Shown here: positions 1-64,000 of the stretch, one piece after another
How positions within the stretch are numbered: position 1 is the first letter of the stretch
Layout: the number at the start of each line of letters is the position of its first letter
IMG/VR virus record: IMGVR_UViG_3300025389_001063
Direction: 5' to 3' (one strand)
Length of the DNA: 64,000 bases
DNA from: a virus
Lineage: Duplodnaviria; Caudoviricetes
The notes under the pieces: generated by a model
Databases searched by the model: none
Told to the model about the DNA's origin: nothing
What the model saw: the letters and a program-made list of their open reading frames with translations, nothing else
Position numbers and translations under genes: made by a program

Positions 1-1
1 A

Positions 2-1057
2 GAGTCAGCCACAGCTGGTGCTACATCTGCCGGTAATGTCGCAACTCTTAACAGAGTTATTCTTCCAGTAATTCGTCGTGTTATGCCGACAGTTATTGCT
101 AACGAACTCGTTGGCGTTCAGCCAATGACTGGTCCAGTTGGCCAGATCCATACACTTCGCGTACGTTATGCTGACACTTCATCAGGTGCTGGTGTAAACG
201 CAGGCGAAGAGGCTCTAAGCCCATTCAAAATTGCTGCTGCTTACTCAGGTAACGAAGTAAGTGCAACACCAAGAGCTAACTCAACTGCATCACTCGAAGG
301 TACAGCTGGTAAGCGTCTAAGCATCCAGATCTTAAAGCAGGTCGTAGAAGCTAAATCACGTAAGCTCAGCGCACGTTGGACTTTCGAAGCTGCTCAGGAT
401 GCTCAGGCACAACAAGGTATCGATATTGAAGCAGAAATCATGGCAGCACTTGCTCAGGAAATTACTGCTGAAATCGATCAGGAAATCCTAAGTTCACTTC
501 AAACACTTGCTGGTACAGCCGTTGAAACATACGACCAATCAGTAGTAAGTGGTGTTGCAACATTCGTTGGTGACGAACATGCTGCTCTTGCAGTTCAGAT
601 CAACCGTGTAGCTAACCTCATCGCTCAACGTACACGTCGCGGTGCTGGTAACTGGGCAGTTGTTTCTCCGTTCGCTCTAACTATCCTTCAGTCAGCAACT
701 ACTTCAGCATTTGCTCGTACTACTGAAGGTACTTTTGAGGCTCCAACAAACACCAAGTTCGTTGGTACACTCAACAGCTCAATGAGAGTTTATGTTAATG
801 CTTATGCATCAGACAGCACACCAGTTCTCATTGGTTACAAAGGTTCAAGTGAATCAGACGCTGCTGCGTTCTACTGCCCATACATTCCACTAATGTCAAG
901 CGGTGTTGTACTTGATCCATCAACTTTCGAACCAGTTGTTAGCTTCATGACACGTTACGGATATGTAGAGCTCAGCAATGCAGCTTCATCATTAGGTAAC
1001 GCTGCTGACTACCTCGGACTAGTTGGTGTAACAAACGGAACTGTAAAGTTTTCCTAA
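2..1057 (+). CDS. gp23: Major capsid protein, T4 gp23-like (5'-truncated by window edge)
   Basis: The frame is open from position 2 (ESATAGATSAGNVATLNRVILPVIRRVMP), upstream of the track's Met at 83. It has gp23 motifs GVQPMTGPVGQI, KSRKLSARWTFEAAQD, EITAEIDQEI, FYCPYIPL and FMTRYG. Confidence 0.95.
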   Translation, partial: ESATAGATSAGNVATLNRVILPVIRRVMPTVIANELVGVQPMTGPVGQIHTLRVRYADTSSGAGVNAGEEALSPFKIAAAYSGNEVSATPRANSTASLEGTAGKRLSIQILKQVVEAKSRKLSARWTFEAAQDAQAQQGIDIEAEIMAALAQEITAEIDQEILSSLQTLAGTAVETYDQSVVSGVATFVGDEHAALAVQINRVANLIAQRTRRGAGNWAVVSPFALTILQSATTSAFARTTEGTFEAPTNTKFVGTLNSSMRVYVNAYASDSTPVLIGYKGSSESDAAAFYCPYIPLMSSGVVLDPSTFEPVVSFMTRYGYVELSNAASSLGNAADYLGLVGVTNGTVKFS

Positions 1058-1082
1058 TATCTTTAGGAAACATTATAAGATC

Positions 1083-1109
1083 AGCGGGCTTTATGCCCGC
1101 TTTTCTTTT
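1083..1109 (+). terminator. Rho-independent terminator after capsid gene
   Basis: AGCGGGC-tttat-GCCCGCT stem-loop followed by TTTTCTTTT. Confidence 0.85.
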
Positions 1110-1123
1110 GACTTAAATACCAA

Positions 1124-1405
1124 ATGGACGAATTAAAGATAGAAGATCCAGAAGATTGGTATAAAGTACAAATAAAATTAAGGAAAATGCTTAGGCCTTT
1201 CCCACAATTTATTTTTGATTATAATCGTATGTGTAAGAATATAGAAGTAAAAGTAAGAGATCTTGCTGTATTAGATATTGAAGTACGAAAACATAAAGAT
1301 TCTATATACTTTCAACAATTAAGAAAAGACAAGTTGAGGGATATTAACGATACTATTAAAATGTTTTCAAAAATACTGCTAATAGCATCTTTATCCAAAA
1401 GATAA
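1124..1405 (+). CDS. Hypothetical protein (93 aa)
   Basis: ORF with TTAAATA 4 nt upstream of the ATG; no recognisable motif. Confidence 0.7.
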   Translation: MDELKIEDPEDWYKVQIKLRKMLRPFPQFIFDYNRMCKNIEVKVRDLAVLDIEVRKHKDSIYFQQLRKDKLRDINDTIKMFSKILLIASLSKR

Positions 1406-1408
1406 ATA
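1401..1408 (+). promoter_or_regulatory. T4-late-type promoter motif GATAAATA
   Basis: Matches the TATAAATA late-promoter core; lies in front of the structural operon starting at 1474. Confidence 0.65.
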
Positions 1409-1473
1409 TTATTACCGAATGGTTTATGGGGAACCCTACCCCGTAGCCCTAGAACGGCAATAAGGAGAAAAAA
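1409..1473 (+). promoter_or_regulatory. Putative structured 5' leader
   Basis: GC-rich island in AT-rich DNA with competing stems: ATGGGG(1426-31)/CCCCGT(1439-44), CCGT(1441-44)/ACGG(1454-57), GGTT/AACC. Followed by SD AAGGAG. Confidence 0.35.
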
Positions 1474-1857
1474 ATGGGACGCCCGTTATATGATGACGTA
1501 TTAGGAAATCGTTGTAGAGAATATCCTTCAGGAACAGCAACTGGTCTTAGAGTAACAGCATACATCAATGGTGGATTATATACTGATTGCTTTGTTATGA
1601 ATCAAAAAGGTGCTCGCAAATATAAAGTTTACGAGTATGCAGGAGCACAGACTGCTGTTTGTAAATTAGTAAGTGGAACTCCGGCAAATAATGGTGAGAT
1701 GCAACTCTTTGGTTATTTAGGAAGCAATTCAGGAACAAAAGTTGTTCTTTCTAAATTAGAAAAAAGATTAGCAACAGATTGGAATGGAAACCGTTATACA
1801 TGGTTCCTTGACAATGACTCAACAAACGATTATATTGTTCTAACTCAAGTTAGCTAA
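1474..1857 (+). CDS. Hypothetical protein, probably virion-associated (127 aa)
   Basis: Strong SD AAGGAG; first gene of the late structural cluster. Confidence 0.75.
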   Translation: MGRPLYDDVLGNRCREYPSGTATGLRVTAYINGGLYTDCFVMNQKGARKYKVYEYAGAQTAVCKLVSGTPANNGEMQLFGYLGSNSGTKVVLSKLEKRLATDWNGNRYTWFLDNDSTNDYIVLTQVS

Positions 1858-1866
1858 GGAATATAA

Positions 1867-3168
1867 ATGACTATACCTAATCCACCGCTAAGTTCTATAG
1901 CAACACCTCATGTTAAGAGAATTAATAATGATTACAAGTTGTCTGTTCCATTTGGTGGTAATATCTTTTTAGATACAGGTACTAATGCAGGATTAGTGTA
2001 TATCACAGGTGATTTAACTGTACAAGGTAATACTACTACAGTTAATACAACTAACATGACTATTGAGGACAATATTCTTGTCCTCAATAAAGGTGAATCA
2101 GGAAGTGGTGTAACATTATTAGAAGCAGGAATTGAAATTGATAGAGGTATTGCTTCTAATGGTAACGCACGATTACTTTGGATTGAAACTCCATATCAAA
2201 ATCCTGTAACCAATGTACAAGATCATGGTTATTTTATTTTTCAAACAAAAACAAATGGAAATCTTTCTGCTATAAAAACTAATTCAATTGAGACAAATGG
2301 TCAAAATCTTGCTTTAATAAACAGAGGAACTGGAGTTATAACAGTTACCGGAACAACTAATTATGAAAGACAAGTTTTAGATTATAATAATAATCTTTTA
2401 CCATTTGATAAAGATATTATTCCAAATATGCAAGCAGTCATTGATAAGATAAATCTTCAAATCAGTTCTAATCCTGCTAGTCAAATTAAAAAAGATGATA
2501 CAAGAATAGTTGTTTATGATAACAATATTGCTTCTTCAATCTCAAATTATGATACTGGAGGTATTCCAAATAATATTGTTACTGTAAATCATAATCTAGC
2601 AACTAATGGAGATTTAAATGTTTACGTTGGTGGTACTATTACTATCGTAAATTCGCAAATTTCAGGACTTGACGGAACTTGGACTGTTGTTACTGCTAAC
2701 TTATTAGACTTATTTTTTACAATATCTTTAACAACTACTGTTACACTTTCAAATAGACCTAACGAAGCAGATAGAATTTATGTTAATGGTTATACTAGCA
2801 GTATTATTTCTTATGTCGATGGCAATAAAATTACCGATTTTAGAAGTGGATATGTAGATATTTTTAATTTAAATTTTAGTAATACTACAATATCAACTAC
2901 ATCTGGAACAGATCTTATTCTAATTTCAGGAAGTATCGGTAGTAGTGTACAAATACAAGATGATCTAAGGTTACAACACCTTGGAGTTACTCCTACTAAT
3001 ACTTCACCAACTTATGTAAATGACTCAGTAAAAATTTATAGTGATATCGAAGGTGCAGGAAATACTGGTATATATTATGTTGGTCCTACATCTAGTCCAG
3101 GACCAGGATATAGAAGAGACGAATTGATAAGTAAGAAGAAGGCAATTGCCTTTAGCATATTAATGTAA
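1867..3168 (+). CDS. Putative virion structural/fibre protein (433 aa)
   Basis: Fibre-like motif ITGDLTVQGNTTTVNTTNMTIEDNILVLNKGE; C-terminal KKKAIAFSILM. Confidence 0.7.
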   Translation: MTIPNPPLSSIATPHVKRINNDYKLSVPFGGNIFLDTGTNAGLVYITGDLTVQGNTTTVNTTNMTIEDNILVLNKGESGSGVTLLEAGIEIDRGIASNGNARLLWIETPYQNPVTNVQDHGYFIFQTKTNGNLSAIKTNSIETNGQNLALINRGTGVITVTGTTNYERQVLDYNNNLLPFDKDIIPNMQAVIDKINLQISSNPASQIKKDDTRIVVYDNNIASSISNYDTGGIPNNIVTVNHNLATNGDLNVYVGGTITIVNSQISGLDGTWTVVTANLLDLFFTISLTTTVTLSNRPNEADRIYVNGYTSSIISYVDGNKITDFRSGYVDIFNLNFSNTTISTTSGTDLILISGSIGSSVQIQDDLRLQHLGVTPTNTSPTYVNDSVKIYSDIEGAGNTGIYYVGPTSSPGPGYRRDELISKKKAIAFSILM

Positions 3169-3178
3169 GGTAATAATT

Positions 3179-3523
3179 ATGGCAATACAAAGCATAGCAG
3201 TTAACTCATCAAATACAACAATTTTCACAGCGACAAATGATCAAATGATCGCTACAATGATTTTTTGTAATACTGCTTTACCAAATCCATTACAAATAGA
3301 TTCTAATACAACATATCTAAATGTTCATTTAGTTCCAAATGTTTCTGGTTCGGCTGGTTCTCCATCAAATACAAATTTAATAGTAAATGCATTAATGATT
3401 CCAGCAGGAGAAACTGTTTTCTTTGATACTGAAAGAATTGTTCTGCAAGCAGGTGACACTATTGTAGCAAATACAACTAGTCCAGCAGTTATTTCATGCA
3501 CAATTAGTACGGTGGCAATCTAA
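3179..3523 (+). CDS. Small beta-rich virion adaptor-like protein (114 aa)
   Basis: Pattern TTIFT..FCN..IPAGET..ERIVLQAGD is shared with 10736..11065 and with the termini of 16435..23934. Confidence 0.65.
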   Translation: MAIQSIAVNSSNTTIFTATNDQMIATMIFCNTALPNPLQIDSNTTYLNVHLVPNVSGSAGSPSNTNLIVNALMIPAGETVFFDTERIVLQAGDTIVANTTSPAVISCTISTVAI

Positions 3524-3990
3524 TGAGATTTTTAAAATCACAGAATCTAAACAAGTTTAGAAGAACTGATCGTACAGTTTCTCAAGACTTTACGGGTCGT
3601 GTTGAGATGAGATCTAATAGTACTTTGTTAGTTCCAAAAGGAAATTTAGCAGGGCGTCCACTTGCTCCTGAAAACGGACAAATTAGATATAATACAGATA
3701 TAAACGATATGGAAGTTTATGTTCAAGGAACATGGAAACAATTAAGATATAAAGAATCTACACAAATTGTTCAACAAACTCTTGGATACGGAAACTACTC
3801 ACAAACACGTTTTGGACCATTAAATCCAGTGCCGGCCGCTGGACAAAATATATTTGTTTTTGTCGAAAACGTTTTTCAAATATTTCAAGTAAACTACACA
3901 TTAATTCAATTACCTGGAGGATGGTATATAAATTTTGATGAAGCTCCTCCGTCGAAACTCATAACAGTTTTACATAATTTTGATATCTAA
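3523..3990 (+). CDS. Virion structural protein (155 aa)
   Basis: Carries the LxxPxGxxxxRP..GxIRYNTD..ExY..W motif also found in the 4034 and 7633 fibre proteins; TAATG stop/start overlap. Confidence 0.7.
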   Translation: MRFLKSQNLNKFRRTDRTVSQDFTGRVEMRSNSTLLVPKGNLAGRPLAPENGQIRYNTDINDMEVYVQGTWKQLRYKESTQIVQQTLGYGNYSQTRFGPLNPVPAAGQNIFVFVENVFQIFQVNYTLIQLPGGWYINFDEAPPSKLITVLHNFDI

Positions 3991-4006
3991 ATCTCCAAAG
4001 ATTACC

Positions 4007-4014
4007 GATAAATA
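4007..4014 (+). promoter_or_regulatory. T4-late-type promoter motif GATAAATA
   Basis: Intergenic, upstream of SD GGAG and ATG 4034. Confidence 0.65.
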
Positions 4015-4033
4015 TTAAGAACTGGAGAACTAA

Positions 4034-7000
4034 ATGTCTACACAAGTTGGCCGTATATCGGGTCCGTTGCTCAAATCAAATTTGCTACGTGACGGTGTAG
4101 ATCTAGCATTTGATACTGATTTACTTTTTTTAGATGTTGTTAATAACAGAATAGGTATTAAAAATACTTCTCCTGCTAAAGATTTACACTTAAATGGTTC
4201 TTTTTATAGTACAGGATTAATTATAGACAATTCTATAACTGTTGGTAATCTTATACTTTATGGCAATAATACTATATCAACACTTGTTGGCCCATTATAT
4301 CTATCAGCAGGATCTTTAATTACAACAAGTAATACATTAACTGCTGGGCATATCAGTATTACTACTAATCAAATTCATAATGATACTCCTGGTGAAGATT
4401 TAGAAATTGCTCCAAACGGAACAGGAAAATTATTTCTTCCATCTAATGATTTATATATTTCTGGTAGCCTACATGCTACAGGAGATATAACATTTGATAA
4501 TAATGTAATCTTTGGAGATAATACAAATCAAGACACTATAACTTTTAATGCAGATGTTAATACTCCATTACTTCCAAATGCAACATTAACTTATGATTTA
4601 GGTCAAAATTCTCCAACTTCTTTAAAATGGAAAACAGTATACCTTAACAGTTTAACAAATTATTCTTCATTAACTTCGTCGCAAGACTTAATAGTAAATG
4701 GAACTCATTTTGGAGTAATACAAGGAAAAATTTGGTATGTTGCTACAAATGGCAGTTCTGGAAATGCAGGAAATCATCCTAATTCACCTTTTAACAGTAT
4801 CCAACTAGCATTATCAAATGCATCTTACGGTGATACTGTTTATGTTTATCCAGGAACATACACTGAAACTTTTCCTTTAACAATTCCTTCTGGAGTTACA
4901 ATTAAAGGATCAGATATTAGAACTTGTATATTAGTTCCAAGCTTATTAACTAATAATCAAGATGCATTTTTACTCAATACTGATACGTCAGTTGTGAATA
5001 TTACTATTAGTAATTTTTATTATAATTCTTCTGCTAATACTGGTTATGCTTTTAAATTAGCATCTGGATTTACATTTAATAATAAATCTCCTTATATCTA
5101 CAACGTTTCTGTAATAACAAAAGGATCTATTACAAGTGCTTCAGATCCAAGAGGATTTGATACGGGAGATGCAGGTAAAGCAATTTATTTAGATGGATCA
5201 GTAGCAGATCCTTCGTCAATACAAGCAAGCATTTCTGTAGTTGATAGTACATTTATTACACCAGGTGTTGATTCTGTAACTCTAATTAACGGTGCTACAG
5301 CAGAACTTAAAAATATTTTTACTTATTACGCTAATAGAAGTTATTATGTACCACTAGGCCCTGGAAGAAATAGAACAGTCACTTTAAATACTCCTAATGA
5401 TAGTCGTCTTATAAGCAGTCCTACACAATATCGTATATCAACTGTTGATGGATCAACATCACACGGAAACTATTCTAATACACTCGATGGTGGCAATGCA
5501 TCATCTACTCCAAATTCAACTGTTAACGATAACAGTAGTATAGCAGGATCTTTTCTTTGTACACAGCGTAGTTGGGAACTAAGTGGGTATAAAGTAGGAT
5601 CTATTTTAACAAATTCTACATATTTTGTTCCAGGAACAGTAGTTACTAGTGTTCAAGGACCACAAACATCATATGGTATTTCTTATTATACTGTTTATAT
5701 TAGTAATAATCTAGTAACAGATATTCCATTTGGAACAAGTTTTAATGTAACTGGAAAAATTTATAATACTAATATAAAAAGTTTTAATTCTTCGAGTTGT
5801 TACGGAAACTACAGCGCACATGCAGACGGTTTAGGATCGTTAATAAATCTTAATAATCATATGTTCTATTATGTTGGAAGTAGAAAGAATGATTATAATG
5901 ATGATTCGTTGGTTTCACATACAACTGGTGTTCTTCAAACAAATTCTGGAAAAGTTTTTTATGTAAGTATTAACGAATCTGGTGTTCTTAATATCGGTGA
6001 TAACTTTTATATAGATGCAATTAATAAAACAACAAGTATTAATTGGTCTGTATATAATACAATTAACGAAGTTATAACAATCGATTCTTCAAATATTTCT
6101 AGTATTATTACTAGTACACAAATTACTACAGGAAATATTTTATTAACAGGAAATACTTTAGAATCTATTTCAGGATCTTTAAATTTTTCTGCTAATTCAA
6201 CTCAAACATACTTACAAAGTAATGTTTCTGCTCAAACTAATTTTTATGTTTCTGGAAATCTTAATGCACAAGGTAATGTAGTACTAGGTAGTTTATCAAC
6301 TAACAATATTATTATAAATCCTAAATTAAATCAAGATATAATACCAAAAAATGATAATTTTTATAAGTTAGGTTCTTCTTCCTCAGAATGGTTATCAGTT
6401 TGGGGTAACGATTTTCATTTATCTAGTATTGAAATTTCTGGAAGTACTATATCGACTACTATTACAAATAGTAATTTAAATTTGTTAATAAATGGAGTAG
6501 GTACAGTTTATCTAGGATCATTAAGTTTTGGTACTAGTATAACTTCTACTGATAATATTACTCTTTCAACTGGTGCAAAATCTCTAAAGATTAATAGCAA
6601 TACTGCACTAGTATTACCTAAAAATTCCACTAGTTATATTCCAAATCCAATTACACCAGGCGGAATAATATCTGAATCTGTAACTGTAAATTTAATAATA
6701 CCAAATGATTATAGATTAGCAACACCTTCTTCTTTGAATTATTTTCGAGCTACAAAAATATCATGGGAATCAAGTGGTTTAGGTATAGGATCTCCTCTAA
6801 CTAATCCATCACAATTTGCCTCCGGAACAACTATTACAAATGTTCAAGGTCCTTATAATGATTTTGGATTAGATTATTATATAATCTTTGTCAGTAATAA
6901 TCCTTTGATAGATTTTAATCCAAATGATGTTGTTTCTTCATCAATTTATTTGTTTACAGGAGCAAACTCAACAGCAAGAATTACATTAGGTGGTGTATAT

Positions 7001-7513
7001 TCTTCTGATAGACTTACTTATGTACAACTAGATCCTACAAATCAAAAAATAAACTTTAATAGTAATGGAAATACATTACTTTCGGTAAGTTCGTTAGGAT
7101 TAACTAATGTACCTGCAATACAATTTGGTACTACAACTTTATCTAATAGTTCATTTACTTCTGGAAGTTCTAATATCACATTACAAGCCAACGGAACAGG
7201 ATCAGTAAAATTTAATAGTTCTATTAAAATTAATAATAATGTTATTACTAACCTTACAAATAATCCTCTAGTATGGAATCATACAGGAACTGGATATTTA
7301 AAATTTACCGGGTCATTAGGAATAGTTATACCATCAGGAAATGTTGGAACTAGACAACCTACACCCGAAATAGGTACAACTAGATATAATTCAGACTACG
7401 GATATATGGAAGTTTATAATGGAACAGCATGGGTAGTATCTGCAGGATCGATTGTTACTAGCACATCTGACATTACCAATTTATCCGATATTTGGTCTCT
7501 AATACTAGGTTAA
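4034..7513 (+). CDS. Tail fibre/spike protein with pectin-lyase-like beta-helix region (1159 aa)
   Basis: N-terminus GRISGPLLKSNLLRDG is paralogous to 7633. Contains YVATNG..NAG..PF.SIQ.AL..A..GDTVYVYPGTY (DUF1565/beta-helix start) and a C-terminal RYN..W motif. Confidence 0.7.
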   Translation: MSTQVGRISGPLLKSNLLRDGVDLAFDTDLLFLDVVNNRIGIKNTSPAKDLHLNGSFYSTGLIIDNSITVGNLILYGNNTISTLVGPLYLSAGSLITTSNTLTAGHISITTNQIHNDTPGEDLEIAPNGTGKLFLPSNDLYISGSLHATGDITFDNNVIFGDNTNQDTITFNADVNTPLLPNATLTYDLGQNSPTSLKWKTVYLNSLTNYSSLTSSQDLIVNGTHFGVIQGKIWYVATNGSSGNAGNHPNSPFNSIQLALSNASYGDTVYVYPGTYTETFPLTIPSGVTIKGSDIRTCILVPSLLTNNQDAFLLNTDTSVVNITISNFYYNSSANTGYAFKLASGFTFNNKSPYIYNVSVITKGSITSASDPRGFDTGDAGKAIYLDGSVADPSSIQASISVVDSTFITPGVDSVTLINGATAELKNIFTYYANRSYYVPLGPGRNRTVTLNTPNDSRLISSPTQYRISTVDGSTSHGNYSNTLDGGNASSTPNSTVNDNSSIAGSFLCTQRSWELSGYKVGSILTNSTYFVPGTVVTSVQGPQTSYGISYYTVYISNNLVTDIPFGTSFNVTGKIYNTNIKSFNSSSCYGNYSAHADGLGSLINLNNHMFYYVGSRKNDYNDDSLVSHTTGVLQTNSGKVFYVSINESGVLNIGDNFYIDAINKTTSINWSVYNTINEVITIDSSNISSIITSTQITTGNILLTGNTLESISGSLNFSANSTQTYLQSNVSAQTNFYVSGNLNAQGNVVLGSLSTNNIIINPKLNQDIIPKNDNFYKLGSSSSEWLSVWGNDFHLSSIEISGSTISTTITNSNLNLLINGVGTVYLGSLSFGTSITSTDNITLSTGAKSLKINSNTALVLPKNSTSYIPNPITPGGIISESVTVNLIIPNDYRLATPSSLNYFRATKISWESSGLGIGSPLTNPSQFASGTTITNVQGPYNDFGLDYYIIFVSNNPLIDFNPNDVVSSSIYLFTGANSTARITLGGVYSSDRLTYVQLDPTNQKINFNSNGNTLLSVSSLGLTNVPAIQFGTTTLSNSSFTSGSSNITLQANGTGSVKFNSSIKINNNVITNLTNNPLVWNHTGTGYLKFTGSLGIVIPSGNVGTRQPTPEIGTTRYNSDYGYMEVYNGTAWVVSAGSIVTSTSDITNLSDIWSLILG

Positions 7514-7524
7514 TTTACCCTCTG

Positions 7525-7532
7525 GATAAATA
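7525..7532 (+). promoter_or_regulatory. T4-late-type promoter motif GATAAATA
   Basis: Intergenic, about 100 nt upstream of ATG 7633. Confidence 0.6.
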
Positions 7533-7632
7533 TTATTAACGCCGGACAATACCAACAAAGTCTGGATGTCTAAACTGTGGAAACCCGCAATGTAAGGTGG
7601 TTAGCCGTGAAACTCGGTGGTGAGGAGCGTTG
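7533..7632 (+). promoter_or_regulatory. Putative structured 5' leader
   Basis: GC-richer 100-nt leader with hairpins CCGGAC/GTCTGG, TGTGG-aaac-CCGCA and CCG-tgaaact-CGG, ending next to SD GAGGAG. Confidence 0.35.
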
Positions 7633-10600
7633 ATGACGGTCGTTGGTCGTATCTCAGGCCCGCTCTTAAAAGCAAATCTTCTCCGAGATGGAGTTAATTT
7701 AGCTTTTGAGACTAGCCTTCTTTATTTAGACGTTAATAACCGACGCATTGGTATCAATACCAGTTCACCTACACACGATTTACATGTAAACGGAACATTA
7801 AGAACTACTAACATTGATGGATTAACTTCTCTCACTGTTGGGGCAAATTTTCTTCTAAGCGGAAATACTTTATCAACTAGTGGATCAACACTAACACTAA
7901 GTTCAACATCTGGTGGAGTTATCTATCAAAATAACTTAACAGTAAGTGAAATTAATATTCAATCAAATATTATTTCAACAAATACTACAAATACAGATTT
8001 ACAATTAGTAGCTAACGGAACAGGAAAAATTTCAGTTTATTCTGATATGCTTGTTCAAGGAAATATACATGCTACAGGTAATATTACTGCTGATGGTAAT
8101 ATTATTATTGGTAATCAACCATCAGATATCGTAACTTTTAATGCAGATATTGCTAGTAATATTATTCCTAAGACAACAAACACTTATGATTTAGGATCAA
8201 CATCAAATCGTTGGAATAATCTATGGACTAATACAATTAATGCTAATACCATTAGCACAACTAGTTTAACAATAAACGGTATTAACATTTTACAAGGACA
8301 AGGAAATATTCTCTATGTTGCTACAAATGGTAGTAATTCTAACAACGGTATTTCTCAAAATAGTCCATATGCAACACTACAATATGCTTTATCACAAGCA
8401 ACTTCTGGAACTACAGTTTACATATATCCAGGAACTTATCAAGAAATATTACCTTTATCTATACCTTCTGGAGTTTCTATTAAAGGTATTGAACCAAATA
8501 CTGTTATAATTACTCCGACACCTTCTACAAGCAGTAATGACGTATTCTTAATAGATGGGCAAACAACTGTTGAAGATTTAACAATAAAGAATTTTTATTA
8601 TAATTCCTCTGCAAATACAGGATACGCTTTTAAATTAAAAAATGGATTTAAAGTAACAACAAAATCACCTTATATTAGAAATGTTTTTGTTATTACATCT
8701 GGATCTGTTACAAGCAACTCAGATCCTAAAGGATTTTTAACTGGAGATGCAGGTAAAGGAATATATTTTGATGGATCAGTTGCTGATTCAACTAGCAATT
8801 ATGTTTCTTGCTTAGTAGATAGCACTAATTTTATAACTCCAGGTGTGGATAGTATAACCGCAACAAACGGTGTTCGTTTAGAAATTGTAAATTCAAATAC
8901 ATATTATAGTAATAGAGGAATTTATGCTTATGTTTCCTCATCACAAGGTCGCGCTGGCAATGCATACACAGTTCTTAGAGTTAGTGGTGCAACAGGATCT
9001 TATAGTGTTGGAAGTACTATAAGTTATTATGTAAGTGGATCAGTAGTAGCTACCGGAACTATCTATTCAATAGGAACAGATGGAAAAATATATATTTCTG
9101 GATATTCTCCTGGATTTGTTCAAGCAACAACTGTTAATGGAATTTTACAAACACAAGATATTAGATTTAGTACTGGAGCAACTGCTCAATATATAACTTT
9201 AGCAGATTATAGAAATTTTGGAGCAGAAATTAGAGCAGTAGGTTCTGGAAACTTCTACGGAAATTATGGTGTAGTTGGTAACGGAATTGGTGTTTATATT
9301 GATCTTTTAACACAGAGTGTTTTTTATGTTGGTTCTGGAAATAATGATAGCAATGATCCAACAACAGCAATTCAAGCAAATGAAATTGTAAGTCTTAATA
9401 ATGCTCTTATAGTTTATACTGATACTAATCACAATGGTGATTTTAGAGTAGGTGGTCTTTTTTATGTAAATCAAGAAACTAATGATGTTGCATTTAATAA
9501 TGTTAATCTTAGAGTTAATGGACCATACGGCATAACATTAGTTAATGGATCTAATTCGTCAAGTATTACTCCTTATCAAATTACTACAGGAAATTTAACA
9601 GTAGCAAATAATACAATTAGTAGTACATCAGGTAACATTAATCTTAGTGCAGCTAATAATACTATTAATTTACAAAATGATACTTATGTAACAGGTTCTT
9701 TAACTGTTTCAGGTACTACAAATATAAACGGAAATATAACACTTGGATCATCGTCTTCAAATACAATAAATTTCGTTGGCAGCATAGCAAGTGATCTTAT
9801 TCCTTTAGCAAATAATACTTATAATTTAGGTAATTCTTCATATTCGTGGAGTAATATATACGCTAAAACTGCAAATATATCAAATGTTAATATAACCAAT
9901 AATAATATTCAAACAATTTCTACAGGTTCGAATCTTTATTTGAGTGGAAACGGAACTGGATCTGTTAATATTGGTAGTTTTAGTATAAATCAAAATACTA
10001 TTTCTGTATCTTCTAGCAATGATTTTATCATTACACCTGGTACAGGTAAAATAGTTAATATATCTTCAACAGGATCATTACAATTACCATCTGGAACAAG
10101 TTTACAAAGACCTACTGCTGTAGCAGGGATGATCCGTTACAATACTGATAATCATAATTATGAAGGTTATAATGGTTCTAATTGGATTGTATTAAATGGA
10201 TTATATGATGTCGCTCAGACAACTTATATAACACCAGAATTAACACCTGGAGCAGGTGATCAAACATTCCGTTTTTATATAGGTAATACACAAGTTGCAG
10301 ATTTAAATTCTACAAGATTTAATGTTAATGGAGTTACTGTTGGTAATACATACATCAGTAACAACGTTATAGGAACTACATCAAATACAGATTTAACTAT
10401 TAATTCATCATCTGGAAATATTAATATAGAATATTTTCGAATAAATGGTAGTTCAATTACTAATACTGTTTCCAATAGTATTACAACTATTTCACAAAGC
10501 GGAACAGGATATTTTAAAATAAGTGGTACTGGTGGTTTTGTTATACCTTCTGGAAACAGTCTAGGAAGACCTTCAGTACCAGAAATAGGTTTTTCCAGAT

Positions 10601-10731
10601 ATAATACAGACGATGGTCGTATTGAAGTATGGAACGGAGCATCATGGGTTTCGGCAGGTGGATCATCTATCGGTGTTTCCTATAACGATGCCCAGCAAAT
10701 TGCAGTACAGATAGCGTTAATGTTAGGATAA
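7633..10731 (+). CDS. Tail fibre/spike protein with beta-helix region, paralog of 4034..7513
   Basis: Collinear with the 4034 protein. ATG 7633 is preferred over TTG 7630 (SD GAGGAG at 7622-7627). Two PxG..RP..RYN..W motifs; C-terminal AQQIAVQIALMLG. Confidence 0.7.
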   Translation: MTVVGRISGPLLKANLLRDGVNLAFETSLLYLDVNNRRIGINTSSPTHDLHVNGTLRTTNIDGLTSLTVGANFLLSGNTLSTSGSTLTLSSTSGGVIYQNNLTVSEINIQSNIISTNTTNTDLQLVANGTGKISVYSDMLVQGNIHATGNITADGNIIIGNQPSDIVTFNADIASNIIPKTTNTYDLGSTSNRWNNLWTNTINANTISTTSLTINGINILQGQGNILYVATNGSNSNNGISQNSPYATLQYALSQATSGTTVYIYPGTYQEILPLSIPSGVSIKGIEPNTVIITPTPSTSSNDVFLIDGQTTVEDLTIKNFYYNSSANTGYAFKLKNGFKVTTKSPYIRNVFVITSGSVTSNSDPKGFLTGDAGKGIYFDGSVADSTSNYVSCLVDSTNFITPGVDSITATNGVRLEIVNSNTYYSNRGIYAYVSSSQGRAGNAYTVLRVSGATGSYSVGSTISYYVSGSVVATGTIYSIGTDGKIYISGYSPGFVQATTVNGILQTQDIRFSTGATAQYITLADYRNFGAEIRAVGSGNFYGNYGVVGNGIGVYIDLLTQSVFYVGSGNNDSNDPTTAIQANEIVSLNNALIVYTDTNHNGDFRVGGLFYVNQETNDVAFNNVNLRVNGPYGITLVNGSNSSSITPYQITTGNLTVANNTISSTSGNINLSAANNTINLQNDTYVTGSLTVSGTTNINGNITLGSSSSNTINFVGSIASDLIPLANNTYNLGNSSYSWSNIYAKTANISNVNITNNNIQTISTGSNLYLSGNGTGSVNIGSFSINQNTISVSSSNDFIITPGTGKIVNISSTGSLQLPSGTSLQRPTAVAGMIRYNTDNHNYEGYNGSNWIVLNGLYDVAQTTYITPELTPGAGDQTFRFYIGNTQVADLNSTRFNVNGVTVGNTYISNNVIGTTSNTDLTINSSSGNINIEYFRINGSSITNTVSNSITTISQSGTGYFKISGTGGFVIPSGNSLGRPSVPEIGFSRYNTDDGRIEVWNGASWVSAGGSSIGVSYNDAQQIAVQIALMLG

Positions 10732-10735
10732 AAAT

Positions 10736-11065
10736 ATGGCAACAACATTTTTAACTTCAGTAGTACCAAATATCGGAACAAGCTCAACAACATTAGTGTC
10801 AGCAGCATCAAACGTTTCGATTACTATTATTGGTTTAAGTTTAGCTAACACTACAGAAAGTTTAGTTAAAGTAAGTGTTACTCTTACAGATGCTTCTAGT
10901 CACACAGGATACTATATAAAAAATGTAATGGTACCTCCAAGAACCAGTATGAAAATTGTAAATGGCGGTGAAAAATTAATTTTAGGAGCATCAAATGTAT
11001 TGTCGGCAATAGCAGATAGTCCGACATCTATAGATGCTATTGTTTCTTATGTGCAGATAGTATAA
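10736..11065 (+). CDS. Small beta-rich virion adaptor-like protein (109 aa)
   Basis: Same pattern as 3179..3523; directly follows a large fibre gene. Confidence 0.65.
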   Translation: MATTFLTSVVPNIGTSSTTLVSAASNVSITIIGLSLANTTESLVKVSVTLTDASSHTGYYIKNVMVPPRTSMKIVNGGEKLILGASNVLSAIADSPTSIDAIVSYVQIV

Positions 11066-11076
11066 GGATATAGAAC

Positions 11077-11448
11077 ATGACTGATTATTTTCTTGGTGGT
11101 AATGCAATAACTCAAAATGATTTATTAGGTGGACAACCTAGATATTTCTACGGGTTAAGAAGAACAGATCAAGGTGATCTTTATTTTGTTAGAATTGATC
11201 AGTTAGAACAATCTGATACAATTACAATTAATAATCCTGGACCTACTTCGGGAAATTATGATCAATTTGAGTTTGGTACAGACTTCTTTGAGGGTAGAGA
11301 TGTAAATCATAATCTAGTTTATTCTAATTTAACTTATGAACAATATCGTTGGGATAATAGAAGTATGTATTATTACATTGACTCAAATGGTGAATTAACA
11401 GCAGTAATAGGACAGGTACATACATATCCTTCAGCAGGAAACGTATAA
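11077..11448 (+). CDS. Hypothetical protein, probably virion-associated (123 aa)
   Basis: Clean ORF in the structural operon; aromatic-rich (RYFYGLRR, YEQYRWD). Confidence 0.7.
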   Translation: MTDYFLGGNAITQNDLLGGQPRYFYGLRRTDQGDLYFVRIDQLEQSDTITINNPGPTSGNYDQFEFGTDFFEGRDVNHNLVYSNLTYEQYRWDNRSMYYYIDSNGELTAVIGQVHTYPSAGNV

Positions 11449-11451
11449 ATA
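11444..11451 (+). promoter_or_regulatory. T4 late promoter consensus TATAAATA
   Basis: Perfect consensus overlapping the stop of 11077..11448; a second GATAAATA lies at 11478-11485. Confidence 0.65.
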
Positions 11452-11523
11452 ATGACAACTGAATACAAAAAAATGTTGATAAATAAAAATATCAACAAAA
11501 TTTCAAGATAAAGGTATAAGAAA

Positions 11524-14500
11524 ATGGCTGAGTTTAAAATAGGAAGATTGAGATTTGTATGGCAGGGAACATGGACTACTAGTACTAGCTATGTTAAAGA
11601 CGATGTTGTTCGATTCGGTGGTAAAACATATGTATGTTTGGTAGGAAATACTTCCGGCACTTTCTATACAGATCTTGCTAGTGGTTATTGGTCATTAATG
11701 GCTGATGGATTTTCTTATCAAGGAACATGGACAACAGCAACTTCATACAAAATAGGTGACGTTGTTAGAAATGGTGGTCAATCTTATATTTGTGTTACAG
11801 GAAATACTTCCGGCGCAACTTTTGCAGGTGACTCGGCTTATTGGAATTTATTAGCAGGTGGTATTTCTTGGAGAGGTACTTGGACACCGGCAACACTTTA
11901 TAATGTTAATGATATTATTATATTTGGTGCTATTACATTTATTTGTACAACTGCAAATACTAGTTCTTCAAATTTTGCTACAGATCAATCTTCGTATTGG
12001 ACAATTTTTGCACAAGGAACTCAATTTGTTAATACATGGAACAATTCTACTCAATACTCAGCAGATAGTATTGTAACTTATGGTGGTTATACTTACGTTT
12101 CATTGCAGACTAATACAGGACAAGTTCCGCCGTCTAGCCCTAGTTATTGGTCAGTTTACACAACTGGTTATAGTAATCAAGGTACATTTAGTTACGGAAC
12201 AACATACAAAGTAGGTAGTGTTGTTCAATACGGTGGTAATACATATGTTGCTATTCTTGATAATACTAATCAGTATCCAACTAATGTTACATATTGGTCA
12301 ATAGTAGCATATGGTCTAAATGTTAGAGGAACATTTAGTTACGGAACACAATACAATCCAAACGATATTGTTGTTTATGGTGGTACAACTTACTATGCAT
12401 TACAAGCAAATATCAATGTTTATCCTTCTGCATTAGGATCAAACTGGAAGGTATTATCGTCAGGTCTTTCTAATAGAGGAACATGGTCAAATTCAACAAA
12501 TTATTTTGTTAATGATTTAGCTTCTTATGGTGCAAACATTTATATTGCTACACAAGATAATACAGGTCAAACACCAAGCACTTCAGCTTCATATTGGTCA
12601 GTATTTAATTATGGATATAACTATGCAGGAACATGGACTTCATCAACTGCATATAAATTAGGTCAGGTTATTACATTTGGTGGTTCTCTATATCAAGCAC
12701 TATCAGACAATACTAATCAAACACCGGGTAATGTAACAATAACTGTTACTGCTACAACTACTGGTACAAACTTAATTACAGCAAGTAGCACAACAGGTTT
12801 AGCAGCTAATCAGCCAATAGTATTTGCTTCTAGTGTTGGAAATCTTGTAGCAGGTACAACTTATTATATTTTATCAGGTTTCTCAGGAACACAATTTCAA
12901 GTAAGTTCTACAATAGGCGGTACAGCATTTAGTTTATCAACAGCAGGACCTGTCTCAATTAGTGCTACACAATATGGAACTACATATTGGTCAAAATTAT
13001 CTTTTGGTATTAAGAACAGAGGTACTTGGGTAACTTCAACATCATATAACGTTGACGAAATTGTAATACATGGTGCAAATGTATACATTTCATTAATAGC
13101 ACATACATCAGGTACTTTTTCATCAGATTTAAGCGCAAGCAAATGGCAAATACTTGCTAGTGGCTTAGCATGGAGAAATACTTGGGCTTCTTCTACTGTT
13201 TATTATGTAAACGACTTAGTTGTTGGTCCATCAGGATCTGTTTATATTGCACTACAAGATAATACTTCTAGCGGTACTTTTAGTACTGATTTAGGTGCGG
13301 GTTATTGGCAGATATTTGTACAATATAATTCATTCTCTCCTCCATCATACTCAACTCCAGGAACAGCATTAACAGTTGCATCGGGAGGTGCATCTCTTAG
13401 TTGGTTGAACCCAACTGGTTCTACTAATGTTCTTTATGTTGGTCCAGGTGGTGTTGATAGTGTTTCAGGTGGTTATGGTACAAGTTTAGCATTACCTTTT
13501 GCAAGTATTAGATATGCTTGTACTCAAGCAAGTTCAGGATACACAATTTTTGTCAAATCAGGAACATATAATGAATTTCTTCCAATTACTGTTCCAGCAG
13601 GTGTTGCAGTTATTGGTGATAACGTTAGAACAACATTTGTTAATCCAGTTAGCGGAACTAGCGTAACAACTACAGTTACTCAAGTTTCATCAACTGGTAA
13701 CTTAATTACAGCAAGTAGTACAGCAAGTTTCATAGCAAATGCACCAATAACATTTAGTGCTAATCTAGGTAATCTTGTTGCAGGTACTGTTTATTATATT
13801 GTAAGTGGTTTTGGTGCAACTACTTTCCAAGTAAGTTTAACATCAGGTGGTTCAGTTTTTAATCCAGGAACTGCTACAGGATCAATCAGTGCTACACAAT
13901 ACGGTGACTTAACTGGTTTAATTCCAAACAATCAATCAACAATGTTTAAACTAAGTGATAATACTTCTCTTCGTGAAATGACATTCCAGAATATGACTGG
14001 TTGGGTTCCAGGTGGAACAGCAAACGACATTACAACATCAACTCCTAAAGGTATCTATATTGGATTTAATTCAGGAGCAATTACTAGACCACCGAGTGTT
14101 TCAAATTGTACAACAAGTACGGCTTCAGGAGCAATCGGTGCTTATCTAGATGGTTCAGTAGTTACTGGATTAAAAACAGCAAGTTTCCGTTATTTTAACG
14201 TTCAAAGTGATACAGGTGTTGGTATTTGGGCTACAAATAATGCAAGACCTGAAGTAATTACAAGCGCAACATCATATTGCTATTTCAGTTATGCTGCTAC
14301 AAATGGTGGTTTTATAAGACTTAACAATTGTAAAACAAACTGGGGTACTTATGGTTTAACTTCTAGAGGTTATCTATCTTCAGAAACTGCAATTACTGGT
14401 AATGTTGTTGGACAACAATTAAACTTTACATATAACACAGGTAATATTAACGTAGGTGATACTGTTACTTCAGTAACTAGTGGTGGTACTGCTACAGTTA

Positions 14501-16401
14501 TCGGTGTCCAACTAACACAAAATAAAGTATTTGTTACTAGTGCTACAGGAACATTTAATGTTAATGACTTGCTAACATTTACTAGTGGTGGTACAGGTAC
14601 AGTAACTACAGGTGCATTAAGTAATCAAACAGGTAACTCATTTACATTGAATACTTTAACTGCACAACCTGTTGCTGGTAGTGTTATTACATTAAACGGT
14701 ACAGATTCTTATGTTGTTCAAGCAGTTAACGGAACTTGGGTTAACTCGTCAACAGTAATAACAATTCTTTTAGCATCCACTACTGTTACAACATATGCAA
14801 ATAGTACATCAGCATCTTTCCGTTCTCAAACATCAGTTGTTAAAGCAGAAGCACATGAGTTCTTCTATGTTGGTACAGGTGGTGTAACAAATACAAACTA
14901 TCCAGGAACTCCGTTATCAGGTCCAACTCCAGCAAACGAAATTGTTCAAGGATTACCTGGTAGAGTATACTACGAATCAATCAACGAATACGGAAACGTT
15001 AAAATTGGTAGTTATTTTAACGTTAATCAGCAAACAGGTGTTGCTACACTTAATCCAGCAGCATTTGCTATAACTGGTGCATCATCCTTACAACTAGGTG
15101 CAATTGGTACATTAACTGGAGCAACTATCACTAAGTTCTCTACAGATGGAACTTTAGTTAATAATAGTAGCCTTAGTGTTCCTACTGAATCTGCTGTTAA
15201 GACGTATGTTGATAATGGTCGTACAACAACACTTTTACCAAATGGTTTCAATCTCAGCAGTCTTACTAGCATTGGTATAGTTGAAATTTCAAATGACGGT
15301 GTTAACATTGTTAAGATAGATCAAAACTTAACTGCAACTACAAGAGCAGACTCAACATTTGGTACTGGTACATCATATGCAAGAGCTGCAAGTGCTAGAA
15401 CTATTGTAATATATCCAGTTAGCGGACAGACTTCATTTACAGTATGGGTAAGTGGTATTCAATACACTTATACATCAATGATAACTGGAACATACGCAAG
15501 TCTAAACAATCTTAATTACTTCTTCTTTGGACCAAGTGGTATAGTATCTTATACATCTGGAACTATTCAAGACTCATATTATGAAAGTTTAGCACTATTT
15601 GCAGTTGCAACAGGTACAGATAGCACTAACACATTTGCTGTATTTTCGAGAAAAACACTCGGAATTAATATGCCAGGTACAGTTCACCGTTATTTGATTA
15701 ACTCTACTGGTGCTGTATATAAGACTGGTTTAGGTGTTGTTGGTGCAACATCAGGTGCTACCACATATACTAATACAGTAGCAGGTTCTACCGCAGTACA
15801 AGAATTAACACATACTTTTGCATCACTATCAACTAACTATTGGTTGTATAATATTGCTGGAGTATGGACTGTAGGTACTGCTGATAATAACTTTGGTTAT
15901 TTAACAGGTGGTACTGCACAATATAACGGTTCGGGTGCATTAACAACACTCACAACAGGTCAGTACACAGTTACATATTTTATTGCTACAAGTGATAAAA
16001 TACGTGGTGGTGTTATGAAACTTGTAGGACAAAAAGTATTCACATCACTTGCCGCTGCAAGACAGTCGGCATCAACTGAACCAAGAGACACAAGTCTTGT
16101 TGGTTTACCTAACATGGATTTTGTTTGGATTGGAGCTGTAGTTATTAACTCAACGGGTGCTGTTCAGACATTAGATAACGGAACAACATATATTGATCTT
16201 CGTTATCAAATCATAAACGGCGGTGTTAATAGTTTAGGTTATCATCTGGTCAATGCAGCAGCATCAGACATTTACTATAATAATGCAACATCCGGTTTAG
16301 CAGCAACAAACGTTCAAACAGCAATTGATGCTGCTTCTTCAAGTTTGACTAGAGCTAGAAGTACATTATCACTAAATACATTATGGACAAATGCCTGGTA
16401 A
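11524..16401 (+). CDS. Large adhesin/tail spike: about 10 CBM5/12-like repeats plus beta-helix domain (1625 aa)
   Basis: Repeats of GTW..(S/T)T.Y...D.V.(Y/F)GG..Y....NT....YW. Then LYVGPGG.D...G..L..PFASIRYA...A.SG.TIFVKSGTY, as in the 4034 and 7633 proteins. Confidence 0.7.
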   Translation: MAEFKIGRLRFVWQGTWTTSTSYVKDDVVRFGGKTYVCLVGNTSGTFYTDLASGYWSLMADGFSYQGTWTTATSYKIGDVVRNGGQSYICVTGNTSGATFAGDSAYWNLLAGGISWRGTWTPATLYNVNDIIIFGAITFICTTANTSSSNFATDQSSYWTIFAQGTQFVNTWNNSTQYSADSIVTYGGYTYVSLQTNTGQVPPSSPSYWSVYTTGYSNQGTFSYGTTYKVGSVVQYGGNTYVAILDNTNQYPTNVTYWSIVAYGLNVRGTFSYGTQYNPNDIVVYGGTTYYALQANINVYPSALGSNWKVLSSGLSNRGTWSNSTNYFVNDLASYGANIYIATQDNTGQTPSTSASYWSVFNYGYNYAGTWTSSTAYKLGQVITFGGSLYQALSDNTNQTPGNVTITVTATTTGTNLITASSTTGLAANQPIVFASSVGNLVAGTTYYILSGFSGTQFQVSSTIGGTAFSLSTAGPVSISATQYGTTYWSKLSFGIKNRGTWVTSTSYNVDEIVIHGANVYISLIAHTSGTFSSDLSASKWQILASGLAWRNTWASSTVYYVNDLVVGPSGSVYIALQDNTSSGTFSTDLGAGYWQIFVQYNSFSPPSYSTPGTALTVASGGASLSWLNPTGSTNVLYVGPGGVDSVSGGYGTSLALPFASIRYACTQASSGYTIFVKSGTYNEFLPITVPAGVAVIGDNVRTTFVNPVSGTSVTTTVTQVSSTGNLITASSTASFIANAPITFSANLGNLVAGTVYYIVSGFGATTFQVSLTSGGSVFNPGTATGSISATQYGDLTGLIPNNQSTMFKLSDNTSLREMTFQNMTGWVPGGTANDITTSTPKGIYIGFNSGAITRPPSVSNCTTSTASGAIGAYLDGSVVTGLKTASFRYFNVQSDTGVGIWATNNARPEVITSATSYCYFSYAATNGGFIRLNNCKTNWGTYGLTSRGYLSSETAITGNVVGQQLNFTYNTGNINVGDTVTSVTSGGTATVIGVQLTQNKVFVTSATGTFNVNDLLTFTSGGTGTVTTGALSNQTGNSFTLNTLTAQPVAGSVITLNGTDSYVVQAVNGTWVNSSTVITILLASTTVTTYANSTSASFRSQTSVVKAEAHEFFYVGTGGVTNTNYPGTPLSGPTPANEIVQGLPGRVYYESINEYGNVKIGSYFNVNQQTGVATLNPAAFAITGASSLQLGAIGTLTGATITKFSTDGTLVNNSSLSVPTESAVKTYVDNGRTTTLLPNGFNLSSLTSIGIVEISNDGVNIVKIDQNLTATTRADSTFGTGTSYARAASARTIVIYPVSGQTSFTVWVSGIQYTYTSMITGTYASLNNLNYFFFGPSGIVSYTSGTIQDSYYESLALFAVATGTDSTNTFAVFSRKTLGINMPGTVHRYLINSTGAVYKTGLGVVGATSGATTYTNTVAGSTAVQELTHTFASLSTNYWLYNIAGVWTVGTADNNFGYLTGGTAQYNGSGALTTLTTGQYTVTYFIATSDKIRGGVMKLVGQKVFTSLAAARQSASTEPRDTSLVGLPNMDFVWIGAVVINSTGAVQTLDNGTTYIDLRYQIINGGVNSLGYHLVNAAASDIYYNNATSGLAATNVQTAIDAASSSLTRARSTLSLNTLWTNAW
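11557..13320 (+). repeat. Ten ~50-aa Trp/Tyr-rich CBM5/12-like protein repeats; repeat 8 is interrupted by an 83-aa insert
   Basis: Repeats counted by eye in the translation; insert at 12730..12978. Confidence 0.75.
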
Positions 16402-16434
16402 ATAAGGCGCAAGGATATATTAGGAGTATAATAA

Positions 16435-19400
16435 ATGACAACAGCGGCAAAATATGGCGCACAAGACTTAAACGGTAATCCATTCAATTACCAACAGTTA
16501 GTTCCACTACCAAGTACAAACCCAAGTACTACAAATACCGTAGTTAATACCAACATCACTAACAGAGCAGCATATGATGCCAGAGTTAGAGTTGCTTTAA
16601 CTAATACCCCAATTGGATCACAAGTTGTTTCAAACGTTCATGGATCGCAGTCATTTGTTGCACAACAGAGTGCAGCATCAACACTTGTTGAAACACAACA
16701 AGTTTTAACAATTGATACTGCATCAGCAATTACTAATGCATTTTCAACAGCATCATATGTTGTTACAGCAACTACTGAAAATACAAACGTTATTACAGTA
16801 TCAAGTACTGCAACATTTACAGTTGGTCAACCAGTTGTATTCAGTGCTTCGGTTGGTAACTTAACAGCAGGTACAGTTTATTATATCCTAACTATTCCTA
16901 GTTCAACAACATTTACTGTTTCTCCAATTTGGAACGGACCAGTTCAAATGTTAACTACTAGTACATTTCCTATGATTGTCCAACAAACTGTAACTAACCT
17001 GTCAGTTGGTATGCCAATTAACTTCCACGGTACTACATTTGGTTATGCTTTTTATAACATGAACTATTATGTTGCAAGTTTACCAGGTGGTTCAAATGGT
17101 ACAACATTTACTATTTCATTATTCCCAGGTGGTCCAACATTACCTTTAATTTCTGCAATTGGTACAATGTCCTGCGTTCCAGTAGTTACTCCAGTTGCTA
17201 ACCCACAAACCGCTCAGTATCCAACTGCAATGACTTCAGCAATTGCACTTAATACAACTGCTCAGTCAGGCTACTATAATACTTTACAAGGTATTACTGT
17301 AATAGCATCAACAGCATCAACTAACGTATTAACTACAGCATCATTTTCGATTACTGCATCAACTGCTGCTTCAGGTACATTAGGTTTTGGTTATTTAACA
17401 ACTAGTGGTAACGCATACCTCTTAACAGCAGGACAACCAATTGTATTCAACGCAACAGTTACTGGTTCTGCTCTTTATGCTAACATTACATATTATGTTC
17501 ACTCAGTATTAAGTTCTACAACATTTACTGTTAGTACTTCTTATAACGGTAATCCATTCTCAATAGCAACTAATGCTAGTATCAGTGGTGTTACAATGTA
17601 TCTAAGTACAAACTACCTTCAGACTAACCAGCAGATAATTTTCACTGGTACTTCTTTTGGTAATATTACTCCAAATACTCCATACTATATTTCAACAGTT
17701 CCAAGTAATAACACATTTACTGTTTCAACTTGGCCAGGTGGACCAGTATTTCCTTTAACAACTACCACAGGTACAATGGTTGCATCGGCGTTTGTTCCTC
17801 CAACAGTTCCACAACTTGTTTTTGGTAGTTCTCAAGCAGGTGTAACTCTAAACATTAGTGCTACAACTACTGGTACAAACTTAATTACTGCTACTAGTAT
17901 AACTGGTTTAGTAGCAAACCAACCAATCGTATTCAGTGCTAGTATTGGTGGTCTTATTGCTAATACAACTTACTATGTTGTAAGTGGTTTTGGTGGAACT
18001 ACATTCCAGGTAAGTGCAACACAAGGTGGTACTGCATTAAGTTTAACATCTGGTACAGGTACATTAACTGCCCAAGCATTACCATATTTTAACACTTTTT
18101 CAACAACTGTTACAGCAACTACAGCAAGTACAAACTTAATTACTGTAACAAATACATCAAACTTTGTTCCAGGACAACCAGTTGTATTTGCTTCTGCTGT
18201 TGGTGGACTTAGTGCTAATACTGTTTACTATGTATTAAACGTTTACAGTTTAACACAATTGGTTGTTTCAACAACACAAGGCGGTGTAGCATTCCCTCTA
18301 ATCACTACTACAGGTCAGTCTGTAGCAATGTCTCAAGCAACTACTGGTTTAGCAACAAACCAACCGTTGCAGTTTGCTACCGTAACAATTTCAGTTACAG
18401 CAACATCGTCAACTGGTAATTTAATTACTTGTAATAATACTGTAAATCTTGTAGCAAACCAGCCAATAGTATTCAGTGGAACAATTGGTACTATTACAGG
18501 TGGTACAGTTTACTATGTGTCAGCAGTTACAGGTGGTAGTACTACTACATTTACTATCAGCCAAACATCGGGTGGTGCTGTATACGGCATGTCCAATGCT
18601 TCAGGTTCCGTAACGGCTCAACAAGGTACATTCTCTGGATTAGTTCCAGGACAGGTATACTATGTATACAGTGTTCCTTCACTAACACAAGTTGTAGTTT
18701 CAAGCATCCATGGTGCGCCAACTCCTCTTACATTAACTACTGTAGCAGCAGGTTCTATGCTTGCTACATTCCAGTCAGTTATTCCTACAATTACACTAGG
18801 AACATCAACTGCAACTGGTACAGTTTATCCTTTAAACAACACTTATACAACTTCAACATATTCAATAAGCAGCACTACTACAACTAACGTTGTTATTGGT
18901 TCTGCAGTTCCACTTATGACAGGTCAGCCAGTTACATTCTTTATCGGTGGTTCACTTGCTAATTCGAACGGTATTGTTGCATTTGTATCAGTTACAGCAA
19001 CTACATCAGGAACTAACGTAATTACATTAGCAAGTGCTACTGGTCTTTATGTTGGTCAAGCAATTGTGTTTGGTGCTAGTGGTGGTGGTATTATTACAGG
19101 TACAGTTTATTATATTACATCGATTTCAGGTGCAAATATTACTGTATCAACAACACCATATGGTACAAACCTTACACTAACAACTGCTACAGTATCATTT
19201 ACTGGTGTTCCAACTTATTACATCACATATTATGATAACCCAACTAACTCTATACAGATATCTGCAACATACGGTGGTCCAATTGTTCCATTAACAGCAG
19301 GTATTCCAGGTAGTAGTACAGTACAACATGCAACTACTAACCTTCTTGCTGGGCAACCAATATATGTAACAGGTACAGCATTCGGTGGTACTACTACTAA

Positions 19401-22400
19401 TACTACTTACTATGTAAGAACTATTCCATCTGCAACACAGTTTACAATTTCAACTTCACCATTTGGACAGATCTCTACATTAACAGCAACAACTGGTACA
19501 ATGCCAACATTAATTGGTCCAAGACCAGTAATAACAATTCAGTCAAGTGTTTCATCAAACCAGTTAGCAACACAGACTTATGCAGTTACAGCAACTACAG
19601 CTACAACTAACTTAATTACTGTATCAAATACATTTGCTTTAACAGTAGGTATGCCAGTTGTATTCAGTGGTGCTTTAGGTAACTTAGTCAGTGGTATGAT
19701 TTACTATGTTGCAAGTATTCCAACAGCAACAGCATTTTCAGTTTCACCAACACTAGGTGGAAATACATTTGCTCTTGCTACAGCAACAGGTTCTGTAAAC
19801 GTACAACAGGCTACATCACTATTGTACATTAACCAAGAAATACAGTTCCAAGGATTTACTTATCCACTTAGTACAGCAACATCAACTGGTATTACATTTG
19901 GTACTACATATTTTATTAACAGTATTGTGTCTACTACAACCTTTACAATTTCAACAGCACAAAACGTTGCCGGTACATCTGCAACTACTGCTACTGTAAC
20001 AGGTGGTAACATAATTCTTGCTAACCCAATTGTTAATAACATTGTTGACGTATTTGCTTACACAACAAATCCTGTTACTGTAACAGCTACATCAAGTACA
20101 AGTCCAACATATTATCTAACTTGTGCTAATACAGTTAACTTAGCAGTTGGACAACCAATTATATTCACAGGTACTACATTATTAGGCGGTGTATCTGCAA
20201 ATACAGTTTACTATGTAAACTCAATTGCAAGTACTACACAGTTTAATATTTCATCTACATATGGTGGTCCAGTTGTAGCATTAACAACAGGTAGTGGTAC
20301 GATGTCAGTTCAACAAGCAACATCTGGTTACTCCGCTAACCAAACTGTTATATTGAACTCACCAACTGTAACTATTACTGGTACAAGTTCATCAGGTAAC
20401 TTATTAACTTGTAATACTACAAACAACTTAATAATTGGTCAGCCAATTGTATTCGGTAATATGGCACAAGGTACTGCTAGTATTGGTGGTGTTGTTGCTG
20501 GTACAACTTACTATGTATTAAGTACACCAAGTACAACAACATTTACAGTATCAGCTACTCCAAGTGGATCTGCACTTACTTTAACTACTACTTCAACACA
20601 GTTTGCAGGACAGCAAGGTATATTCGGTCAGCAATATAATACTAATGGTCAGAACTGGGTAGTTCAAAGTACACCAAGTTTAACATCACTTATACTTTCA
20701 AGAGTAGGTTCAAGTGTTACACAGTCTGGTTTAGGACTATTTCCACTACCAGCAGTTGCACCACTTGTAGTAACTGCTACATCAGGATCTAGTCCATATT
20801 ATATTACAATATCAAGTACTGCATCACTTACAGTTGGACAACCTGTAATATTTGTTGGTACAACATTTGGTGGTTTAACTGCTTCAGTTAACAGTCTTAT
20901 TAACCCAACTGTTTACTATGTAAATGCAATTGCAAGTTCTACTACATTTAACGTTTACACTACAACTCCAGGTACTCCAGTTGTATTAACAGGTGCTAGT
21001 GGTAACTGTATTCTTGTTCCGTTAAGTGCAACAGGTATTGCTACTGCTTATTCATACAACGTAACACCAACTCTTGCTATTGGTGCTACAACAACAAGTA
21101 CTAACATTTTAACTACACAGGCTTACAGCGTTTCACTAGGTGCATCAGGTACAAACTTGATATCAATATCAACATCAGGTGGTACAACAGCATTTGTACT
21201 TGGACAACCAATTACATTTGCTGCAAATACTGGTAGTATTACAGGTGGTATTACTTACTATATCTCTTCGATACAGTCAACTACCACATTTAGTATTTCA
21301 CAGTTCTTTGGCGGACCAGACTTGATTATTACAGGTTCCGGTAGTACTACAATGAACCAAATAACATCATTCTTACAGATTAATCAACCAGTAACATTTA
21401 CTGGTACATTATTAGGTGGTTTGACTGCTGCTTCTAACTATGCTGTAACATACTATGTAACTAACGTAGTAAGTAGTACAACATTTGTTGTCAGTACTCA
21501 GTCAGGTGGTGTAGGCACACAGTTATCACTCACAACAACAACTGCTACAGCACCAAGCTTTATGATGGCACAAGTTGGTTCTTATAGATCTCTTAGTTTT
21601 AACTCAACTAACAACGGTACTTCAGTACTGCAAACTGAAAGTTTTTCTGTAACTGCTACTGCCGCAATTAACGGTGGTCAGATGCTTGTTACAGCAAGTA
21701 ACACATTTGCAATGTATCCAGGTATGGCTCTATCGTTTACAGGTACATCGATCGGATTTTTATCAAATAACGTTCTTTACTATGTAGTATCTGTATATGA
21801 CGAAAAAAGATTTATTATTTCTACTGCACCAGTTGGGTCAATTGGTATTGCAACAAACGGTACAACTGTTCTACAGACAGCAAACGGTGTTGCACTAACA
21901 CAACAGACTACAACAGGTACTATGTCAGCTGTACAAAGTTTAGCAAGATTACAACAGAACCAAGCAGTTGTATTTTATCCAACTATTGGTGGTGTAATGA
22001 TTGCAGGCTTAACACAGGGTACAATTTACTATGTTAACCCTACATTTACTAATCCAATGAGTGGCACATTGTCAGTATCAACTACACCTGGCGGTTCGGC
22101 ATTTACATTCTCAGCAGTTAACAATACTGGTACTACGGCGGCTATGATAATGGTTCCACTATCAACATGGACTGTTGCGTCAAACGTAATGATCACACAG
22201 CCAATGCCAATTTATAGTGGTACAACATCATCAAACGTGTTCACTACTGGTAACTTAACTATTGTTACAAATACATCATACGGTACAAACTATATCACTT
22301 GCTATAGTACATCTGCACTAGCAGTTGGTATGCCAGTTGTATTTGGTTCGGCTATTGGTTCACTAGCATCTGCTACAACATACTATGTTGTTCAAATTAT

Positions 22401-23934
22401 TAACGCAACACAGTTTACAGTATCACAAACTTGGGGTGGTCAAGTTGCTATTCTAACACAAGGTACTGGTGCTGTTACACTTCAACCGTCGACAGCATTA
22501 ATGACGGTAGGTCAACCAATGTTAGTTACAGGAACTGGATATATTTCATTTACTAGTAGCTATACCGTTGCATATAATCCAGCTTTTTATGTTGCTTCGA
22601 TTCCAAGTTCTACAACATTTACATTAGCTTCATCGTTAGCTAATGCGTTAGCAGGCACATCACTTGCAATCTCAACCACAACATATGGTTATATGACTAT
22701 GACTGGATCAACTGCAAACTACTTAACAAATATGTCAAACGTAATTGGTCCATCACAACCAATTGCATTTACTGGAGCACAGATTAACGTAACTATTGTT
22801 AACGGACAGAATCTATATACTCCAAATAGTACAATATTATTAAGTGCTAACCAAGCAGTAGTGTTCACAGGTTATGGTTATACTAGCCAAACAAGTGGTA
22901 CTATACAGCCAGGTACAGTTTACTACATTAAGGCTATCTTAGATAATAATACATTTACTCTAAGTGCAACACCAGGTGGTACTGTAATAACTTGGGTAAC
23001 TGAAACTAATACTTTAACAATGCAAATTGTAAGTAACTTAGGTTCATCATTAATACCTTACTCAACTTACTTTGTATTGGCAACACCAACTCCAAATACA
23101 TTCCAGATTTCAACATCTGCTGCAACTGCAAGTGGTTTAACATTAACAGTACCGTCCGCTGTAACACAAACAGCAGGTAATACTATAGTTAACGTTGCAA
23201 GTAACATTGTTACACTTGCTCAAGCACAGGGTGCAACAAATACATTCTTTGTACCAAACACTCCTGTAACATTTACAGCATATAGTGGTACAACGTTTGG
23301 TGTAGGTGCAACAGCAGGTACAAGTACATTCAACGGTGCTCCAGTTCCAGGTACTCCGTTCATAGTAACAGCAGTTGCTACAAACGGTAACATTACATTG
23401 AACACATCTGCAGCTAGTTTACTAGTAATAGGTCAACCGATAGTGTTTACAAACCCACTATCACCGATTACATCTTCAACTGGTGTATCACCATTCGTGA
23501 CATATTATGTTCTTAGCATTTCAACTACAACAATTACAGTTGCTTCAAGTTGGCCAAGCACTACAGCAGTAACATTCTCCGCTGCTTGGTCTTCACAGTC
23601 AACAGTTGGTGGTTTCTATGCTATACCACATTACTATGTTAAAGCAGTACTTGATAGCAGAAGAATTATGCTATCGGCTACACTAAATGGTTCAACTTGG
23701 CCAATTACAAACGCATCTGGTACTGTTCCAGGTAACTATGCTACTGGTACAAACATTATGACAATCAACTCACTACCGTCATATACTGACTTTATTGAGC
23801 ACGATGTTTCATTATCACCAAACGGTACATTTGAAAGAACAGGTATACTTGTTCCTCCAAATACTTACTTGTATGTTTCAAGTAATCAGCCACAGGTAAC
23901 TGCGGTAGCAATAGGTATCCAAGAATCAGTATAA
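16435..23934 (+). CDS. Giant Thr/Ser-rich virion protein with about 27 ~80-aa beta modules (2499 aa)
   Basis: About 27 occurrences of the core QPxVF..G.L..GTxYYV..I.S.TTFTVS; very few charged residues; termini resemble the 109-114 aa adaptor proteins. Confidence 0.8.
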   Translation: MTTAAKYGAQDLNGNPFNYQQLVPLPSTNPSTTNTVVNTNITNRAAYDARVRVALTNTPIGSQVVSNVHGSQSFVAQQSAASTLVETQQVLTIDTASAITNAFSTASYVVTATTENTNVITVSSTATFTVGQPVVFSASVGNLTAGTVYYILTIPSSTTFTVSPIWNGPVQMLTTSTFPMIVQQTVTNLSVGMPINFHGTTFGYAFYNMNYYVASLPGGSNGTTFTISLFPGGPTLPLISAIGTMSCVPVVTPVANPQTAQYPTAMTSAIALNTTAQSGYYNTLQGITVIASTASTNVLTTASFSITASTAASGTLGFGYLTTSGNAYLLTAGQPIVFNATVTGSALYANITYYVHSVLSSTTFTVSTSYNGNPFSIATNASISGVTMYLSTNYLQTNQQIIFTGTSFGNITPNTPYYISTVPSNNTFTVSTWPGGPVFPLTTTTGTMVASAFVPPTVPQLVFGSSQAGVTLNISATTTGTNLITATSITGLVANQPIVFSASIGGLIANTTYYVVSGFGGTTFQVSATQGGTALSLTSGTGTLTAQALPYFNTFSTTVTATTASTNLITVTNTSNFVPGQPVVFASAVGGLSANTVYYVLNVYSLTQLVVSTTQGGVAFPLITTTGQSVAMSQATTGLATNQPLQFATVTISVTATSSTGNLITCNNTVNLVANQPIVFSGTIGTITGGTVYYVSAVTGGSTTTFTISQTSGGAVYGMSNASGSVTAQQGTFSGLVPGQVYYVYSVPSLTQVVVSSIHGAPTPLTLTTVAAGSMLATFQSVIPTITLGTSTATGTVYPLNNTYTTSTYSISSTTTTNVVIGSAVPLMTGQPVTFFIGGSLANSNGIVAFVSVTATTSGTNVITLASATGLYVGQAIVFGASGGGIITGTVYYITSISGANITVSTTPYGTNLTLTTATVSFTGVPTYYITYYDNPTNSIQISATYGGPIVPLTAGIPGSSTVQHATTNLLAGQPIYVTGTAFGGTTTNTTYYVRTIPSATQFTISTSPFGQISTLTATTGTMPTLIGPRPVITIQSSVSSNQLATQTYAVTATTATTNLITVSNTFALTVGMPVVFSGALGNLVSGMIYYVASIPTATAFSVSPTLGGNTFALATATGSVNVQQATSLLYINQEIQFQGFTYPLSTATSTGITFGTTYFINSIVSTTTFTISTAQNVAGTSATTATVTGGNIILANPIVNNIVDVFAYTTNPVTVTATSSTSPTYYLTCANTVNLAVGQPIIFTGTTLLGGVSANTVYYVNSIASTTQFNISSTYGGPVVALTTGSGTMSVQQATSGYSANQTVILNSPTVTITGTSSSGNLLTCNTTNNLIIGQPIVFGNMAQGTASIGGVVAGTTYYVLSTPSTTTFTVSATPSGSALTLTTTSTQFAGQQGIFGQQYNTNGQNWVVQSTPSLTSLILSRVGSSVTQSGLGLFPLPAVAPLVVTATSGSSPYYITISSTASLTVGQPVIFVGTTFGGLTASVNSLINPTVYYVNAIASSTTFNVYTTTPGTPVVLTGASGNCILVPLSATGIATAYSYNVTPTLAIGATTTSTNILTTQAYSVSLGASGTNLISISTSGGTTAFVLGQPITFAANTGSITGGITYYISSIQSTTTFSISQFFGGPDLIITGSGSTTMNQITSFLQINQPVTFTGTLLGGLTAASNYAVTYYVTNVVSSTTFVVSTQSGGVGTQLSLTTTTATAPSFMMAQVGSYRSLSFNSTNNGTSVLQTESFSVTATAAINGGQMLVTASNTFAMYPGMALSFTGTSIGFLSNNVLYYVVSVYDEKRFIISTAPVGSIGIATNGTTVLQTANGVALTQQTTTGTMSAVQSLARLQQNQAVVFYPTIGGVMIAGLTQGTIYYVNPTFTNPMSGTLSVSTTPGGSAFTFSAVNNTGTTAAMIMVPLSTWTVASNVMITQPMPIYSGTTSSNVFTTGNLTIVTNTSYGTNYITCYSTSALAVGMPVVFGSAIGSLASATTYYVVQIINATQFTVSQTWGGQVAILTQGTGAVTLQPSTALMTVGQPMLVTGTGYISFTSSYTVAYNPAFYVASIPSSTTFTLASSLANALAGTSLAISTTTYGYMTMTGSTANYLTNMSNVIGPSQPIAFTGAQINVTIVNGQNLYTPNSTILLSANQAVVFTGYGYTSQTSGTIQPGTVYYIKAILDNNTFTLSATPGGTVITWVTETNTLTMQIVSNLGSSLIPYSTYFVLATPTPNTFQISTSAATASGLTLTVPSAVTQTAGNTIVNVASNIVTLAQAQGATNTFFVPNTPVTFTAYSGTTFGVGATAGTSTFNGAPVPGTPFIVTAVATNGNITLNTSAASLLVIGQPIVFTNPLSPITSSTGVSPFVTYYVLSISTTTITVASSWPSTTAVTFSAAWSSQSTVGGFYAIPHYYVKAVLDSRRIMLSATLNGSTWPITNASGTVPGNYATGTNIMTINSLPSYTDFIEHDVSLSPNGTFERTGILVPPNTYLYVSSNQPQVTAVAIGIQESV

Positions 23935-23943
23935 TAATTTAGA

Positions 23944-23968
23944 TTGTGGGGGACTAGTTCCCCCACAA
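23944..23968. other. GC-rich 10-bp stem-loop (terminator or processing/stability element)
   Basis: TTGTGGGGGA-ctagt-TCCCCCACAA, intergenic; no U-tract on either strand. Confidence 0.6.
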
Positions 23969-23990
23969 CATTAACATTATAGAGAAAAAG

Positions 23991-24398
23991 ATGAGAAAAC
24001 AACCTAGAATTAGTTCAGCACCGATAATACAATTACCAGCAATACAACAAGGATATTATTATTATCCGTTAGGTGCACCAGGTAATGGTACATATGCTAC
24101 TATTCCTATTAATACTGTAGGAACATTGATTCAGATGACTAACGCTCCTACAGCAAATACTTGGTATTTAGATTTTACTGGTGTTTCACTATCAATTAAC
24201 TTTGCAATAACTATAACTGTTTTAATACCACAAGGTGGCACAGCATATAATCCAACAGTTTTAGTAAACGGTTATACAGTAACAGTAATTGGTAGTGGTG
24301 CTTCAGGAACAACAAGTAGAACTAATGCTTATTATTATACAATTTTATGCACAGGACCTAATCAGTACTCTGTATTTGGTTATGCTCAACCAGTTTAA
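23991..24398 (+). CDS. Virion protein with fibre-tip-type C-terminal domain (135 aa)
   Basis: Paralog of 24420 (MRKQPRIS.APIIQ..AIQQG); C-terminal ITVLIPQGGTAY..YYYTI domain. Confidence 0.7.
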   Translation: MRKQPRISSAPIIQLPAIQQGYYYYPLGAPGNGTYATIPINTVGTLIQMTNAPTANTWYLDFTGVSLSINFAITITVLIPQGGTAYNPTVLVNGYTVTVIGSGASGTTSRTNAYYYTILCTGPNQYSVFGYAQPV

Positions 24399-24419
24399 TA
24401 ACTTATAAGATGGGTAAAA

Positions 24420-25328
24420 ATGAGAAAACAGCCTAGAATCAGTACAGCACCAATAATTCAACAACAAGCAATACAACAAGGAGTTTATTCTCTTAGTCCC
24501 GTTATATCTACAACATCTATAAGTGTTACAAATACAACTGCAACTACTAACCTTATTACAACAGGAGCAGCAGTTTTAGGTTTCGTTAGAGAAGGACAAG
24601 CAATAACATTTGGTTCTGCTATCGGTGGATTGAGTACTAGTATCGTTTATTATGTAATACTTGGATCAATTACTTTAACTACTTTTCAAGTTAGTGCAAC
24701 TCCAGGTGGGCCACCAGTTGTTTTATCAACAGCAGCCGCGGCGGTAACTGCTACAACTTATACATATATCAGTGTTCCTGTTAACAGTCTTGGAACTATT
24801 GTTAATTTAACAACTTCTGTTACAAGCCTTATAGGTCTTTTAGGAACAGTATTTGGTCAATCAACAACATTCGCAACTGTTACACTTACAAATGGTACAA
24901 CTACAGGACTAGTTATTGGACAGGCTATAACAGGAACCGGCGCCGGCGGCAGTTTAGGTAGTAATACTACTATTACAAGTATAACAAGTTCTACAACTTT
25001 TACTATAACAACTAGTGGTGGTAATCCTGCAAACGGAGCAGTTACAAATATACAAACAACTACTCCTCAAATTATTAACGCTCCATCGACTTGGTATTTA
25101 GATATAACAGGAATACCTAATTCTATTAACTATCAAACTACAGTAACGGTATTAATATCACAAGGTGGTACAGTATACAACCCAACATTAATAGTAAACG
25201 GAATCACACCTACTCTTATTGGAACAGGAAACGGTGGAGCAACTAGTAGAATTACGGCTTATTATTATTCGATTATTTGTACTGCTCCTGATCAATATTC
25301 ATATTCTGTAATTACTTTTGCAGTTTAA
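24420..25328 (+). CDS. Paralog of 23991..24398 with two inserted ~80-aa modules (302 aa)
   Basis: Aligns to the 23991 protein at both ends; inserts at about 24504..24758 and 24813..25080. Confidence 0.75.
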   Translation: MRKQPRISTAPIIQQQAIQQGVYSLSPVISTTSISVTNTTATTNLITTGAAVLGFVREGQAITFGSAIGGLSTSIVYYVILGSITLTTFQVSATPGGPPVVLSTAAAAVTATTYTYISVPVNSLGTIVNLTTSVTSLIGLLGTVFGQSTTFATVTLTNGTTTGLVIGQAITGTGAGGSLGSNTTITSITSSTTFTITTSGGNPANGAVTNIQTTTPQIINAPSTWYLDITGIPNSINYQTTVTVLISQGGTVYNPTLIVNGITPTLIGTGNGGATSRITAYYYSIICTAPDQYSYSVITFAV

Positions 25329-25369
25329 TATTCTAAATAAATTACCATCGTTTCTTATTCTATTACCTC

Positions 25370-25377
25370 GATAAATA
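25370..25377 (+). promoter_or_regulatory. T4-late-type promoter motif GATAAATA
   Basis: Intergenic, upstream of SD GAGGA and ATG 25395. Confidence 0.65.
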
Positions 25378-25394
25378 TACGTGAGGAATAATAC

Positions 25395-27392
25395 ATGAGC
25401 AGTCTTAATCTAAACAACCTATTTTTGCAAGGTCCAAGAAATACTATTAAATTACAAAAGGACATATCCTTCAAAAATCCTTGGATTCAAATTTATTCAA
25501 ATACTACAATAGATACTTGGTATGTAGGTGACTTCTCAAGCGCATCATATTTTATTACAGTTGAATATGATTCAAATCACAAAGAATGTATGCATGTTCT
25601 AGTTATTGCTCGACCAGCACAAGCAACTTATTCAATATATGGTAGAACAAGTATTGATAATCAACTAGTTACATTATCTGCTACAGTTTCAAATAGTCAA
25701 TTAACACTATCTGCTACAGCAAATACAGGATATTCTGGAGCAAAATTAAGTTTCTCTGTTTCTTATAATGAAACAATGCAACCCCTATCATATCCTACCA
25801 CAGTAACAAATCTTCCTCCTGGATCAATACCTGTACCCCCAACTAACACAGTTCCTACAACTTTTGGACAAATTGCAGTTTCTGGGCAGTCAACAGTTTA
25901 TGCAACTTCTTCGAGTGACACTCTTGCTTTTGTCGCTGGAACAGGAATTAGTCTTACAACTAATAGTACTTCGAAATCTGTAACAATTACTTCATCATTT
26001 CCATTCTTTCAAAATATTCAAGTTTCAGGACAACCAACTTTAATTCCTGCAACTGCTAGTAGTAGCTTAACTTATTCATCAAGCAACGGTATCTCTCTTA
26101 CAACAAATGCATCAAGTAATACAGTTAATATCGGATTAGGAACATTACCTACACTTTCAGTTTCAGGATCATCAACTTTTACTGGAGCAATTACTGCATC
26201 TAGTTTGATTACAGCAAATACTGGAATCTTAGTTAATAATGGATTAACTGTTAACAATGGCGCAACGTTTAATAACGGAACGACAGTTAATACTTCATTA
26301 GCAGTGAACGGAACTACATTATCAACTGGAACAATAACTTCTAATTCAAATATAACTTCTACAATAGACGTATCAGGACTTAATAATTATGGAGCCTTTA
26401 ATTATGGAAACATAAGATATACTGATGTGAATATATTAGCAAGTTTCACGTCATCTCCTAATAGTTACAATCAAATTATTATAGAAAATAATTCTTCAGG
26501 AACATCTGCAACTGCTAATCTTATTGTAAGCAATAATCAAGGAACTGCTACTACAAACTATGGTAATTTGGGCATTAACAGTAGCGGATGGACTGGAACT
26601 TTAGGAACATCTAGCATTAATGCACCGGGAGTTGTTTATCTTGCATCTGCTTCTAGCGATTTAGTTATAGGAACATTTGTATCAAATAATATTCGATTTG
26701 TTACAAATAGTGGAGCAGATGCTGTAACAATTGATACATCAAATACATTAAATGCTTTACAAGGATTTAAATCATTTAGTACTACTACACTAAGTCCTGC
26801 AAGTGCTAATGTTATTATAAGTCCAACAGGTACTGGTAATGTTACTATAAGTCCATCGGGAACTGGAACAGTTGCTATCAATCCAACTTCAGTAGGTACA
26901 ATTGACAATATGACTTTTGGTTCAATTGTTCCTAGAGGCGGCACTTTCACTACTGTTTCTTTTACAGATAGTATAACAGTAACAAACAATGTTAATACAT
27001 CAAATGTTTATGCAACCGGATTAAGTGATTTAAACAGAACATCTGAAACAGTTTTTGATGTAGCAAGTGGTGCTACAGTTTCATACAACTTCCAATCTGG
27101 ATCAATTTTTTATCATACATCTAATCCTGGACAAGACTGGACGGCATCATTCCTTAATTTACCTACTACTAGTGGTAGAGCTATTTCGATGACTATTGTT
27201 GTTCCTCAAGGATCAACTGCTTATAAAATAACTGGATGTACTATCGAAGGACTTGCTGCTACAATTAAATGGGCAGGAGGATTTACTACTCCTATAGGTA
27301 ATGCTAATAAAACAGATATATGGGCATTTACTCTTATAAGAAGAAGCGGTGGTTGGACAGTTCTTGGATCACAAAATCCAGGATTTGCATAA
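25395..27392 (+). CDS. Tail fibre-like protein (665 aa)
   Basis: Thr/Ser-rich shaft with ISP.GTG.V repeats. The C-terminal domain (MTIVVPQGSTAY..IKWAGG..P...ANKTDIWAFTL) is shared with 43265. Confidence 0.65.
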   Translation: MSSLNLNNLFLQGPRNTIKLQKDISFKNPWIQIYSNTTIDTWYVGDFSSASYFITVEYDSNHKECMHVLVIARPAQATYSIYGRTSIDNQLVTLSATVSNSQLTLSATANTGYSGAKLSFSVSYNETMQPLSYPTTVTNLPPGSIPVPPTNTVPTTFGQIAVSGQSTVYATSSSDTLAFVAGTGISLTTNSTSKSVTITSSFPFFQNIQVSGQPTLIPATASSSLTYSSSNGISLTTNASSNTVNIGLGTLPTLSVSGSSTFTGAITASSLITANTGILVNNGLTVNNGATFNNGTTVNTSLAVNGTTLSTGTITSNSNITSTIDVSGLNNYGAFNYGNIRYTDVNILASFTSSPNSYNQIIIENNSSGTSATANLIVSNNQGTATTNYGNLGINSSGWTGTLGTSSINAPGVVYLASASSDLVIGTFVSNNIRFVTNSGADAVTIDTSNTLNALQGFKSFSTTTLSPASANVIISPTGTGNVTISPSGTGTVAINPTSVGTIDNMTFGSIVPRGGTFTTVSFTDSITVTNNVNTSNVYATGLSDLNRTSETVFDVASGATVSYNFQSGSIFYHTSNPGQDWTASFLNLPTTSGRAISMTIVVPQGSTAYKITGCTIEGLAATIKWAGGFTTPIGNANKTDIWAFTLIRRSGGWTVLGSQNPGFA

Positions 27393-27405
27393 TGGGTATT
27401 ATAAC

Positions 27406-28020
27406 ATGACATTATTATCATCAATGAGAGGCGTAAATCAATTAGGTATTTCTAAAAAACCGTATGTTCTATACGATATTATAACTCTTAATGCTATTAG
27501 TGGAAATATGACTGTTACAGGAAACGGAACTAATACTATAAGTGCATTTAAAACAAGTGGAGCAAACAACTGGGATAATCAAATAAATTCAAACACTCCG
27601 TATACTGCTCCTTGTACAATAGAGTTTACTAAACAAGCAGGTGTTACTGATAATTCACTTTCTTATGCTATGATGGGATGGAATACTGATCCAAATACTG
27701 ATGCAAATTATGGAACTCTAGATTATACTTCATATGCTTATGTACAGACTTCTTATATAGTATATAATAACGGAATTAGTAATAACGTTAGCACAGGTTG
27801 GGATCCCACAAAGAGGTTTTATATTTCCTATGATCTTAGCGGAAATATCAAACACTGGAATGGGTCAACATTACTTTATAGCGCATCATATGGAACAGGA
27901 AATACTGTATATCTTGATAGTAGTTTTTATAGTGTTGACGCTACACAAACATATAGTGGATTTAGTAATATCCGTATTACTAAGGCTGTTTGGAATGGGG
28001 ATGCTTATATATATGCTTGA
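27406..28020 (+). CDS. Putative receptor-binding/lectin-like protein
   Basis: Start moved from 27349 to ATG 27406 to avoid overlap with the upstream gene; aromatic beta-sandwich-like composition. Confidence 0.55.
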   Translation: MTLLSSMRGVNQLGISKKPYVLYDIITLNAISGNMTVTGNGTNTISAFKTSGANNWDNQINSNTPYTAPCTIEFTKQAGVTDNSLSYAMMGWNTDPNTDANYGTLDYTSYAYVQTSYIVYNNGISNNVSTGWDPTKRFYISYDLSGNIKHWNGSTLLYSASYGTGNTVYLDSSFYSVDATQTYSGFSNIRITKAVWNGDAYIYA

Positions 28021-28026
28021 GTAAAG

Positions 28027-28034
28027 CATAAATA
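28027..28034 (+). promoter_or_regulatory. T4-late-type promoter motif CATAAATA
   Basis: Intergenic, upstream of SD GAGGA and ATG 28056. Confidence 0.6.
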
Positions 28035-28055
28035 TAACACTAACCAGAGGAAATC

Positions 28056-28970
28056 ATGTCAGTTAACCAGTTACCACTAAAATCCGAGTATGGATTCATT
28101 TCTCCAGGATTTTCTGTTGATACAAACGGAAACGTTAATATTACAGGACAATTTCAAGTTAACGGTGCTGCAATTACAGCATCAACAACAACTTTACCAA
28201 GCAACATTGTTTTTAGCAGTCTAACACAAACAGGAACATTAACTGCATTAACTGTAAATGGTACAGTATCTACAAGTGGAGGAACTGTAACTCTTAATGC
28301 AAGAACTCAATTAACATTAACATCAACTGGATCAATAACCTTAACTTCTGGAACTAGCGGTATGGTTAATATTACTTCTGGAACTGGAGGTACAGTAGTA
28401 ATTAATTCAAATGCAGCAGGAACTATGGACAATATTGCTATTGGTTCCACTACACCACAAACTGCTACGTTTACAAATGTTACTATTAGTGGAACTTTAA
28501 CAGATAATTCTAGTATTCCTTATTTAAAATCTGTTGCTGCTACTACAGGTACACTAGATAATTATAATATTGGATCAATAACTCCAAAAGCAGGAACATT
28601 TACTTCTTTAACTGTAACATCAAACTTATCTTTATCACCAACATCGGTGGGAACAATTAATAATACAAATATAGGTACCGTAACTGCTGGTACTGGTAAT
28701 TTTAGTACTTTAGCAGCAACTGGTCTTCTTACCTTATCGAATACATCGGCTACACATATAATTAGTTCTACAACTATATCAACTACAATTACCACTGGTG
28801 CATTAGTAATTTCTGGAGGGGTGGGTATCGGTGATTCACTAAATATAGCAAATAATTTAACAATTAATGGAATAGGAATTCAAGCAACTTTACCAACATC
28901 TGCAACACATCTTGTTAATAAAAAGTATGTTGATGCAAAATCAATAGCAGTATCGATTGCACTGTCTTAA
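28056..28970 (+). CDS. Tail fibre-like protein (304 aa)
   Basis: Repeated GT(M/L/I)DN..IG..TP..GTFT shaft motif; ends ATHLVNKKYVDAKSIAVSIALS. Confidence 0.65.
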   Translation: MSVNQLPLKSEYGFISPGFSVDTNGNVNITGQFQVNGAAITASTTTLPSNIVFSSLTQTGTLTALTVNGTVSTSGGTVTLNARTQLTLTSTGSITLTSGTSGMVNITSGTGGTVVINSNAAGTMDNIAIGSTTPQTATFTNVTISGTLTDNSSIPYLKSVAATTGTLDNYNIGSITPKAGTFTSLTVTSNLSLSPTSVGTINNTNIGTVTAGTGNFSTLAATGLLTLSNTSATHIISSTTISTTITTGALVISGGVGIGDSLNIANNLTINGIGIQATLPTSATHLVNKKYVDAKSIAVSIALS

Positions 28971-28982
28971 AAGGAATTAATA

Positions 28983-31900
28983 ATGGCAAAACGACTAATA
29001 AGAACATATGTTTTTACACCAGGAGCAGCAGGAGTAGGAAATATACAAATTCCTGGAAGATGGGATTTGAGTCAATTTCTATTAGTTACTAATACTGTAA
29101 GAAATCAAATACTTTATAATTTTGCTGATTCTACAACTGGTGCAACAGTTACATTTACTGCTGGAACTAACACAAACTTTCCTTATATAACACAAGACAG
29201 TGATGGATATACTACTTTAACTTTTACTAATTTTAATACTTCTTCATATTCTAGTACAGAAAATTTACAAATTTTTGTCGATCAAGAATCACAAACAATT
29301 CGCCCTTGGCCATTTGGTACAGATGCTATCGAACGTATGCGTGTTGCAAGTCCACAATCAATGCTCGATGCTGACTTTGAATACGGTCTACAACCAACTA
29401 AATGGCTAACAGTTAGCCAATTAAGAGGATATCCATCAACTTATGAAATTCCTGGATCAGATTTAACAGTAACAAACGTAACAACTGATGCTTCTGTTCC
29501 TTTTAGTGGTCTTGGTTCATCATTAATTACAGTTACAACTTCAACTGCACACGGTTATTCAGCATTGACTCCAATTAATATTAAAGGTCTTTTAAATACT
29601 GTTCCTGGATTCAACCGCGCAGAAGGTTCTTTCCTAGTTTATACAGTTCCTTCAAGTACAACTTTTACATATTATTCTAAATCTAAAGTTGGAAATAACA
29701 ATGGTGATACTCTTTATAGTGGTATCGTTCAATTAAGAAGAGAAGCATTTTATACAGGAGCAAGTGTCGGTAGTGCAGGACCGACTGCAACATATGTAAA
29801 TGGTACAGGATTAAATGGTGCAGCATTAATTACATTAAGTTTAGCAAATCCTCATGGATTTATTCCAGGAGATACTATACTCGTTACTGTGAGTTCAGAT
29901 AACGGAACAAATAACCACACATTGGCACAAGGCGGATTTTGGATAGAACAAATAAACAGTCCAACTACACTATCATTTAGTGCTAGAGGCATAGGAACAA
30001 TTACAGGAACAATTATAGTTTCGGCTTTATATGCAAGACCCGATTGTTATTACATTCATAGACCTCTAGACGGAGGTGTTGCTTTAGGAACAGGTGGACC
30101 TGCTCATGGCGCACATGCTATACGTCAAAGTAAAAAATATATCCGTTATCAATCAGGTAAAGGAATTATGTATAATACTGGTGCTTTATTTGCACCTAAT
30201 TATGACATTAGATCCGTTACAGCTTCAGGCACAGCGATCGGCAGTACAATAACTGTAGTCACTGATAACTTAGATCACGGTTTACAAGTAGGTGCTTCGG
30301 TAAGTCTATCACAAATAGTAACTAGCGGATACAATGGACAATATACTGTTCAAAGCATAGTTGATGAAAGAACATTTACTGTTACCGCGTATCAAGTTTT
30401 AGGATCAGTTTCTCCAATATTGCAAAATCCTTGTTTAGTTAATACTACAGGATGGCATGGATCAACAGTTCGTGCAGGAACATTTGATGATCAAAATGGT
30501 ATGTTTTGGATGTTTGATGGAATATCAATGTATGTTGGAAGAAGAGCAGCAACATATCAAATTGCAGGAACTATTGCTGTAAACCCAGATTCAAATAGTA
30601 TTGTAGGATCTAGTACTAGATTCCAAGATCAATTAAAAGTGGGTGATCGTATAGTAATCAAAGGAATGACACATATTGTTACAAATATTGCATCTCAAAC
30701 ACAGTTATATATAACTCCAGACTATCGTGGTATAAATTCTTATACTGGAGTTATTGCAGCAGGAGTTAGAGATATTATAGTTCCTCAATCACAATGGAAC
30801 GTTGATCGTTGCGATGGTAGTGCAGGTCCGTTTAATCCAAGTGGTTATAATCTAACACCATATAAAATGCAGATGATTGGAATGCAATGGTCATGGTATG
30901 GCGCTGGATTTATTGAATTCTTCTTAAGAGGTCCAGAATCTAGATTTATTTTAGTTCATAGAATGAAACAAAGTAACGTTAATAATGAAGCATATATGAG
31001 ATCAGGTAACCAACCTGTTCGATATGAAGTTATTAATGAAGGTGGAAGAAGTACTCTAGTTAATGCTATAGGGTCTACTGATACAACATTAACAATTCAG
31101 TCATCAGATGCTTATAGATTTCCACCAAGTGGTACTTTGTATATCGATTATGAATTAATTTCTTATACTTCTATTAATACATCTACTGGCGTAATAAGCG
31201 GATTAGGTCGAGCAGCAACTTTAAGTAATTTTTCTGGTGGTCAAACAAGAAACTATACTGCCAGTACGGCTAGTTCTCATGCAGCAGGTGTAGGAGTTAC
31301 CTTAGTAAGTATAACTGCTACACCTCAAATAAGTCACTGGGGATCTGCATTTATGACAGACGGTGGTTTTGATAGTGATCGTGGATACATATTTAATTAC
31401 CAACAGACTAATGTTACAGCAAATCCTATTAGAGCGGCAGCATTTGGCATTCGATTAGCACCTAGTGTATCAAACGGACAGGTTGGAGATTTAGGAGATA
31501 GAGAATTAATTAACAGAGCCCAGTTGTTACTTCAAACAATTGAAATTACTGCCGGTACTGCTGGTACTAACTCTGCATTTATTATTGAAGGTGTTATTAA
31601 TCCTCAGAATTACAGTTCTGCAACTTGGTATTCTCTTGCTCCTTCCACTAATGTTCTCAGTACTCCAGGTGGACAACCAAGTTTTACTCAGGTTGCAACA
31701 GGAACTAGTTTTGTTTGGAACAACAGTTTAAATACTAGTTACGCTGCTGCTGTAACAACAAGTACTGGTAATACAGTTACTATAAGTTCAGCAAATGCAG
31801 CAACTTTACAAGCATTTCAGACATCTAATCCAACAACACTTATCTATCTATATAATTCAACTTCAAGTGGTGCAATCTCGTCAAATACATATATTACCAA

Positions 31901-32207
31901 TATTAATACAGGTACAGGTGTATTAACACTCAATCAGAATATATTAAGTACAGTTACTAGCGGTAACACTTTAATATTCCAAGCAAACAACTTTGCTGTT
32001 CCTGGTGAAACTGTTTTCTCGTTTATATCTTCACCAAGTAACAAGGACTCATTAGATTTATCTCAGTTAAAAGAATTAACTAATACACCAATTGGTGGTA
32101 GAGGTGCGTTTCCAAACGGTCCAGATATACTTGTTGTTAATGTTTATATTACATCAGCAACCGCTACTGCTAACTTAGTTATTCGTTGGGGTGAAGCACA
32201 AGCCTAA
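28983..32207 (+). CDS. Large virion structural protein with FCCH-like beta modules (1074 aa)
   Basis: Three TVT...HG(Y/F/L)..G/L..(I/V).(I/L)....G.(F/Y).V..V....TF modules; located in the fibre cluster. Confidence 0.65.
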   Translation: MAKRLIRTYVFTPGAAGVGNIQIPGRWDLSQFLLVTNTVRNQILYNFADSTTGATVTFTAGTNTNFPYITQDSDGYTTLTFTNFNTSSYSSTENLQIFVDQESQTIRPWPFGTDAIERMRVASPQSMLDADFEYGLQPTKWLTVSQLRGYPSTYEIPGSDLTVTNVTTDASVPFSGLGSSLITVTTSTAHGYSALTPINIKGLLNTVPGFNRAEGSFLVYTVPSSTTFTYYSKSKVGNNNGDTLYSGIVQLRREAFYTGASVGSAGPTATYVNGTGLNGAALITLSLANPHGFIPGDTILVTVSSDNGTNNHTLAQGGFWIEQINSPTTLSFSARGIGTITGTIIVSALYARPDCYYIHRPLDGGVALGTGGPAHGAHAIRQSKKYIRYQSGKGIMYNTGALFAPNYDIRSVTASGTAIGSTITVVTDNLDHGLQVGASVSLSQIVTSGYNGQYTVQSIVDERTFTVTAYQVLGSVSPILQNPCLVNTTGWHGSTVRAGTFDDQNGMFWMFDGISMYVGRRAATYQIAGTIAVNPDSNSIVGSSTRFQDQLKVGDRIVIKGMTHIVTNIASQTQLYITPDYRGINSYTGVIAAGVRDIIVPQSQWNVDRCDGSAGPFNPSGYNLTPYKMQMIGMQWSWYGAGFIEFFLRGPESRFILVHRMKQSNVNNEAYMRSGNQPVRYEVINEGGRSTLVNAIGSTDTTLTIQSSDAYRFPPSGTLYIDYELISYTSINTSTGVISGLGRAATLSNFSGGQTRNYTASTASSHAAGVGVTLVSITATPQISHWGSAFMTDGGFDSDRGYIFNYQQTNVTANPIRAAAFGIRLAPSVSNGQVGDLGDRELINRAQLLLQTIEITAGTAGTNSAFIIEGVINPQNYSSATWYSLAPSTNVLSTPGGQPSFTQVATGTSFVWNNSLNTSYAAAVTTSTGNTVTISSANAATLQAFQTSNPTTLIYLYNSTSSGAISSNTYITNINTGTGVLTLNQNILSTVTSGNTLIFQANNFAVPGETVFSFISSPSNKDSLDLSQLKELTNTPIGGRGAFPNGPDILVVNVYITSATATANLVIRWGEAQA

Positions 32208-32656
32208 GATAATAGAGATAAAAATTCAAAAATTGTATCAATTTTTGCTCTAATAACTTTATTATGTAGTGTATTTCTTATTCCTTGATGTACGGGCTTT
32301 GGCCACGAATCTAATTCTGACCATGCCCATCCTTTATGTTCGCTACTTAATATTGGAATAAATTCTTCTTTTACTATACAAACATAGGTTTGAAAATTAA
32401 AATGTGTATCGTCGCTAACAAATGTTTCTAAAGGAATTGATTTAATTATTTCTGGCATGAATCCAATTTCTTCATTAATTTCCCTACATAGGCCTTGCCA
32501 AACAGATTCATCATTTTCTGTTTTTCCACCAACTAATCCCCAAATTCCTTCTTTTTTTCCTGATGATTTTTGTAATAAAAGAAATCTTTTAGTATTTTGA
32601 CTGAGAAATAAAGCACCACTACCACGAATTTTTTTTGTCACAACATCAGACGCCAT
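32204..32656 (-). CDS. NUDIX hydrolase
   Basis: Nudix box GGKTENDESVWQGLCREINEEIG. The likely start is ATG 32656 (or GTG 32641), overlapping the upstream stop, rather than 32710. Confidence 0.85.
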   Translation of the reverse strand: MASDVVTKKIRGSGALFLSQNTKRFLLLQKSSGKKEGIWGLVGGKTENDESVWQGLCREINEEIGFMPEIIKSIPLETFVSDDTHFNFQTYVCIVKEEFIPILSSEHKGWAWSELDSWPKPVHQGIRNTLHNKVIRAKIDTIFEFLSLLS

Positions 32657-33996
32657 AGTCCGTTTCTGTATTCTCCCTCGAAACTCTTGGTCCATGCTTC
32701 TCCGTCCCATTTATACTGTATACTAGTTCTTAAATTAGTTATATAGGTAATGTCTGTAGTAGATGCAGCATTGAATACTATATTCCATTTTGATCCATCC
32801 CATTCGATAATATTATTAGCATCACTAATGAAATCACTATTATCTCTATTTTTCCAAGCATCTGCTCCATCAGAATTTATAGTTGATCCTATTGATTCTA
32901 ATAATAGATATCTAATACCGGGAGCAATATTAGTTGGAGGAGCATAAGTTAGAGGATCTATAATAGCATCAACTGTTCCTCTGTTTTGTATAATTGTATT
33001 TGTAGGATATGTATCTGGATCCCAATTAATTATAGCAAGGGATTCGTCTGTAGGATGAATACTCATTGCACCTACAATTTCTGTACCATCTGCTTTTTTA
33101 AGAAACATTCTACTTGTACCTGCACGAAATTTTCCATATTCGTCGAGTAATTTGTACCAATTTACATTTGTTCCATATTTTTGAGGTATTTCTTCATTAC
33201 TAATACTCTCTCCTGGATTTAATAATCTTGCTGTATTGTTAATAACTAGCAATCCAAAAAAACCTGGTGTAATATATTGAGTTGAATCTGGTTGTCCAAG
33301 TAAAAAATAAGGATCAATTTCGCCTGCTGGTTCTGTAAAAATATTAGCAACAATAGTTTGTATAACTCCCAATCTTTTAACCTTTGCTGGAGGAGTTATC
33401 CATATAGGTGTTTCAAATTCCATAGTTGCAATATCTATCTCACTATCGACACCGACTGGTACAGTTTTACTTGTTAAAACTAAATCAGTTAATTCAACTG
33501 TTGTAAGACTAGTCCAATCAACATAGTTGTCTGTAGTTTGTATTTCAAAACTAGGATTAAAGAATACTAAAATTTGTTCTAATATTTGTAATTTTTGATC
33601 AGTATTTGATGCCCAGATATCTGCCTTAATTGTTAATTTATAAGGAGTAGGCATTAATCTTTCAATTGTATAATTTATTCCTTGTTCTGTATCATATTTT
33701 CCTGTTTGTGAGTTTATTTGTCTTTCTCTAACATTAAATTTACTAACAAAACTTGAATCACTTAGACGATCTCTATCAAATACTAGATCTGTCATATAAA
33801 CAGCAATACGAGGAGTTGAGAGCAACTTGTTTTCAGATCCATCTTTTAAAATGCTTCCAACTTGTCTAGTCATATCTCCATAAATTACAGGAACAACTTT
33901 TTCAACACCGTCAGCCGTTTTAATTTTAAAGTCACTTAACATTCTAATTATTTGAGAAAGATATCGGCGTACTTGGCCGTCATAGAACCATTGAAT
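32638..33996 (-). CDS. gp15: Tail terminator/sheath-stabilisation protein, T4 gp15-like; predicted ATT start
   Basis: The frame extends 18 codons upstream of the track's Met (IQWFYDGQVRRYLSQIIR-MLSDF) to ATT at 33996, with SD AAGGAG 7 nt upstream and an in-frame TAA at 34009-34011. gp15-like VPVIYG and LQILEQILVFFNP motifs. Confidence 0.65.
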   Translation of the reverse strand: MQWFYDGQVRRYLSQIIRMLSDFKIKTADGVEKVVPVIYGDMTRQVGSILKDGSENKLLSTPRIAVYMTDLVFDRDRLSDSSFVSKFNVRERQINSQTGKYDTEQGINYTIERLMPTPYKLTIKADIWASNTDQKLQILEQILVFFNPSFEIQTTDNYVDWTSLTTVELTDLVLTSKTVPVGVDSEIDIATMEFETPIWITPPAKVKRLGVIQTIVANIFTEPAGEIDPYFLLGQPDSTQYITPGFFGLLVINNTARLLNPGESISNEEIPQKYGTNVNWYKLLDEYGKFRAGTSRMFLKKADGTEIVGAMSIHPTDESLAIINWDPDTYPTNTIIQNRGTVDAIIDPLTYAPPTNIAPGIRYLLLESIGSTINSDGADAWKNRDNSDFISDANNIIEWDGSKWNIVFNAASTTDITYITNLRTSIQYKWDGEAWTKSFEGEYRNGLWRLML

Positions 33997-34522
33997 TGTC
34001 GTTCTCCTTTATAAACCAAACACGTTTACCGTTTATTAACTTCCAACTCATAGACCCTTTATTTTTCCATTTCGTACTTTCTTTACCCCGTTTGTTACTT
34101 ATCCATAAACCTGTTTTACCTTTATGACTTCTTGGACTAGAATGTTTTTCTACACCATTATTCTCTTCTCGGCGTCTGGCATGAGCAGCCTTTTGTGCTT
34201 CTCTCATACGTTGTTTGCTTTCTTCAGAATGTATTTTATTATTTCCAGGTTGTCTAATGTTATAACCATTATTGATAGAATCAAATTTCTCTACATAAAA
34301 TTCTTCTAACAAATTTAATTCTTCTAACGAGTTTGCTGTATCTATAACTTCAAATAAAAAAGAATCTAATCCATATTTCCTTAAAGCATTATGAAAATGA
34401 TATTCTCTAGAAGAACGTTTAGAATGATTAATGTGCTCAAGACGACGCTGATTAGGATCTTGTATTGTTTGTCCTATATAACACTTTCCTGATTCTATAT
34501 GAGTAAATTTATAAATATGCAT
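33980..34522 (-). mobile_element. Free-standing GIY-YIG (Seg-like) homing endonuclease gene
   Basis: HIYKFTHIESGKCYIGQT (GIY-YIG), conserved R/E, GYN, and NUMOD3-like HSEESKQRMREAQK; inserted between the gp14- and gp15-like genes. Confidence 0.85.
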
Positions 34523-36048
34523 TAGAAATCAGCCCTCGGTCTAAGTGCTTTTGATACTGCCTGTCTTTGTTGTACAGTTTGTTCATATAATGACCATTGT
34601 ATTCGGTCGCCAACTGCTAAAGAATATTGAAAAGTAAAAGCAAGCTTTCCACCTTCATTAAATGTACTAGTAACTGGGTTTCTATTCTCATTTTGGAACA
34701 TTTCAACACCATACATAGTATTATATGTATCTTTTGTAACAATTGTATTGGTTATAAGATTGAGACTTAACGTAGGATCAGTTGGTCGGAATACCATTGG
34801 ATCTGCAACTGTGAATACATCTATATTAAGTAAACCAACACCACTTAATTGTGTATTATTAATAAATGAAGTTCTTTGTGTTTGTCTTTGATCATTATTT
34901 GTCATAGTCATACGTACGTTATCTTCAAATGCTATCCAATGTTTTCCATCAAAACGAAATAAGCGATTTGGATAATAATCTGTACGTAAGAAATAATCAC
35001 CTAATGCTGCACCTGCTGGAAATTGTATTCCGAACCCATATGGAGCACCATTAGGAGGTATACCGTCTCCTACTAAGTATCCCTGATAACCATCCTTGTC
35101 GGGCGATACCATGGTTTCATCTGTTGTATCAGAATCATCAATTGCAATATTTGTTTGATCAACCGTTAATAAATCAACTTGTCCAGAATCTCTATCAACT
35201 GATAATGTCCAAAATTGTTGAGTTTCAAATCCGCTTTTAGGAGCATCTGCTTCTGCTTGTGCTACAACACTATTATTGATTGCTAGAATAGTAAGATAAT
35301 CACTAAGTCCACTTCCTGTAACTTCGTTTGGATTTAATAAACGAAAGAAATTAGTATCAGGTGGAACATTTAGACTAGAATCAGATTCTGCAATCACTTC
35401 ATATAATTGACCGTTATATCTCACAATAACTCCGGGACAATAATGTTTAGTTGCATCAAAGTCTCCAGCAAACATGTCTGCATTAACTGGAATATTAAGA
35501 ATATCTTTAAATTCTGGACTATCTGTTAAAGGTTTACATTTTAATCTATAAAGGTGTGGCCACCATGTCATAGAGAAACCTTCTGCTGCTCTATTAATAT
35601 CTTCTACAACATAAAATCTCTTAAGAGCAAATGCTAAATTTCCCAATGCATATGGATCTATAAGATGAGGTAATTCAATAACATCACCTGAGATAATCTT
35701 ACGGCCTAAGGTGTCGACACTGTTATTAATGTGAATTGTTAAGAATATTGTATCATTTTGTAAAAATAATCCAAATTGACTTAGATTAAAATCAATATCT
35801 TGTACATTATAAACACCGCGTATAGGATACACTGTTGTATCATATTTTCTATCTCTATTTTCTAATAGAAGTACATCTTGGATTGTAGTAGGATCTAAGG
35901 CTTTATTGGGATCACTAGGATCAACAGGACCTAGATACTTATGTATAAAAACATCTGTACCGCCTACTTGAAACATCTCATAGATTTGTTGATCTATGAA
36001 CTTAAAATCATTACCTTTTTCGGGTTTATAAAGACTTAAACGTGGCAT
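34522..36048 (-). CDS. gp14: Neck/head-tail adaptor protein, T4 gp14-like (508 aa)
   Basis: ENRDRKYD..YPIRG.Y, LSQFGLFL.ND.IFLTIH, GDVIELP and WWPHLYRLKCKP motifs; adjacent to the gp15-like gene. Confidence 0.65.
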   Translation of the reverse strand: MPRLSLYKPEKGNDFKFIDQQIYEMFQVGGTDVFIHKYLGPVDPSDPNKALDPTTIQDVLLLENRDRKYDTTVYPIRGVYNVQDIDFNLSQFGLFLQNDTIFLTIHINNSVDTLGRKIISGDVIELPHLIDPYALGNLAFALKRFYVVEDINRAAEGFSMTWWPHLYRLKCKPLTDSPEFKDILNIPVNADMFAGDFDATKHYCPGVIVRYNGQLYEVIAESDSSLNVPPDTNFFRLLNPNEVTGSGLSDYLTILAINNSVVAQAEADAPKSGFETQQFWTLSVDRDSGQVDLLTVDQTNIAIDDSDTTDETMVSPDKDGYQGYLVGDGIPPNGAPYGFGIQFPAGAALGDYFLRTDYYPNRLFRFDGKHWIAFEDNVRMTMTNNDQRQTQRTSFINNTQLSGVGLLNIDVFTVADPMVFRPTDPTLSLNLITNTIVTKDTYNTMYGVEMFQNENRNPVTSTFNEGGKLAFTFQYSLAVGDRIQWSLYEQTVQQRQAVSKALRPRADF

Positions 36049-36052
36049 GTTA

Positions 36053-36076
36053 GTATTTATCGGTAGCGATAAATAC
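36053..36076. promoter_or_regulatory. Back-to-back divergent late promoters forming a perfect palindrome
   Basis: GTATTTATCG-gtag-CGATAAATAC gives one GATAAATA on each strand between divergent genes. Confidence 0.75.
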
Positions 36077-36103
36077 GATAAGAAGTCTATTTAGGTGAAA
36101 AAC

Positions 36104-36607
36104 ATGGCGCAACAACTTATAAACATAGGTACAGGACCCAATACAAAGGACGGTGACACAGTTCGTCACGCATTTGATTTAGTAAATCAGAATTTTACTG
36201 ATGTTTATACATTATTAAGAGAAAATACTAGTATAAATCGTTATACTAGTACAGTTGATAATACAGATGTTGGTGCCACAGTTATCGATGTAACTAGTAC
36301 TAAAGTATTTCTAGCAGGCAGACACAATATCAGTGCAAGTTATTCACTATCTGCCGGACTGTATGATGGACAGCAAATTCAGTTTTTTCCACAAGGTCAG
36401 AATGCTAATACTGGCATAACTGATATACAAAATATTCGTGTATATCTACATAAACCATACCACCCAGACTCTAATACTGGATACTCAACTGGTGTGTGGC
36501 CTTGGTATCCTTTTATCAAAATAAGCAATAATGCAAAGTCTATTGCAACAGCAACTTGGAATGCGATAGATAGTGTTTGGATATTAGATCCTTGGTCATT
36601 TGATTAA
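36104..36607 (+). CDS. Baseplate/fibre-attachment protein with T4 gp9/gp10-like N-terminal motif
   Basis: QQLINIGTGPNTKDGDTVRHAFDLVNQNF matches the INIG..PND..GD.LR.AF.K.N.NF motif; ATG 36104 follows SD AGGTG. Confidence 0.6.
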   Translation: MAQQLINIGTGPNTKDGDTVRHAFDLVNQNFTDVYTLLRENTSINRYTSTVDNTDVGATVIDVTSTKVFLAGRHNISASYSLSAGLYDGQQIQFFPQGQNANTGITDIQNIRVYLHKPYHPDSNTGYSTGVWPWYPFIKISNNAKSIATATWNAIDSVWILDPWSFD

Positions 36608-36674
36608 TCAAATTACTAGCAAGATTAGATTTTAACATAAAAATATAATTGATCTTTTTACATACAATATATAC

Positions 36675-37742
36675 ATGATGTTAAAACTTAAAATAGCTAT
36701 CTATACTATTTGTAAAAACGAATCACAACATGTTGAACGGTGGGCTGCTTCCAATCAAGACGCAGATTTAAGAATAGTCTGCGATACAGGTTCAACAGAC
36801 AATACTGTAGAATTATTAAAATCTAAAGGTGTTACTGTTTATGATATAACAGTAAACCCTTGGCGATTTGATGTTGCTAGAAATACATCATTAAATCTAG
36901 TTCCAGAAGACATTGATGTTTGTATATGGCAAGACTTAGATGAGGCTTTATTAGAAGGCTGGAGAAAACAAATAGAAGATAATTGGACTGAGGATACAAC
37001 TATAGCAAATCATCGTTATAGAAATAACGATAATCCTTGGCAGTGGCATAGCAAAATACATGCTAGACATAATTGTTGGTGGACTGGTGCTGTACATGAA
37101 ACACTCAAATGGTCTGTACCTGAAAAAGCAATTTGGCTCGATGAATTCTACTTAGATGAAAAACAAGACGTTACAAAGAATAGAAGTTATCTTAATTTAT
37201 TACTAAAGAAAATTAGTGAAGATGATCAGAATTGGCGTACATATGCCTTCCTTGCTGGTGAATATGAATCAACAGGAAACATGAAAGAATGTGTTAAAAC
37301 ACGCTTAATTAGTTATGAAAAATGCGACGATGGACCTGTTGTTAAATCATATATTGCTAAAATCATTGCTAAAAATTATGTCGCAATGGAAGATTATACC
37401 TCAGCAGAAAAATGGTTTCAAATTAGTGTAACTGATAGCAACGAAAGAGAATCTTGGTTTAATTATGCAGATTATTGGCATAATAGAGAAGATTGGGAAC
37501 AATGTTATATTGCTGCTAAGAAATGTTTATCAGTAGAAATAAAGAGAGATGGATTTACGCAAGATCCTAAAGCGTGGGGAGCATTACCTTATGACTATGC
37601 TGCTCTTTCTGCTTATCATATTGGTTTCACTAAACAAGCAGTTGAGTATGGCGAAGAGGCATTAAAATTAATGCCAGATGATACTAGATTAATACATAAC
37701 TTAAAATTCTATAAGGAAAAATTAAATGATCAATCCTCCTAA
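36675..37742 (+). CDS. GT2-family glycosyltransferase with C-terminal TPR-like repeats
   Basis: IAIYTICKNE, VCDTGSTD.T, DLDE, VHE motifs; helical Ala/Tyr-rich C-terminus. Confidence 0.85.
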   Translation: MMLKLKIAIYTICKNESQHVERWAASNQDADLRIVCDTGSTDNTVELLKSKGVTVYDITVNPWRFDVARNTSLNLVPEDIDVCIWQDLDEALLEGWRKQIEDNWTEDTTIANHRYRNNDNPWQWHSKIHARHNCWWTGAVHETLKWSVPEKAIWLDEFYLDEKQDVTKNRSYLNLLLKKISEDDQNWRTYAFLAGEYESTGNMKECVKTRLISYEKCDDGPVVKSYIAKIIAKNYVAMEDYTSAEKWFQISVTDSNERESWFNYADYWHNREDWEQCYIAAKKCLSVEIKRDGFTQDPKAWGALPYDYAALSAYHIGFTKQAVEYGEEALKLMPDDTRLIHNLKFYKEKLNDQSS

Positions 37743-38826
37743 GGTTTGTATCTATACCATTGCTCTTAACGAAGAAAAACATGTTGAACGTTTTATGAAC
37801 GCAAGCAAAGATGCTGATCTTGTAATAGTTTGTGATACAGGATCAATAGATCAGACCGTTCCTTTATTAGAAAGATATGGAGCAACTGTCTATAATATAA
37901 AACAAAAACCTTGGAGATTTGATGTTCCAAGAAATACAGCGTTAAGTCTAGTACCAAAAGACTTCGACTTATGTTTAAGTATTGATTTAGACGAATACTT
38001 ACAACCAGGTTGGCGAGAAGCAGTGAATGAGGCTTGGCAAAAGAGCGAAGGTAAGTTAACTAGAATTACCTATGATTATATTTGGAATTGGAAAGAAGAT
38101 GGAGTTACTCCTGACATAAGATTCTTTACAGATAAATTCCACCATAGAAACGGATATATTTGGCGACATCCCTGTCACGAAACACTTTATTGGGAAGGTA
38201 AAGGACCTGAAATAAAAGAAGTTGTTCCTGAGGTTATTTTACATCATAGAGCAGATCCTACAAAGAGCAGAGGACAGTATCTACATTTACTTAAAATGGC
38301 TGTTGAAGAAGCACCTGAAAATGATCGCATGTGTCATTATTATGCTAGAGAACTTATGTACAACAATCGTTGGATTGAAGCAATTACAGAATTTGAAAGA
38401 CATTTAGCATTACCAACTGCTAGATGGAATGAAGAACGATGTGCTAGTTTACGATTTATGTCTAAATGCTATAGAAGTATGGGTAACCTTCAAACAAGTG
38501 TAGACGCAGCAATGAAAGGCCTTTTAGAATGTAATAATACTAGAGAGCCTTGGGTAGAAGTTGCTCGTGCTGCTTATGCTTTAAGTGACTGGCGTACTTG
38601 TTATTGGGCTGCGTCAAAGGCCATAGATATAACAGAAAGATCTATGAGTTATATCTACGATAGTGCTTCGTGGGGTTGGGAACCATATGATCTAGCAGCA
38701 CTAGGTGCGTATTATACAGGACATTATAAAGAAGCACTTCGATATGGTGAAGAAGCAGTAAAATTATTTCCAAATGAAGAAAGATTGAAGAAAAACCTAG
38801 ATTTTTATAAAGACAAAAATCTATAA
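37726..38826 (+). CDS. GT2-family glycosyltransferase with TPR repeats (tandem paralog)
   Basis: VCIYTIALNEE, VCDTGSID, IDLDE, PCHE, YYAREL and TPR-like helices. Confidence 0.85.
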   Translation: MINPPKVCIYTIALNEEKHVERFMNASKDADLVIVCDTGSIDQTVPLLERYGATVYNIKQKPWRFDVPRNTALSLVPKDFDLCLSIDLDEYLQPGWREAVNEAWQKSEGKLTRITYDYIWNWKEDGVTPDIRFFTDKFHHRNGYIWRHPCHETLYWEGKGPEIKEVVPEVILHHRADPTKSRGQYLHLLKMAVEEAPENDRMCHYYARELMYNNRWIEAITEFERHLALPTARWNEERCASLRFMSKCYRSMGNLQTSVDAAMKGLLECNNTREPWVEVARAAYALSDWRTCYWAASKAIDITERSMSYIYDSASWGWEPYDLAALGAYYTGHYKEALRYGEEAVKLFPNEERLKKNLDFYKDKNL

Positions 38827-38829
38827 ATA
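38822..38829 (+). promoter_or_regulatory. T4 late promoter consensus TATAAATA
   Basis: 4 nt before ATG 38834; no SD present. Confidence 0.7.
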
Positions 38830-38833
38830 CTGT

Positions 38834-39592
38834 ATGAGCCAATTAGACGACGCTAAAACGCAAATCTTTGAATATGTTGACGCCATGTTGGGCGGAGGCA
38901 TGATTGATGTAGAATTAGATCCCAAACATTATGATATAGCATTACAACGTGCTTTTGACAAATACAGACAAAGGGGTGATAGTTCAGTTGAGGAAAGTTA
39001 TATGTTCCTCACACTTCAACCAAATGTCAATAGTTACAAATTACCCAAAGAAGTAATAACTGTTAGAGAATTGTTCCGTAGATCAATAGGTTCAAGAACA
39101 GGTATGGGTGACGGTGGTACACTATTTGAGCCGTTTAATATGGCTTATACTAACACTTACTTACTATCGAGTTCAAATATGGGTGGTATTGCTACTTACG
39201 AAATCTTTGCTCAATATCAAGAGATGGTAGGTAGAATATTTGGTAGTTTTATCAACTATAGATATAACCAATCTACACAAACTCTAATGATTTTACAGCG
39301 CCCAATGGCTGAAGAACAAATTCTACTTTGGACATATAACTATCGTCCAGATTTTATTATCCTCGAAGATATCTATGCCAAACAGTGGATACGTGATTAT
39401 ACACTTGCCAATTGTAAATTAATGATCGGAGAGGCACGTGAAAAATTTGCTCAAATTGCCGGACCACAAGGTGGCTCGAGCCTAAACGGTACAGCAATGA
39501 AAACTGAAGCAAAAGAAATGATGGAAAAACTTGAAGCAGAATTGATGCAACAAGTAACAGGCGGTCAAGGTTACACCTTCATTATAGGATAG
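38834..39592 (+). CDS. gp13: Neck protein, T4 gp13-like
   Basis: LGG..IDVEL, WIRDYTLANCK..IGEAREKF.QIAGPQGG.SLNG motif. Confidence 0.8.
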   Translation: MSQLDDAKTQIFEYVDAMLGGGMIDVELDPKHYDIALQRAFDKYRQRGDSSVEESYMFLTLQPNVNSYKLPKEVITVRELFRRSIGSRTGMGDGGTLFEPFNMAYTNTYLLSSSNMGGIATYEIFAQYQEMVGRIFGSFINYRYNQSTQTLMILQRPMAEEQILLWTYNYRPDFIILEDIYAKQWIRDYTLANCKLMIGEAREKFAQIAGPQGGSSLNGTAMKTEAKEMMEKLEAELMQQVTGGQGYTFIIG

Positions 39593-39604
39593 GAATTTTT
39601 CTAA

Positions 39605-42547
39605 ATGTCAACAACTATACAATTAAGAAGAGATACAGCAGCAAATTGGACATCCTACAATCCAGTTCTTGCGATAGGTGAACTTGGTATCGAAACTGAT
39701 ACACATAAAATTAAAATAGGTGACGGTTCTACTGCTTGGAATAGTTTATCATATAATCTTGGATATGTTTTACCATCAGCAACAACATCAGTATTAGGTG
39801 GTGTTATTATTCCAACTGTTGTTACAAGTGGTATCACTAATTCAAGTGGTACTATCGGTCTTGCTACAGCAAGCACAACACAATTGGGTGGTGTTAAGAT
39901 TGACGGAACAACTATCACAATTAATAATGGAGTTATCAGTAGTGCAGTTGCATATTCATTACCAAATGCAAGCACAACACAATTGGGTGGTGTAATTGTG
40001 CCAGCAGTTGCTACAAGTGGAATTACTAATTCGAGTGGTACTATCGGTCTTGCTACATCATCAACAACACAATTAGGTGGTGTCAAGGTAGATGGTACTA
40101 CAATTACTATAAATGGTAGTGGTGTTATAAGTGCTACGTATACATTACCTACAGCATCAACATTAATACTAGGCGGTGTTAAGATAGATGGTACTACAAT
40201 TACTATAAATGGTAGTGGTGTTATAAGTGCTACATATACATTACCTGCTGCTACAACTTCAGTATTAGGTGGTGTTATTATTCCAGCAGTTGCTACAAGT
40301 GGAATTACTAATTCGAGTGGTACTATCGGTCTTGCTACATCATCAACAACACAATTAGGTGGTGTTATTATTCCAGCAGTTGCTACAAGTGGTATCACCA
40401 ATTCAAGTGGTACTATTGGTCTTGCTACATCATCAACAACACAATTAGGTGGTGTAATTGTGCCAGCAGTTGCTACAAGTGGTATCACCAATTCAAGTGG
40501 TACTATTGGTCTTGCTACATCATCAACAACACAATTAGGTGGTGTTAAGATTGATGGTACTACAATTACTATAAATGGTAGTGGTGTTATAAGTTCTCCT
40601 TATACATATACATTACCTGCTAGTACAACTTCACTATTAGGTGGTGTTATCATTCCAGCAGTTGCTACAAGTGGAATTACTAATTCGAGTGGTACTATCG
40701 GTCTTGCTACATCATCAACAACACAATTAGGTGGTGTTAAGATTGATGGTACTACAATTACTATAAATGGTAGTGGTGTTATAAGTTCTCCTTATACATA
40801 TACATTACCTGCTAGTACAACTTCACTATTAGGTGGTGTTATCATTCCAGCAGTTGCTACAAGTGGAATTACTAATTCGAGTGGTACTATCGGTCTTGCT
40901 ACATCATCAACAACACAATTAGGTGGTGTTAAGATTGATGGTACTACAATTACTATAAATGGTAGTGGTGTTATAAGTGCAACACTACCTGCTAGTACAA
41001 CTTCACTATTAGGTGGTGTTATTATTCCAGCAGTTGCTACAAGTGGTATCACCAATTCAAGTGGTACTATCGGTCTTGCTACATCATCGACAACACAATT
41101 AGGTGGTGTTATAATAGATGGTACTACAATTACTATAAATGGTAGTGGTGTTATATCGGGTTTTAGTCCAGATAAAGCAACTCAAAATGTAATAGTAGGA
41201 TCTGGAGCATTATCTGCTTTAACAACTGGTAGTAATAGTACTTCGGTTGGTTACCAATCATTATATCGTAATACTATAGGTTCTGGAAATTCTTCTTTTG
41301 GATCTCAATCTCTATTTTTTAATTTATCAGGATCAAATAATACAGCAATAGGTTATCAATCACTTTATACTAATACAAATGGTTCTAGCAATGTTGCTGT
41401 TGGATATCAGTCATTATATACTGCTAACGGAACACAATATAATGCCGCAGTTGGTTATCAAGCATTATATTCAGTTGTTACTGGTGATTATAATAATGCA
41501 TTTGGTTATCAAGCACTCTATAATAACACTACTGGAGCAAACAATACTGCGGTAGGTTACCAATCACTATTTTCAAATACTACTGGTTACAATAATATCG
41601 CGATTGGTTATTATGCACTATTTTCAAATACTACTGGTAATTTTAATCATGCAGATGGTTATGCAGCACTTTATAATAATACTACCGGCAGTAATAATGA
41701 AGCATTTGGATATCAAGCACTTTATACTAATACTACCGGTTATGGTAATACAGCTGTTGGTCAAGGATCACTGTATTCAAATACTACTGGATATAATAAT
41801 CATTCGATTGGATACCAAGCACTTTATTCAAATACTTATGGTTATGCTAATCATGCTGATGGTATAGGAGCACTTTATTCAAATACTACAGGTGCTCAAA
41901 ATACTGCAATCGGTTGGCATTCCCTTTTCACAAATCAAACTGGTCAAAATAATGTTGCTGTTGGTTATCAAGCATTAACTGCCGCTAATGGCACACAGTA
42001 TAATTCTGCTTTCGGTTATCAATCACTTTATGCTAATACTACAGGTGATCAAAATACTGCTGTTGGATATAGTGCAGGAAGTAATATAACAACTGGAACT
42101 AATAATACTGTTATAGGTTATAATTCACAAGCAAGTTCCGCTACAGCAACTAACGAAATAACACTAGGTAATTCTAGCATAGCAACACTTCGTTGTCAAG
42201 TAACTACTATTACATCTCTATCTGATATGAGAGATAAAACAAATATTACAAACATCACTTATGGTTTAGATTTTATTAATAAATTAAGACCAGTTCAATT
42301 TGAATGGAATTCTCGTGATGGATCTAAAGTTGGCGTAAAGGACCTTGGTTTTATTGCTCAAGATTTAGATCAACTAGAACAAGATTTTGATTCACAAGAT
42401 TATACTCAATTAGTATACAAAGAAAATCTAGATAGGTTAGAGGCGAATTATATGAGATCTTATCCAATTCTAGTTAAAGCAGTTCAAGAACTTTCTACCG
42501 AAGTTGAGCGTCTAAAAAATATTATTAAGAACATGGGAAACATCTAA
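39605..42547 (+). CDS. Tail fibre: Mtd_N + repeat stalk + YadA/Hep-Hag-like head repeats + peptidase S74 chaperone (980 aa)
   Basis: IQLRRDTAANWTSYNPVLAIGELGIETDT.KIKIGDG; about 20 N.A.GYQAL repeats; SDMRDKTNI....GLDFINKLRPVQFEW and a coiled-coil C-terminus. Confidence 0.85.
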   Translation: MSTTIQLRRDTAANWTSYNPVLAIGELGIETDTHKIKIGDGSTAWNSLSYNLGYVLPSATTSVLGGVIIPTVVTSGITNSSGTIGLATASTTQLGGVKIDGTTITINNGVISSAVAYSLPNASTTQLGGVIVPAVATSGITNSSGTIGLATSSTTQLGGVKVDGTTITINGSGVISATYTLPTASTLILGGVKIDGTTITINGSGVISATYTLPAATTSVLGGVIIPAVATSGITNSSGTIGLATSSTTQLGGVIIPAVATSGITNSSGTIGLATSSTTQLGGVIVPAVATSGITNSSGTIGLATSSTTQLGGVKIDGTTITINGSGVISSPYTYTLPASTTSLLGGVIIPAVATSGITNSSGTIGLATSSTTQLGGVKIDGTTITINGSGVISSPYTYTLPASTTSLLGGVIIPAVATSGITNSSGTIGLATSSTTQLGGVKIDGTTITINGSGVISATLPASTTSLLGGVIIPAVATSGITNSSGTIGLATSSTTQLGGVIIDGTTITINGSGVISGFSPDKATQNVIVGSGALSALTTGSNSTSVGYQSLYRNTIGSGNSSFGSQSLFFNLSGSNNTAIGYQSLYTNTNGSSNVAVGYQSLYTANGTQYNAAVGYQALYSVVTGDYNNAFGYQALYNNTTGANNTAVGYQSLFSNTTGYNNIAIGYYALFSNTTGNFNHADGYAALYNNTTGSNNEAFGYQALYTNTTGYGNTAVGQGSLYSNTTGYNNHSIGYQALYSNTYGYANHADGIGALYSNTTGAQNTAIGWHSLFTNQTGQNNVAVGYQALTAANGTQYNSAFGYQSLYANTTGDQNTAVGYSAGSNITTGTNNTVIGYNSQASSATATNEITLGNSSIATLRCQVTTITSLSDMRDKTNITNITYGLDFINKLRPVQFEWNSRDGSKVGVKDLGFIAQDLDQLEQDFDSQDYTQLVYKENLDRLEANYMRSYPILVKAVQELSTEVERLKNIIKNMGNI
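39766..41160 (+). repeat. Tandem stalk repeats (28-aa and ~30-aa units) including a perfect 192-nt duplication
   Basis: Units TTQLGGVIIPAVATSGITNSSGTIGLA and [23 protein letters not shown]; 40595..40786 is repeated at 40787..40978. Confidence 0.9.
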
Positions 42548-42575
42548 ATATCCTATTAGTTTAAAGGAAATAAAG

Positions 42576-43229
42576 ATGAGAACTGTTATGATTGCTGCTC
42601 CTTCCCACGACGGCAAAGTTAATGTATGGCATGCTTCTGCTTTAAGTGAAACTTGTAAAATTGGCTTAACAAAAGATATTAATGTAGTGGCAATTTATAT
42701 GTCATTTGATTCTCTAGTTCAAAGAGCAAGAAATGATATTTTTAAATTAGCAGTTGAAACTAATGTTGATGATTTAGTTTTTATTGATTGTGATCAAGAT
42801 TGGGATCCAAATGATTTCTTTAAATTATTAAATTATGATGTAGAAATAGTTGCTGCTCCAGTACCTAAAAAAGATGACATTCCTCAATATAATGTAAAAT
42901 TATTGGGAGAATATAAGGTTTTAGATAACGGACTTGTTGAAGTTGACGGAATAGGTACTGGGATGATGCGTATTCGTAAAGATGCACTTCAAAAAATTTG
43001 GGAAATAAGCGAAGAATATAAAGAAATACATAAGGAAACACCGTCTAGAATGGTATTTGATGTTAAGGTTGTTGACGGAGAACTTTGGTCTGAGGATATT
43101 ATTTTTTGTAATAAATGGACAAAATTGGGTGGTAAAATTTACATAGATCCAAGTATAAATTGTGGACACTCTGGAGAAAAAAGATGGGTTGGCAATTTTA
43201 GTGAATGGATAAAACTAATTAAAAGGTAA
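42576..43229 (+). CDS. GT-A fold glycosyltransferase-like protein (217 aa)
   Basis: VMIAAPS, S.VQRARN, LVFIDCD (DxD), G.G.M.I.K, SEDI.FC..W...GGKIYID..I.CGH.G. Confidence 0.8.
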   Translation: MRTVMIAAPSHDGKVNVWHASALSETCKIGLTKDINVVAIYMSFDSLVQRARNDIFKLAVETNVDDLVFIDCDQDWDPNDFFKLLNYDVEIVAAPVPKKDDIPQYNVKLLGEYKVLDNGLVEVDGIGTGMMRIRKDALQKIWEISEEYKEIHKETPSRMVFDVKVVDGELWSEDIIFCNKWTKLGGKIYIDPSINCGHSGEKRWVGNFSEWIKLIKR

Positions 43230-43251
43230 TATCTATCTTTAATTAATTAAG

Positions 43252-43259
43252 GATAAATA
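43252..43259 (+). promoter_or_regulatory. T4-late-type promoter motif GATAAATA
   Basis: 5 nt before ATG 43265. Confidence 0.6.
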
Positions 43260-43264
43260 TTGAA

Positions 43265-45505
<2,241 letters not shown>

Positions 45506-45514
45506 GAGTTGTAA

Positions 45515-46495
45515 ATGCCAAGTATTATAACAACAGGAACAATGTCAGCAAAGGCATTTGGGTTTGCTGCTAATCTTTTTAAACTTATTCCTAGTGTCTA
45601 TACGGCTAATGGTGGTAACGATACCTTATCCAAGATTACTGCTGCTGGTACGGTTACCCAAGCATGGGCCACATTGGCTAGTGGTGCTAGTCCGGATGCA
45701 ATAGCAATAGATAGTTCTGGTAACATCTACACAGCTAATTATGGTCATGGTATTGATACTGTATCCAAGATTACTGCTGCTGGTACGGTTACCCAAGCAT
45801 GGGCCACATTGGCTAGTGGTGCTAGTCCAGTTGGAATAGCAATAGATAGTTCTGGTAATGTTTATACGGCTAATGGTGGTAACAATACTATATCCAAAAT
45901 TACACCTGGTGGTACGGTTACCCAGGCATGGGCTACATTGGCTAGTGATGCTAATCTACAAGGAATAGCAATAGATAGTTCCGGTAATGTTTATACGACT
46001 AATTATAATAACAATACCGTGTCTAAGATTACATCATCTGGTACGGTTACTCAAGCATGGGCTACATTGGCTAGTGGTGCTAATCCAGTTGGAATAGCAA
46101 TAGATAGTTCTGGTAATGTTTATACGACTAATAATGGTAACTATACTGTATCCAAGATTACACCTGCTGGTGCAGTTACCCAAGCATGGGCCACGTTGGC
46201 TACTGATGCTGCTCCATATGGAATAGCAGTAGATAGTTCTGGTAATGTTTATACTGCTAATGTAGGTCTTGATACTGTATCCAAGATTACTCCTGCTGGT
46301 GCAGTTACCCAGGCATGGGCAACATTGGCTACTGGTGCTTATCCACAAGGAATAGCAATAGATAGTTCTGGTAATGTTTACACGACTAATGTAGGTCTTG
46401 ATACTGTATCCAAGATTACTCCTGCTGGTGCAGTTACCCAGGCATGGGCAACATTGGCTACTGGTGCTAGTCCATATGCAATAGCAATACACTAA
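45515..46495 (+). CDS. Seven-bladed NHL/Vgb-like beta-propeller protein (326 aa)
   Basis: Seven ~43-aa repeats VYT.N...TVSKIT..G.VTQAWATLA..A.P.GIAIDSSGN; N-terminal MPSIITTGTMSAKAFGF peptide. Confidence 0.85.
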   Translation: MPSIITTGTMSAKAFGFAANLFKLIPSVYTANGGNDTLSKITAAGTVTQAWATLASGASPDAIAIDSSGNIYTANYGHGIDTVSKITAAGTVTQAWATLASGASPVGIAIDSSGNVYTANGGNNTISKITPGGTVTQAWATLASDANLQGIAIDSSGNVYTTNYNNNTVSKITSSGTVTQAWATLASGANPVGIAIDSSGNVYTTNNGNYTVSKITPAGAVTQAWATLATDAAPYGIAVDSSGNVYTANVGLDTVSKITPAGAVTQAWATLATGAYPQGIAIDSSGNVYTTNVGLDTVSKITPAGAVTQAWATLATGASPYAIAIH

Positions 46496-46535
46496 AATAA
46501 ATATTACTTGAAAAACTCAGTCTAGGAACAGAATA

Positions 46536-47054
46536 ATGGTCGATATTAAAACAATATTAAAAAGTGGAACAGTTGTGGGGCCAACCGGACCAACTGGACC
46601 GGCTAGCGGACCTACTGGACCTACAGGATGGACTGGACCTAGTGTAACTGGACCAACTGGAGCAGCAAGTACAGTTACTGGACCTACAGGATGGACTGGA
46701 CCTACAGGATGGACTGGACCTGGTATAACTGGACCAACTGGTCCAGTAACTACCACTGTTCCAATTGTAGCAGTTTCTGCTTTAAACATCGATTGTTCAA
46801 CTGGTAGTTATTTTACTAAAACTATTGCCTCTGATAGTACTTTTACTTTTTCTAATGCACCGTCGAGTGTTGCATATTCGTTTACTCTAGAACTGACTCA
46901 TAATTCGGGAAATATTACATGGCCTACTTCGGTTGTTTGGCCAGGAAGTTCATCACCACAATTAACAACAGGAAAAATACATCTTTTTATGTTTGTTACT
47001 TCAAATTCTGGAACAATTTGGAGAGCATCATCATTAATAAACTATGCAAGTTAA
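46536..47054 (+). CDS. Short collagen-like fibre protein with tip domain (172 aa)
   Basis: GPT/GWT triplets followed by [12 protein letters not shown].....TFTFSNAP...YSFTLEL....ITWP..V.WP. Confidence 0.8.
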
Positions 47055-47064
47055 AGGTAGATAG

Positions 47065-48924
47065 ATGGATATTGTTTCTAAAAGATTGTTAAATTCTACT
47101 GGATCTCCTGCAGAATATTGGACTTATATTGGATCAACATCAAGCGGTGGAATAATAGCATCAGTTCCTTTTACAATAAATTTTCCAACTGGAACTCGAT
47201 CAGGTGATACTGTAGTTTTAATTGAAATGTGTAATGCTCAAAGTGTTCCCCTAAACTCTGGATGGTCTAACGCAGTTTCTCCTTGGGTTGATGTTTTAGT
47301 TAATATTTCTTCTTCTTCAAATCATTATGTATCAGTAAAAGTATTACCAACAGTAACATCACAAACATCAATTACATATAGTGATACTTCTACTCCAGCA
47401 GGATGTGTTTTTATGTATACGTTTAGGCCTTTTAACTTTAATCCTTCTAACTATACAACTATACCATTAATTAACGACATATCAACTTATACTCTTTCTG
47501 GTTACTCTAATTCTCCTCAACAACCTACTTTAGTAACAAATAGCAATCAAAATTATATTATAACATTTGCATCTGGTAGCGAAACTGGTAATCTTAACAC
47601 AACAGGACCTGGAGTATTTTCAAACAATCTTAATATAACTGATTCTACAAATAATGGAGAATATGCTACATCTATAACCTTACAAAAATATTCAGGTACA
47701 ATCTCACCTGGAAATCTTACAAATGGACAAATTCTTTTCCCAATTTTAGGAACTATATCACTAAGGGCAGGAAAAAATGTATTAGGGAGTAGTGTTCAAT
47801 TTTCTGCATCTAATGTTTATTTAGGAGGATTGATTACACAAAGTTCTACAATTACCATATACACAGAATCCTCTGATCCTATTAATATTACTATAAGTGG
47901 TGGCAATAATTCTCAGTTTCAAATTAACGGAGGATCGTGGGTTACATCGGGAAAAATTACTAATGGAAGTACATTAACATTACAACAAACATCAGTAACT
48001 GGAACTTTAGGAACAACAGTGAGCTCAACAGCTACAGTAACAATAGGATCGATTAGTAGTAATTGGACTTTAAATACCGTTAGAGGAATTGTTCTCAAAG
48101 GAACTACTACTGCTGATGTAAGTCAAACTATAGTTGTACCTACTGGACTAACATCTATGTCTGTTGTCGGAACAGGAGGTGGTGGTGGTGGTGGCGCTCC
48201 GGAAGGTGCTAGTCCATTTTATAGTGGCGGCGGCGGCGGAGGTGGTGCAATGTCTATTACACCGTCACTTTCTGTTTCGGCAGGGCAAACTTTAGTTATA
48301 ACAGCCGGTAGAGGTGGTAGTAATGCAGGTAGCGTTAAGGCAGCAGGCGGTAATGGTGGCAATAGCACAATCGTTATTAATGGAACAACTGTTTGGAAAG
48401 CTGAAGGAGGAAAAGGCGGAGCCGGCGGAAATAGTCTTAATCCTGTTGGAACTGGTCTAGGAGGTGTTGGAGGTGCCGCAGCTAATTCTATAGGAACTAC
48501 AACAAATTCTGGCGGTAACGGCGGCTACGGCGGAAACGGTAGACCATGGAATAGTGGTAGCAATGTTGGAGGCGGTGGAGCAGGCGGGTATACTGGTGCT
48601 GGTGGAGCAGGCGGAAACCAGTTAGTATATACAGGACAACCTAGTAACATTATACAACCTGGATCAGCAGGCTCTGGGGGTGCTGCAGGAGGTGGAGCAG
48701 GATCAGCTCAAGCAGGATGCGGAGGCGGCGGCACAGGAGTTAGCGGTGCCGGTGCTAGTGGATCTGGGTCAACTGGAACTTATAGTCCTAACAATGTAGG
48801 TTCTCCAGACGCATATGCTACATCTGGTGGTAGTTATGCAGGAGGAACATCTGGCGGCGGAGGCTGCGGCAATAATCTTGCATCAAATTATGGTGGTCCA
48901 GGTGTTGTTAGATTAGTGTGGTAA
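47065..48924 (+). CDS. Receptor-binding/tail fibre protein with Gly-rich C-terminal domain (619 aa)
   Basis: VP.G.TSMSVVG.GGGGGG..GGGGG and GG.GG..G..RLVW glycine-rich phage domain. Confidence 0.7.
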   Translation: MDIVSKRLLNSTGSPAEYWTYIGSTSSGGIIASVPFTINFPTGTRSGDTVVLIEMCNAQSVPLNSGWSNAVSPWVDVLVNISSSSNHYVSVKVLPTVTSQTSITYSDTSTPAGCVFMYTFRPFNFNPSNYTTIPLINDISTYTLSGYSNSPQQPTLVTNSNQNYIITFASGSETGNLNTTGPGVFSNNLNITDSTNNGEYATSITLQKYSGTISPGNLTNGQILFPILGTISLRAGKNVLGSSVQFSASNVYLGGLITQSSTITIYTESSDPINITISGGNNSQFQINGGSWVTSGKITNGSTLTLQQTSVTGTLGTTVSSTATVTIGSISSNWTLNTVRGIVLKGTTTADVSQTIVVPTGLTSMSVVGTGGGGGGGAPEGASPFYSGGGGGGGAMSITPSLSVSAGQTLVITAGRGGSNAGSVKAAGGNGGNSTIVINGTTVWKAEGGKGGAGGNSLNPVGTGLGGVGGAAANSIGTTTNSGGNGGYGGNGRPWNSGSNVGGGGAGGYTGAGGAGGNQLVYTGQPSNIIQPGSAGSGGAAGGGAGSAQAGCGGGGTGVSGAGASGSGSTGTYSPNNVGSPDAYATSGGSYAGGTSGGGGCGNNLASNYGGPGVVRLVW

Positions 48925-48937
48925 AAGGAAAAATATT

Positions 48938-49546
48938 ATGTATGCTAAAATTATAAACAATAAGGTAGTTGAATATCCAATTACAGAAGAACAAATTATA
49001 GAAGAATTTCCAAATACATCATTTTCTTCTCCGTTTATTCCTATTGATCCATATGTTCAAGTTTGGCCGACTGTTCCTAATAGCGTTCCGTATGATAAAA
49101 ATGTGATAGAATCTATACCAGTTTATGATAATAATAAATGGGTGCAATCTTGGATCATTACTGATATGTCTGACGAAACAAAATCTATTAAATTGGATCA
49201 GATTAAAAAACAGAAGATTTTAGAACTTGCTAGTATTAGAAGGTCAAAAGAATATAACGGTAAAGTTGTAGTTGATAATCACGGATACTATACAGACTCA
49301 AATAGTCAAAGTAAATATATTAGTGCTATAATTTCTTTACAAAATAACTCAGAGTTGAATATTAATTGGAAAACCGCTGAGGGAGATTTTGTTCCTCTAT
49401 CTTTAGAAGATCTCATCAAAATTAATAACGCTGTAAGAGAGTTTATTCAACGTCTTTTTGATGTTGAATTTACATTATCTAATAAAATTAACAGTTTAAC
49501 AGACGGCGACATGATTAATAAAATTGACCTAGAATCTAACTGGTAA
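48938..49546 (+). CDS. Tail fibre assembly chaperone-like protein (DUF4376-like C-terminus)
   Basis: YP........PNTSF N-terminus; K..I..LA..R...E..G......Y.TD..SQ......INWKT.EG.FV.L...DL pattern. Confidence 0.65.
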   Translation: MYAKIINNKVVEYPITEEQIIEEFPNTSFSSPFIPIDPYVQVWPTVPNSVPYDKNVIESIPVYDNNKWVQSWIITDMSDETKSIKLDQIKKQKILELASIRRSKEYNGKVVVDNHGYYTDSNSQSKYISAIISLQNNSELNINWKTAEGDFVPLSLEDLIKINNAVREFIQRLFDVEFTLSNKINSLTDGDMINKIDLESNW

Positions 49547-49615
49547 TTCTCCACCTAACAAAACCTCATTCTAATAAATTAAATAAACTAAATATACATA
49601 ATCAGGACTACAAAA

Positions 49616-51766
49616 ATGTCAACAACTATAAGACTTAGAAGAGATACATCAACAAGTTGGAGTACTAATAATCCAATTCTTGCCCTAGGCGAACCAGGAA
49701 TAGAAATCGATACTCATAGAATTAAGATAGGTGATGGTGTAACTCATTGGAATGATTTATTATATATTATTGACTATCTTTTGCCGCCAGCAACTACAGT
49801 ACAACAGGGTGGTGTTATTATTCCAGCAGTTGCTACAAGTGGTATTACTAATTCAAATGGTACTATTGGTCTTGCTACAGCAAGCACAACACAACTCGGT
49901 GGTGTTATTGTTCCAGCAGTTGCTACAAGTGGTATTACTAATTCAAATGGTACTATTAGTCTTGCTGTAGCATCAACAACACAACTTGGTGGTGTTATTG
50001 TTCCAGCAGTCGCTACAAGCGGTATTACCAATTCAAATGGTACTATTGGTCTTGCTATAGCATCAACAACACAACTTGGTGGTGTTCAAGTAGATAACTC
50101 AACTATCACAATTAATAATGGTATTATTAGTGCAGTACAATATTCATTACCACCAGCGGTTACATTTACACAAATTACTAGAAGTGGAAATGCATCAGCA
50201 ACAGCATGGACTACAAGCGGTATCGGAATAAAATCATCATCGTCAATATTTACTGATACATCTAGTACTAGTACTGTACCTATAACAGCAATTAATGCAT
50301 TTTCTCAACATACATTAGCATCTACAAACACAATAACAGTAACAGATGCTGCTACTCTTTATATTGCAGGTGGTCCTATTGCTGGAACTAATACAACTAT
50401 TACAAATAATGATGCTCTTTATGTAGCAGCAGGAACTACTAAGTTATTAGGTCCTGTATCTATAACTGGATCTAATGTAAGTACAACTATTAGTCCATCG
50501 GGAACAGGTAATGTTAACATTAGTCCATCGGGAACAGGTAATGTTACTATCAGTTCTTCAGGAACAGGAATAGTGTCAATTAATTCCAACTCTGTTGGTA
50601 CAATAGATAATATGACTATCGGTGGTACAACTCAGGCCACTGGATCTTTTACAAAAATAACAACACCTCAATTTGTTAGATCTGGTAGTCTTTCAGCACC
50701 AGCATGGACTACAAGCGGTGTTGCTCACCAATCTGTTTCAGGATCAACATTTACGGATACTTCAAGTACAGGTACTGTAGCAATTTCGGCAATTAATGGA
50801 TTTAATACACAAACACTAGCATCTACCAATACAATAACTGTTACTGATGCTGCTACCATTTATATCGGTGGTGCTCCTAGTGCTGGAACTAACACTACAA
50901 TCACTAATAGAAATTCTCTCTATGTAGCAAGTGGTATATCAAGATTTTTAGGTGCTGTAACTATTAATGGATCTAACGTAAATACAACCATTTCACCAAC
51001 AGGTACAGGTACAGTTACAATAAATCCAGCAACATTAAGTTCAATGGACAATGTTACAATTGGTGCTAATACTGCTGCCGGTGGAGCATTTACAACATTA
51101 ACAACATCTACAACTATTTCTTCAACTGATAATAGTACTCAGGCGGCAACAACATCATTTGTTAGAAATCAAGGAGGATTTAAACAGGTTTCTGTAATTA
51201 CTGCAAACGGAACTTGGACTATACCAACAGGTATTACAAAGGCCAAATTTACAGTTATTGGCGGCGGCGCAGGTGGCGGCGGCGCGGCCTCTAATGCTGG
51301 AAGCGGAGGTGGAGCAGGTGCAGTTGCTATTAAATGGTTAACAGGATTAACTCCAGGTAATACAATTACAGTTACAGTTGGTGGAGTTGCATCAGCAACA
51401 TCTATAGCAAGTGGTACACAGACTATCTCTACAGTCACAGCAGGTGCTGGCACACTAGGTACAACAACTGTTTATAGTAGCGCAGGTAGTGTAGCAGCAG
51501 GTGGTGCTGGTGGTACTGCATCTGGAGGAGATATTAACTTCTCTGGTGGAGCAGGGGGGCAAGCAATATCAACATCTACTACAATCACTGGAGCAATCTC
51601 CGGTGCAGGCGGAAGTACTGTTGGGTGGGGTGTTGGCGGAACTAGCGTAGGTGCTGCTACAAGTGCAGGTGTTGCTGGCAATGGATATGGTGCAGGCGGT
51701 AGCGGTTCTATTAATAGTACCAGTCCAGGCGTTGGAGTTACGGGCGCTATTATAATCGAATACTAA
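49616..51766 (+). CDS. Tail fibre: Mtd_N + repeat stalk + Gly-rich C-terminal domain (716 aa)
   Basis: Mtd_N start nearly identical to 43265; PAVATSGITNSNGT repeats as in 39605; GTWTIPTGITKAKFTVIGGGAGGGG and GAIIIEY end. Confidence 0.85.
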   Translation: MSTTIRLRRDTSTSWSTNNPILALGEPGIEIDTHRIKIGDGVTHWNDLLYIIDYLLPPATTVQQGGVIIPAVATSGITNSNGTIGLATASTTQLGGVIVPAVATSGITNSNGTISLAVASTTQLGGVIVPAVATSGITNSNGTIGLAIASTTQLGGVQVDNSTITINNGIISAVQYSLPPAVTFTQITRSGNASATAWTTSGIGIKSSSSIFTDTSSTSTVPITAINAFSQHTLASTNTITVTDAATLYIAGGPIAGTNTTITNNDALYVAAGTTKLLGPVSITGSNVSTTISPSGTGNVNISPSGTGNVTISSSGTGIVSINSNSVGTIDNMTIGGTTQATGSFTKITTPQFVRSGSLSAPAWTTSGVAHQSVSGSTFTDTSSTGTVAISAINGFNTQTLASTNTITVTDAATIYIGGAPSAGTNTTITNRNSLYVASGISRFLGAVTINGSNVNTTISPTGTGTVTINPATLSSMDNVTIGANTAAGGAFTTLTTSTTISSTDNSTQAATTSFVRNQGGFKQVSVITANGTWTIPTGITKAKFTVIGGGAGGGGAASNAGSGGGAGAVAIKWLTGLTPGNTITVTVGGVASATSIASGTQTISTVTAGAGTLGTTTVYSSAGSVAAGGAGGTASGGDINFSGGAGGQAISTSTTITGAISGAGGSTVGWGVGGTSVGAATSAGVAGNGYGAGGSGSINSTSPGVGVTGAIIIEY

Positions 51767-51774
51767 TATTTAGA

Positions 51775-51803
51775 TTGACAAGAATCATTTTTTAATGTAA
51801 ATT
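51775..51803 (+). promoter_or_regulatory. Sigma70-type promoter for the dNMP kinase gene
   Basis: TTGACA-N17-TAAATT, ending 5 nt before ATG 51809. Confidence 0.5.
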
Positions 51804-51808
51804 TTAGT

Positions 51809-52393
51809 ATGATCATTGGAATTTGTGGACTTATTAGCAGCGGCAAAGGTACTGTTGCAGATCTTCTTGTAGATGAATATGGCTTTAAAAAGCTCAGTTT
51901 TGCTGATTCTCTAAAAGACGGTGTAGCAGCAATGTTTGATTGGCCAAGAAATCTTCTCGAAGGCGATACTGAAGAAAGTCGCGAATGGAGAGAAATTCCA
52001 GATACTTTTTGGACTAATGAAATTGGTAAAGAAATTACTCCAAGACTAGTTTTACAACTTGTTGGCACTGAGTGTATGAGAGATGGATTTTTTGATGGTA
52101 TTTGGGTTAGTTTTGTTAAAAAGAAATTAATAAGATTTCCGCAGCAAAAATGGGTTATTCCTGATACAAGATTTCCAAATGAAATAGATATGATAAGATC
52201 AGTAGGTGGACAAATTTGGCGTGTTAAAAGAGGAATTGATCCAGATTGGGTTAATTCTTTTATTAACGAAAATATAGAACCACCAGATGTGCATCCTAGT
52301 GAGTTTAAATGGATTAAATCGAGATTTGATCAAGTTATAGAAAATGAAGGAACTATTGACGATCTTAGAAATCAGATCTTAAGTCTCCTTTAA
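51809..52393 (+). CDS. Deoxynucleoside monophosphate kinase, T4 gp1-like
   Basis: IIGICGLISSGKGTVAD P-loop, FADSLK, TPR.VLQ.VGTE..R, DTRFPNE, H.SE. Confidence 0.9.
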   Translation: MIIGICGLISSGKGTVADLLVDEYGFKKLSFADSLKDGVAAMFDWPRNLLEGDTEESREWREIPDTFWTNEIGKEITPRLVLQLVGTECMRDGFFDGIWVSFVKKKLIRFPQQKWVIPDTRFPNEIDMIRSVGGQIWRVKRGIDPDWVNSFINENIEPPDVHPSEFKWIKSRFDQVIENEGTIDDLRNQILSLL

Positions 52394-52682
52394 GAATAGT
52401 AATTTTACTAGTTTTATTAAATGATATTTCACAATTGAGACAAACTGTTCTATATTTTTCTTGAAATGTTATTACATTTAATTGTTCTTGATATTTGGCA
52501 ACAAAACCACAACTTTCACATTTAAATTTTTTCTTATATCCATCTTGCTGCCATTGAGGTTTTATATTTTTACGTTTTTCTATTATACATGGATCACATA
52601 AGCGCCTGTAAAAAGTCTTTTCATCCTTTTTATAATTAATTGCTTTAGGATTTTTGCCGCATCGTTCGCACAATTCTCTCAT
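52365..52682 (-). CDS. Zn-finger protein, possibly a degenerate HNH (105 aa)
   Basis: Four CxxC pairs (CERC, CDPC, CESC, CLNC); no His/Asn of an HNH loop between the last two. Confidence 0.6.
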   Translation of the reverse strand: MRELCERCGKNPKAINYKKDEKTFYRRLCDPCIIEKRKNIKPQWQQDGYKKKFKCESCGFVAKYQEQLNVITFQEKYRTVCLNCEISFNKTSKITILKGDLRSDF

Positions 52683-52686
52683 ACCA

Positions 52687-52694
52687 TATTTATG
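52687..52694 (-). promoter_or_regulatory. T4-late-type promoter motif CATAAATA (minus strand)
   Basis: 4 nt before ATG 52682. Confidence 0.55.
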
Positions 52695-52695
52695 G

Positions 52696-52747
52696 CACCT
52701 TTAGACACCTTTAGTCTTATTAATTGATACCTTTATGATACCTTTAT
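52696..52747. repeat. Four ACCTTTA direct repeats in a divergent intergenic region
   Basis: CACCTTTAG twice and GATACCTTTAT twice; core starts at 52697, 52707, 52729 and 52740. Confidence 0.75.
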
Positions 52748-52824
52748 CGGTATTGTAACTACGTTTTTTATGACCCTACGACTAAATATTACTAAGAAGT
52801 CTGTAATAACACAGGAGATTAAAA

Positions 52825-55800
52825 ATGACATTAAATTCACCCGGCGTAGAGGTGCAAGTAATTGACGAAAGTTTTTACGTTCCAAATGGCCCATCTACAA
52901 CTCCACTCATTGTAGTAGCATCTGCCTCAAATAAACCAAATGGCAGCAAAACAGGCATTGCACCTGGAACGCTCGATGCGAATGCCGGAAAACTTTGGCT
53001 AATAACTAGTCAGAGAGATTTAGTTTCTACATTTGGTACTCCTCTTTTTTATCAAGATCCAGATTCAAATCCAATACACGGTGGCGAACTTAATGAATAT
53101 GGTTTACAAGCAGCATATAGTTTCTTAGGAATTGCTAATTCAGCATATGTTATTCGTGCAGATATTGATCTTACTCAACTTGTTGCACAGTACGAAGAGC
53201 CAGGTGCTTATCCAAATTCCGGAACATACTGGTTAGATACAGCAAATACTAGACTTGGTATCTTCCAATGGGACGGTGACCGTTCAACTGTTCCTGGTGG
53301 ACAAAAGTTTACAAATCAAATTCCAATGATCATTACAGATCCAACAATGCTTGATTATTCTAATGCAGAACTTACTTATAGTCCACCATTAGGATCAATT
53401 GGTTCTGCAGGAGAATATGCACTTGTTTCAGTAACTAATATTAATAGACTATTCTTTAAAAATCGTGCAGGAACTTGGGTTGAAGTTGGTTCTAACGATT
53501 GGGCTGCAAGTTGGCCAACAATTAAAGGATCAAAAGTAAATCCATCTGTTGTAAGTGGTAGCAGCATGATTATTAATGGTGTTGAAGTTCAGGCGAATTC
53601 AACTTTACTCACTGATTTAGCTGATCGAATCACCAATGCAGGTATTAGAGGTGTAAGTGCAGCAGTAGTTGATTATCAGTTAGAAATTTACGGCAACGGT
53701 GCTGTTGACAGTCCTCAATTAGACAGTACTCAATCAAATGCTATTGTTATTGCAGCAGGTACTGGAAACTTAGTATCACTTTCACAAAGCGATAGTAGTG
53801 TAGGTATTGCTATAGGAACATATTATGGTCCTTATATGCAAATTAGTCCACATACAACTGTTCCTCGCTTTAAATCAAGTGATCCTGCTCCTCGTCCAAC
53901 AGGTTCTGTATGGATTAAAACAACAGATGTTAATTTAGGCGCTCGTTGGAGAGTTAAAGTATGGAATAGTAATACAGAAGCATGGGATCCAGTAGCAGCA
54001 CCTTTATATTCAAGTGTTGAAGATGCAACATTCGAATTAGACGGAGTAGGCGGCGGAAAGAATCTTGCAACAGGAACAGTTTTTGTACAATATGACTTTG
54101 ATGAAAGTTATGATATTGGAACAATGCCACGTGTTGCAGATTTTAAAATTTGGAGAAGAACAGTTCCTTCCCCAACACAGATTGTATCAGTTCCTATTAC
54201 AGCATCTACATTTATTAATGGTACTCAATATAAGTTCTTACTTGCTGAAACACAAGCAGGTGTTCCGGGATTACAAGCATTTAAAACAATTGAATTTACA
54301 GCACACGGTGCTCCACAAGATTCTCAGTTTTTTGCCAATGCAATTAATTCTGCAGGCTCTGTAATAGTTAACGGACAATCACAGGGTGCTTTTAAATATA
54401 TTGTAGCAACTGTTGATTCTTATAACAGAGTAGTTATTACTCATAAAATTGGTGGAGACATGAGATTAAGAGAAGGTCTTAATACTCCTTTACTTCATAT
54501 AGGCTTCACACCTTGGAATAACAGTACAGCACTAGGAACAGCAAATCTATACCAAGATCCAAACGATCCTATTGTTGGAACACCAATTCCGGGTATTATT
54601 CCAACAGAATACTATCCTACAAACTGGTTTATTGCTACAAATTGGAAGCCACTAATTTATACTGCTAGTGATATGGCTCCACAGAATTTACCTGCAAACG
54701 GTCGTTTATGGTATAATTCAATACTAGATCAAGTTGATATAATGATTCACAATGGTCTAAAATGGGTAGGTTATTTGGATCATACATCACCTTACTATAA
54801 TATTGATCCTGATTTCCAAACAGATCCTAATGGTCCAATTATTATGTCAACAAAGCCAACTACACAAAGTGATGGATCTACATTAAGAAATGGTGATATT
54901 TGGATTGATACTAGCGATCTTGAGCATTATCCATCAATGTATAGATGGGATGGATTTAATTTAGTTTGGACACCTGTTGATAATACAGATCAAACAACTG
55001 AACTTGGTATTGTATTTGCTGATGCAAGATATAATACATCAGGAGCAAATAGTAATTTACCAGGGGCAATTACTGATCTCTTAACAAGTAACTTTGTTGA
55101 TTTTGATGCTCCAGATCCTTTACTTTATCCACGTGGAATAATGTTATTCAATACACGTAGAAGTGGATTTAATGTTAAGAAATTTTCTCTTAATCACATT
55201 AATCCTAATACAGATAACATTCGTTTTTACGGTGAGAGCATGGATACTTATTACCCACATCGTTGGGTCAATGCAAGTGGCAATGCTGAAAATGGTGCAG
55301 GACTCTTTGGTCGTAAGGCACAACGCAAAGTTGTAGTTAAAGCACTTAAATCAATGATTGACACTAATCAACCAATACGTGATTGGGAAAGAAATACATT
55401 TACGTTAATTGCTTGCCCAGGTTATTGTGAGACTATTGCTAATATGAGAGTTCTAAACTTAGATCGTAGAGAGCATAGTTTCATTATCGGTGATAGTCCA
55501 TTTAGACTTACATCAGACGCAACAAGCTTATCTAATTGGGGATCAAATGTTAATCTTGCATTAGATAACGGCGACGACGGATTAATAACATACTACGAAT
55601 ATTTGGCTGTTTATTATCCATCAGGATACACTACTGATAATCTCGGTAATAACATTGTTGTTCCGCCAAGTCATATGGTTCTTAAGACTATAGCACTTAG
55701 TGACGCTGTTAGTTATCCATGGTTTGCACCAGCAGGTATACGTAGAGGAGGCGTTACAAATGCAACTGCAATCGGATATATTAATTCTCAAACTGGTGAA

Positions 55801-56262
55801 TTCCAGAGTATTGCATTAAACGAAGGTCAAAGAGATGCATTGTATAATGTTAGTGTAAACCCAATAACATTCTTAACAAGTGCAGGTATAACAATCTTTG
55901 GTCAGAAGACACGTTATGCAGCAGCAAGTTCACTTGATAGAGTTAATGTAGCTAGACTTGTTGTTTATCTAAGAGGTCGACTTGATATATTGTGCAAACC
56001 ATACATCTTTGAACCAAACGATAAGATAACAAGAGATGAAATTAAGGCATCTGCAGATAGTTTAATGCTAGAGCTTGTAGGTCAGAGAGCAATCTATGAC
56101 TTCTTAGTTGTATGTGATGAAACAAATAATACGCCAACTAGAATCGATCGTAATGAACTTTGGTTAGACATTGCTATTGAACCAGTTAAGGCAATCGAGT
56201 TCATCTATATACCACTTAGATTAAAGAATACAGGATCAATTGCTGGGTTATTAACTGCCTAA
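52825..56262 (+). CDS. gp18: Contractile tail sheath protein, T4 gp18-like, enlarged (1145 aa)
   Basis: SPGVEVQVIDES N-terminus; PWFAPAG..RG, RD.LY...VNPI, GQKT, DRVNVARL, FEPND and N...ID.NEL..DI.I.PVKAIEFI motifs. Confidence 0.95.
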   Translation: MTLNSPGVEVQVIDESFYVPNGPSTTPLIVVASASNKPNGSKTGIAPGTLDANAGKLWLITSQRDLVSTFGTPLFYQDPDSNPIHGGELNEYGLQAAYSFLGIANSAYVIRADIDLTQLVAQYEEPGAYPNSGTYWLDTANTRLGIFQWDGDRSTVPGGQKFTNQIPMIITDPTMLDYSNAELTYSPPLGSIGSAGEYALVSVTNINRLFFKNRAGTWVEVGSNDWAASWPTIKGSKVNPSVVSGSSMIINGVEVQANSTLLTDLADRITNAGIRGVSAAVVDYQLEIYGNGAVDSPQLDSTQSNAIVIAAGTGNLVSLSQSDSSVGIAIGTYYGPYMQISPHTTVPRFKSSDPAPRPTGSVWIKTTDVNLGARWRVKVWNSNTEAWDPVAAPLYSSVEDATFELDGVGGGKNLATGTVFVQYDFDESYDIGTMPRVADFKIWRRTVPSPTQIVSVPITASTFINGTQYKFLLAETQAGVPGLQAFKTIEFTAHGAPQDSQFFANAINSAGSVIVNGQSQGAFKYIVATVDSYNRVVITHKIGGDMRLREGLNTPLLHIGFTPWNNSTALGTANLYQDPNDPIVGTPIPGIIPTEYYPTNWFIATNWKPLIYTASDMAPQNLPANGRLWYNSILDQVDIMIHNGLKWVGYLDHTSPYYNIDPDFQTDPNGPIIMSTKPTTQSDGSTLRNGDIWIDTSDLEHYPSMYRWDGFNLVWTPVDNTDQTTELGIVFADARYNTSGANSNLPGAITDLLTSNFVDFDAPDPLLYPRGIMLFNTRRSGFNVKKFSLNHINPNTDNIRFYGESMDTYYPHRWVNASGNAENGAGLFGRKAQRKVVVKALKSMIDTNQPIRDWERNTFTLIACPGYCETIANMRVLNLDRREHSFIIGDSPFRLTSDATSLSNWGSNVNLALDNGDDGLITYYEYLAVYYPSGYTTDNLGNNIVVPPSHMVLKTIALSDAVSYPWFAPAGIRRGGVTNATAIGYINSQTGEFQSIALNEGQRDALYNVSVNPITFLTSAGITIFGQKTRYAAASSLDRVNVARLVVYLRGRLDILCKPYIFEPNDKITRDEIKASADSLMLELVGQRAIYDFLVVCDETNNTPTRIDRNELWLDIAIEPVKAIEFIYIPLRLKNTGSIAGLLTA

Positions 56263-56320
56263 CCCAGCAATTTAACAAATGATTAAGGGAATAAATACAA
56301 AGAGAAATTAGGAGTCTAGG

Positions 56321-56950
56321 ATGGCAATTTCAACATTATCAAAATTTTCAGTGCCTCTAGCATCAAACGTGACAGCGCCTAACCAAACGCTTTTGATGCC
56401 AAAGCTACAGTATCGTTTTAGAGTTACTTTAGCTAACTTTGGAGGTCCAACACAAGTATCAACAGAACTAACAAAACAAGTTGTTGATGTAACTCGTCCA
56501 AACGTAACATTTGATGATATCACATTAGATACTTACAATAGCCGTGTTTATCTAGCAGGTAAACCAGCATGGGATCCAATTACACTCACAGTCCGTGAGG
56601 ATGCTGGCGGAGCAGTCCAGCAATTAGTTGGCGAACAGTTACAGAAACAATTTGATTTCTACGAACAAGCATCAGCTGCATCAGGTGTTGATTATAAGTT
56701 TGCACTGAGAATTGAAATACTTGACGGTGGTAATGGCGTTAATATTCCAAACGTTCTTGAAACAACTGAAATGTATGGTTGTTACATTCAAAATGCTAAC
56801 TACAATTCATTAGCATATACTACTAGCGATCCAGTTACAATCACACTTTCAATTAAATTTGATAACTGCATACAGACACCTTATGATAGAGCAGGTATTG
56901 GCGTACCTCTACTAAGAACATTTGGTGTACTATCAACAGGTGGCGGTTAA
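56321..56950 (+). CDS. gp19: Tail tube protein, T4 gp19-like
   Basis: Follows the sheath gene; YRFRV, RP......I.LD.YN...Y.AGK..W..IT.T pattern. Confidence 0.8.
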   Translation: MAISTLSKFSVPLASNVTAPNQTLLMPKLQYRFRVTLANFGGPTQVSTELTKQVVDVTRPNVTFDDITLDTYNSRVYLAGKPAWDPITLTVREDAGGAVQQLVGEQLQKQFDFYEQASAASGVDYKFALRIEILDGGNGVNIPNVLETTEMYGCYIQNANYNSLAYTTSDPVTITLSIKFDNCIQTPYDRAGIGVPLLRTFGVLSTGGG

Positions 56951-56977
56951 TAGTTAGTAATATCATCCTAGACAGTA

Positions 56978-57008
56978 AAAGAGACCAGTATAAAAACTGG
57001 TCTTTTTT
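56978..57008 (+). terminator. Rho-independent terminator after tail tube gene
   Basis: AGACCAGT-ataaaa-ACTGGTCT followed by TTTTT. Confidence 0.85.
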
Positions 57009-57012
57009 ATTG

Positions 57013-57020
57013 ACTAAATA
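57013..57020 (+). promoter_or_regulatory. Late-type promoter variant ACTAAATA
   Basis: Directly after the terminator, 5 nt before ATG 57026. Confidence 0.55.
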
Positions 57021-57025
57021 CTTAC

Positions 57026-58426
57026 ATGTCGACTGATTTTACAATTGGATTAAATTTACGTGATTGGCAACATGCTGCAAGACTATATGTTGATGATACA
57101 TATAGATTAGCACCGAAGCCAAAATTTCTTCATTATGCTGTTTTTAATATAAATCAAAATGCTATTCCACAAGGAACACAATTTCAGCAACAGAGTCAAT
57201 TAGAATTAAATTATCTAGTTAAAAAGATGGATTTACCTAGATATACTTTAAATGTTGAAGAATTAAATCAATATAATCGAAAAACTAAAACTTATACAAG
57301 TATATCATATGATCCAGTTAAAATAACAATGCACGACGATAATATCGGCGTTACAAATAGTTTATGGGCACTTTACTACGGATATTATATTGCAGATAGA
57401 ATGAATATAGCATCTCCTTATACAGATACTAATCCACCTGCATATAAACCTCATACATACGACGGTAAAGATCAATGGTCTTATCGTTATGGTTTAGATA
57501 ATGATATTCAAGATCCATTTTTTAAGAGTGTTCAATTAATTACATTATCAAAACGTAAATTTACTAGTTACCTACTTTGTAATCCTAAAATTACATCATG
57601 GGAACATGATACAATGGATCAATCAGAAGGTAATGGTGTTGTAGAAAATAATATGACACTTGTATATGATGCTGTTATATATTCTAGTGGTGTTATTACA
57701 AATGATAATCCTACAGGATTTGCTGTTTTACATTATGATAATTCAATGAGTCCTCTCAATCTTCCTAATCAACTTCTTTTACAGTCAACAACATTTGGTG
57801 GTCTTGAAACAACTCCTGCAAACTTTTTTGAACCTCCTGCATTTAATCCATTAACTCCAGTAACTGCCGGAGTTTCTGGATTACAACAATTAGGTCTAGC
57901 TGCAACATCCTCTGGATTATTATCATACGGATCTGCATCTTATCTTAATCCTTTAGCATATGCAAATAGTGCAGTTACAACTAGTGGACTTCAAAGTTAT
58001 CTTTTTCCAACTGCTCAAACTGTATCTGCTGTTACTACTGGGACTACTAATACAGGATTAGCTACAGTTAGTGATTTAGGTAATACTATATTAACAGCAC
58101 CTGTTGATAATTCCATTTATAATTCACCTAGTGTTATTCAACAAGGGATTAACAGTCAATTTTCATCAGTAGGAATTAATGCTACTCCTGTAATTTCAGA
58201 CGTTTATTCTTCTTCATTACCTACAACAACATTAGCATCAACAGAATCTAAAATTTTTAATAGTTATAATAACGGTGTATCTGTTTCTGAAACTTCAGGT
58301 CCTGTAGATATAAGTTATTTCAATCAAGGTGATGCTGTTACTAGTAATAATATTTCAACATCAGAAATAATTAATAATAATCCACAACCATCTACAGCAG
58401 ATATTCCTGTAAATCCATTTGCATAA
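57026..58426 (+). CDS. Tube-fold baseplate/tail-tube initiator-like protein (gp54/gp48-like, tentative)
   Basis: DLP......NQYNRK......Y.PV.IT.HDD motif resembles tail-tube family proteins; long Thr/Ser-rich tail. Confidence 0.45.
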   Translation: MSTDFTIGLNLRDWQHAARLYVDDTYRLAPKPKFLHYAVFNINQNAIPQGTQFQQQSQLELNYLVKKMDLPRYTLNVEELNQYNRKTKTYTSISYDPVKITMHDDNIGVTNSLWALYYGYYIADRMNIASPYTDTNPPAYKPHTYDGKDQWSYRYGLDNDIQDPFFKSVQLITLSKRKFTSYLLCNPKITSWEHDTMDQSEGNGVVENNMTLVYDAVIYSSGVITNDNPTGFAVLHYDNSMSPLNLPNQLLLQSTTFGGLETTPANFFEPPAFNPLTPVTAGVSGLQQLGLAATSSGLLSYGSASYLNPLAYANSAVTTSGLQSYLFPTAQTVSAVTTGTTNTGLATVSDLGNTILTAPVDNSIYNSPSVIQQGINSQFSSVGINATPVISDVYSSSLPTTTLASTESKIFNSYNNGVSVSETSGPVDISYFNQGDAVTSNNISTSEIINNNPQPSTADIPVNPFA

Positions 58427-58435
58427 GGAAAAATA

Positions 58436-58819
58436 ATGTCTATTCAACCTATTTCAAATTTACCTCCAGTAAAATCTAAAGATAGTTCTGATGCTGGTAG
58501 AGTATATTTTAATACATATTATCAAACTAGTTATAATGTGTCTAGTGACGTATTAAATACATCTGTTGCATTTTTTACTAGTAGAGGATTTGATCAAACA
58601 GCGGCAGAATCTATTGCTACAGTTTTAATTTCACAAGCTAAAATACAAAATGTTAATGTTTTAAAATTTATTGATACATTAAAAACTCTTAACGGTGTTC
58701 AATTAAGTAATGTTGTTAAACAAATTTTAAATAATAACAGATTAAGAATAAGTACGTTAGGTACAAGATTTCATAATGTTGATAATATTAATTTTGAATT
58801 AAGGAATGTTTTACCTTAA
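58436..58819 (+). CDS. Hypothetical protein (127 aa)
   Basis: ORF with SD AAGGA, TAATG-coupled to the next gene. Confidence 0.7.
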   Translation: MSIQPISNLPPVKSKDSSDAGRVYFNTYYQTSYNVSSDVLNTSVAFFTSRGFDQTAAESIATVLISQAKIQNVNVLKFIDTLKTLNGVQLSNVVKQILNNNRLRISTLGTRFHNVDNINFELRNVLP

Positions 58820-59256
58820 TGGGAAGATTTGCTCAAGGAAAATTTGAACCTAAAAATCCAGAAAAATATGTAGGAACTAAAACTCCAAAGTACAGATCAG
58901 GATGGGAACATGTTTTTATGCAATTTTGTGATAACAATCCTGCAATAACACAATGGGCAAGCGAAGCAGTACAAATCCCTTATAGAGATCCAACAACCGG
59001 AAAACAAACAATTTATGTTCCAGATTTTTTTATTGTTTATCACGATAAAAGTGGTAAACAACATGCAGAGGTAGTAGAAATTAAACCAAGTAATCAACAA
59101 TTACTTGAAAAAGTTGGAAAAAATAAAGTAAATCAATTTCAATATATAAAGAATATGGCTAAATGGGAAGCAGCAAAGGCTTGGTGTAAACAACGAGGAA
59201 TAATCTTTCGAGTTATAAATGAAAACGATATTTTCCACAACGGAAAGAAAAAATAA
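58819..59256 (+). CDS. gp4: Head completion protein, T4 gp4-like (TnsA-N-type nuclease fold)
   Basis: G.F.PKNPEKY.G, YRS.WE, WASE..IPY, Y.PDF, EIKP, N.AKWEAA..WC...G..F.VI.E. Confidence 0.85.
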   Translation: MGRFAQGKFEPKNPEKYVGTKTPKYRSGWEHVFMQFCDNNPAITQWASEAVQIPYRDPTTGKQTIYVPDFFIVYHDKSGKQHAEVVEIKPSNQQLLEKVGKNKVNQFQYIKNMAKWEAAKAWCKQRGIIFRVINENDIFHNGKKK

Positions 59257-59267
59257 TAAGTAAGAAC

Positions 59268-59765
59268 ATGACTAAGAAACTTGAAGAGCTTTTAAACCTT
59301 CCCGAATACCAAGAGAGTGTTAAGGAAGTAGAACAAGAAATTAAGGTACAGGCTAAAGCAATAGCCAAGCAAGAAGAAATTGAACACACTATGCGTGAGT
59401 TTGATAAAATATCACAAGCATTACCTCCTGTAGAAGGTTTAGGACAGATAGCAGATAAAGAATTTGATGATCTTGCTGAAAAAGCAACTAAAGCATATGA
59501 CGATCTTATGGATCTCGGCATGAATGTTGAAACTCGTTATAGCGGTAAATTATTTGAAGTTGCTACTGCCATGCTTAAAAACGCTATTGATGCTAAAACA
59601 GCAAAGATGGAAAAAAAGTTAAGAATTGTAGAATTACAACTTAAAAAACAAAAGTTAGACCAGGATGCTCACGGAAGTGACGATAATGGACCCATTGATG
59701 TAACGGGATATGTAGTTACTGATCGCAATAGTCTACTTGAGAAACTTAAAAAAATGGATAAATAA
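59268..59765 (+). CDS. Putative terminase small subunit (gp16-like)
   Basis: Helical; the ..R....FEVA..ML..A..A..K.......LQLKK pattern resembles small terminases of T4-like phages; lies upstream of the large terminase. Confidence 0.4.
   Translation: MTKKLEELLNLPEYQESVKEVEQEIKVQAKAIAKQEEIEHTMREFDKISQALPPVEGLGQIADKEFDDLAEKATKAYDDLMDLGMNVETRYSGKLFEVATAMLKNAIDAKTAKMEKKLRIVELQLKKQKLDQDAHGSDDNGPIDVTGYVVTDRNSLLEKLKKMDK
59757..59764 (+). promoter_or_regulatory. T4-late-type promoter motif GATAAATA
   Basis: Overlaps the stop of 59268..59765. Confidence 0.55.
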
Positions 59766-59781
59766 TTCATAGGAAATAACC

Positions 59782-60348
59782 ATGAAGAATCTAAAAGATT
59801 ATCTAACAGAGAGTAAGAAAACTTGGAATTTTAAGGTTAAGGTCGCAGGCGATCTTCCTGAAAAGTTTGAGTCTACTCTAAAAAATATATTAGCTAAGTG
59901 GGATGTAACAATAGGTGAAAAGACAACTACACCTATTCAAAAATTACCAATAGACTTTCCACAATTAGAAAATAGAGAAGTTCATATTTTTGAGATAACA
60001 GCAAATTATCCAGTAACTCCTCCAGAAATTATGCAAGAGATTCATGAAGCAGCTCTTATAAATCCAGAGTGCTTTGTTGTTCGTATTGCCGGTGAGCCAA
60101 CTGAAATGTATCAAGAACCTGCACCAGAAGGATATATTGTAAAATTAGAATCCGAACTTGAAAATCCATATGGCGATGTAGCACAGGATATGGTTGGTGA
60201 GAAAAGAATTTTAAGTCTATTTAAGGACTTAACAAGTTATAAAAATACTAAGCTAGACACTGAAATGAATAAACCATATAAATCAGATAGTGTTGATGCT
60301 CCATTAGGGAATCACAAATTGCCAGACTTGAGAGGTAAGAAAAAATGA
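59782..60348 (+). CDS. Hypothetical protein, possibly head-associated (188 aa)
   Basis: Starts MKNLKDYLTES; acidic. Confidence 0.65.
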   Translation: MKNLKDYLTESKKTWNFKVKVAGDLPEKFESTLKNILAKWDVTIGEKTTTPIQKLPIDFPQLENREVHIFEITANYPVTPPEIMQEIHEAALINPECFVVRIAGEPTEMYQEPAPEGYIVKLESELENPYGDVAQDMVGEKRILSLFKDLTSYKNTKLDTEMNKPYKSDSVDAPLGNHKLPDLRGKKK

Positions 60349-61211
60349 GTGATATGAAAAAACTATTACAGATCTTCGAGTCTGATAAAAAGAGTAACAT
60401 TAACGAAGGCGTTAATGTAAGCATCAATGTTAGTGGTGATTCACCCTGCGACGTAGGTGAGGTATTGGCGAAGGTAACCAACCTCTCAAGCCCACGTCCA
60501 GTTACCCCTGACATGATGCCACCGGTATCATCCCCTCCTCCAATGCCAATGATGAAGGCTATTGACATTGTAGGTAAGGGAGATGGTCCAGCAGTTCCTC
60601 CAGCACCTCCAGGTGATATGGCACCACATACTGCTCCTGAAGCAATTGGACAATCAGTAATGATGCCTGATCCATCAGAAGCACCAACAGGTGGACCTTC
60701 AACAAGTTCACAAGTTGCTCCACCAGATATGGAAGAAGGCCCAAATCTAAATCAATTTGCTGGTCCTGATCATATAGATTGGGGAGACGACGATGAGGAA
60801 AGTGATCCAGACGAATTTGATCGTATGAGAGACGAGCCAGGCGATGTTGAAGATGAATGTGCAATTATGCCAACTTCTGATAACCCAGGTGTTATACAAC
60901 CTCCAGTTGCTAAAGACGATAATAAAAGTCTAACTGCTAATAGCAGTTTCAAAGAAATACACGATCGTCTAAAAGCAATCGATCAAGCACTATCAAGCAA
61001 AAATAAAGAATATGGTAGTGAAAAAGACGAAAGCTATCAGAATGAGCCAGATCCAAAATATAGTGATATTGAATATATGACTAAGGATCTTGCTGGTGGT
61101 TTAAACAAGCCAAAGACAATGTATCCAAAAAGCTATAAGCAAGGCGACAGCCCAATGGCTATGGAAAATACTATTATGTCTGAATGGGAAAAGTTTAAAC
61201 TCGGTGAATAA
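60345..61211 (+). CDS. Acidic, Pro-rich low-complexity protein, possibly prohead core/internal (288 aa)
   Basis: ATGA overlap with the upstream gene; D/E/P-rich, with helical KKLLQIFES and EIHDRLKAID segments. Confidence 0.65.
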   Translation: MSDMKKLLQIFESDKKSNINEGVNVSINVSGDSPCDVGEVLAKVTNLSSPRPVTPDMMPPVSSPPPMPMMKAIDIVGKGDGPAVPPAPPGDMAPHTAPEAIGQSVMMPDPSEAPTGGPSTSSQVAPPDMEEGPNLNQFAGPDHIDWGDDDEESDPDEFDRMRDEPGDVEDECAIMPTSDNPGVIQPPVAKDDNKSLTANSSFKEIHDRLKAIDQALSSKNKEYGSEKDESYQNEPDPKYSDIEYMTKDLAGGLNKPKTMYPKSYKQGDSPMAMENTIMSEWEKFKLGE

Positions 61212-61215
61212 TATC

Positions 61216-61223
61216 CATAAATA
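61216..61223 (+). promoter_or_regulatory. T4-late-type promoter motif CATAAATA
   Basis: 4 nt before terminase ATG 61228; no SD. Confidence 0.6.
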
Positions 61224-61227
61224 ATTC

Positions 61228-62796
61228 ATGAGTAAATCTCTTGACGGCGTTCTTACGAAAAAAGCAAATAAAAAAGAACGCTACACTGAGAAACAAATTG
61301 AAGAAATAGCAGCATGTATGGATCCGGTAACGGGTCCACACTATTTCATGGAAAATTTCTTTTATATACAACATCCTGTTAAAGGTAAGTTAGTATTCGA
61401 ACCTTTTGACTATCAAACAAGATTAGTTGACAGTTATCACAATCACAGATTTAATATTAATTTGCTTCCACGCCAGAGTGGTAAGACAACTACTGCGGCT
61501 GGATACTTATTATGGTACGCAATGTTTACTCCAGACGCAACAATACTAATTGCTGCTCACAAATATACCGGATCACAAGAAATCATGCAGCGTGTTCGCT
61601 ATGCTTATGAACTCTGTCCTGATCATATACGTTGTGGTGTTATATCATATAATAAAGGTAGTATAGAATTTGATAATGGTAGTAGAATTGTTTCAGCAAC
61701 TACTACATCAAACACAGGGCGTGGTATGTCTATATCTCTCCTATACTGCGATGAGTTTGCGTTCGTTGCTCCTACTATTGCTAATGAGTTTTGGACTTCA
61801 ATATCTCCTACATTATCAACTGGTGGTCGAGCAATTATTACATCAACACCTAATTCAGATGAAGATCAATTTGCTCTAATATGGACCGAAGCAAATAATA
61901 AGTTTGACGAGTTTGGCAATGAAAGAGAATTAGGTATAAACGGATTTTATCCATATAAAGCACACTGGTCTGAACATCCTGATCGCGACGAAGTATGGAT
62001 GCAGGAAGAATTAGGACGAATTGGTGAAGAACGTTTTAGGCGCGAATACGAATGTGAATTCTTAGTATTTGATGAAACACTTATTAGTTCAGTTTGTTTA
62101 GCAGAAATGCAAGGAATTGAGCCTAAAGAAAAAACAGGTCAAGTTAGATGGTATGATAAAATTAAACCAGAATTAACTTATCTTGTTGCATTAGATCCTG
62201 CTACAGGAACAGGCGGAGACTATGCTGCTATAGAAATATTTGAATTGCCAACATTTAAACAAATAGGAGAATGGCATCACAATACAACTCCTGTTAGCCA
62301 ACAAATTCGCCTATTAAGAGATATCACAACATATATTCGATCACAAGGTGAACCTACTGTTTATTATAGTTGTGAAAATAATGCTATAGGTGAAGCATGT
62401 TTAACTTCTATTAAAGATCTAGGAGAAGAACATATTCCTGGATTATTCTTAAGTGAACCTATACGTAAAGGACATGTTAGAAGATTTCGTAAAGGATTTA
62501 ATACTACCCACAAGACCAAAATGGCTGCGGGTGTAAAACTCAAACATCTTATAGAAACACGTAAGATGATCATTTATAGTAAACCATTAATTTCAGAACT
62601 TAAGACATATGTAGCAAGTGGAATAGGTTTTAGAGCTAAAGTTGGGGAACATGACGATTTAGTTTCTGCTTGTTTACTTGTTTGTAGAATGGCAGCAGTT
62701 CTAGCAGACTTTGATCCTGCAATATATCAAAGTATTAGTGACAGACTTGATGAAGACCAGTTGCCCATGCCGATATACATCAGCAGTTACTTTTGA
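61228..62796 (+). CDS. gp17: Terminase large subunit, T4 gp17-like
   Basis: Walker A PRQSGKT, Walker B LLYCDEFAF, ITSTP coupling motif, RuvC-like LDPATG.G.DY and HDDLV. Confidence 0.97.
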   Translation: MSKSLDGVLTKKANKKERYTEKQIEEIAACMDPVTGPHYFMENFFYIQHPVKGKLVFEPFDYQTRLVDSYHNHRFNINLLPRQSGKTTTAAGYLLWYAMFTPDATILIAAHKYTGSQEIMQRVRYAYELCPDHIRCGVISYNKGSIEFDNGSRIVSATTTSNTGRGMSISLLYCDEFAFVAPTIANEFWTSISPTLSTGGRAIITSTPNSDEDQFALIWTEANNKFDEFGNERELGINGFYPYKAHWSEHPDRDEVWMQEELGRIGEERFRREYECEFLVFDETLISSVCLAEMQGIEPKEKTGQVRWYDKIKPELTYLVALDPATGTGGDYAAIEIFELPTFKQIGEWHHNTTPVSQQIRLLRDITTYIRSQGEPTVYYSCENNAIGEACLTSIKDLGEEHIPGLFLSEPIRKGHVRRFRKGFNTTHKTKMAAGVKLKHLIETRKMIIYSKPLISELKTYVASGIGFRAKVGEHDDLVSACLLVCRMAAVLADFDPAIYQSISDRLDEDQLPMPIYISSYF

Positions 62797-62802
62797 TAAA
62801 TA
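62795..62802 (+). promoter_or_regulatory. T4-late-type promoter motif GATAAATA
   Basis: Overlaps the terminase stop; 7 nt before ATG 62810. Confidence 0.6.
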
Positions 62803-62809
62803 ACATACT

Positions 62810-64000
62810 ATGCCAGCCGCTGATATAACAGGTAGTGACCTTTTTTTGACTTTGAAGAGCAGGTTCCCTAGCATTAAACTAGGTAACGCTGATGGAGAAT
62901 CTACGGTTGATCCTAAAGAGGCTGTATTCTTTGATTTTGATTTTGTTGTTAATGGTGAGAAAATTGCGTCAGTAAGTATATCGATTGCTGAGGATGGTGT
63001 ATTAAAACTTTTCTATAGTAATGATATTTTACAAAGTCAAGATAATGTAGTTAAGCAGAAATGGTTTGATTTTCTCAAGAATATGAGATTATTTGCTAAA
63101 AAGAGATTAATGGCTTTTGAACCAACTGACATAACTAAGAAGAATTTAGATAAACGAGATTATGAAAAAATGTCGGCAGAAGCAAGCCCAAGAAAATCTG
63201 AGGAAGACAAAATGACTGAATCATCCCTTTACGGTTCAACAAAATCAAGTTATCAAAAACTTGAAAATGCTAGAATAATTATTAGACATTCACAAAAAGT
63301 AGACGAAGGTAGTGCTAATAGCCGCACAAGAAATATTGATAGCATTTATGTAGAAAATGCTGTTGGAGAAAGATTCCGTTACCCATTTAATCATCTAAGC
63401 GGTGCTAGAGCAATGATGAGACACGTTGCTAATGGCGGAAATCCATATGATAACTTTGGACAGTATATTGTAGGGCTCAGTGAACAAGTTTATAATCTTC
63501 GTAAGTTTAACAATTTAATGCATAGAAATGCTTTCCTTGAAAACAGCGAACTTACAAATATTGCATCTGCTGCTAAAGATAAGACAGTAAATCTTAAGAA
63601 AGTTATTGAGCGTCTTCAGAAACAAAGCGGTTATGAAGCAATTAAAGAAAACTTTACAGAATATAAAAAGGCAGCATTGGATGATGCTACACTTGAAGCA
63701 TTAAAGAATAGATTTACAATTCAACAGTTCAATGAAGAACTTGTTGATTTATTCCCATACATTAGCGATTTAATTGGTGAAGAAACTGTTACAGAAGGTG
63801 GTATTGCTGAAATTGGTAAGATGCTTTCAACATCCAGTTCAGTAGAAGAAGCACCTAAGGCAAAGGCTGCTCCTGCTAATATTAAGAAAGCAGATGAACC
63901 AACAGATGCAGATGCTGCTGCTGAGCCAATTGGTAAGATTCCATTTATGGGTCGTGCTGGTGATGACGTTGGTGACTTGCATATGGCACTCAAAGGAATG
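62810..64000 (+). CDS. Hypothetical phage protein, 3'-truncated (at least 397 aa; absent from the ORF track)
   Basis: Open frame MPAADITGSDLFLTLKSRFPSIKLG...ERFRYPFNHLSGARAMMRHVANGGNPYD... running to the window end. Confidence 0.85.
   Translation, partial: MPAADITGSDLFLTLKSRFPSIKLGNADGESTVDPKEAVFFDFDFVVNGEKIASVSISIAEDGVLKLFYSNDILQSQDNVVKQKWFDFLKNMRLFAKKRLMAFEPTDITKKNLDKRDYEKMSAEASPRKSEEDKMTESSLYGSTKSSYQKLENARIIIRHSQKVDEGSANSRTRNIDSIYVENAVGERFRYPFNHLSGARAMMRHVANGGNPYDNFGQYIVGLSEQVYNLRKFNNLMHRNAFLENSELTNIASAAKDKTVNLKKVIERLQKQSGYEAIKENFTEYKKAALDDATLEALKNRFTIQQFNEELVDLFPYISDLIGEETVTEGGIAEIGKMLSTSSSVEEAPKAKAAPANIKKADEPTDADAAAEPIGKIPFMGRAGDDVGDLHMALKGM

What the first reader, a model, noticed from the sequence alone, without database searches (positions are those of the whole stretch)
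16435..23934. Russian-doll protein: modules nested inside copies of themselves in a 2499-aa virion protein
Seen: the ~27 modules are not simply tandem. A complete module is repeatedly inserted into another at recurrent sites. Site A lies after N.(L/F)TT and before T.LxxxQP: 16750..16989, 18106..18339, 19573..19812, with similar cases near 17340, 21120, 21640 and 22255. Site B lies after QPxxF and before T(F)GxL..YYV: 18379..18627, 20362..20619, with similar cases near 18985 and 22780. One host module (ending VYYVYSVPSLTQVVVS) carries inserts at both sites. Removing an insert restores a normal module. Inference: recursive domain insertion yields a branched, tree-like surface protein rather than a linear fibre. 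I know of no described phage architecture like this.
Basis: partly seen in the sequence, partly recalled or inferred. Interest (0 to 1): 0.85.

Follow-up and report, generated by a model that had tools for sequence, protein, structure and literature searches.

The report
Self-nested beta-barrels in phage fibre protein
A 2,499-residue protein in the tail-fibre region of an uncultured jumbo phage is built from 27 copies of one small beta-barrel, about 13 of them sitting inside loops of other copies; this build is real and rare, but the principle is already known from cyanobacterial RNA polymerase and bacterial adhesins, and this scan has met it in other phage fibres.

Summary
ORF 16435..23934 encodes 27 copies of a ~80-aa six-strand beta-barrel module that Pfam and PHROGs do not cover. 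Sixteen copies are contiguous. Eleven are split "hosts" whose pieces flank one or two complete copies, at two loops: after strand 2 (site A) and after strand 3 (site B). Nesting reaches three levels at aa 785-1025.

An AlphaFold2 model of one site-A pair (pLDDT 95.9, pTM 0.87) fits a barrel inside a discontinuous barrel. Across the family, an orphan N-piece lies upstream only where an N-less module follows (p = 4e-33). Site B rests on sequence order alone, because its model was inconclusive.

The interpretation needs correcting in three ways.
- Hosts and inserts are distinct old subfamilies, so one ancient two-barrel unit was duplicated; insertion did not recur repeatedly.
- The protein is still a series of 14 top-level modules with short side branches.
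- Precedents exist: the self-nested SBHM domains of cyanobacterial RNA polymerase Si3, and the split domains of RTX adhesins.

This scan has already found self-nested barrels in fibres of other phages. The module family is large (at least 3000 clusters). Neighbouring genes carry the module as a presence/absence cassette.

The parts
16435..23934 (+). ORF of 2499 aa (P0001): 27 barrel modules between conserved N- and C-terminal regions
16435..16701 (+). N-terminal region (aa 1-89), conserved in all family members
16702..17178 (+). Unit 1. Host H1 is aa 90-105 plus 186-248. Complete module I1 (aa 106-185, nt 16750..16989) is inserted at site A. This unit was modelled.
   Evidence: host 42-48 bits, HMM 3-80; AF2 and VIA-align
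17287..17784 (+). Unit 2. Host H2 is aa 285-302 plus 391-450. Insert I2 (aa 303-390) is at site A.
   Evidence: host 66-79 bits
17836..18075 (+). Free-standing module T3 (aa 468-547); the closest relative of the two modules in the upstream gene
18076..18768 (+). Unit 4. Host H4 is aa 548-557 plus 633-648 plus 731-778. It carries two inserts: I4a (aa 558-632, site A) and I4b (aa 649-730, site B). The host N-part is weak.
18787..19509 (+). Unit 5, three levels. The outer host is aa 785-804 plus 969-1025. At its site A sits the inner host, aa 805-851 plus 927-968. At the inner host's site B sits the innermost module, aa 852-926.
   Evidence: outer 52-59 bits, inner 32-34 bits
19531..20019 (+). 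Unit 6. Host H6 is aa 1033-1046 plus 1127-1195. Insert I6 (aa 1047-1126) is at site A.
   Evidence: 36-39 bits
20032..20754 (+). Unit 7. Degenerate host H7 is aa 1200-1212 plus 1294-1306 plus 1396-1440. Inserts are I7a (aa 1213-1293) and I7b (aa 1307-1395).
   Evidence: host only 11-17 bits
20755..21015 (+). Free-standing module T8 (aa 1441-1527)
21064..21552 (+). Unit 9. Host H9 is aa 1544-1563 plus 1644-1706. Insert I9 (aa 1564-1643) is at site A.
   Evidence: 49-57 bits
21640..22143 (+). Modules aa 1736-1815 and 1817-1903. They read as tandem, or as an insert plus a host; the case is ambiguous.
22195..22689 (+). Unit 11. Host H11 is aa 1921-1940 plus 2020-2085. Insert I11 (aa 1941-2019) is at site A.
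   Evidence: 16-25 bits
22678..23154 (+). Unit 12. Host H12 is aa 2082-2115 plus 2203-2240. Insert I12 (aa 2116-2202) is at site B. The unit is conserved in all family members. It was modelled, and only the insert came out confident.
23158..23733 (+). Unit 13. Host H13 is aa 2242-2303 plus 2388-2433. Insert I13 (aa 2304-2387) is at site B.
   Evidence: 32 bits
23734..23931 (+). C-terminal region (aa 2434-2499), conserved in all family members
12757..12987 (+). Module inside a CBM5/12 repeat of the upstream tail-fibre gene (P0002 aa 412-488); absent from the ortholog
13666..13911 (+). Second module in the upstream tail-fibre gene (P0002 aa 715-796); absent from the ortholog
24510..25070 (+). 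One complete and one degenerate module inside the 302-aa paralog (P0176) of the 135-aa protein P0175

Best explanation
P0001 is a surface fibre or decoration protein of a Rak2/Atu_ph07-type jumbo myovirus. It lies in the baseplate and tail-fibre gene cluster.

It is made of 27 copies of one ~80-residue, six-strand beta-barrel. The fold resembles the FCCH barrel of ubiquitin E1 and the inserted barrel of phage endosialidases. The first and last strands of such a barrel lie side by side, so a whole barrel can sit in a surface loop of another without disturbing it. In this protein, 13 barrels sit in the strand2-strand3 loop (site A) or the strand3-strand4 loop (site B) of 11 others.

The result is a series of 14 top-level barrels. 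Most of them hold one or two side barrels through a double connection, and one node is three barrels deep.

The nested pairs are old. A two-barrel unit arose once (or a few times) and was then duplicated as a ~160-aa super-repeat. The module also moves as an in-frame cassette into other fibre genes.

The likely role (inference) is multivalent, lectin-like adhesion to host surface polysaccharide. The host barrels would form the axis and the inserted barrels would project sideways, as in the split domains of RTX adhesins.
For: - Sequence order. Full modules are flanked by the missing pieces of partial modules.
- Co-occurrence. An orphan N-part occurs upstream only where an N-less module follows, p = 4e-33 over 169 family proteins.
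- Structure. The AF2 model of aa 88-250 has pLDDT 95.9 and pTM 0.87, and the 16-residue orphan N-piece has pLDDT 93-97. The FCCH barrel superposes on residues 17..98, and also on a set spanning 1..163 with only 74-77 residues aligned.
- Conservation. Orthologs at 72-73% identity and relatives at 28-45% keep the same pattern. Modules are only 37% identical on average and there is no DNA tandem repeat, so the build is old and maintained.
- Ancient unit. Hosts and inserts are separate subfamilies, 187 of 191 by nearest neighbour.
- Cassette behaviour. The ortholog of the upstream fibre (68% identity) lacks exactly the two modules, 77 and 82 aa. P0176 is a P0175-like protein plus about 177 aa that hold the modules.
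- Gene context. Tail-fibre and baseplate PHROGs lie on both sides, and synteny is conserved in an ortholog contig.
- Fold precedents. FCCH-type barrels face outward on siphophage tail tubes (PMC13576161). A relative, P0027, has 12 N-halves, 1 full module and 12 C-halves in that order.
Against: - Site B has no confident structural support. The host part of the second model has pLDDT 33-68.
- A covariation test of 'true partner' halves against permuted halves was not significant for site B (p = 0.13) and only weak for the positive control, site A (p = 0.01). It therefore has little power.
- I could not inspect model coordinates. The discontinuous host barrel is inferred from aligned ranges and aligned lengths.
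- Z scores of 7-8 are in the range where a match may be only a common arrangement.
- Presence in virions, oligomeric state and binding function are all inferred.
Confidence: 0.7

Rival explanations
1. There is no true nesting. The protein is beads on a string with two module flavours, a long one with the N-terminal hairpin and a short one without it. The 'orphan' N-like strands are linker or extra strands of the neighbouring complete module.
For: Shifted excisions also produce full-length chimeric modules, so excision alone cannot tell the two readings apart. Individual orphan N-parts score weakly in P0001, between -0.5 and 10.5 bits. Host aa 548-557 has almost no N-part.
Against: Orphan N-parts occur upstream essentially only when an N-less module follows (p = 4e-33). 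In the AF2 model the orphan piece is confidently structured (pLDDT 93-97). The FCCH barrel fits a residue set that spans both ends of the fragment, while the insert already has all six strands.
Confidence: 0.1
2. For site B only: the N-half (about 35 aa) and the C-half (about 45 aa) are independent mini-domains that can be arrayed separately. 'N N C C' would then be a mixed array and not a barrel within a barrel.
For: The AF2 model of a site-B unit did not fold the host. The covariation partner test was not significant. In P0027 the halves form long uniform runs.
Against: Runs of N-halves always precede runs of C-halves, with a complete module between them. Counts match where detection is good: 12, 1 and 12 in P0027. 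Spliced site-B hosts align to the module HMM over nearly its whole length. No arrays of C-halves before N-halves were seen.
Confidence: 0.15
3. The split pieces are completed in trans. In an oligomeric fibre, orphan N-pieces of one chain would complement N-less modules of another chain (strand or half-domain swapping), giving an interlocked fibre.
For: Many phage fibres are interdigitated trimers (established knowledge). Nothing here tests the oligomeric state.
Against: The monomer model of the site-A pair is complete and very confident by itself. The insert's two ends must already be adjacent for the chain to continue, which places the host pieces together in cis.
Confidence: 0.05

Closest known systems
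Si3 insertion of cyanobacterial RNA polymerase beta' (eight sandwich-barrel hybrid motifs; crystal structure, PMC10895346)
   Same: Copies of one small beta motif are not in simple tandem. Four of the eight (SBHM-2 to -5) are built from distant stretches of the chain, with other copies in between. This gives an elongated arm in which the chain goes out and returns.
   Different: The protein, function and fold family are different. The E. coli SI3 entry appears only at Foldseek probability 0.02-0.03, and no Si3 chain is in the VIA-align lists. Here most nests are one level deep and are repeated in series, and the module also occurs free-standing.
Split domains of RTX adhesins (AhLap, MpIBP; PMC12077191)
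   Same: A beta-sandwich domain in the axis of a long surface protein is interrupted after an early strand by a complete domain. The inserted domain's termini are adjacent, so it projects sideways. This is the best functional analogy.
   Different: There the host is Ig-like and the insert belongs to another family (CBM, RTX roll, vWFA). Here host and insert are the same module.
FCCH-type six-strand barrel (ubiquitin E1; outward-facing domain of siphophage tail tube proteins, PMC13576161) and the inserted beta-barrel of phage endosialidases
   Same: These are the best structural matches. FCCH chains 4p22_B and 9mc4_A give Z 7.7-7.8, rmsd 2.3-2.5 and 75-77 of about 80 residues aligned. The phi92 endosialidase barrel gives Z 7.0, rmsd 2.0 and 21% identity. 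Both are themselves insertion or decoration domains.
   Different: Sequence does not support membership. P0001 and 61 single modules give no PF16190 hit. One relative reaches 26.7 bits against a cut-off of 29.5. No self-nesting is described for these domains.
Self-nested barrels in other phage fibre and baseplate proteins noted earlier in this scan (e1-5345196, e1-5337695, e1-5320722 and others)
   Same: The same kind of architecture is reported. One note describes a 2,944-residue protein of a freshwater T4-like jumbo phage, which is probably the same family as P0007 or P0009 here.
   Different: These are unpublished AI notes. I did not compare sequences with them, and several concern a different ~100-aa cyanophage module.

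Membership tests
Domain-in-domain (split-domain) architecture | The parent domain is discontinuous in sequence, and its pieces flank a contiguous complete domain | tested here: met
   HMM hits and spliced hosts. There are eleven hosts; one is degenerate and one has a weak N-part.
Domain-in-domain (split-domain) architecture | The displaced piece is present exactly where the downstream domain lacks it | tested here: met
   median 5.9 bits against 0.1 bits (no hit following) and 2.1 bits (complete module following), p = 4e-33; motif present in 47% against 3%.
Domain-in-domain (split-domain) architecture | The parent pieces fold into one domain in three dimensions (site A) | tested here: met
   AF2 model with pLDDT 95.9 and pTM 0.87. 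The FCCH barrel aligns to 17..98, and to 1..163 with 74-77 residues aligned. This is inferred from ranges; coordinates were not inspected.
Domain-in-domain (split-domain) architecture | The parent pieces fold into one domain in three dimensions (site B) | tested here: inconclusive
   In the model of aa 2076-2245 only the insert is confident. The covariation test had low power.
E1 FCCH domain (Pfam PF16190) | Six-strand antiparallel barrel that superposes on FCCH | tested here: inconclusive
   Z 7.7-7.8, rmsd 2.3-2.5, 75-77 of 80 residues aligned. Z below 8 may reflect only a common arrangement.
E1 FCCH domain (Pfam PF16190) | Match to the family HMM above the gathering score | tested here: not met
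   No hit for P0001 or for 61 single modules. Relative P0059 scores 26.7 bits against a cut-off of 29.5.
SBHM repeats of RNA polymerase Si3 | SBHM fold or sequence | tested here: inconclusive
   E. coli SI3 (4iqz) appears only at probability 0.02-0.03 and TM 0.12-0.13 in Foldseek. It is not among the 50 best VIA-align rows.
Simple tandem-repeat protein | Units lie head to tail, each complete before the next begins | tested here: not met
   Ten of the 14 top-level modules are interrupted. There is no DNA tandem repeat.
Phage tail fibre or virion surface protein | The gene lies in the baseplate and tail-fibre cluster with conserved synteny | tested here: met
   Upstream is a gene matching phrog_9851 (tail fiber) with CBM5/12 repeats. 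Baseplate wedge genes lie at 4034..10731 and the tail sheath at 52825..56262. The order is the same in ortholog locus L001.
Phage tail fibre or virion surface protein | The protein is present in purified virions | not testable with these tools
   The phage is uncultured, and the window's genome is not held.

The most novel reading that the evidence does not exclude
Self-insertion of this barrel may be a general and so far unpublished way by which phages build surface fibres. The family holds at least 3000 protein clusters that Pfam does not cover. Members range from shallow side-branched strings such as P0001 to 'out-and-back' rods in which up to 13 barrels are each assembled from an outgoing N-half and a returning C-half (P0027). 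In such a rod both chain ends sit at the base, and length changes by adding a level.
Probability: 0.35. Interest if true: 0.75.

Novelty: new variant of a known kind. Interest (0 to 1): 0.55.

Why it matters
Repeat proteins are almost always tandem, and annotation pipelines and domain databases assume contiguous domains. Here a very large phage protein family is missed by Pfam and PHROGs. Its members would be mis-parsed as 'partial' repeats.

If the nested build is confirmed, it would be a second natural system, after Si3, of one domain nested in copies of itself. It is abundant and varied in depth, so it is well suited to studying how domain insertion is tolerated and how such architectures grow.

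For phage biology it points to how jumbo phages may build side-branched adhesive fibres. It also shows that the barrel moves between fibre genes as an in-frame cassette.

Tried and rejected
- AF2 on a site-B unit (aa 2076-2245, 30 rows) gave pLDDT 68. Only the insert barrel was matched by VIA-align, so the result is inconclusive.
- A covariation 'partner' test used couplings learned from 826 contiguous modules. Site-B true partners scored -6.15 against -6.96 for permuted ones (p = 0.13). Site-A hosts, the positive control, gave only p = 0.01 across proteins and p = 0.11 within proteins. Held-out contiguous modules scored -4.9 against -10.7. The test has low power for split hosts and I do not use it.
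- Counting M and C tokens as brackets: the short M-part is under-detected, so strict balance could not be scored.
- Excision and re-scan as proof of nesting: rejected as insufficient after the shifted-excision control.
- Pfam and PHROGs gave no family for P0001, its termini, P0175, P0176 or P0177.
- tblastn and blastn of the gene against 50,697 phage records found no match; the low-complexity filter may contribute.
- The module profile against PDB sequences gave nothing significant. Foldseek against PDB gave nothing at E <= 0.001.
- I searched for a small 'adaptor' homolog of the N-terminal 92 aa, an idea from other first readers. Only two truncated fragments of the same family were found. An Atlas look-up of the C-terminus was uninformative.
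- The window's own genome is not held.
- Literature searches for a published phage example of self-nested barrels found none.
Full report
**What is there.** The window is part of a jumbo myovirus of the Rak2/Atu_ph07 type. It holds giant baseplate-wedge genes (4034..10731), a 1145-aa tail sheath (52825..56262) and many fibre genes, at about 35% G+C. ORF 16435..23934 is intact and encodes 2499 aa (P0001). It follows a 1625-aa tail-fibre gene (P0002: CBM5/12 repeats, phrog_9851). P0001 has no Pfam or PHROG match and no match in 50,697 deposited phage genomes.

**The module.** An HMM built from obvious copies and iterated converges on an ~80-column module. Its conserved landmarks are:
- an N-part, V-T-A-T..T-N-L-I-T;
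- a middle part ending G-Q-P-V-V-F;
- a C-part with Y-Y-V, T-F-T-V-S and G-G.

The AlphaFold2 models give six strands in the same order in every copy.

**Checking the observation.** P0001 gives 15-16 full-length hits. It also gives partial hits that start at about HMM column 20 or 38 and follow directly after a full hit, with no room for the missing columns. The missing pieces lie just upstream of the full hit.

After optimising boundaries, splicing out the full copies joins the pieces into near full-length modules:

| Host | Score (bits) |
|---|---|
| H1 | 42-48 |
| H2 | 66-79 |
| H9 | 49-57 |
| H6 | 36-39 |
| H13 | 32 |
| H11 | 16-25 |
| H12 | 21-22 |

At aa 785-1025 there are three levels. 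Removing 852-926 restores an inner host (32-34 bits). Removing that whole inner host (805-968) restores an outer one (52-59 bits).

The total is 27 modules. Sixteen are contiguous and 11 are split hosts. Fourteen are top-level and 13 are inserted. The pair at aa 1736-1903 is ambiguous (tandem fits), and the host at aa 1200-1440 is degenerate.

**A necessary caution.** Excisions displaced by +30 or +40 aa also create full-length chimeric modules, made of the insert's N-part plus the host's C-part. So 'excision restores a module' does not separate nesting from 'orphan strand plus tandem modules'.

The discriminating sequence test is co-occurrence. Over 169 family proteins, the 25 aa before a complete module score as an N-part (median 5.9 bits, 90% above 0) when an N-less module follows. 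The median is 0.1 bits when no module hit follows within 15 aa, and 2.1 bits when a complete module follows (Mann-Whitney p = 4e-33 against these two classes together). The motif N-x-hydrophobic-[ST]-[ST] is present in 47% of the first class and 3% of the modules with no hit following.

**Structure, site A.** The ~160-aa unit 'N-piece, complete module, rest of host' recurs. Ninety-six fragments from P0001 and its homologs align end to end. With that alignment, AlphaFold2 models aa 88-250 at pLDDT 95.9 and pTM 0.87, and the 16-residue N-piece itself has pLDDT 93-97.

I could not read coordinates, so I relied on VIA-align ranges.
- The 80-residue E1 FCCH barrel aligns to model residues 17..98: 4p22_B, 75 residues, rmsd 2.3, Z 7.7.
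- The same barrel also aligns to a set spanning 1..163 with only 74-77 residues aligned: 9mc4_A at Z 7.8 and 2v31 at Z 6.3.
- Ribosomal uL3-type barrels, which are themselves discontinuous, also align to 1..163.

The residues outside the insert number 81. My reading is that they form a second barrel of the same fold, built from both ends of the fragment.

**Structure, site B.** The C-terminal site-B unit (aa 2076-2245, 30 rows) gave pLDDT 68. A covariation partner test had too little power, even on the site-A positive control.

Site B therefore rests on sequence.
- The order N-half, complete module, C-half is conserved in every family member.
- Spliced hosts align to the HMM over most of its length.
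- A relative, P0027, has 12 N-halves (aa 817-1232), one complete module (1233-1312) and 12 C-halves (1318-1894) in that order (bracket string).

**How it arose.** Modules within P0001 are only 37% identical on average (maximum 52%). There is no tandem DNA repeat, and DNA copies are 60-80% alike. Orthologs from independent metagenomes (72-73% identity) and relatives at 28-45% keep the same pattern.

Site-A hosts and inserts are distinct subfamilies. Host-host and insert-insert identity is 46%, host-insert 39%, and a host against its own insert 39%. The nearest neighbour is of the same class in 187 of 191 cases. So the recurrent 'sites' reflect descent from an old two-barrel unit duplicated as a whole. 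They do not reflect repeated fresh insertions.

The module does move as a cassette, however. The ortholog of the upstream fibre gene (P0178, 68% identity) lacks exactly the two modules of P0002 (77 and 82 aa), and one of these sits inside a CBM5/12 repeat. The 302-aa protein P0176 is the 135-aa protein P0175 plus about 177 aa that hold a complete and a degenerate module.

**Family.** The module profile finds at least 3000 cluster representatives at E <= 1e-3, 747 at <= 1e-10 and 164 at <= 1e-30 among 1.84 billion proteins. Many are giants of up to 7951 aa. Nested patterns occur in many of them. None of the ten looked up carries a functional name.

Pfam sees nothing consistent in single modules. 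One relative comes close to E1_FCCH: 26.7 bits against a cut-off of 29.5. Close family members share conserved N- and C-terminal regions, while the array between them varies from about 600 to about 2970 aa. Foldseek against viral models finds the fold in cyanophage tail sheath, tail fibre and baseplate proteins.

**What it most likely does.**
- Shown: a chain of barrels with side barrels, encoded in the fibre cluster.
- Inferred: a virion surface fibre or 'hair'. Phages of this group carry whiskers or hair-like fibres on head and sheath (PMC7824862). Its barrels would act as weak, multivalent carbohydrate binders.

The inference leans on three precedents. FCCH-type barrels face outward on siphophage tail tubes (PMC13576161). 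The endosialidase barrel is an inserted lectin-like domain (established knowledge; structural match). RTX adhesins use split domains to project binding domains away from the fibre axis (PMC12077191).

**Comparison with what is known.** Self-nesting of one beta motif has been solved in cyanobacterial RNA polymerase Si3. There, SBHM-2 to -5 are built from distant parts of the chain around other SBHMs (PMC10895346). I took this lead from earlier notes of this scan and checked the paper myself.

The present module is not shown to be an SBHM or a Pfam FCCH member. It works like Si3 and like split-domain adhesins but belongs to neither family. I found no published description of self-nested barrels in a phage fibre. 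This scan, however, has already reported the same kind of build in several other phage genomes, one of them probably the same family.

Noticed in passing
window 12757..12987 and 13666..13911 (P0002 aa 412-488 and 715-796); L001:1579-5967: The two barrel modules in the upstream CBM5/12 tail-fibre gene are exactly absent from its 68%-identical ortholog in a related phage contig. The first sits inside a CBM5/12 repeat. Their closest relative is the free-standing module at 17836..18075 (61% aa, 69-75% nt).
   Followed up: yes
window 23991..24398 (P0175) and 24420..25328 (P0176); L001:13951-14601 (P0179, 217 aa): The adjacent paralogs share the first 23 aa (83%) and the last ~100 aa (56%). The longer one carries about 177 extra aa with one complete and one degenerate barrel module. 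The related phage has a 217-aa version at the same place.
   Followed up: partly
P0027 (3616 aa, ENA metagenome), aa 817-1894: Twelve consecutive N-halves, one complete module and twelve consecutive C-halves. This is either a 13-level nest (an out-and-back rod) or two matched arrays. Similar runs occur in P0051, P0056, P0060, P0078 and P0088.
   Followed up: partly
window 16435..16701 and 23734..23931: The N- and C-terminal regions of P0001 are conserved across the family, while the array between them varies about five-fold in length. Other first readers proposed that the two ends form one ~110-aa domain that holds the whole array. I found no small homolog and could not fold it.
   Followed up: partly
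L001:14698-19344 versus window 25395..27392: Downstream of the conserved block the two related phages differ. The ortholog contig has a Peptidase_S74 fibre protein and RCC1-repeat proteins where the window has a 665-aa Ser/Thr-rich fibre-like protein (P0177). This looks like a swapped receptor-binding cassette.
   Followed up: no
module family (alignment A2): At least 3000 cluster representatives carry the module, yet it has no Pfam or PHROG model. The nearest Pfam signals are sub-threshold: E1_FCCH, and End_beta_barrel at E = 0.019.
   Followed up: partly

Follow-up and report, generated by a model that had tools for sequence, protein, structure and literature searches.

What kind of protein is encoded by the plus-strand ORF at 16435-23934 of the window (the whole 64,000-nucleotide stretch of Caudoviricetes DNA analyzed here), which is open throughout and yields a product of 2,499 aa? 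Searches of Pfam and PHROGs with this giant returned nothing usable, and neither megablast of the gene nor tblastn of its first 60 and last 120 residues found a match among 50,697 phage records. A sequence-only reading had proposed that the giant is a ~110-aa domain enlarged about 20-fold by one loop insertion, so that its extreme ends would belong together. Its description of these ends was exact when read from the translation: residues 1-56 finish with ...VRVALT, and the last 48 residues open with DFIEH. The features considered below are collected in Table 1.

Table 1. Features of the window considered in this study (positions in the 64,000-nucleotide window; residues are those of the encoded protein)
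Feature	Position	Strand	Description
Free-standing 114-aa protein	3179..3523	+	More remote, probable member of the same superfamily
Free-standing 109-aa jelly-roll protein	10736..11065	+	Remote paralogue of the giant's split domain
123-aa gene before the fibre gene	11077..11448	+	Synteny marker; S-CAM3 gp162, E 9e-6; phrog_8997
Upstream tail-fibre gene	11524..16401	+	1,625 aa; phrog_9851 'tail fiber', E 1.9e-181; syntenic partner of the giant
Giant, jelly-roll N-terminal half	16435..16605	+	Residues 1-57; strands 1-4; ends ...VRVALTN
Giant, N-side linker	16606..16761	+	Residues 58-109; kept in the insert-bearing clade; not a module copy
Giant, inserted array	16762..23724	+	Residues 110-2430; at least 24 copies of a ~70-aa Thr/Ser-rich beta module
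Giant, C-side linker	23725..23760	+	Residues 2431-2442; between the last module (ends 2430) and the C-half HMM start (2443)
Giant, jelly-roll C-terminal half and stop codon	23761..23934	+	Residues 2443-2499; strands 5-9
Downstream 302-aa gene	24420..25328	+	Two module copies, residues 36-106 (E 1.6e-18) and 149-213

The chain ends of the giant match complementary halves of a small phage protein

To compare the giant with small phage proteins, we used an HMM (A3) made from 38 free-standing ~105-aa domains of the type of PSSM2_302 and S-CAM3 gp160. Among the 115 ORFs of the window, the giant was the top match (E 2.5e-18), and the HMM split on it: HMM positions 21-50 aligned with residues 28-57, and positions 50-104 with residues 2443-2497. 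Half-domain HMMs gave corresponding results. The N-half HMM matched residues 28-56 of the giant (E 1.5e-5) and no other ORF of the 115, and it also recovered family members of 594-1,941 aa (E 4.8e-10 to 6e-7); the C-half HMM matched residues 2447-2497 (E 8e-22). The N half of the family is marked by the motif ..VN.CNR...R.A., the C half by (D/E)(Y/F)IE(Y/F)D...LERTGI...G.E. With the respective half HMMs, both the N-half signature (..V.VN.CNR......R.A..) and the C-half signature ((D/E)(Y/F)IE(Y/F)D ... LERTGI ... G.E) were present in the giant, whose C-terminal half reads DFIEHD...FERTGILVPP...GIQESV. A profile built from the last 68 aa of the giant (A2) found 61 proteins at E<=1e-3 among 1.84 billion sequences, many of them free-standing phage proteins of 102-115 aa aligned over their C halves. 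Full-length small homologues of the termini, which the sequence-only reading had anticipated, were therefore recovered among phage proteins of this size (for example P0089, P0085, and S-CAM3 gp160). In MAFFT alignments, 37 small domains were placed on the giants with a single gap over the whole insert and no residues inside it. Together with the complementary HMM halves at the chain ends, this gap bears out the proposal that one loop insertion enlarged a ~110-aa domain about 20-fold. Split-domain proteins of this kind escape domain searches because each half is below threshold alone.

Could the likeness be a compositional accident, the termini being unrelated segments? The giant as a whole has a strong composition bias, and BLASTP against the small proteins of its own window was not significant (see below). 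The termini, however, are not compositionally extreme, and their similarity is significant across the library, with 107-aa proteins reaching E 8e-8 among the 1.84 billion sequences searched with A2. Moreover, the complementary HMM halves lie at the exact chain ends, and the clean gap recurs in independent MAFFT runs. The A2 profile, the split HMM, and the MAFFT gap thus refute this explanation for practical purposes, and we give it almost no weight.

The small proteins of the window are more distant relatives

The pattern shared by the termini had originally been noticed in two small proteins of the same window, encoded at 3179 and 10736. The likeness stands for free 102-115-aa phage proteins, but it reaches these two only remotely, at the profile level: BLASTP of the giant's termini against either protein, and of 3179 against 10736, was not significant. 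By hhalign, A3 aligned with the alignment of the 10736 family (A1; phrog_26609-like 'virion structural protein') at 88% probability (E 2.8e-6, 76 columns). A1 against the giant's termini, supplied as a single sequence, as 7-sequence alignments, or as a locally spliced N+C alignment, gave weak scores in the proposed register (E 0.0085-0.17). As far as profile scores can tell, these values fit a shared superfamily rather than a shared family. For the protein at 3179, hhalign with the 10736 family gave 76% (E 2.4e-5) over the C half, and this protein ranked second among window ORFs with the 10736-family HMM (E 5e-4); ORF 3179 had no tblastn match in the 50,697 phage records. Searching the PDB with the A1 sequence profile yielded T-cell-receptor rows at chance level and nothing else.

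The two small proteins also differ in genomic setting. It had been claimed that the giant, like them, follows a large spike gene. This is so for the giant, which follows the fibre gene, and for 10736, which follows a 1,033-aa gene at 7630-10731, but 3179 is preceded by an unassigned gene of just 433 aa. In podophages, the genes for homologues of the 109-aa paralogue come after tail-fibre genes, and their annotation is virion structural protein.

The two termini are predicted to close into one jelly roll

AlphaFold predicted the free 109-aa protein to be a nine-strand jelly roll (pLDDT 94). For the split domain, a natural 594-aa relative (P0076), whose N and C termini are 62% and 48% identical to those of the giant, stood in for the giant itself. 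The P0076 model (pLDDT 84, pTM 0.70, with termini at pLDDT 90-97) matched single jelly-roll chains of ~110 residues over the model range 1..593 with 91-96 aligned residues (Z 8.0-8.4). The best chains, 8qpg_TD (Z 8.4), 6i5o_A (Z 8.3), and 8pdz_R (Z 8.1), were also the best chains for the free 109-aa protein. Because the match spans residues 1-593 of the model and yet covers chains of only ~110 residues, we deduce that the two ends together make one predicted jelly roll; the structure search gives the first and last aligned residue only, and the contact between the halves is deduced from that range. The expectation that the termini fold as one domain is thus borne out in the model of this homologue, the input alignment of which held small domains and so biases AlphaFold towards closing the jelly roll.

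The chains recovered with the free protein and the split domain share a compact ~110-residue fold and serve as small oligomeric building or docking blocks: 8qpg_TD of the HFTV1 turret, 6i5o (YomS of B. subtilis SPbeta), the DUF3992-like Ena pilus subunits of Bacillus (7a02, 8pdz, and 9i0y), and the KHP40 cement protein 7dou_4. They align over 91-102 residues with rmsd 2.5-3.0 and Z 8-10, values that are common among small jelly rolls and are no proof of homology. Sequence identity is 3-15%, with no sequence similarity, and none of them carries a large loop insertion.

An alternative is that the halves complement each other in trans, between subunits, giving strand-swapped oligomers or chains. 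The structural relatives do form oligomers and even strand-linked pili (Ena 7a02, 8pdz, and 9i0y), and a separation of 2,385 residues would make closure within one chain kinetically demanding. Against this, in the 594-aa relative modelled as a monomer the domain is closed by a single chain with high local confidence, the linkers on both flanks of the insert are conserved, and the free small proteins are ordinary single-chain domains. We consider pairing in trans to be quite improbable. The split-domain architecture itself we regard as very likely: the loop between strands 4 and 5 would have taken in ~2,385 residues, and the jelly roll would still close from both chain ends.

The insert is an array of related beta modules

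An iterated HMM identified 24 module copies in the insert (E 1e-9 to 9e-26) with a mean pairwise identity of 35%. Modules are nested one inside another at residues 624-769 and 2243-2429. The insert is rich in Thr and Ser and almost uncharged, and its modules match no Ig family in Pfam. Tandem Repeats Finder detected no DNA-level repeat in the gene, and the array is therefore not a product of recent slippage, an origin that we rule out on this basis. The same ~70-aa module occurs in two copies in the upstream fibre protein (residues 408-474 and 718-786), in addition to the two copies in the downstream 302-aa protein.

Short segments join the array to the jelly roll. The module HMM gave no match on the N-side linker (residues 58-109); in the P0076 model, a strand lies directly after the N half, at the place equivalent to this linker. 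The C-side linker is kept among the giants, and we propose that the two linkers may pair with each other. The module array would leave and re-enter the jelly roll at one point. Preceding the array, the N-terminal stretch (residues 1-57) is kept in all giants, and within it residues 1-27 carry an MTTA..G..LNG..Y motif in common with the uninterrupted 111-aa protein P0089.

The insertion arose once and the array varies in length

Between 7 and 25 modules were counted in the relatives, which range from 594 to 2,846 aa. At one locus the sizes seen were 111, 594, 871, ~1,280, ~1,950, ~2,500, and ~2,850 aa, and the module counts for proteins of 111 to 2,499 aa were 0, 8, 7, 14, 14, 19, 22, and 24-25. 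In a tree built from the jelly-roll columns and rooted at its midpoint only, the insert-bearing proteins formed one clade (99/91), and the uninterrupted 111-aa P0089 branched as its sister (97/90). These data show that the insertion arose once and that module number scales with protein length. At 2,499 aa with a 2,385-aa insert, compared to uninterrupted proteins of ~100-115 aa, the giant is not a typical member of the ~105-aa family but a derived, insert-bearing branch of it. The size series reveals a route by which a tiny virion protein can become a giant: an insertion and a gain of modules within the loop.

The reverse history, in which a giant ancestor gave rise to the ~105-aa proteins through array deletion, would need only clean in-frame loss of a cassette, which is easy, and the midpoint root leaves room for it. 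The uninterrupted forms, however, show much greater diversity and a wider spread, being found in cyanomyophages and an Acidithiobacillus phage as well as in tandem doubles and as N-terminal-domain fusions, and the insert-bearing proteins make up one tight, well-supported clade beside an uninterrupted sister and have a nearly identical N-terminal motif. An ancestral giant is accordingly a very remote prospect.

Gene order places the family after tail-fibre genes

The fibre protein encoded at 11524-16401 has a homologue in the S-CAM3 tail fibre gp161 (E 1e-67), and the window order of 11077, 11524-16401, and the giant equals that of gp162, gp161, and gp160 in S-CAM3 and of 300, 301, and 302 in P-SSM2. 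The same order of 123-aa gene, tail fibre, and jelly-roll gene occurs at metagenomic loci with the 594-aa and 111-aa forms (L004 and L006). In both of these T4-like cyanophages, the gene directly after the tail-fibre gene encodes an uninterrupted 106-aa member: PSSM2_302 (T4-GC 297) and S-CAM3 gp160 have the same domain with both motif halves and occupy the same place after a homologous fibre gene. Further members occur in S-CAM1, P-SSM5, and Acidithiobacillus phage AcaML1 (Gp51, 'tail fiber-like protein'). The cyanophage and AcaML1 proteins are uninterrupted, whereas the giant has ~2,385 residues between strands 4 and 5; the 106-aa cyanophage proteins and Gp51 are without described function. 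Proteomic evidence for T4-GC 297 was sought in the supplements of PMC3037559, and none was found. Downstream synteny with S-CAM3 (Gly_rich_2 paralogues) was not found in the window.

In many family members, the domain stands at the N terminus of multi-domain proteins of 419-642 aa or matches 'tail fiber' PHROG families. We therefore propose, with an even balance of expectation, that the giant acts in docking and display. The jelly roll would be the virion-docking piece, with the tail fibre or baseplate, or a site next to them, as its most likely location, and the array would form a long looped or hairpin appendage contacting host or particle surfaces. Since the cargo lies within a loop, recombination could alter module number and leave the docking surfaces untouched. 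The names adaptor, capping protein, and coat used in the sequence-only reading are guesses at function.

A different site for the same split domain would be the capsid, where it could act as a turret-base, cement, or Hoc-like protein with the array as a head fibre or coat. The best analogues of both models are head proteins (8qpg_TD, Z 9.8 and 8.4; 7dou_4, Z 9.4 and 7.8), the 114-residue HFTV1 turret chain probably represents the turret base protein, located on capsid hexamers, and the window begins with a major head protein gene. These Z values, however, are within the range expected for any compact jelly roll, and PHROG families containing the domain are labelled tail fibre. In every genome examined (S-CAM3, P-SSM2, AcaML1, HTVC100P, CRP-9, and the metagenomic loci), moreover, the gene lies directly after the fibre gene, in the tail-fibre/baseplate cluster. 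Docking on the capsid is thus unlikely, though less so than pairing in trans. We conclude that the giant probably belongs to an uncharacterised phage family of virion jelly-roll proteins of ~105 aa, within which it carries a loop-inserted array and may serve as a docking appendage.

Discussion

Assignment of this fold extends beyond the giant: hypothetical proteins of P-SSM2, S-CAM1/3, pelagiphages, and many metagenomic phages gain a fold and a suggested virion-docking role. With both cargo ends held in the docking domain, the architecture leads us to expect appendages in the form of loops or hairpins, and cargo that can be swapped while assembly stays undisturbed. The latter expectation bears on host-range evolution and on the engineering of display scaffolds on phages.

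Siphophages that infect lactic acid bacteria are known to have domain insertions in their adhesion devices ('evolved' Dit and decorated Tal/BppA), and loops of viral jelly-roll capsid proteins also take insertions, such as the picornavirus VP2 'puff' and the projection domain of birnavirus VP2. The principle is the same as the one proposed for the giant: the chassis keeps the assembly contacts, and the loop displays binding modules. The inserts in those proteins, however, comprise one or a few domains of tens to a few hundred residues, whereas in the giant the insert makes up ~95% of the protein, with at least 24 modules inside a ~105-aa chassis, and belongs to a graded series from 594 to 2,846 aa. 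We view the giant as an extreme but understandable case of phages building new surface fibres, the principle itself being known.

We also offer a bolder and decidedly tentative picture, one to which we would grant slightly more credence than to capsid docking. The jelly roll may clasp a chain of ~2,400 residues of beta modules into a 'looped fibre' anchored at a single point on the virion, an appendage structurally undescribed so far. It might have arisen once from an ancestor of the 111-aa type and grown stepwise to at least 25 modules in a lineage of marine jumbo myophages. Glycosylation of the Thr/Ser-rich modules by GT2-TPR enzymes of the phage itself (genes at 36675-38826) is conceivable, and such fibres could account for some of the hair-like or curly appendages of jumbo phages.

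Another comparison is with Hoc of phage T4, which consists of Ig-like domains and a capsid-binding domain. Like the giant in the reading proposed here, Hoc combines a small virion-binding domain with a row of small beta domains to which weak adhesion is ascribed. Hoc, however, is a linear fusion with the binding domain at one end, whereas in the giant a single domain anchors the row of modules at either end.

Two-part homology of the giant protein to a small phage domain

At 16435-23934 (+) an intact ORF specifies 2,499 residues, and the termini quoted for it in the sequence-only reading (first 56 and last 48 residues) match exactly. The protein is extremely biased in amino-acid content (T 19%, S 11%, D, E, K, and R together 1.4%, K 0.2%); near-absence of charged residues is common to all giant relatives, and these residues make up 7% of the uninterrupted 111-aa relative, P0089. 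Both termini are kept in six giant relatives of 2,014-2,846 aa. We scored a profile of the last 68 residues of the giants against 1.84 billion representative proteins and obtained 61 matches at E ≤ 1e-3. Many were proteins of 102-115 aa in which the aligned part was the C-terminal half, residues ~50-105 (among them P0085, 107 aa, E 8e-8, and P0089, 111 aa, E 1.2e-6), and small homologues of the kind anticipated for the termini thus exist. Other matched architectures were tandem doubles of 215-219 aa and proteins of 419-642 aa in which the domain is N-terminal, while proteins of 594, 871, 1,278, 1,283, and 1,941 aa share the N-terminal motif of the giant as well as its C terminus. The doubles of the small jelly roll are P0081, P0082, P0086-88, P0092, P0100, P0107, and P0117; P0075 (609 aa) has a complete copy at either end and ~400 fibre-like residues between.

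Only the C halves of the small proteins had served to find them, so an HMM of the N half of 38 free ~105-aa domains provided an independent test. The giant was its sole match among the 115 ORFs of the window (residues 28-56, E 1.5e-5), and the intermediate forms matched at E 4.8e-10 to 6e-7, always within the first ~55 residues. The full-length HMM of these domains breaks at position 50, aligning to residues 28-57 and 2443-2497 of the giant. Unguided MAFFT aligned all 37 small domains with the 594-aa protein and the giants using one gap, with zero residues placed inside the insert, which supports the proposal that a ~110-aa domain was expanded about 20-fold by a single loop insertion. The insertion site lies between a strand ending ..(R)(V/L)AL(T/S) and a conserved P...(D/E)(Y/F)IE, where small proteins have a loop of variable length (7-12 residues).

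In phrog_693 ("tail fiber protein", 493 positions), matched through P0121, P0094, and P0082, the N half of the small domains falls at positions 3-48 and the C half at 412-478. These far-apart positions suggest, at the level of sequence, that the same jelly-roll loop holds an insert of ~360 residues in a second, independent family.

Predicted structures of the domain

The model of the 109-aa protein of ORF 10736 (pLDDT 94) is a nine-strand jelly roll. Among solved structures it most resembles the HFTV1 turret chain 8qpg_TD (Z 9.8), Ena pilus subunits (Z 9.5-9.7), the STIV turret (Z 9.6), and the KHP40 cement protein (Z 9.4). A search of BFVD gave 227 matches at E ≤ 1e-3, mostly phage proteins of 100-120 aa, some of them named virion structural protein (e.g., S-TIM5, MaMV-DC).

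As a stand-in for the giant we folded its 594-aa insert-bearing homologue P0076 with an alignment that includes the small domains (pLDDT 84, pTM 0.70; block means 90-97 at residues 21-60 and 93-96 at 551-590). In an exhaustive structure search the highest-ranking matches were once more those small jelly-roll chains (8qpg_TD Z 8.4, YomS 6i5o Z 8.3, Ena3A Z 8.1, 7dou_4 Z 7.8), each with 91-102 residues aligned and a model range of 1..593. Single-domain chains of ~110 residues can align over this range only if the two ends form one domain, so the model predicts that the termini fold together, as had been proposed. Residues 100-185 of the model resemble small beta barrels (Z ~7), the probable fold class of the inserted module.

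Relation to the small proteins of the window

The giant had been likened to two small proteins of the window, and both ORFs, 3179 (114 aa) and 10736 (109 aa), exist. The likeness held in part: BLASTP of the giant directly against these two proteins failed, but hhalign of 35 aligned members of the 10736 family with the termini gave weak matches (E 0.009 at the C end, 0.17 at the N end) in the register proposed. The free-domain family aligned with the 10736 family at 88% probability (E 2.8e-6, 76 columns). ORF 3179 is linked to the 10736 family at 76% probability (E 2.4e-5) and is the second-best window ORF for the HMM of that family; it is more remote than that family from the free domains. The profile comparisons favour reading the 10736 and 3179 proteins as distant paralogues within a single fold superfamily rather than as direct progenitors of the giant.

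A probable single insertion followed by growth at a conserved locus

S-CAM3 gp162 (128 aa, E 9e-6), gp161 (tail fibre, E 1e-67), and gp160 (106 aa) parallel the window's ORF at 11077, its tail fibre, and the giant; gp160 is a typical small representative of the family. P-SSM2 has the same gene order, and at loci L004 (594-aa form) and L006 (111-aa form) the family gene likewise lies downstream of a homologous fibre. In a midpoint-rooted maximum-likelihood tree built from nothing but the 107 jelly-roll columns, all insert-bearing proteins form one clade (99/91). P0089 is its sister (97/90), and the first branch within it is the shortest of these proteins. This topology fits one insertion, then growth. 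Module count grows with protein length (0, 8, 7, 14, 14, 19, 22, 24-25). The 72-73% identity and colinearity of the giant with its two nearest relatives indicate a stable gene.

That binding domains can be inserted in loops of structural chassis domains was known before. New here are this particular family, whose small ~105-aa form has no annotation beyond hypothetical or virion structural protein, the graded natural size series at one locus, and the extreme ratio, in which a ~105-aa domain encloses about 95% of the chain.

The inserted module array

An iterated HMM found 24 copies of a ~70-aa module at residues 110-2430, flanked by linkers (residues 58-109 and 2431-2442) that are conserved but are not module copies. 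Mean pairwise identity between copies is 35% (maximum 56%) and the gene has no DNA-level tandem repeat, which argues that the array is old. Most copies are plain tandem; at least two are nested (624-653 + [654-724] + 726-769; 2243-2300 + [2311-2383] + 2388-2429). In nesting, the loop right after the ..NQP(I/L)xF strand of the host copy holds a complete copy, and the C part of the host copy then resumes. Neighbouring genes also carry the module, and it is absent from the homologous S-CAM3 and P-SSM2 fibres, which points to in-frame spread among neighbouring genes of this lineage.

Features of the late structural region around the giant gene
Feature	Coordinates	Match or module copies
gp23-type major head protein (window start)	83-1057	phrog_138, E 1.6e-83
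Large baseplate-wedge-like protein	4034-7513	
Large baseplate-wedge-like protein	7630-10731	
Tail fibre	11524-16401	phrog_9851, E 1.9e-181; modules at residues 408-474 and 718-786
Downstream 302-aa protein	24420-25328	modules at residues 36-106 and 149-213
Family-2 glycosyltransferase + TPR	36675-37742	Pfam
Family-2 glycosyltransferase + TPR (adjacent)	37726-38826	Pfam
Fibre	39605-42547	Mtd_N at start
Fibre	43265-45505	Mtd_N at start

Location and role of the jelly roll

All members examined are encoded within tail-fibre or baseplate clusters, the PHROG families that contain the domain are labelled tail fibre, and in many longer relatives the domain is N-terminal. The N terminus of phage fibres is usually the virion-proximal end. 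Together these features argue for docking. In T7-like fibres an N-terminal jelly-roll barrel does the docking (PMC10575957), a likeness by analogy only; we infer that the jelly roll would likewise be the docking piece and the array displayed cargo held at both ends. The top structural analogue, the HFTV1 turret chain, belongs to a turret that sits on capsid hexamers (bioRxiv 10.1101/2024.12.09.627619) and would favour a capsid location instead; given the tail-fibre and baseplate clusters, we consider this less likely.

Genomic setting

The window covers late structural genes of a myophage. The nearest relatives of the head protein belong to jumbo myophages (Sinorhizobium phage Phosso 78% identity, Vibrio phage 2.275.O 72%, Pseudomonas phage PA5oct 70%) and the fibre cluster shares its gene order with T4-like cyanophages, which marks the virion module as a mosaic. 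Metagenomic contigs of about 352-353 kb carry identical or near-identical proteins.

The two glycosyltransferase genes sit within the structural region, amid Thr/Ser-rich fibre genes. They are, by sequence, candidates for virion protein glycosylation, and with both confirmed by Pfam, putative glycosylation of the giant's Thr/Ser-rich array by these enzymes is a reasonable idea.

A 155-aa ORF overlaps (ATGA) the 3' end of the 114-aa jelly-roll-like ORF (3179-3990 together), and its N-terminal part matches phrog_1325 and phrog_25721. In P0090 (419 aa), from another phage, a jelly-roll domain of the free-domain family is fused upstream of the phrog_1325 region; given such fusions in other phages, the pair may be a split form of a P0090-like protein. 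One of the two Mtd_N fibres ends in a Peptidase_S74 intramolecular chaperone domain, and the other has head-fibre-like and collagen segments.
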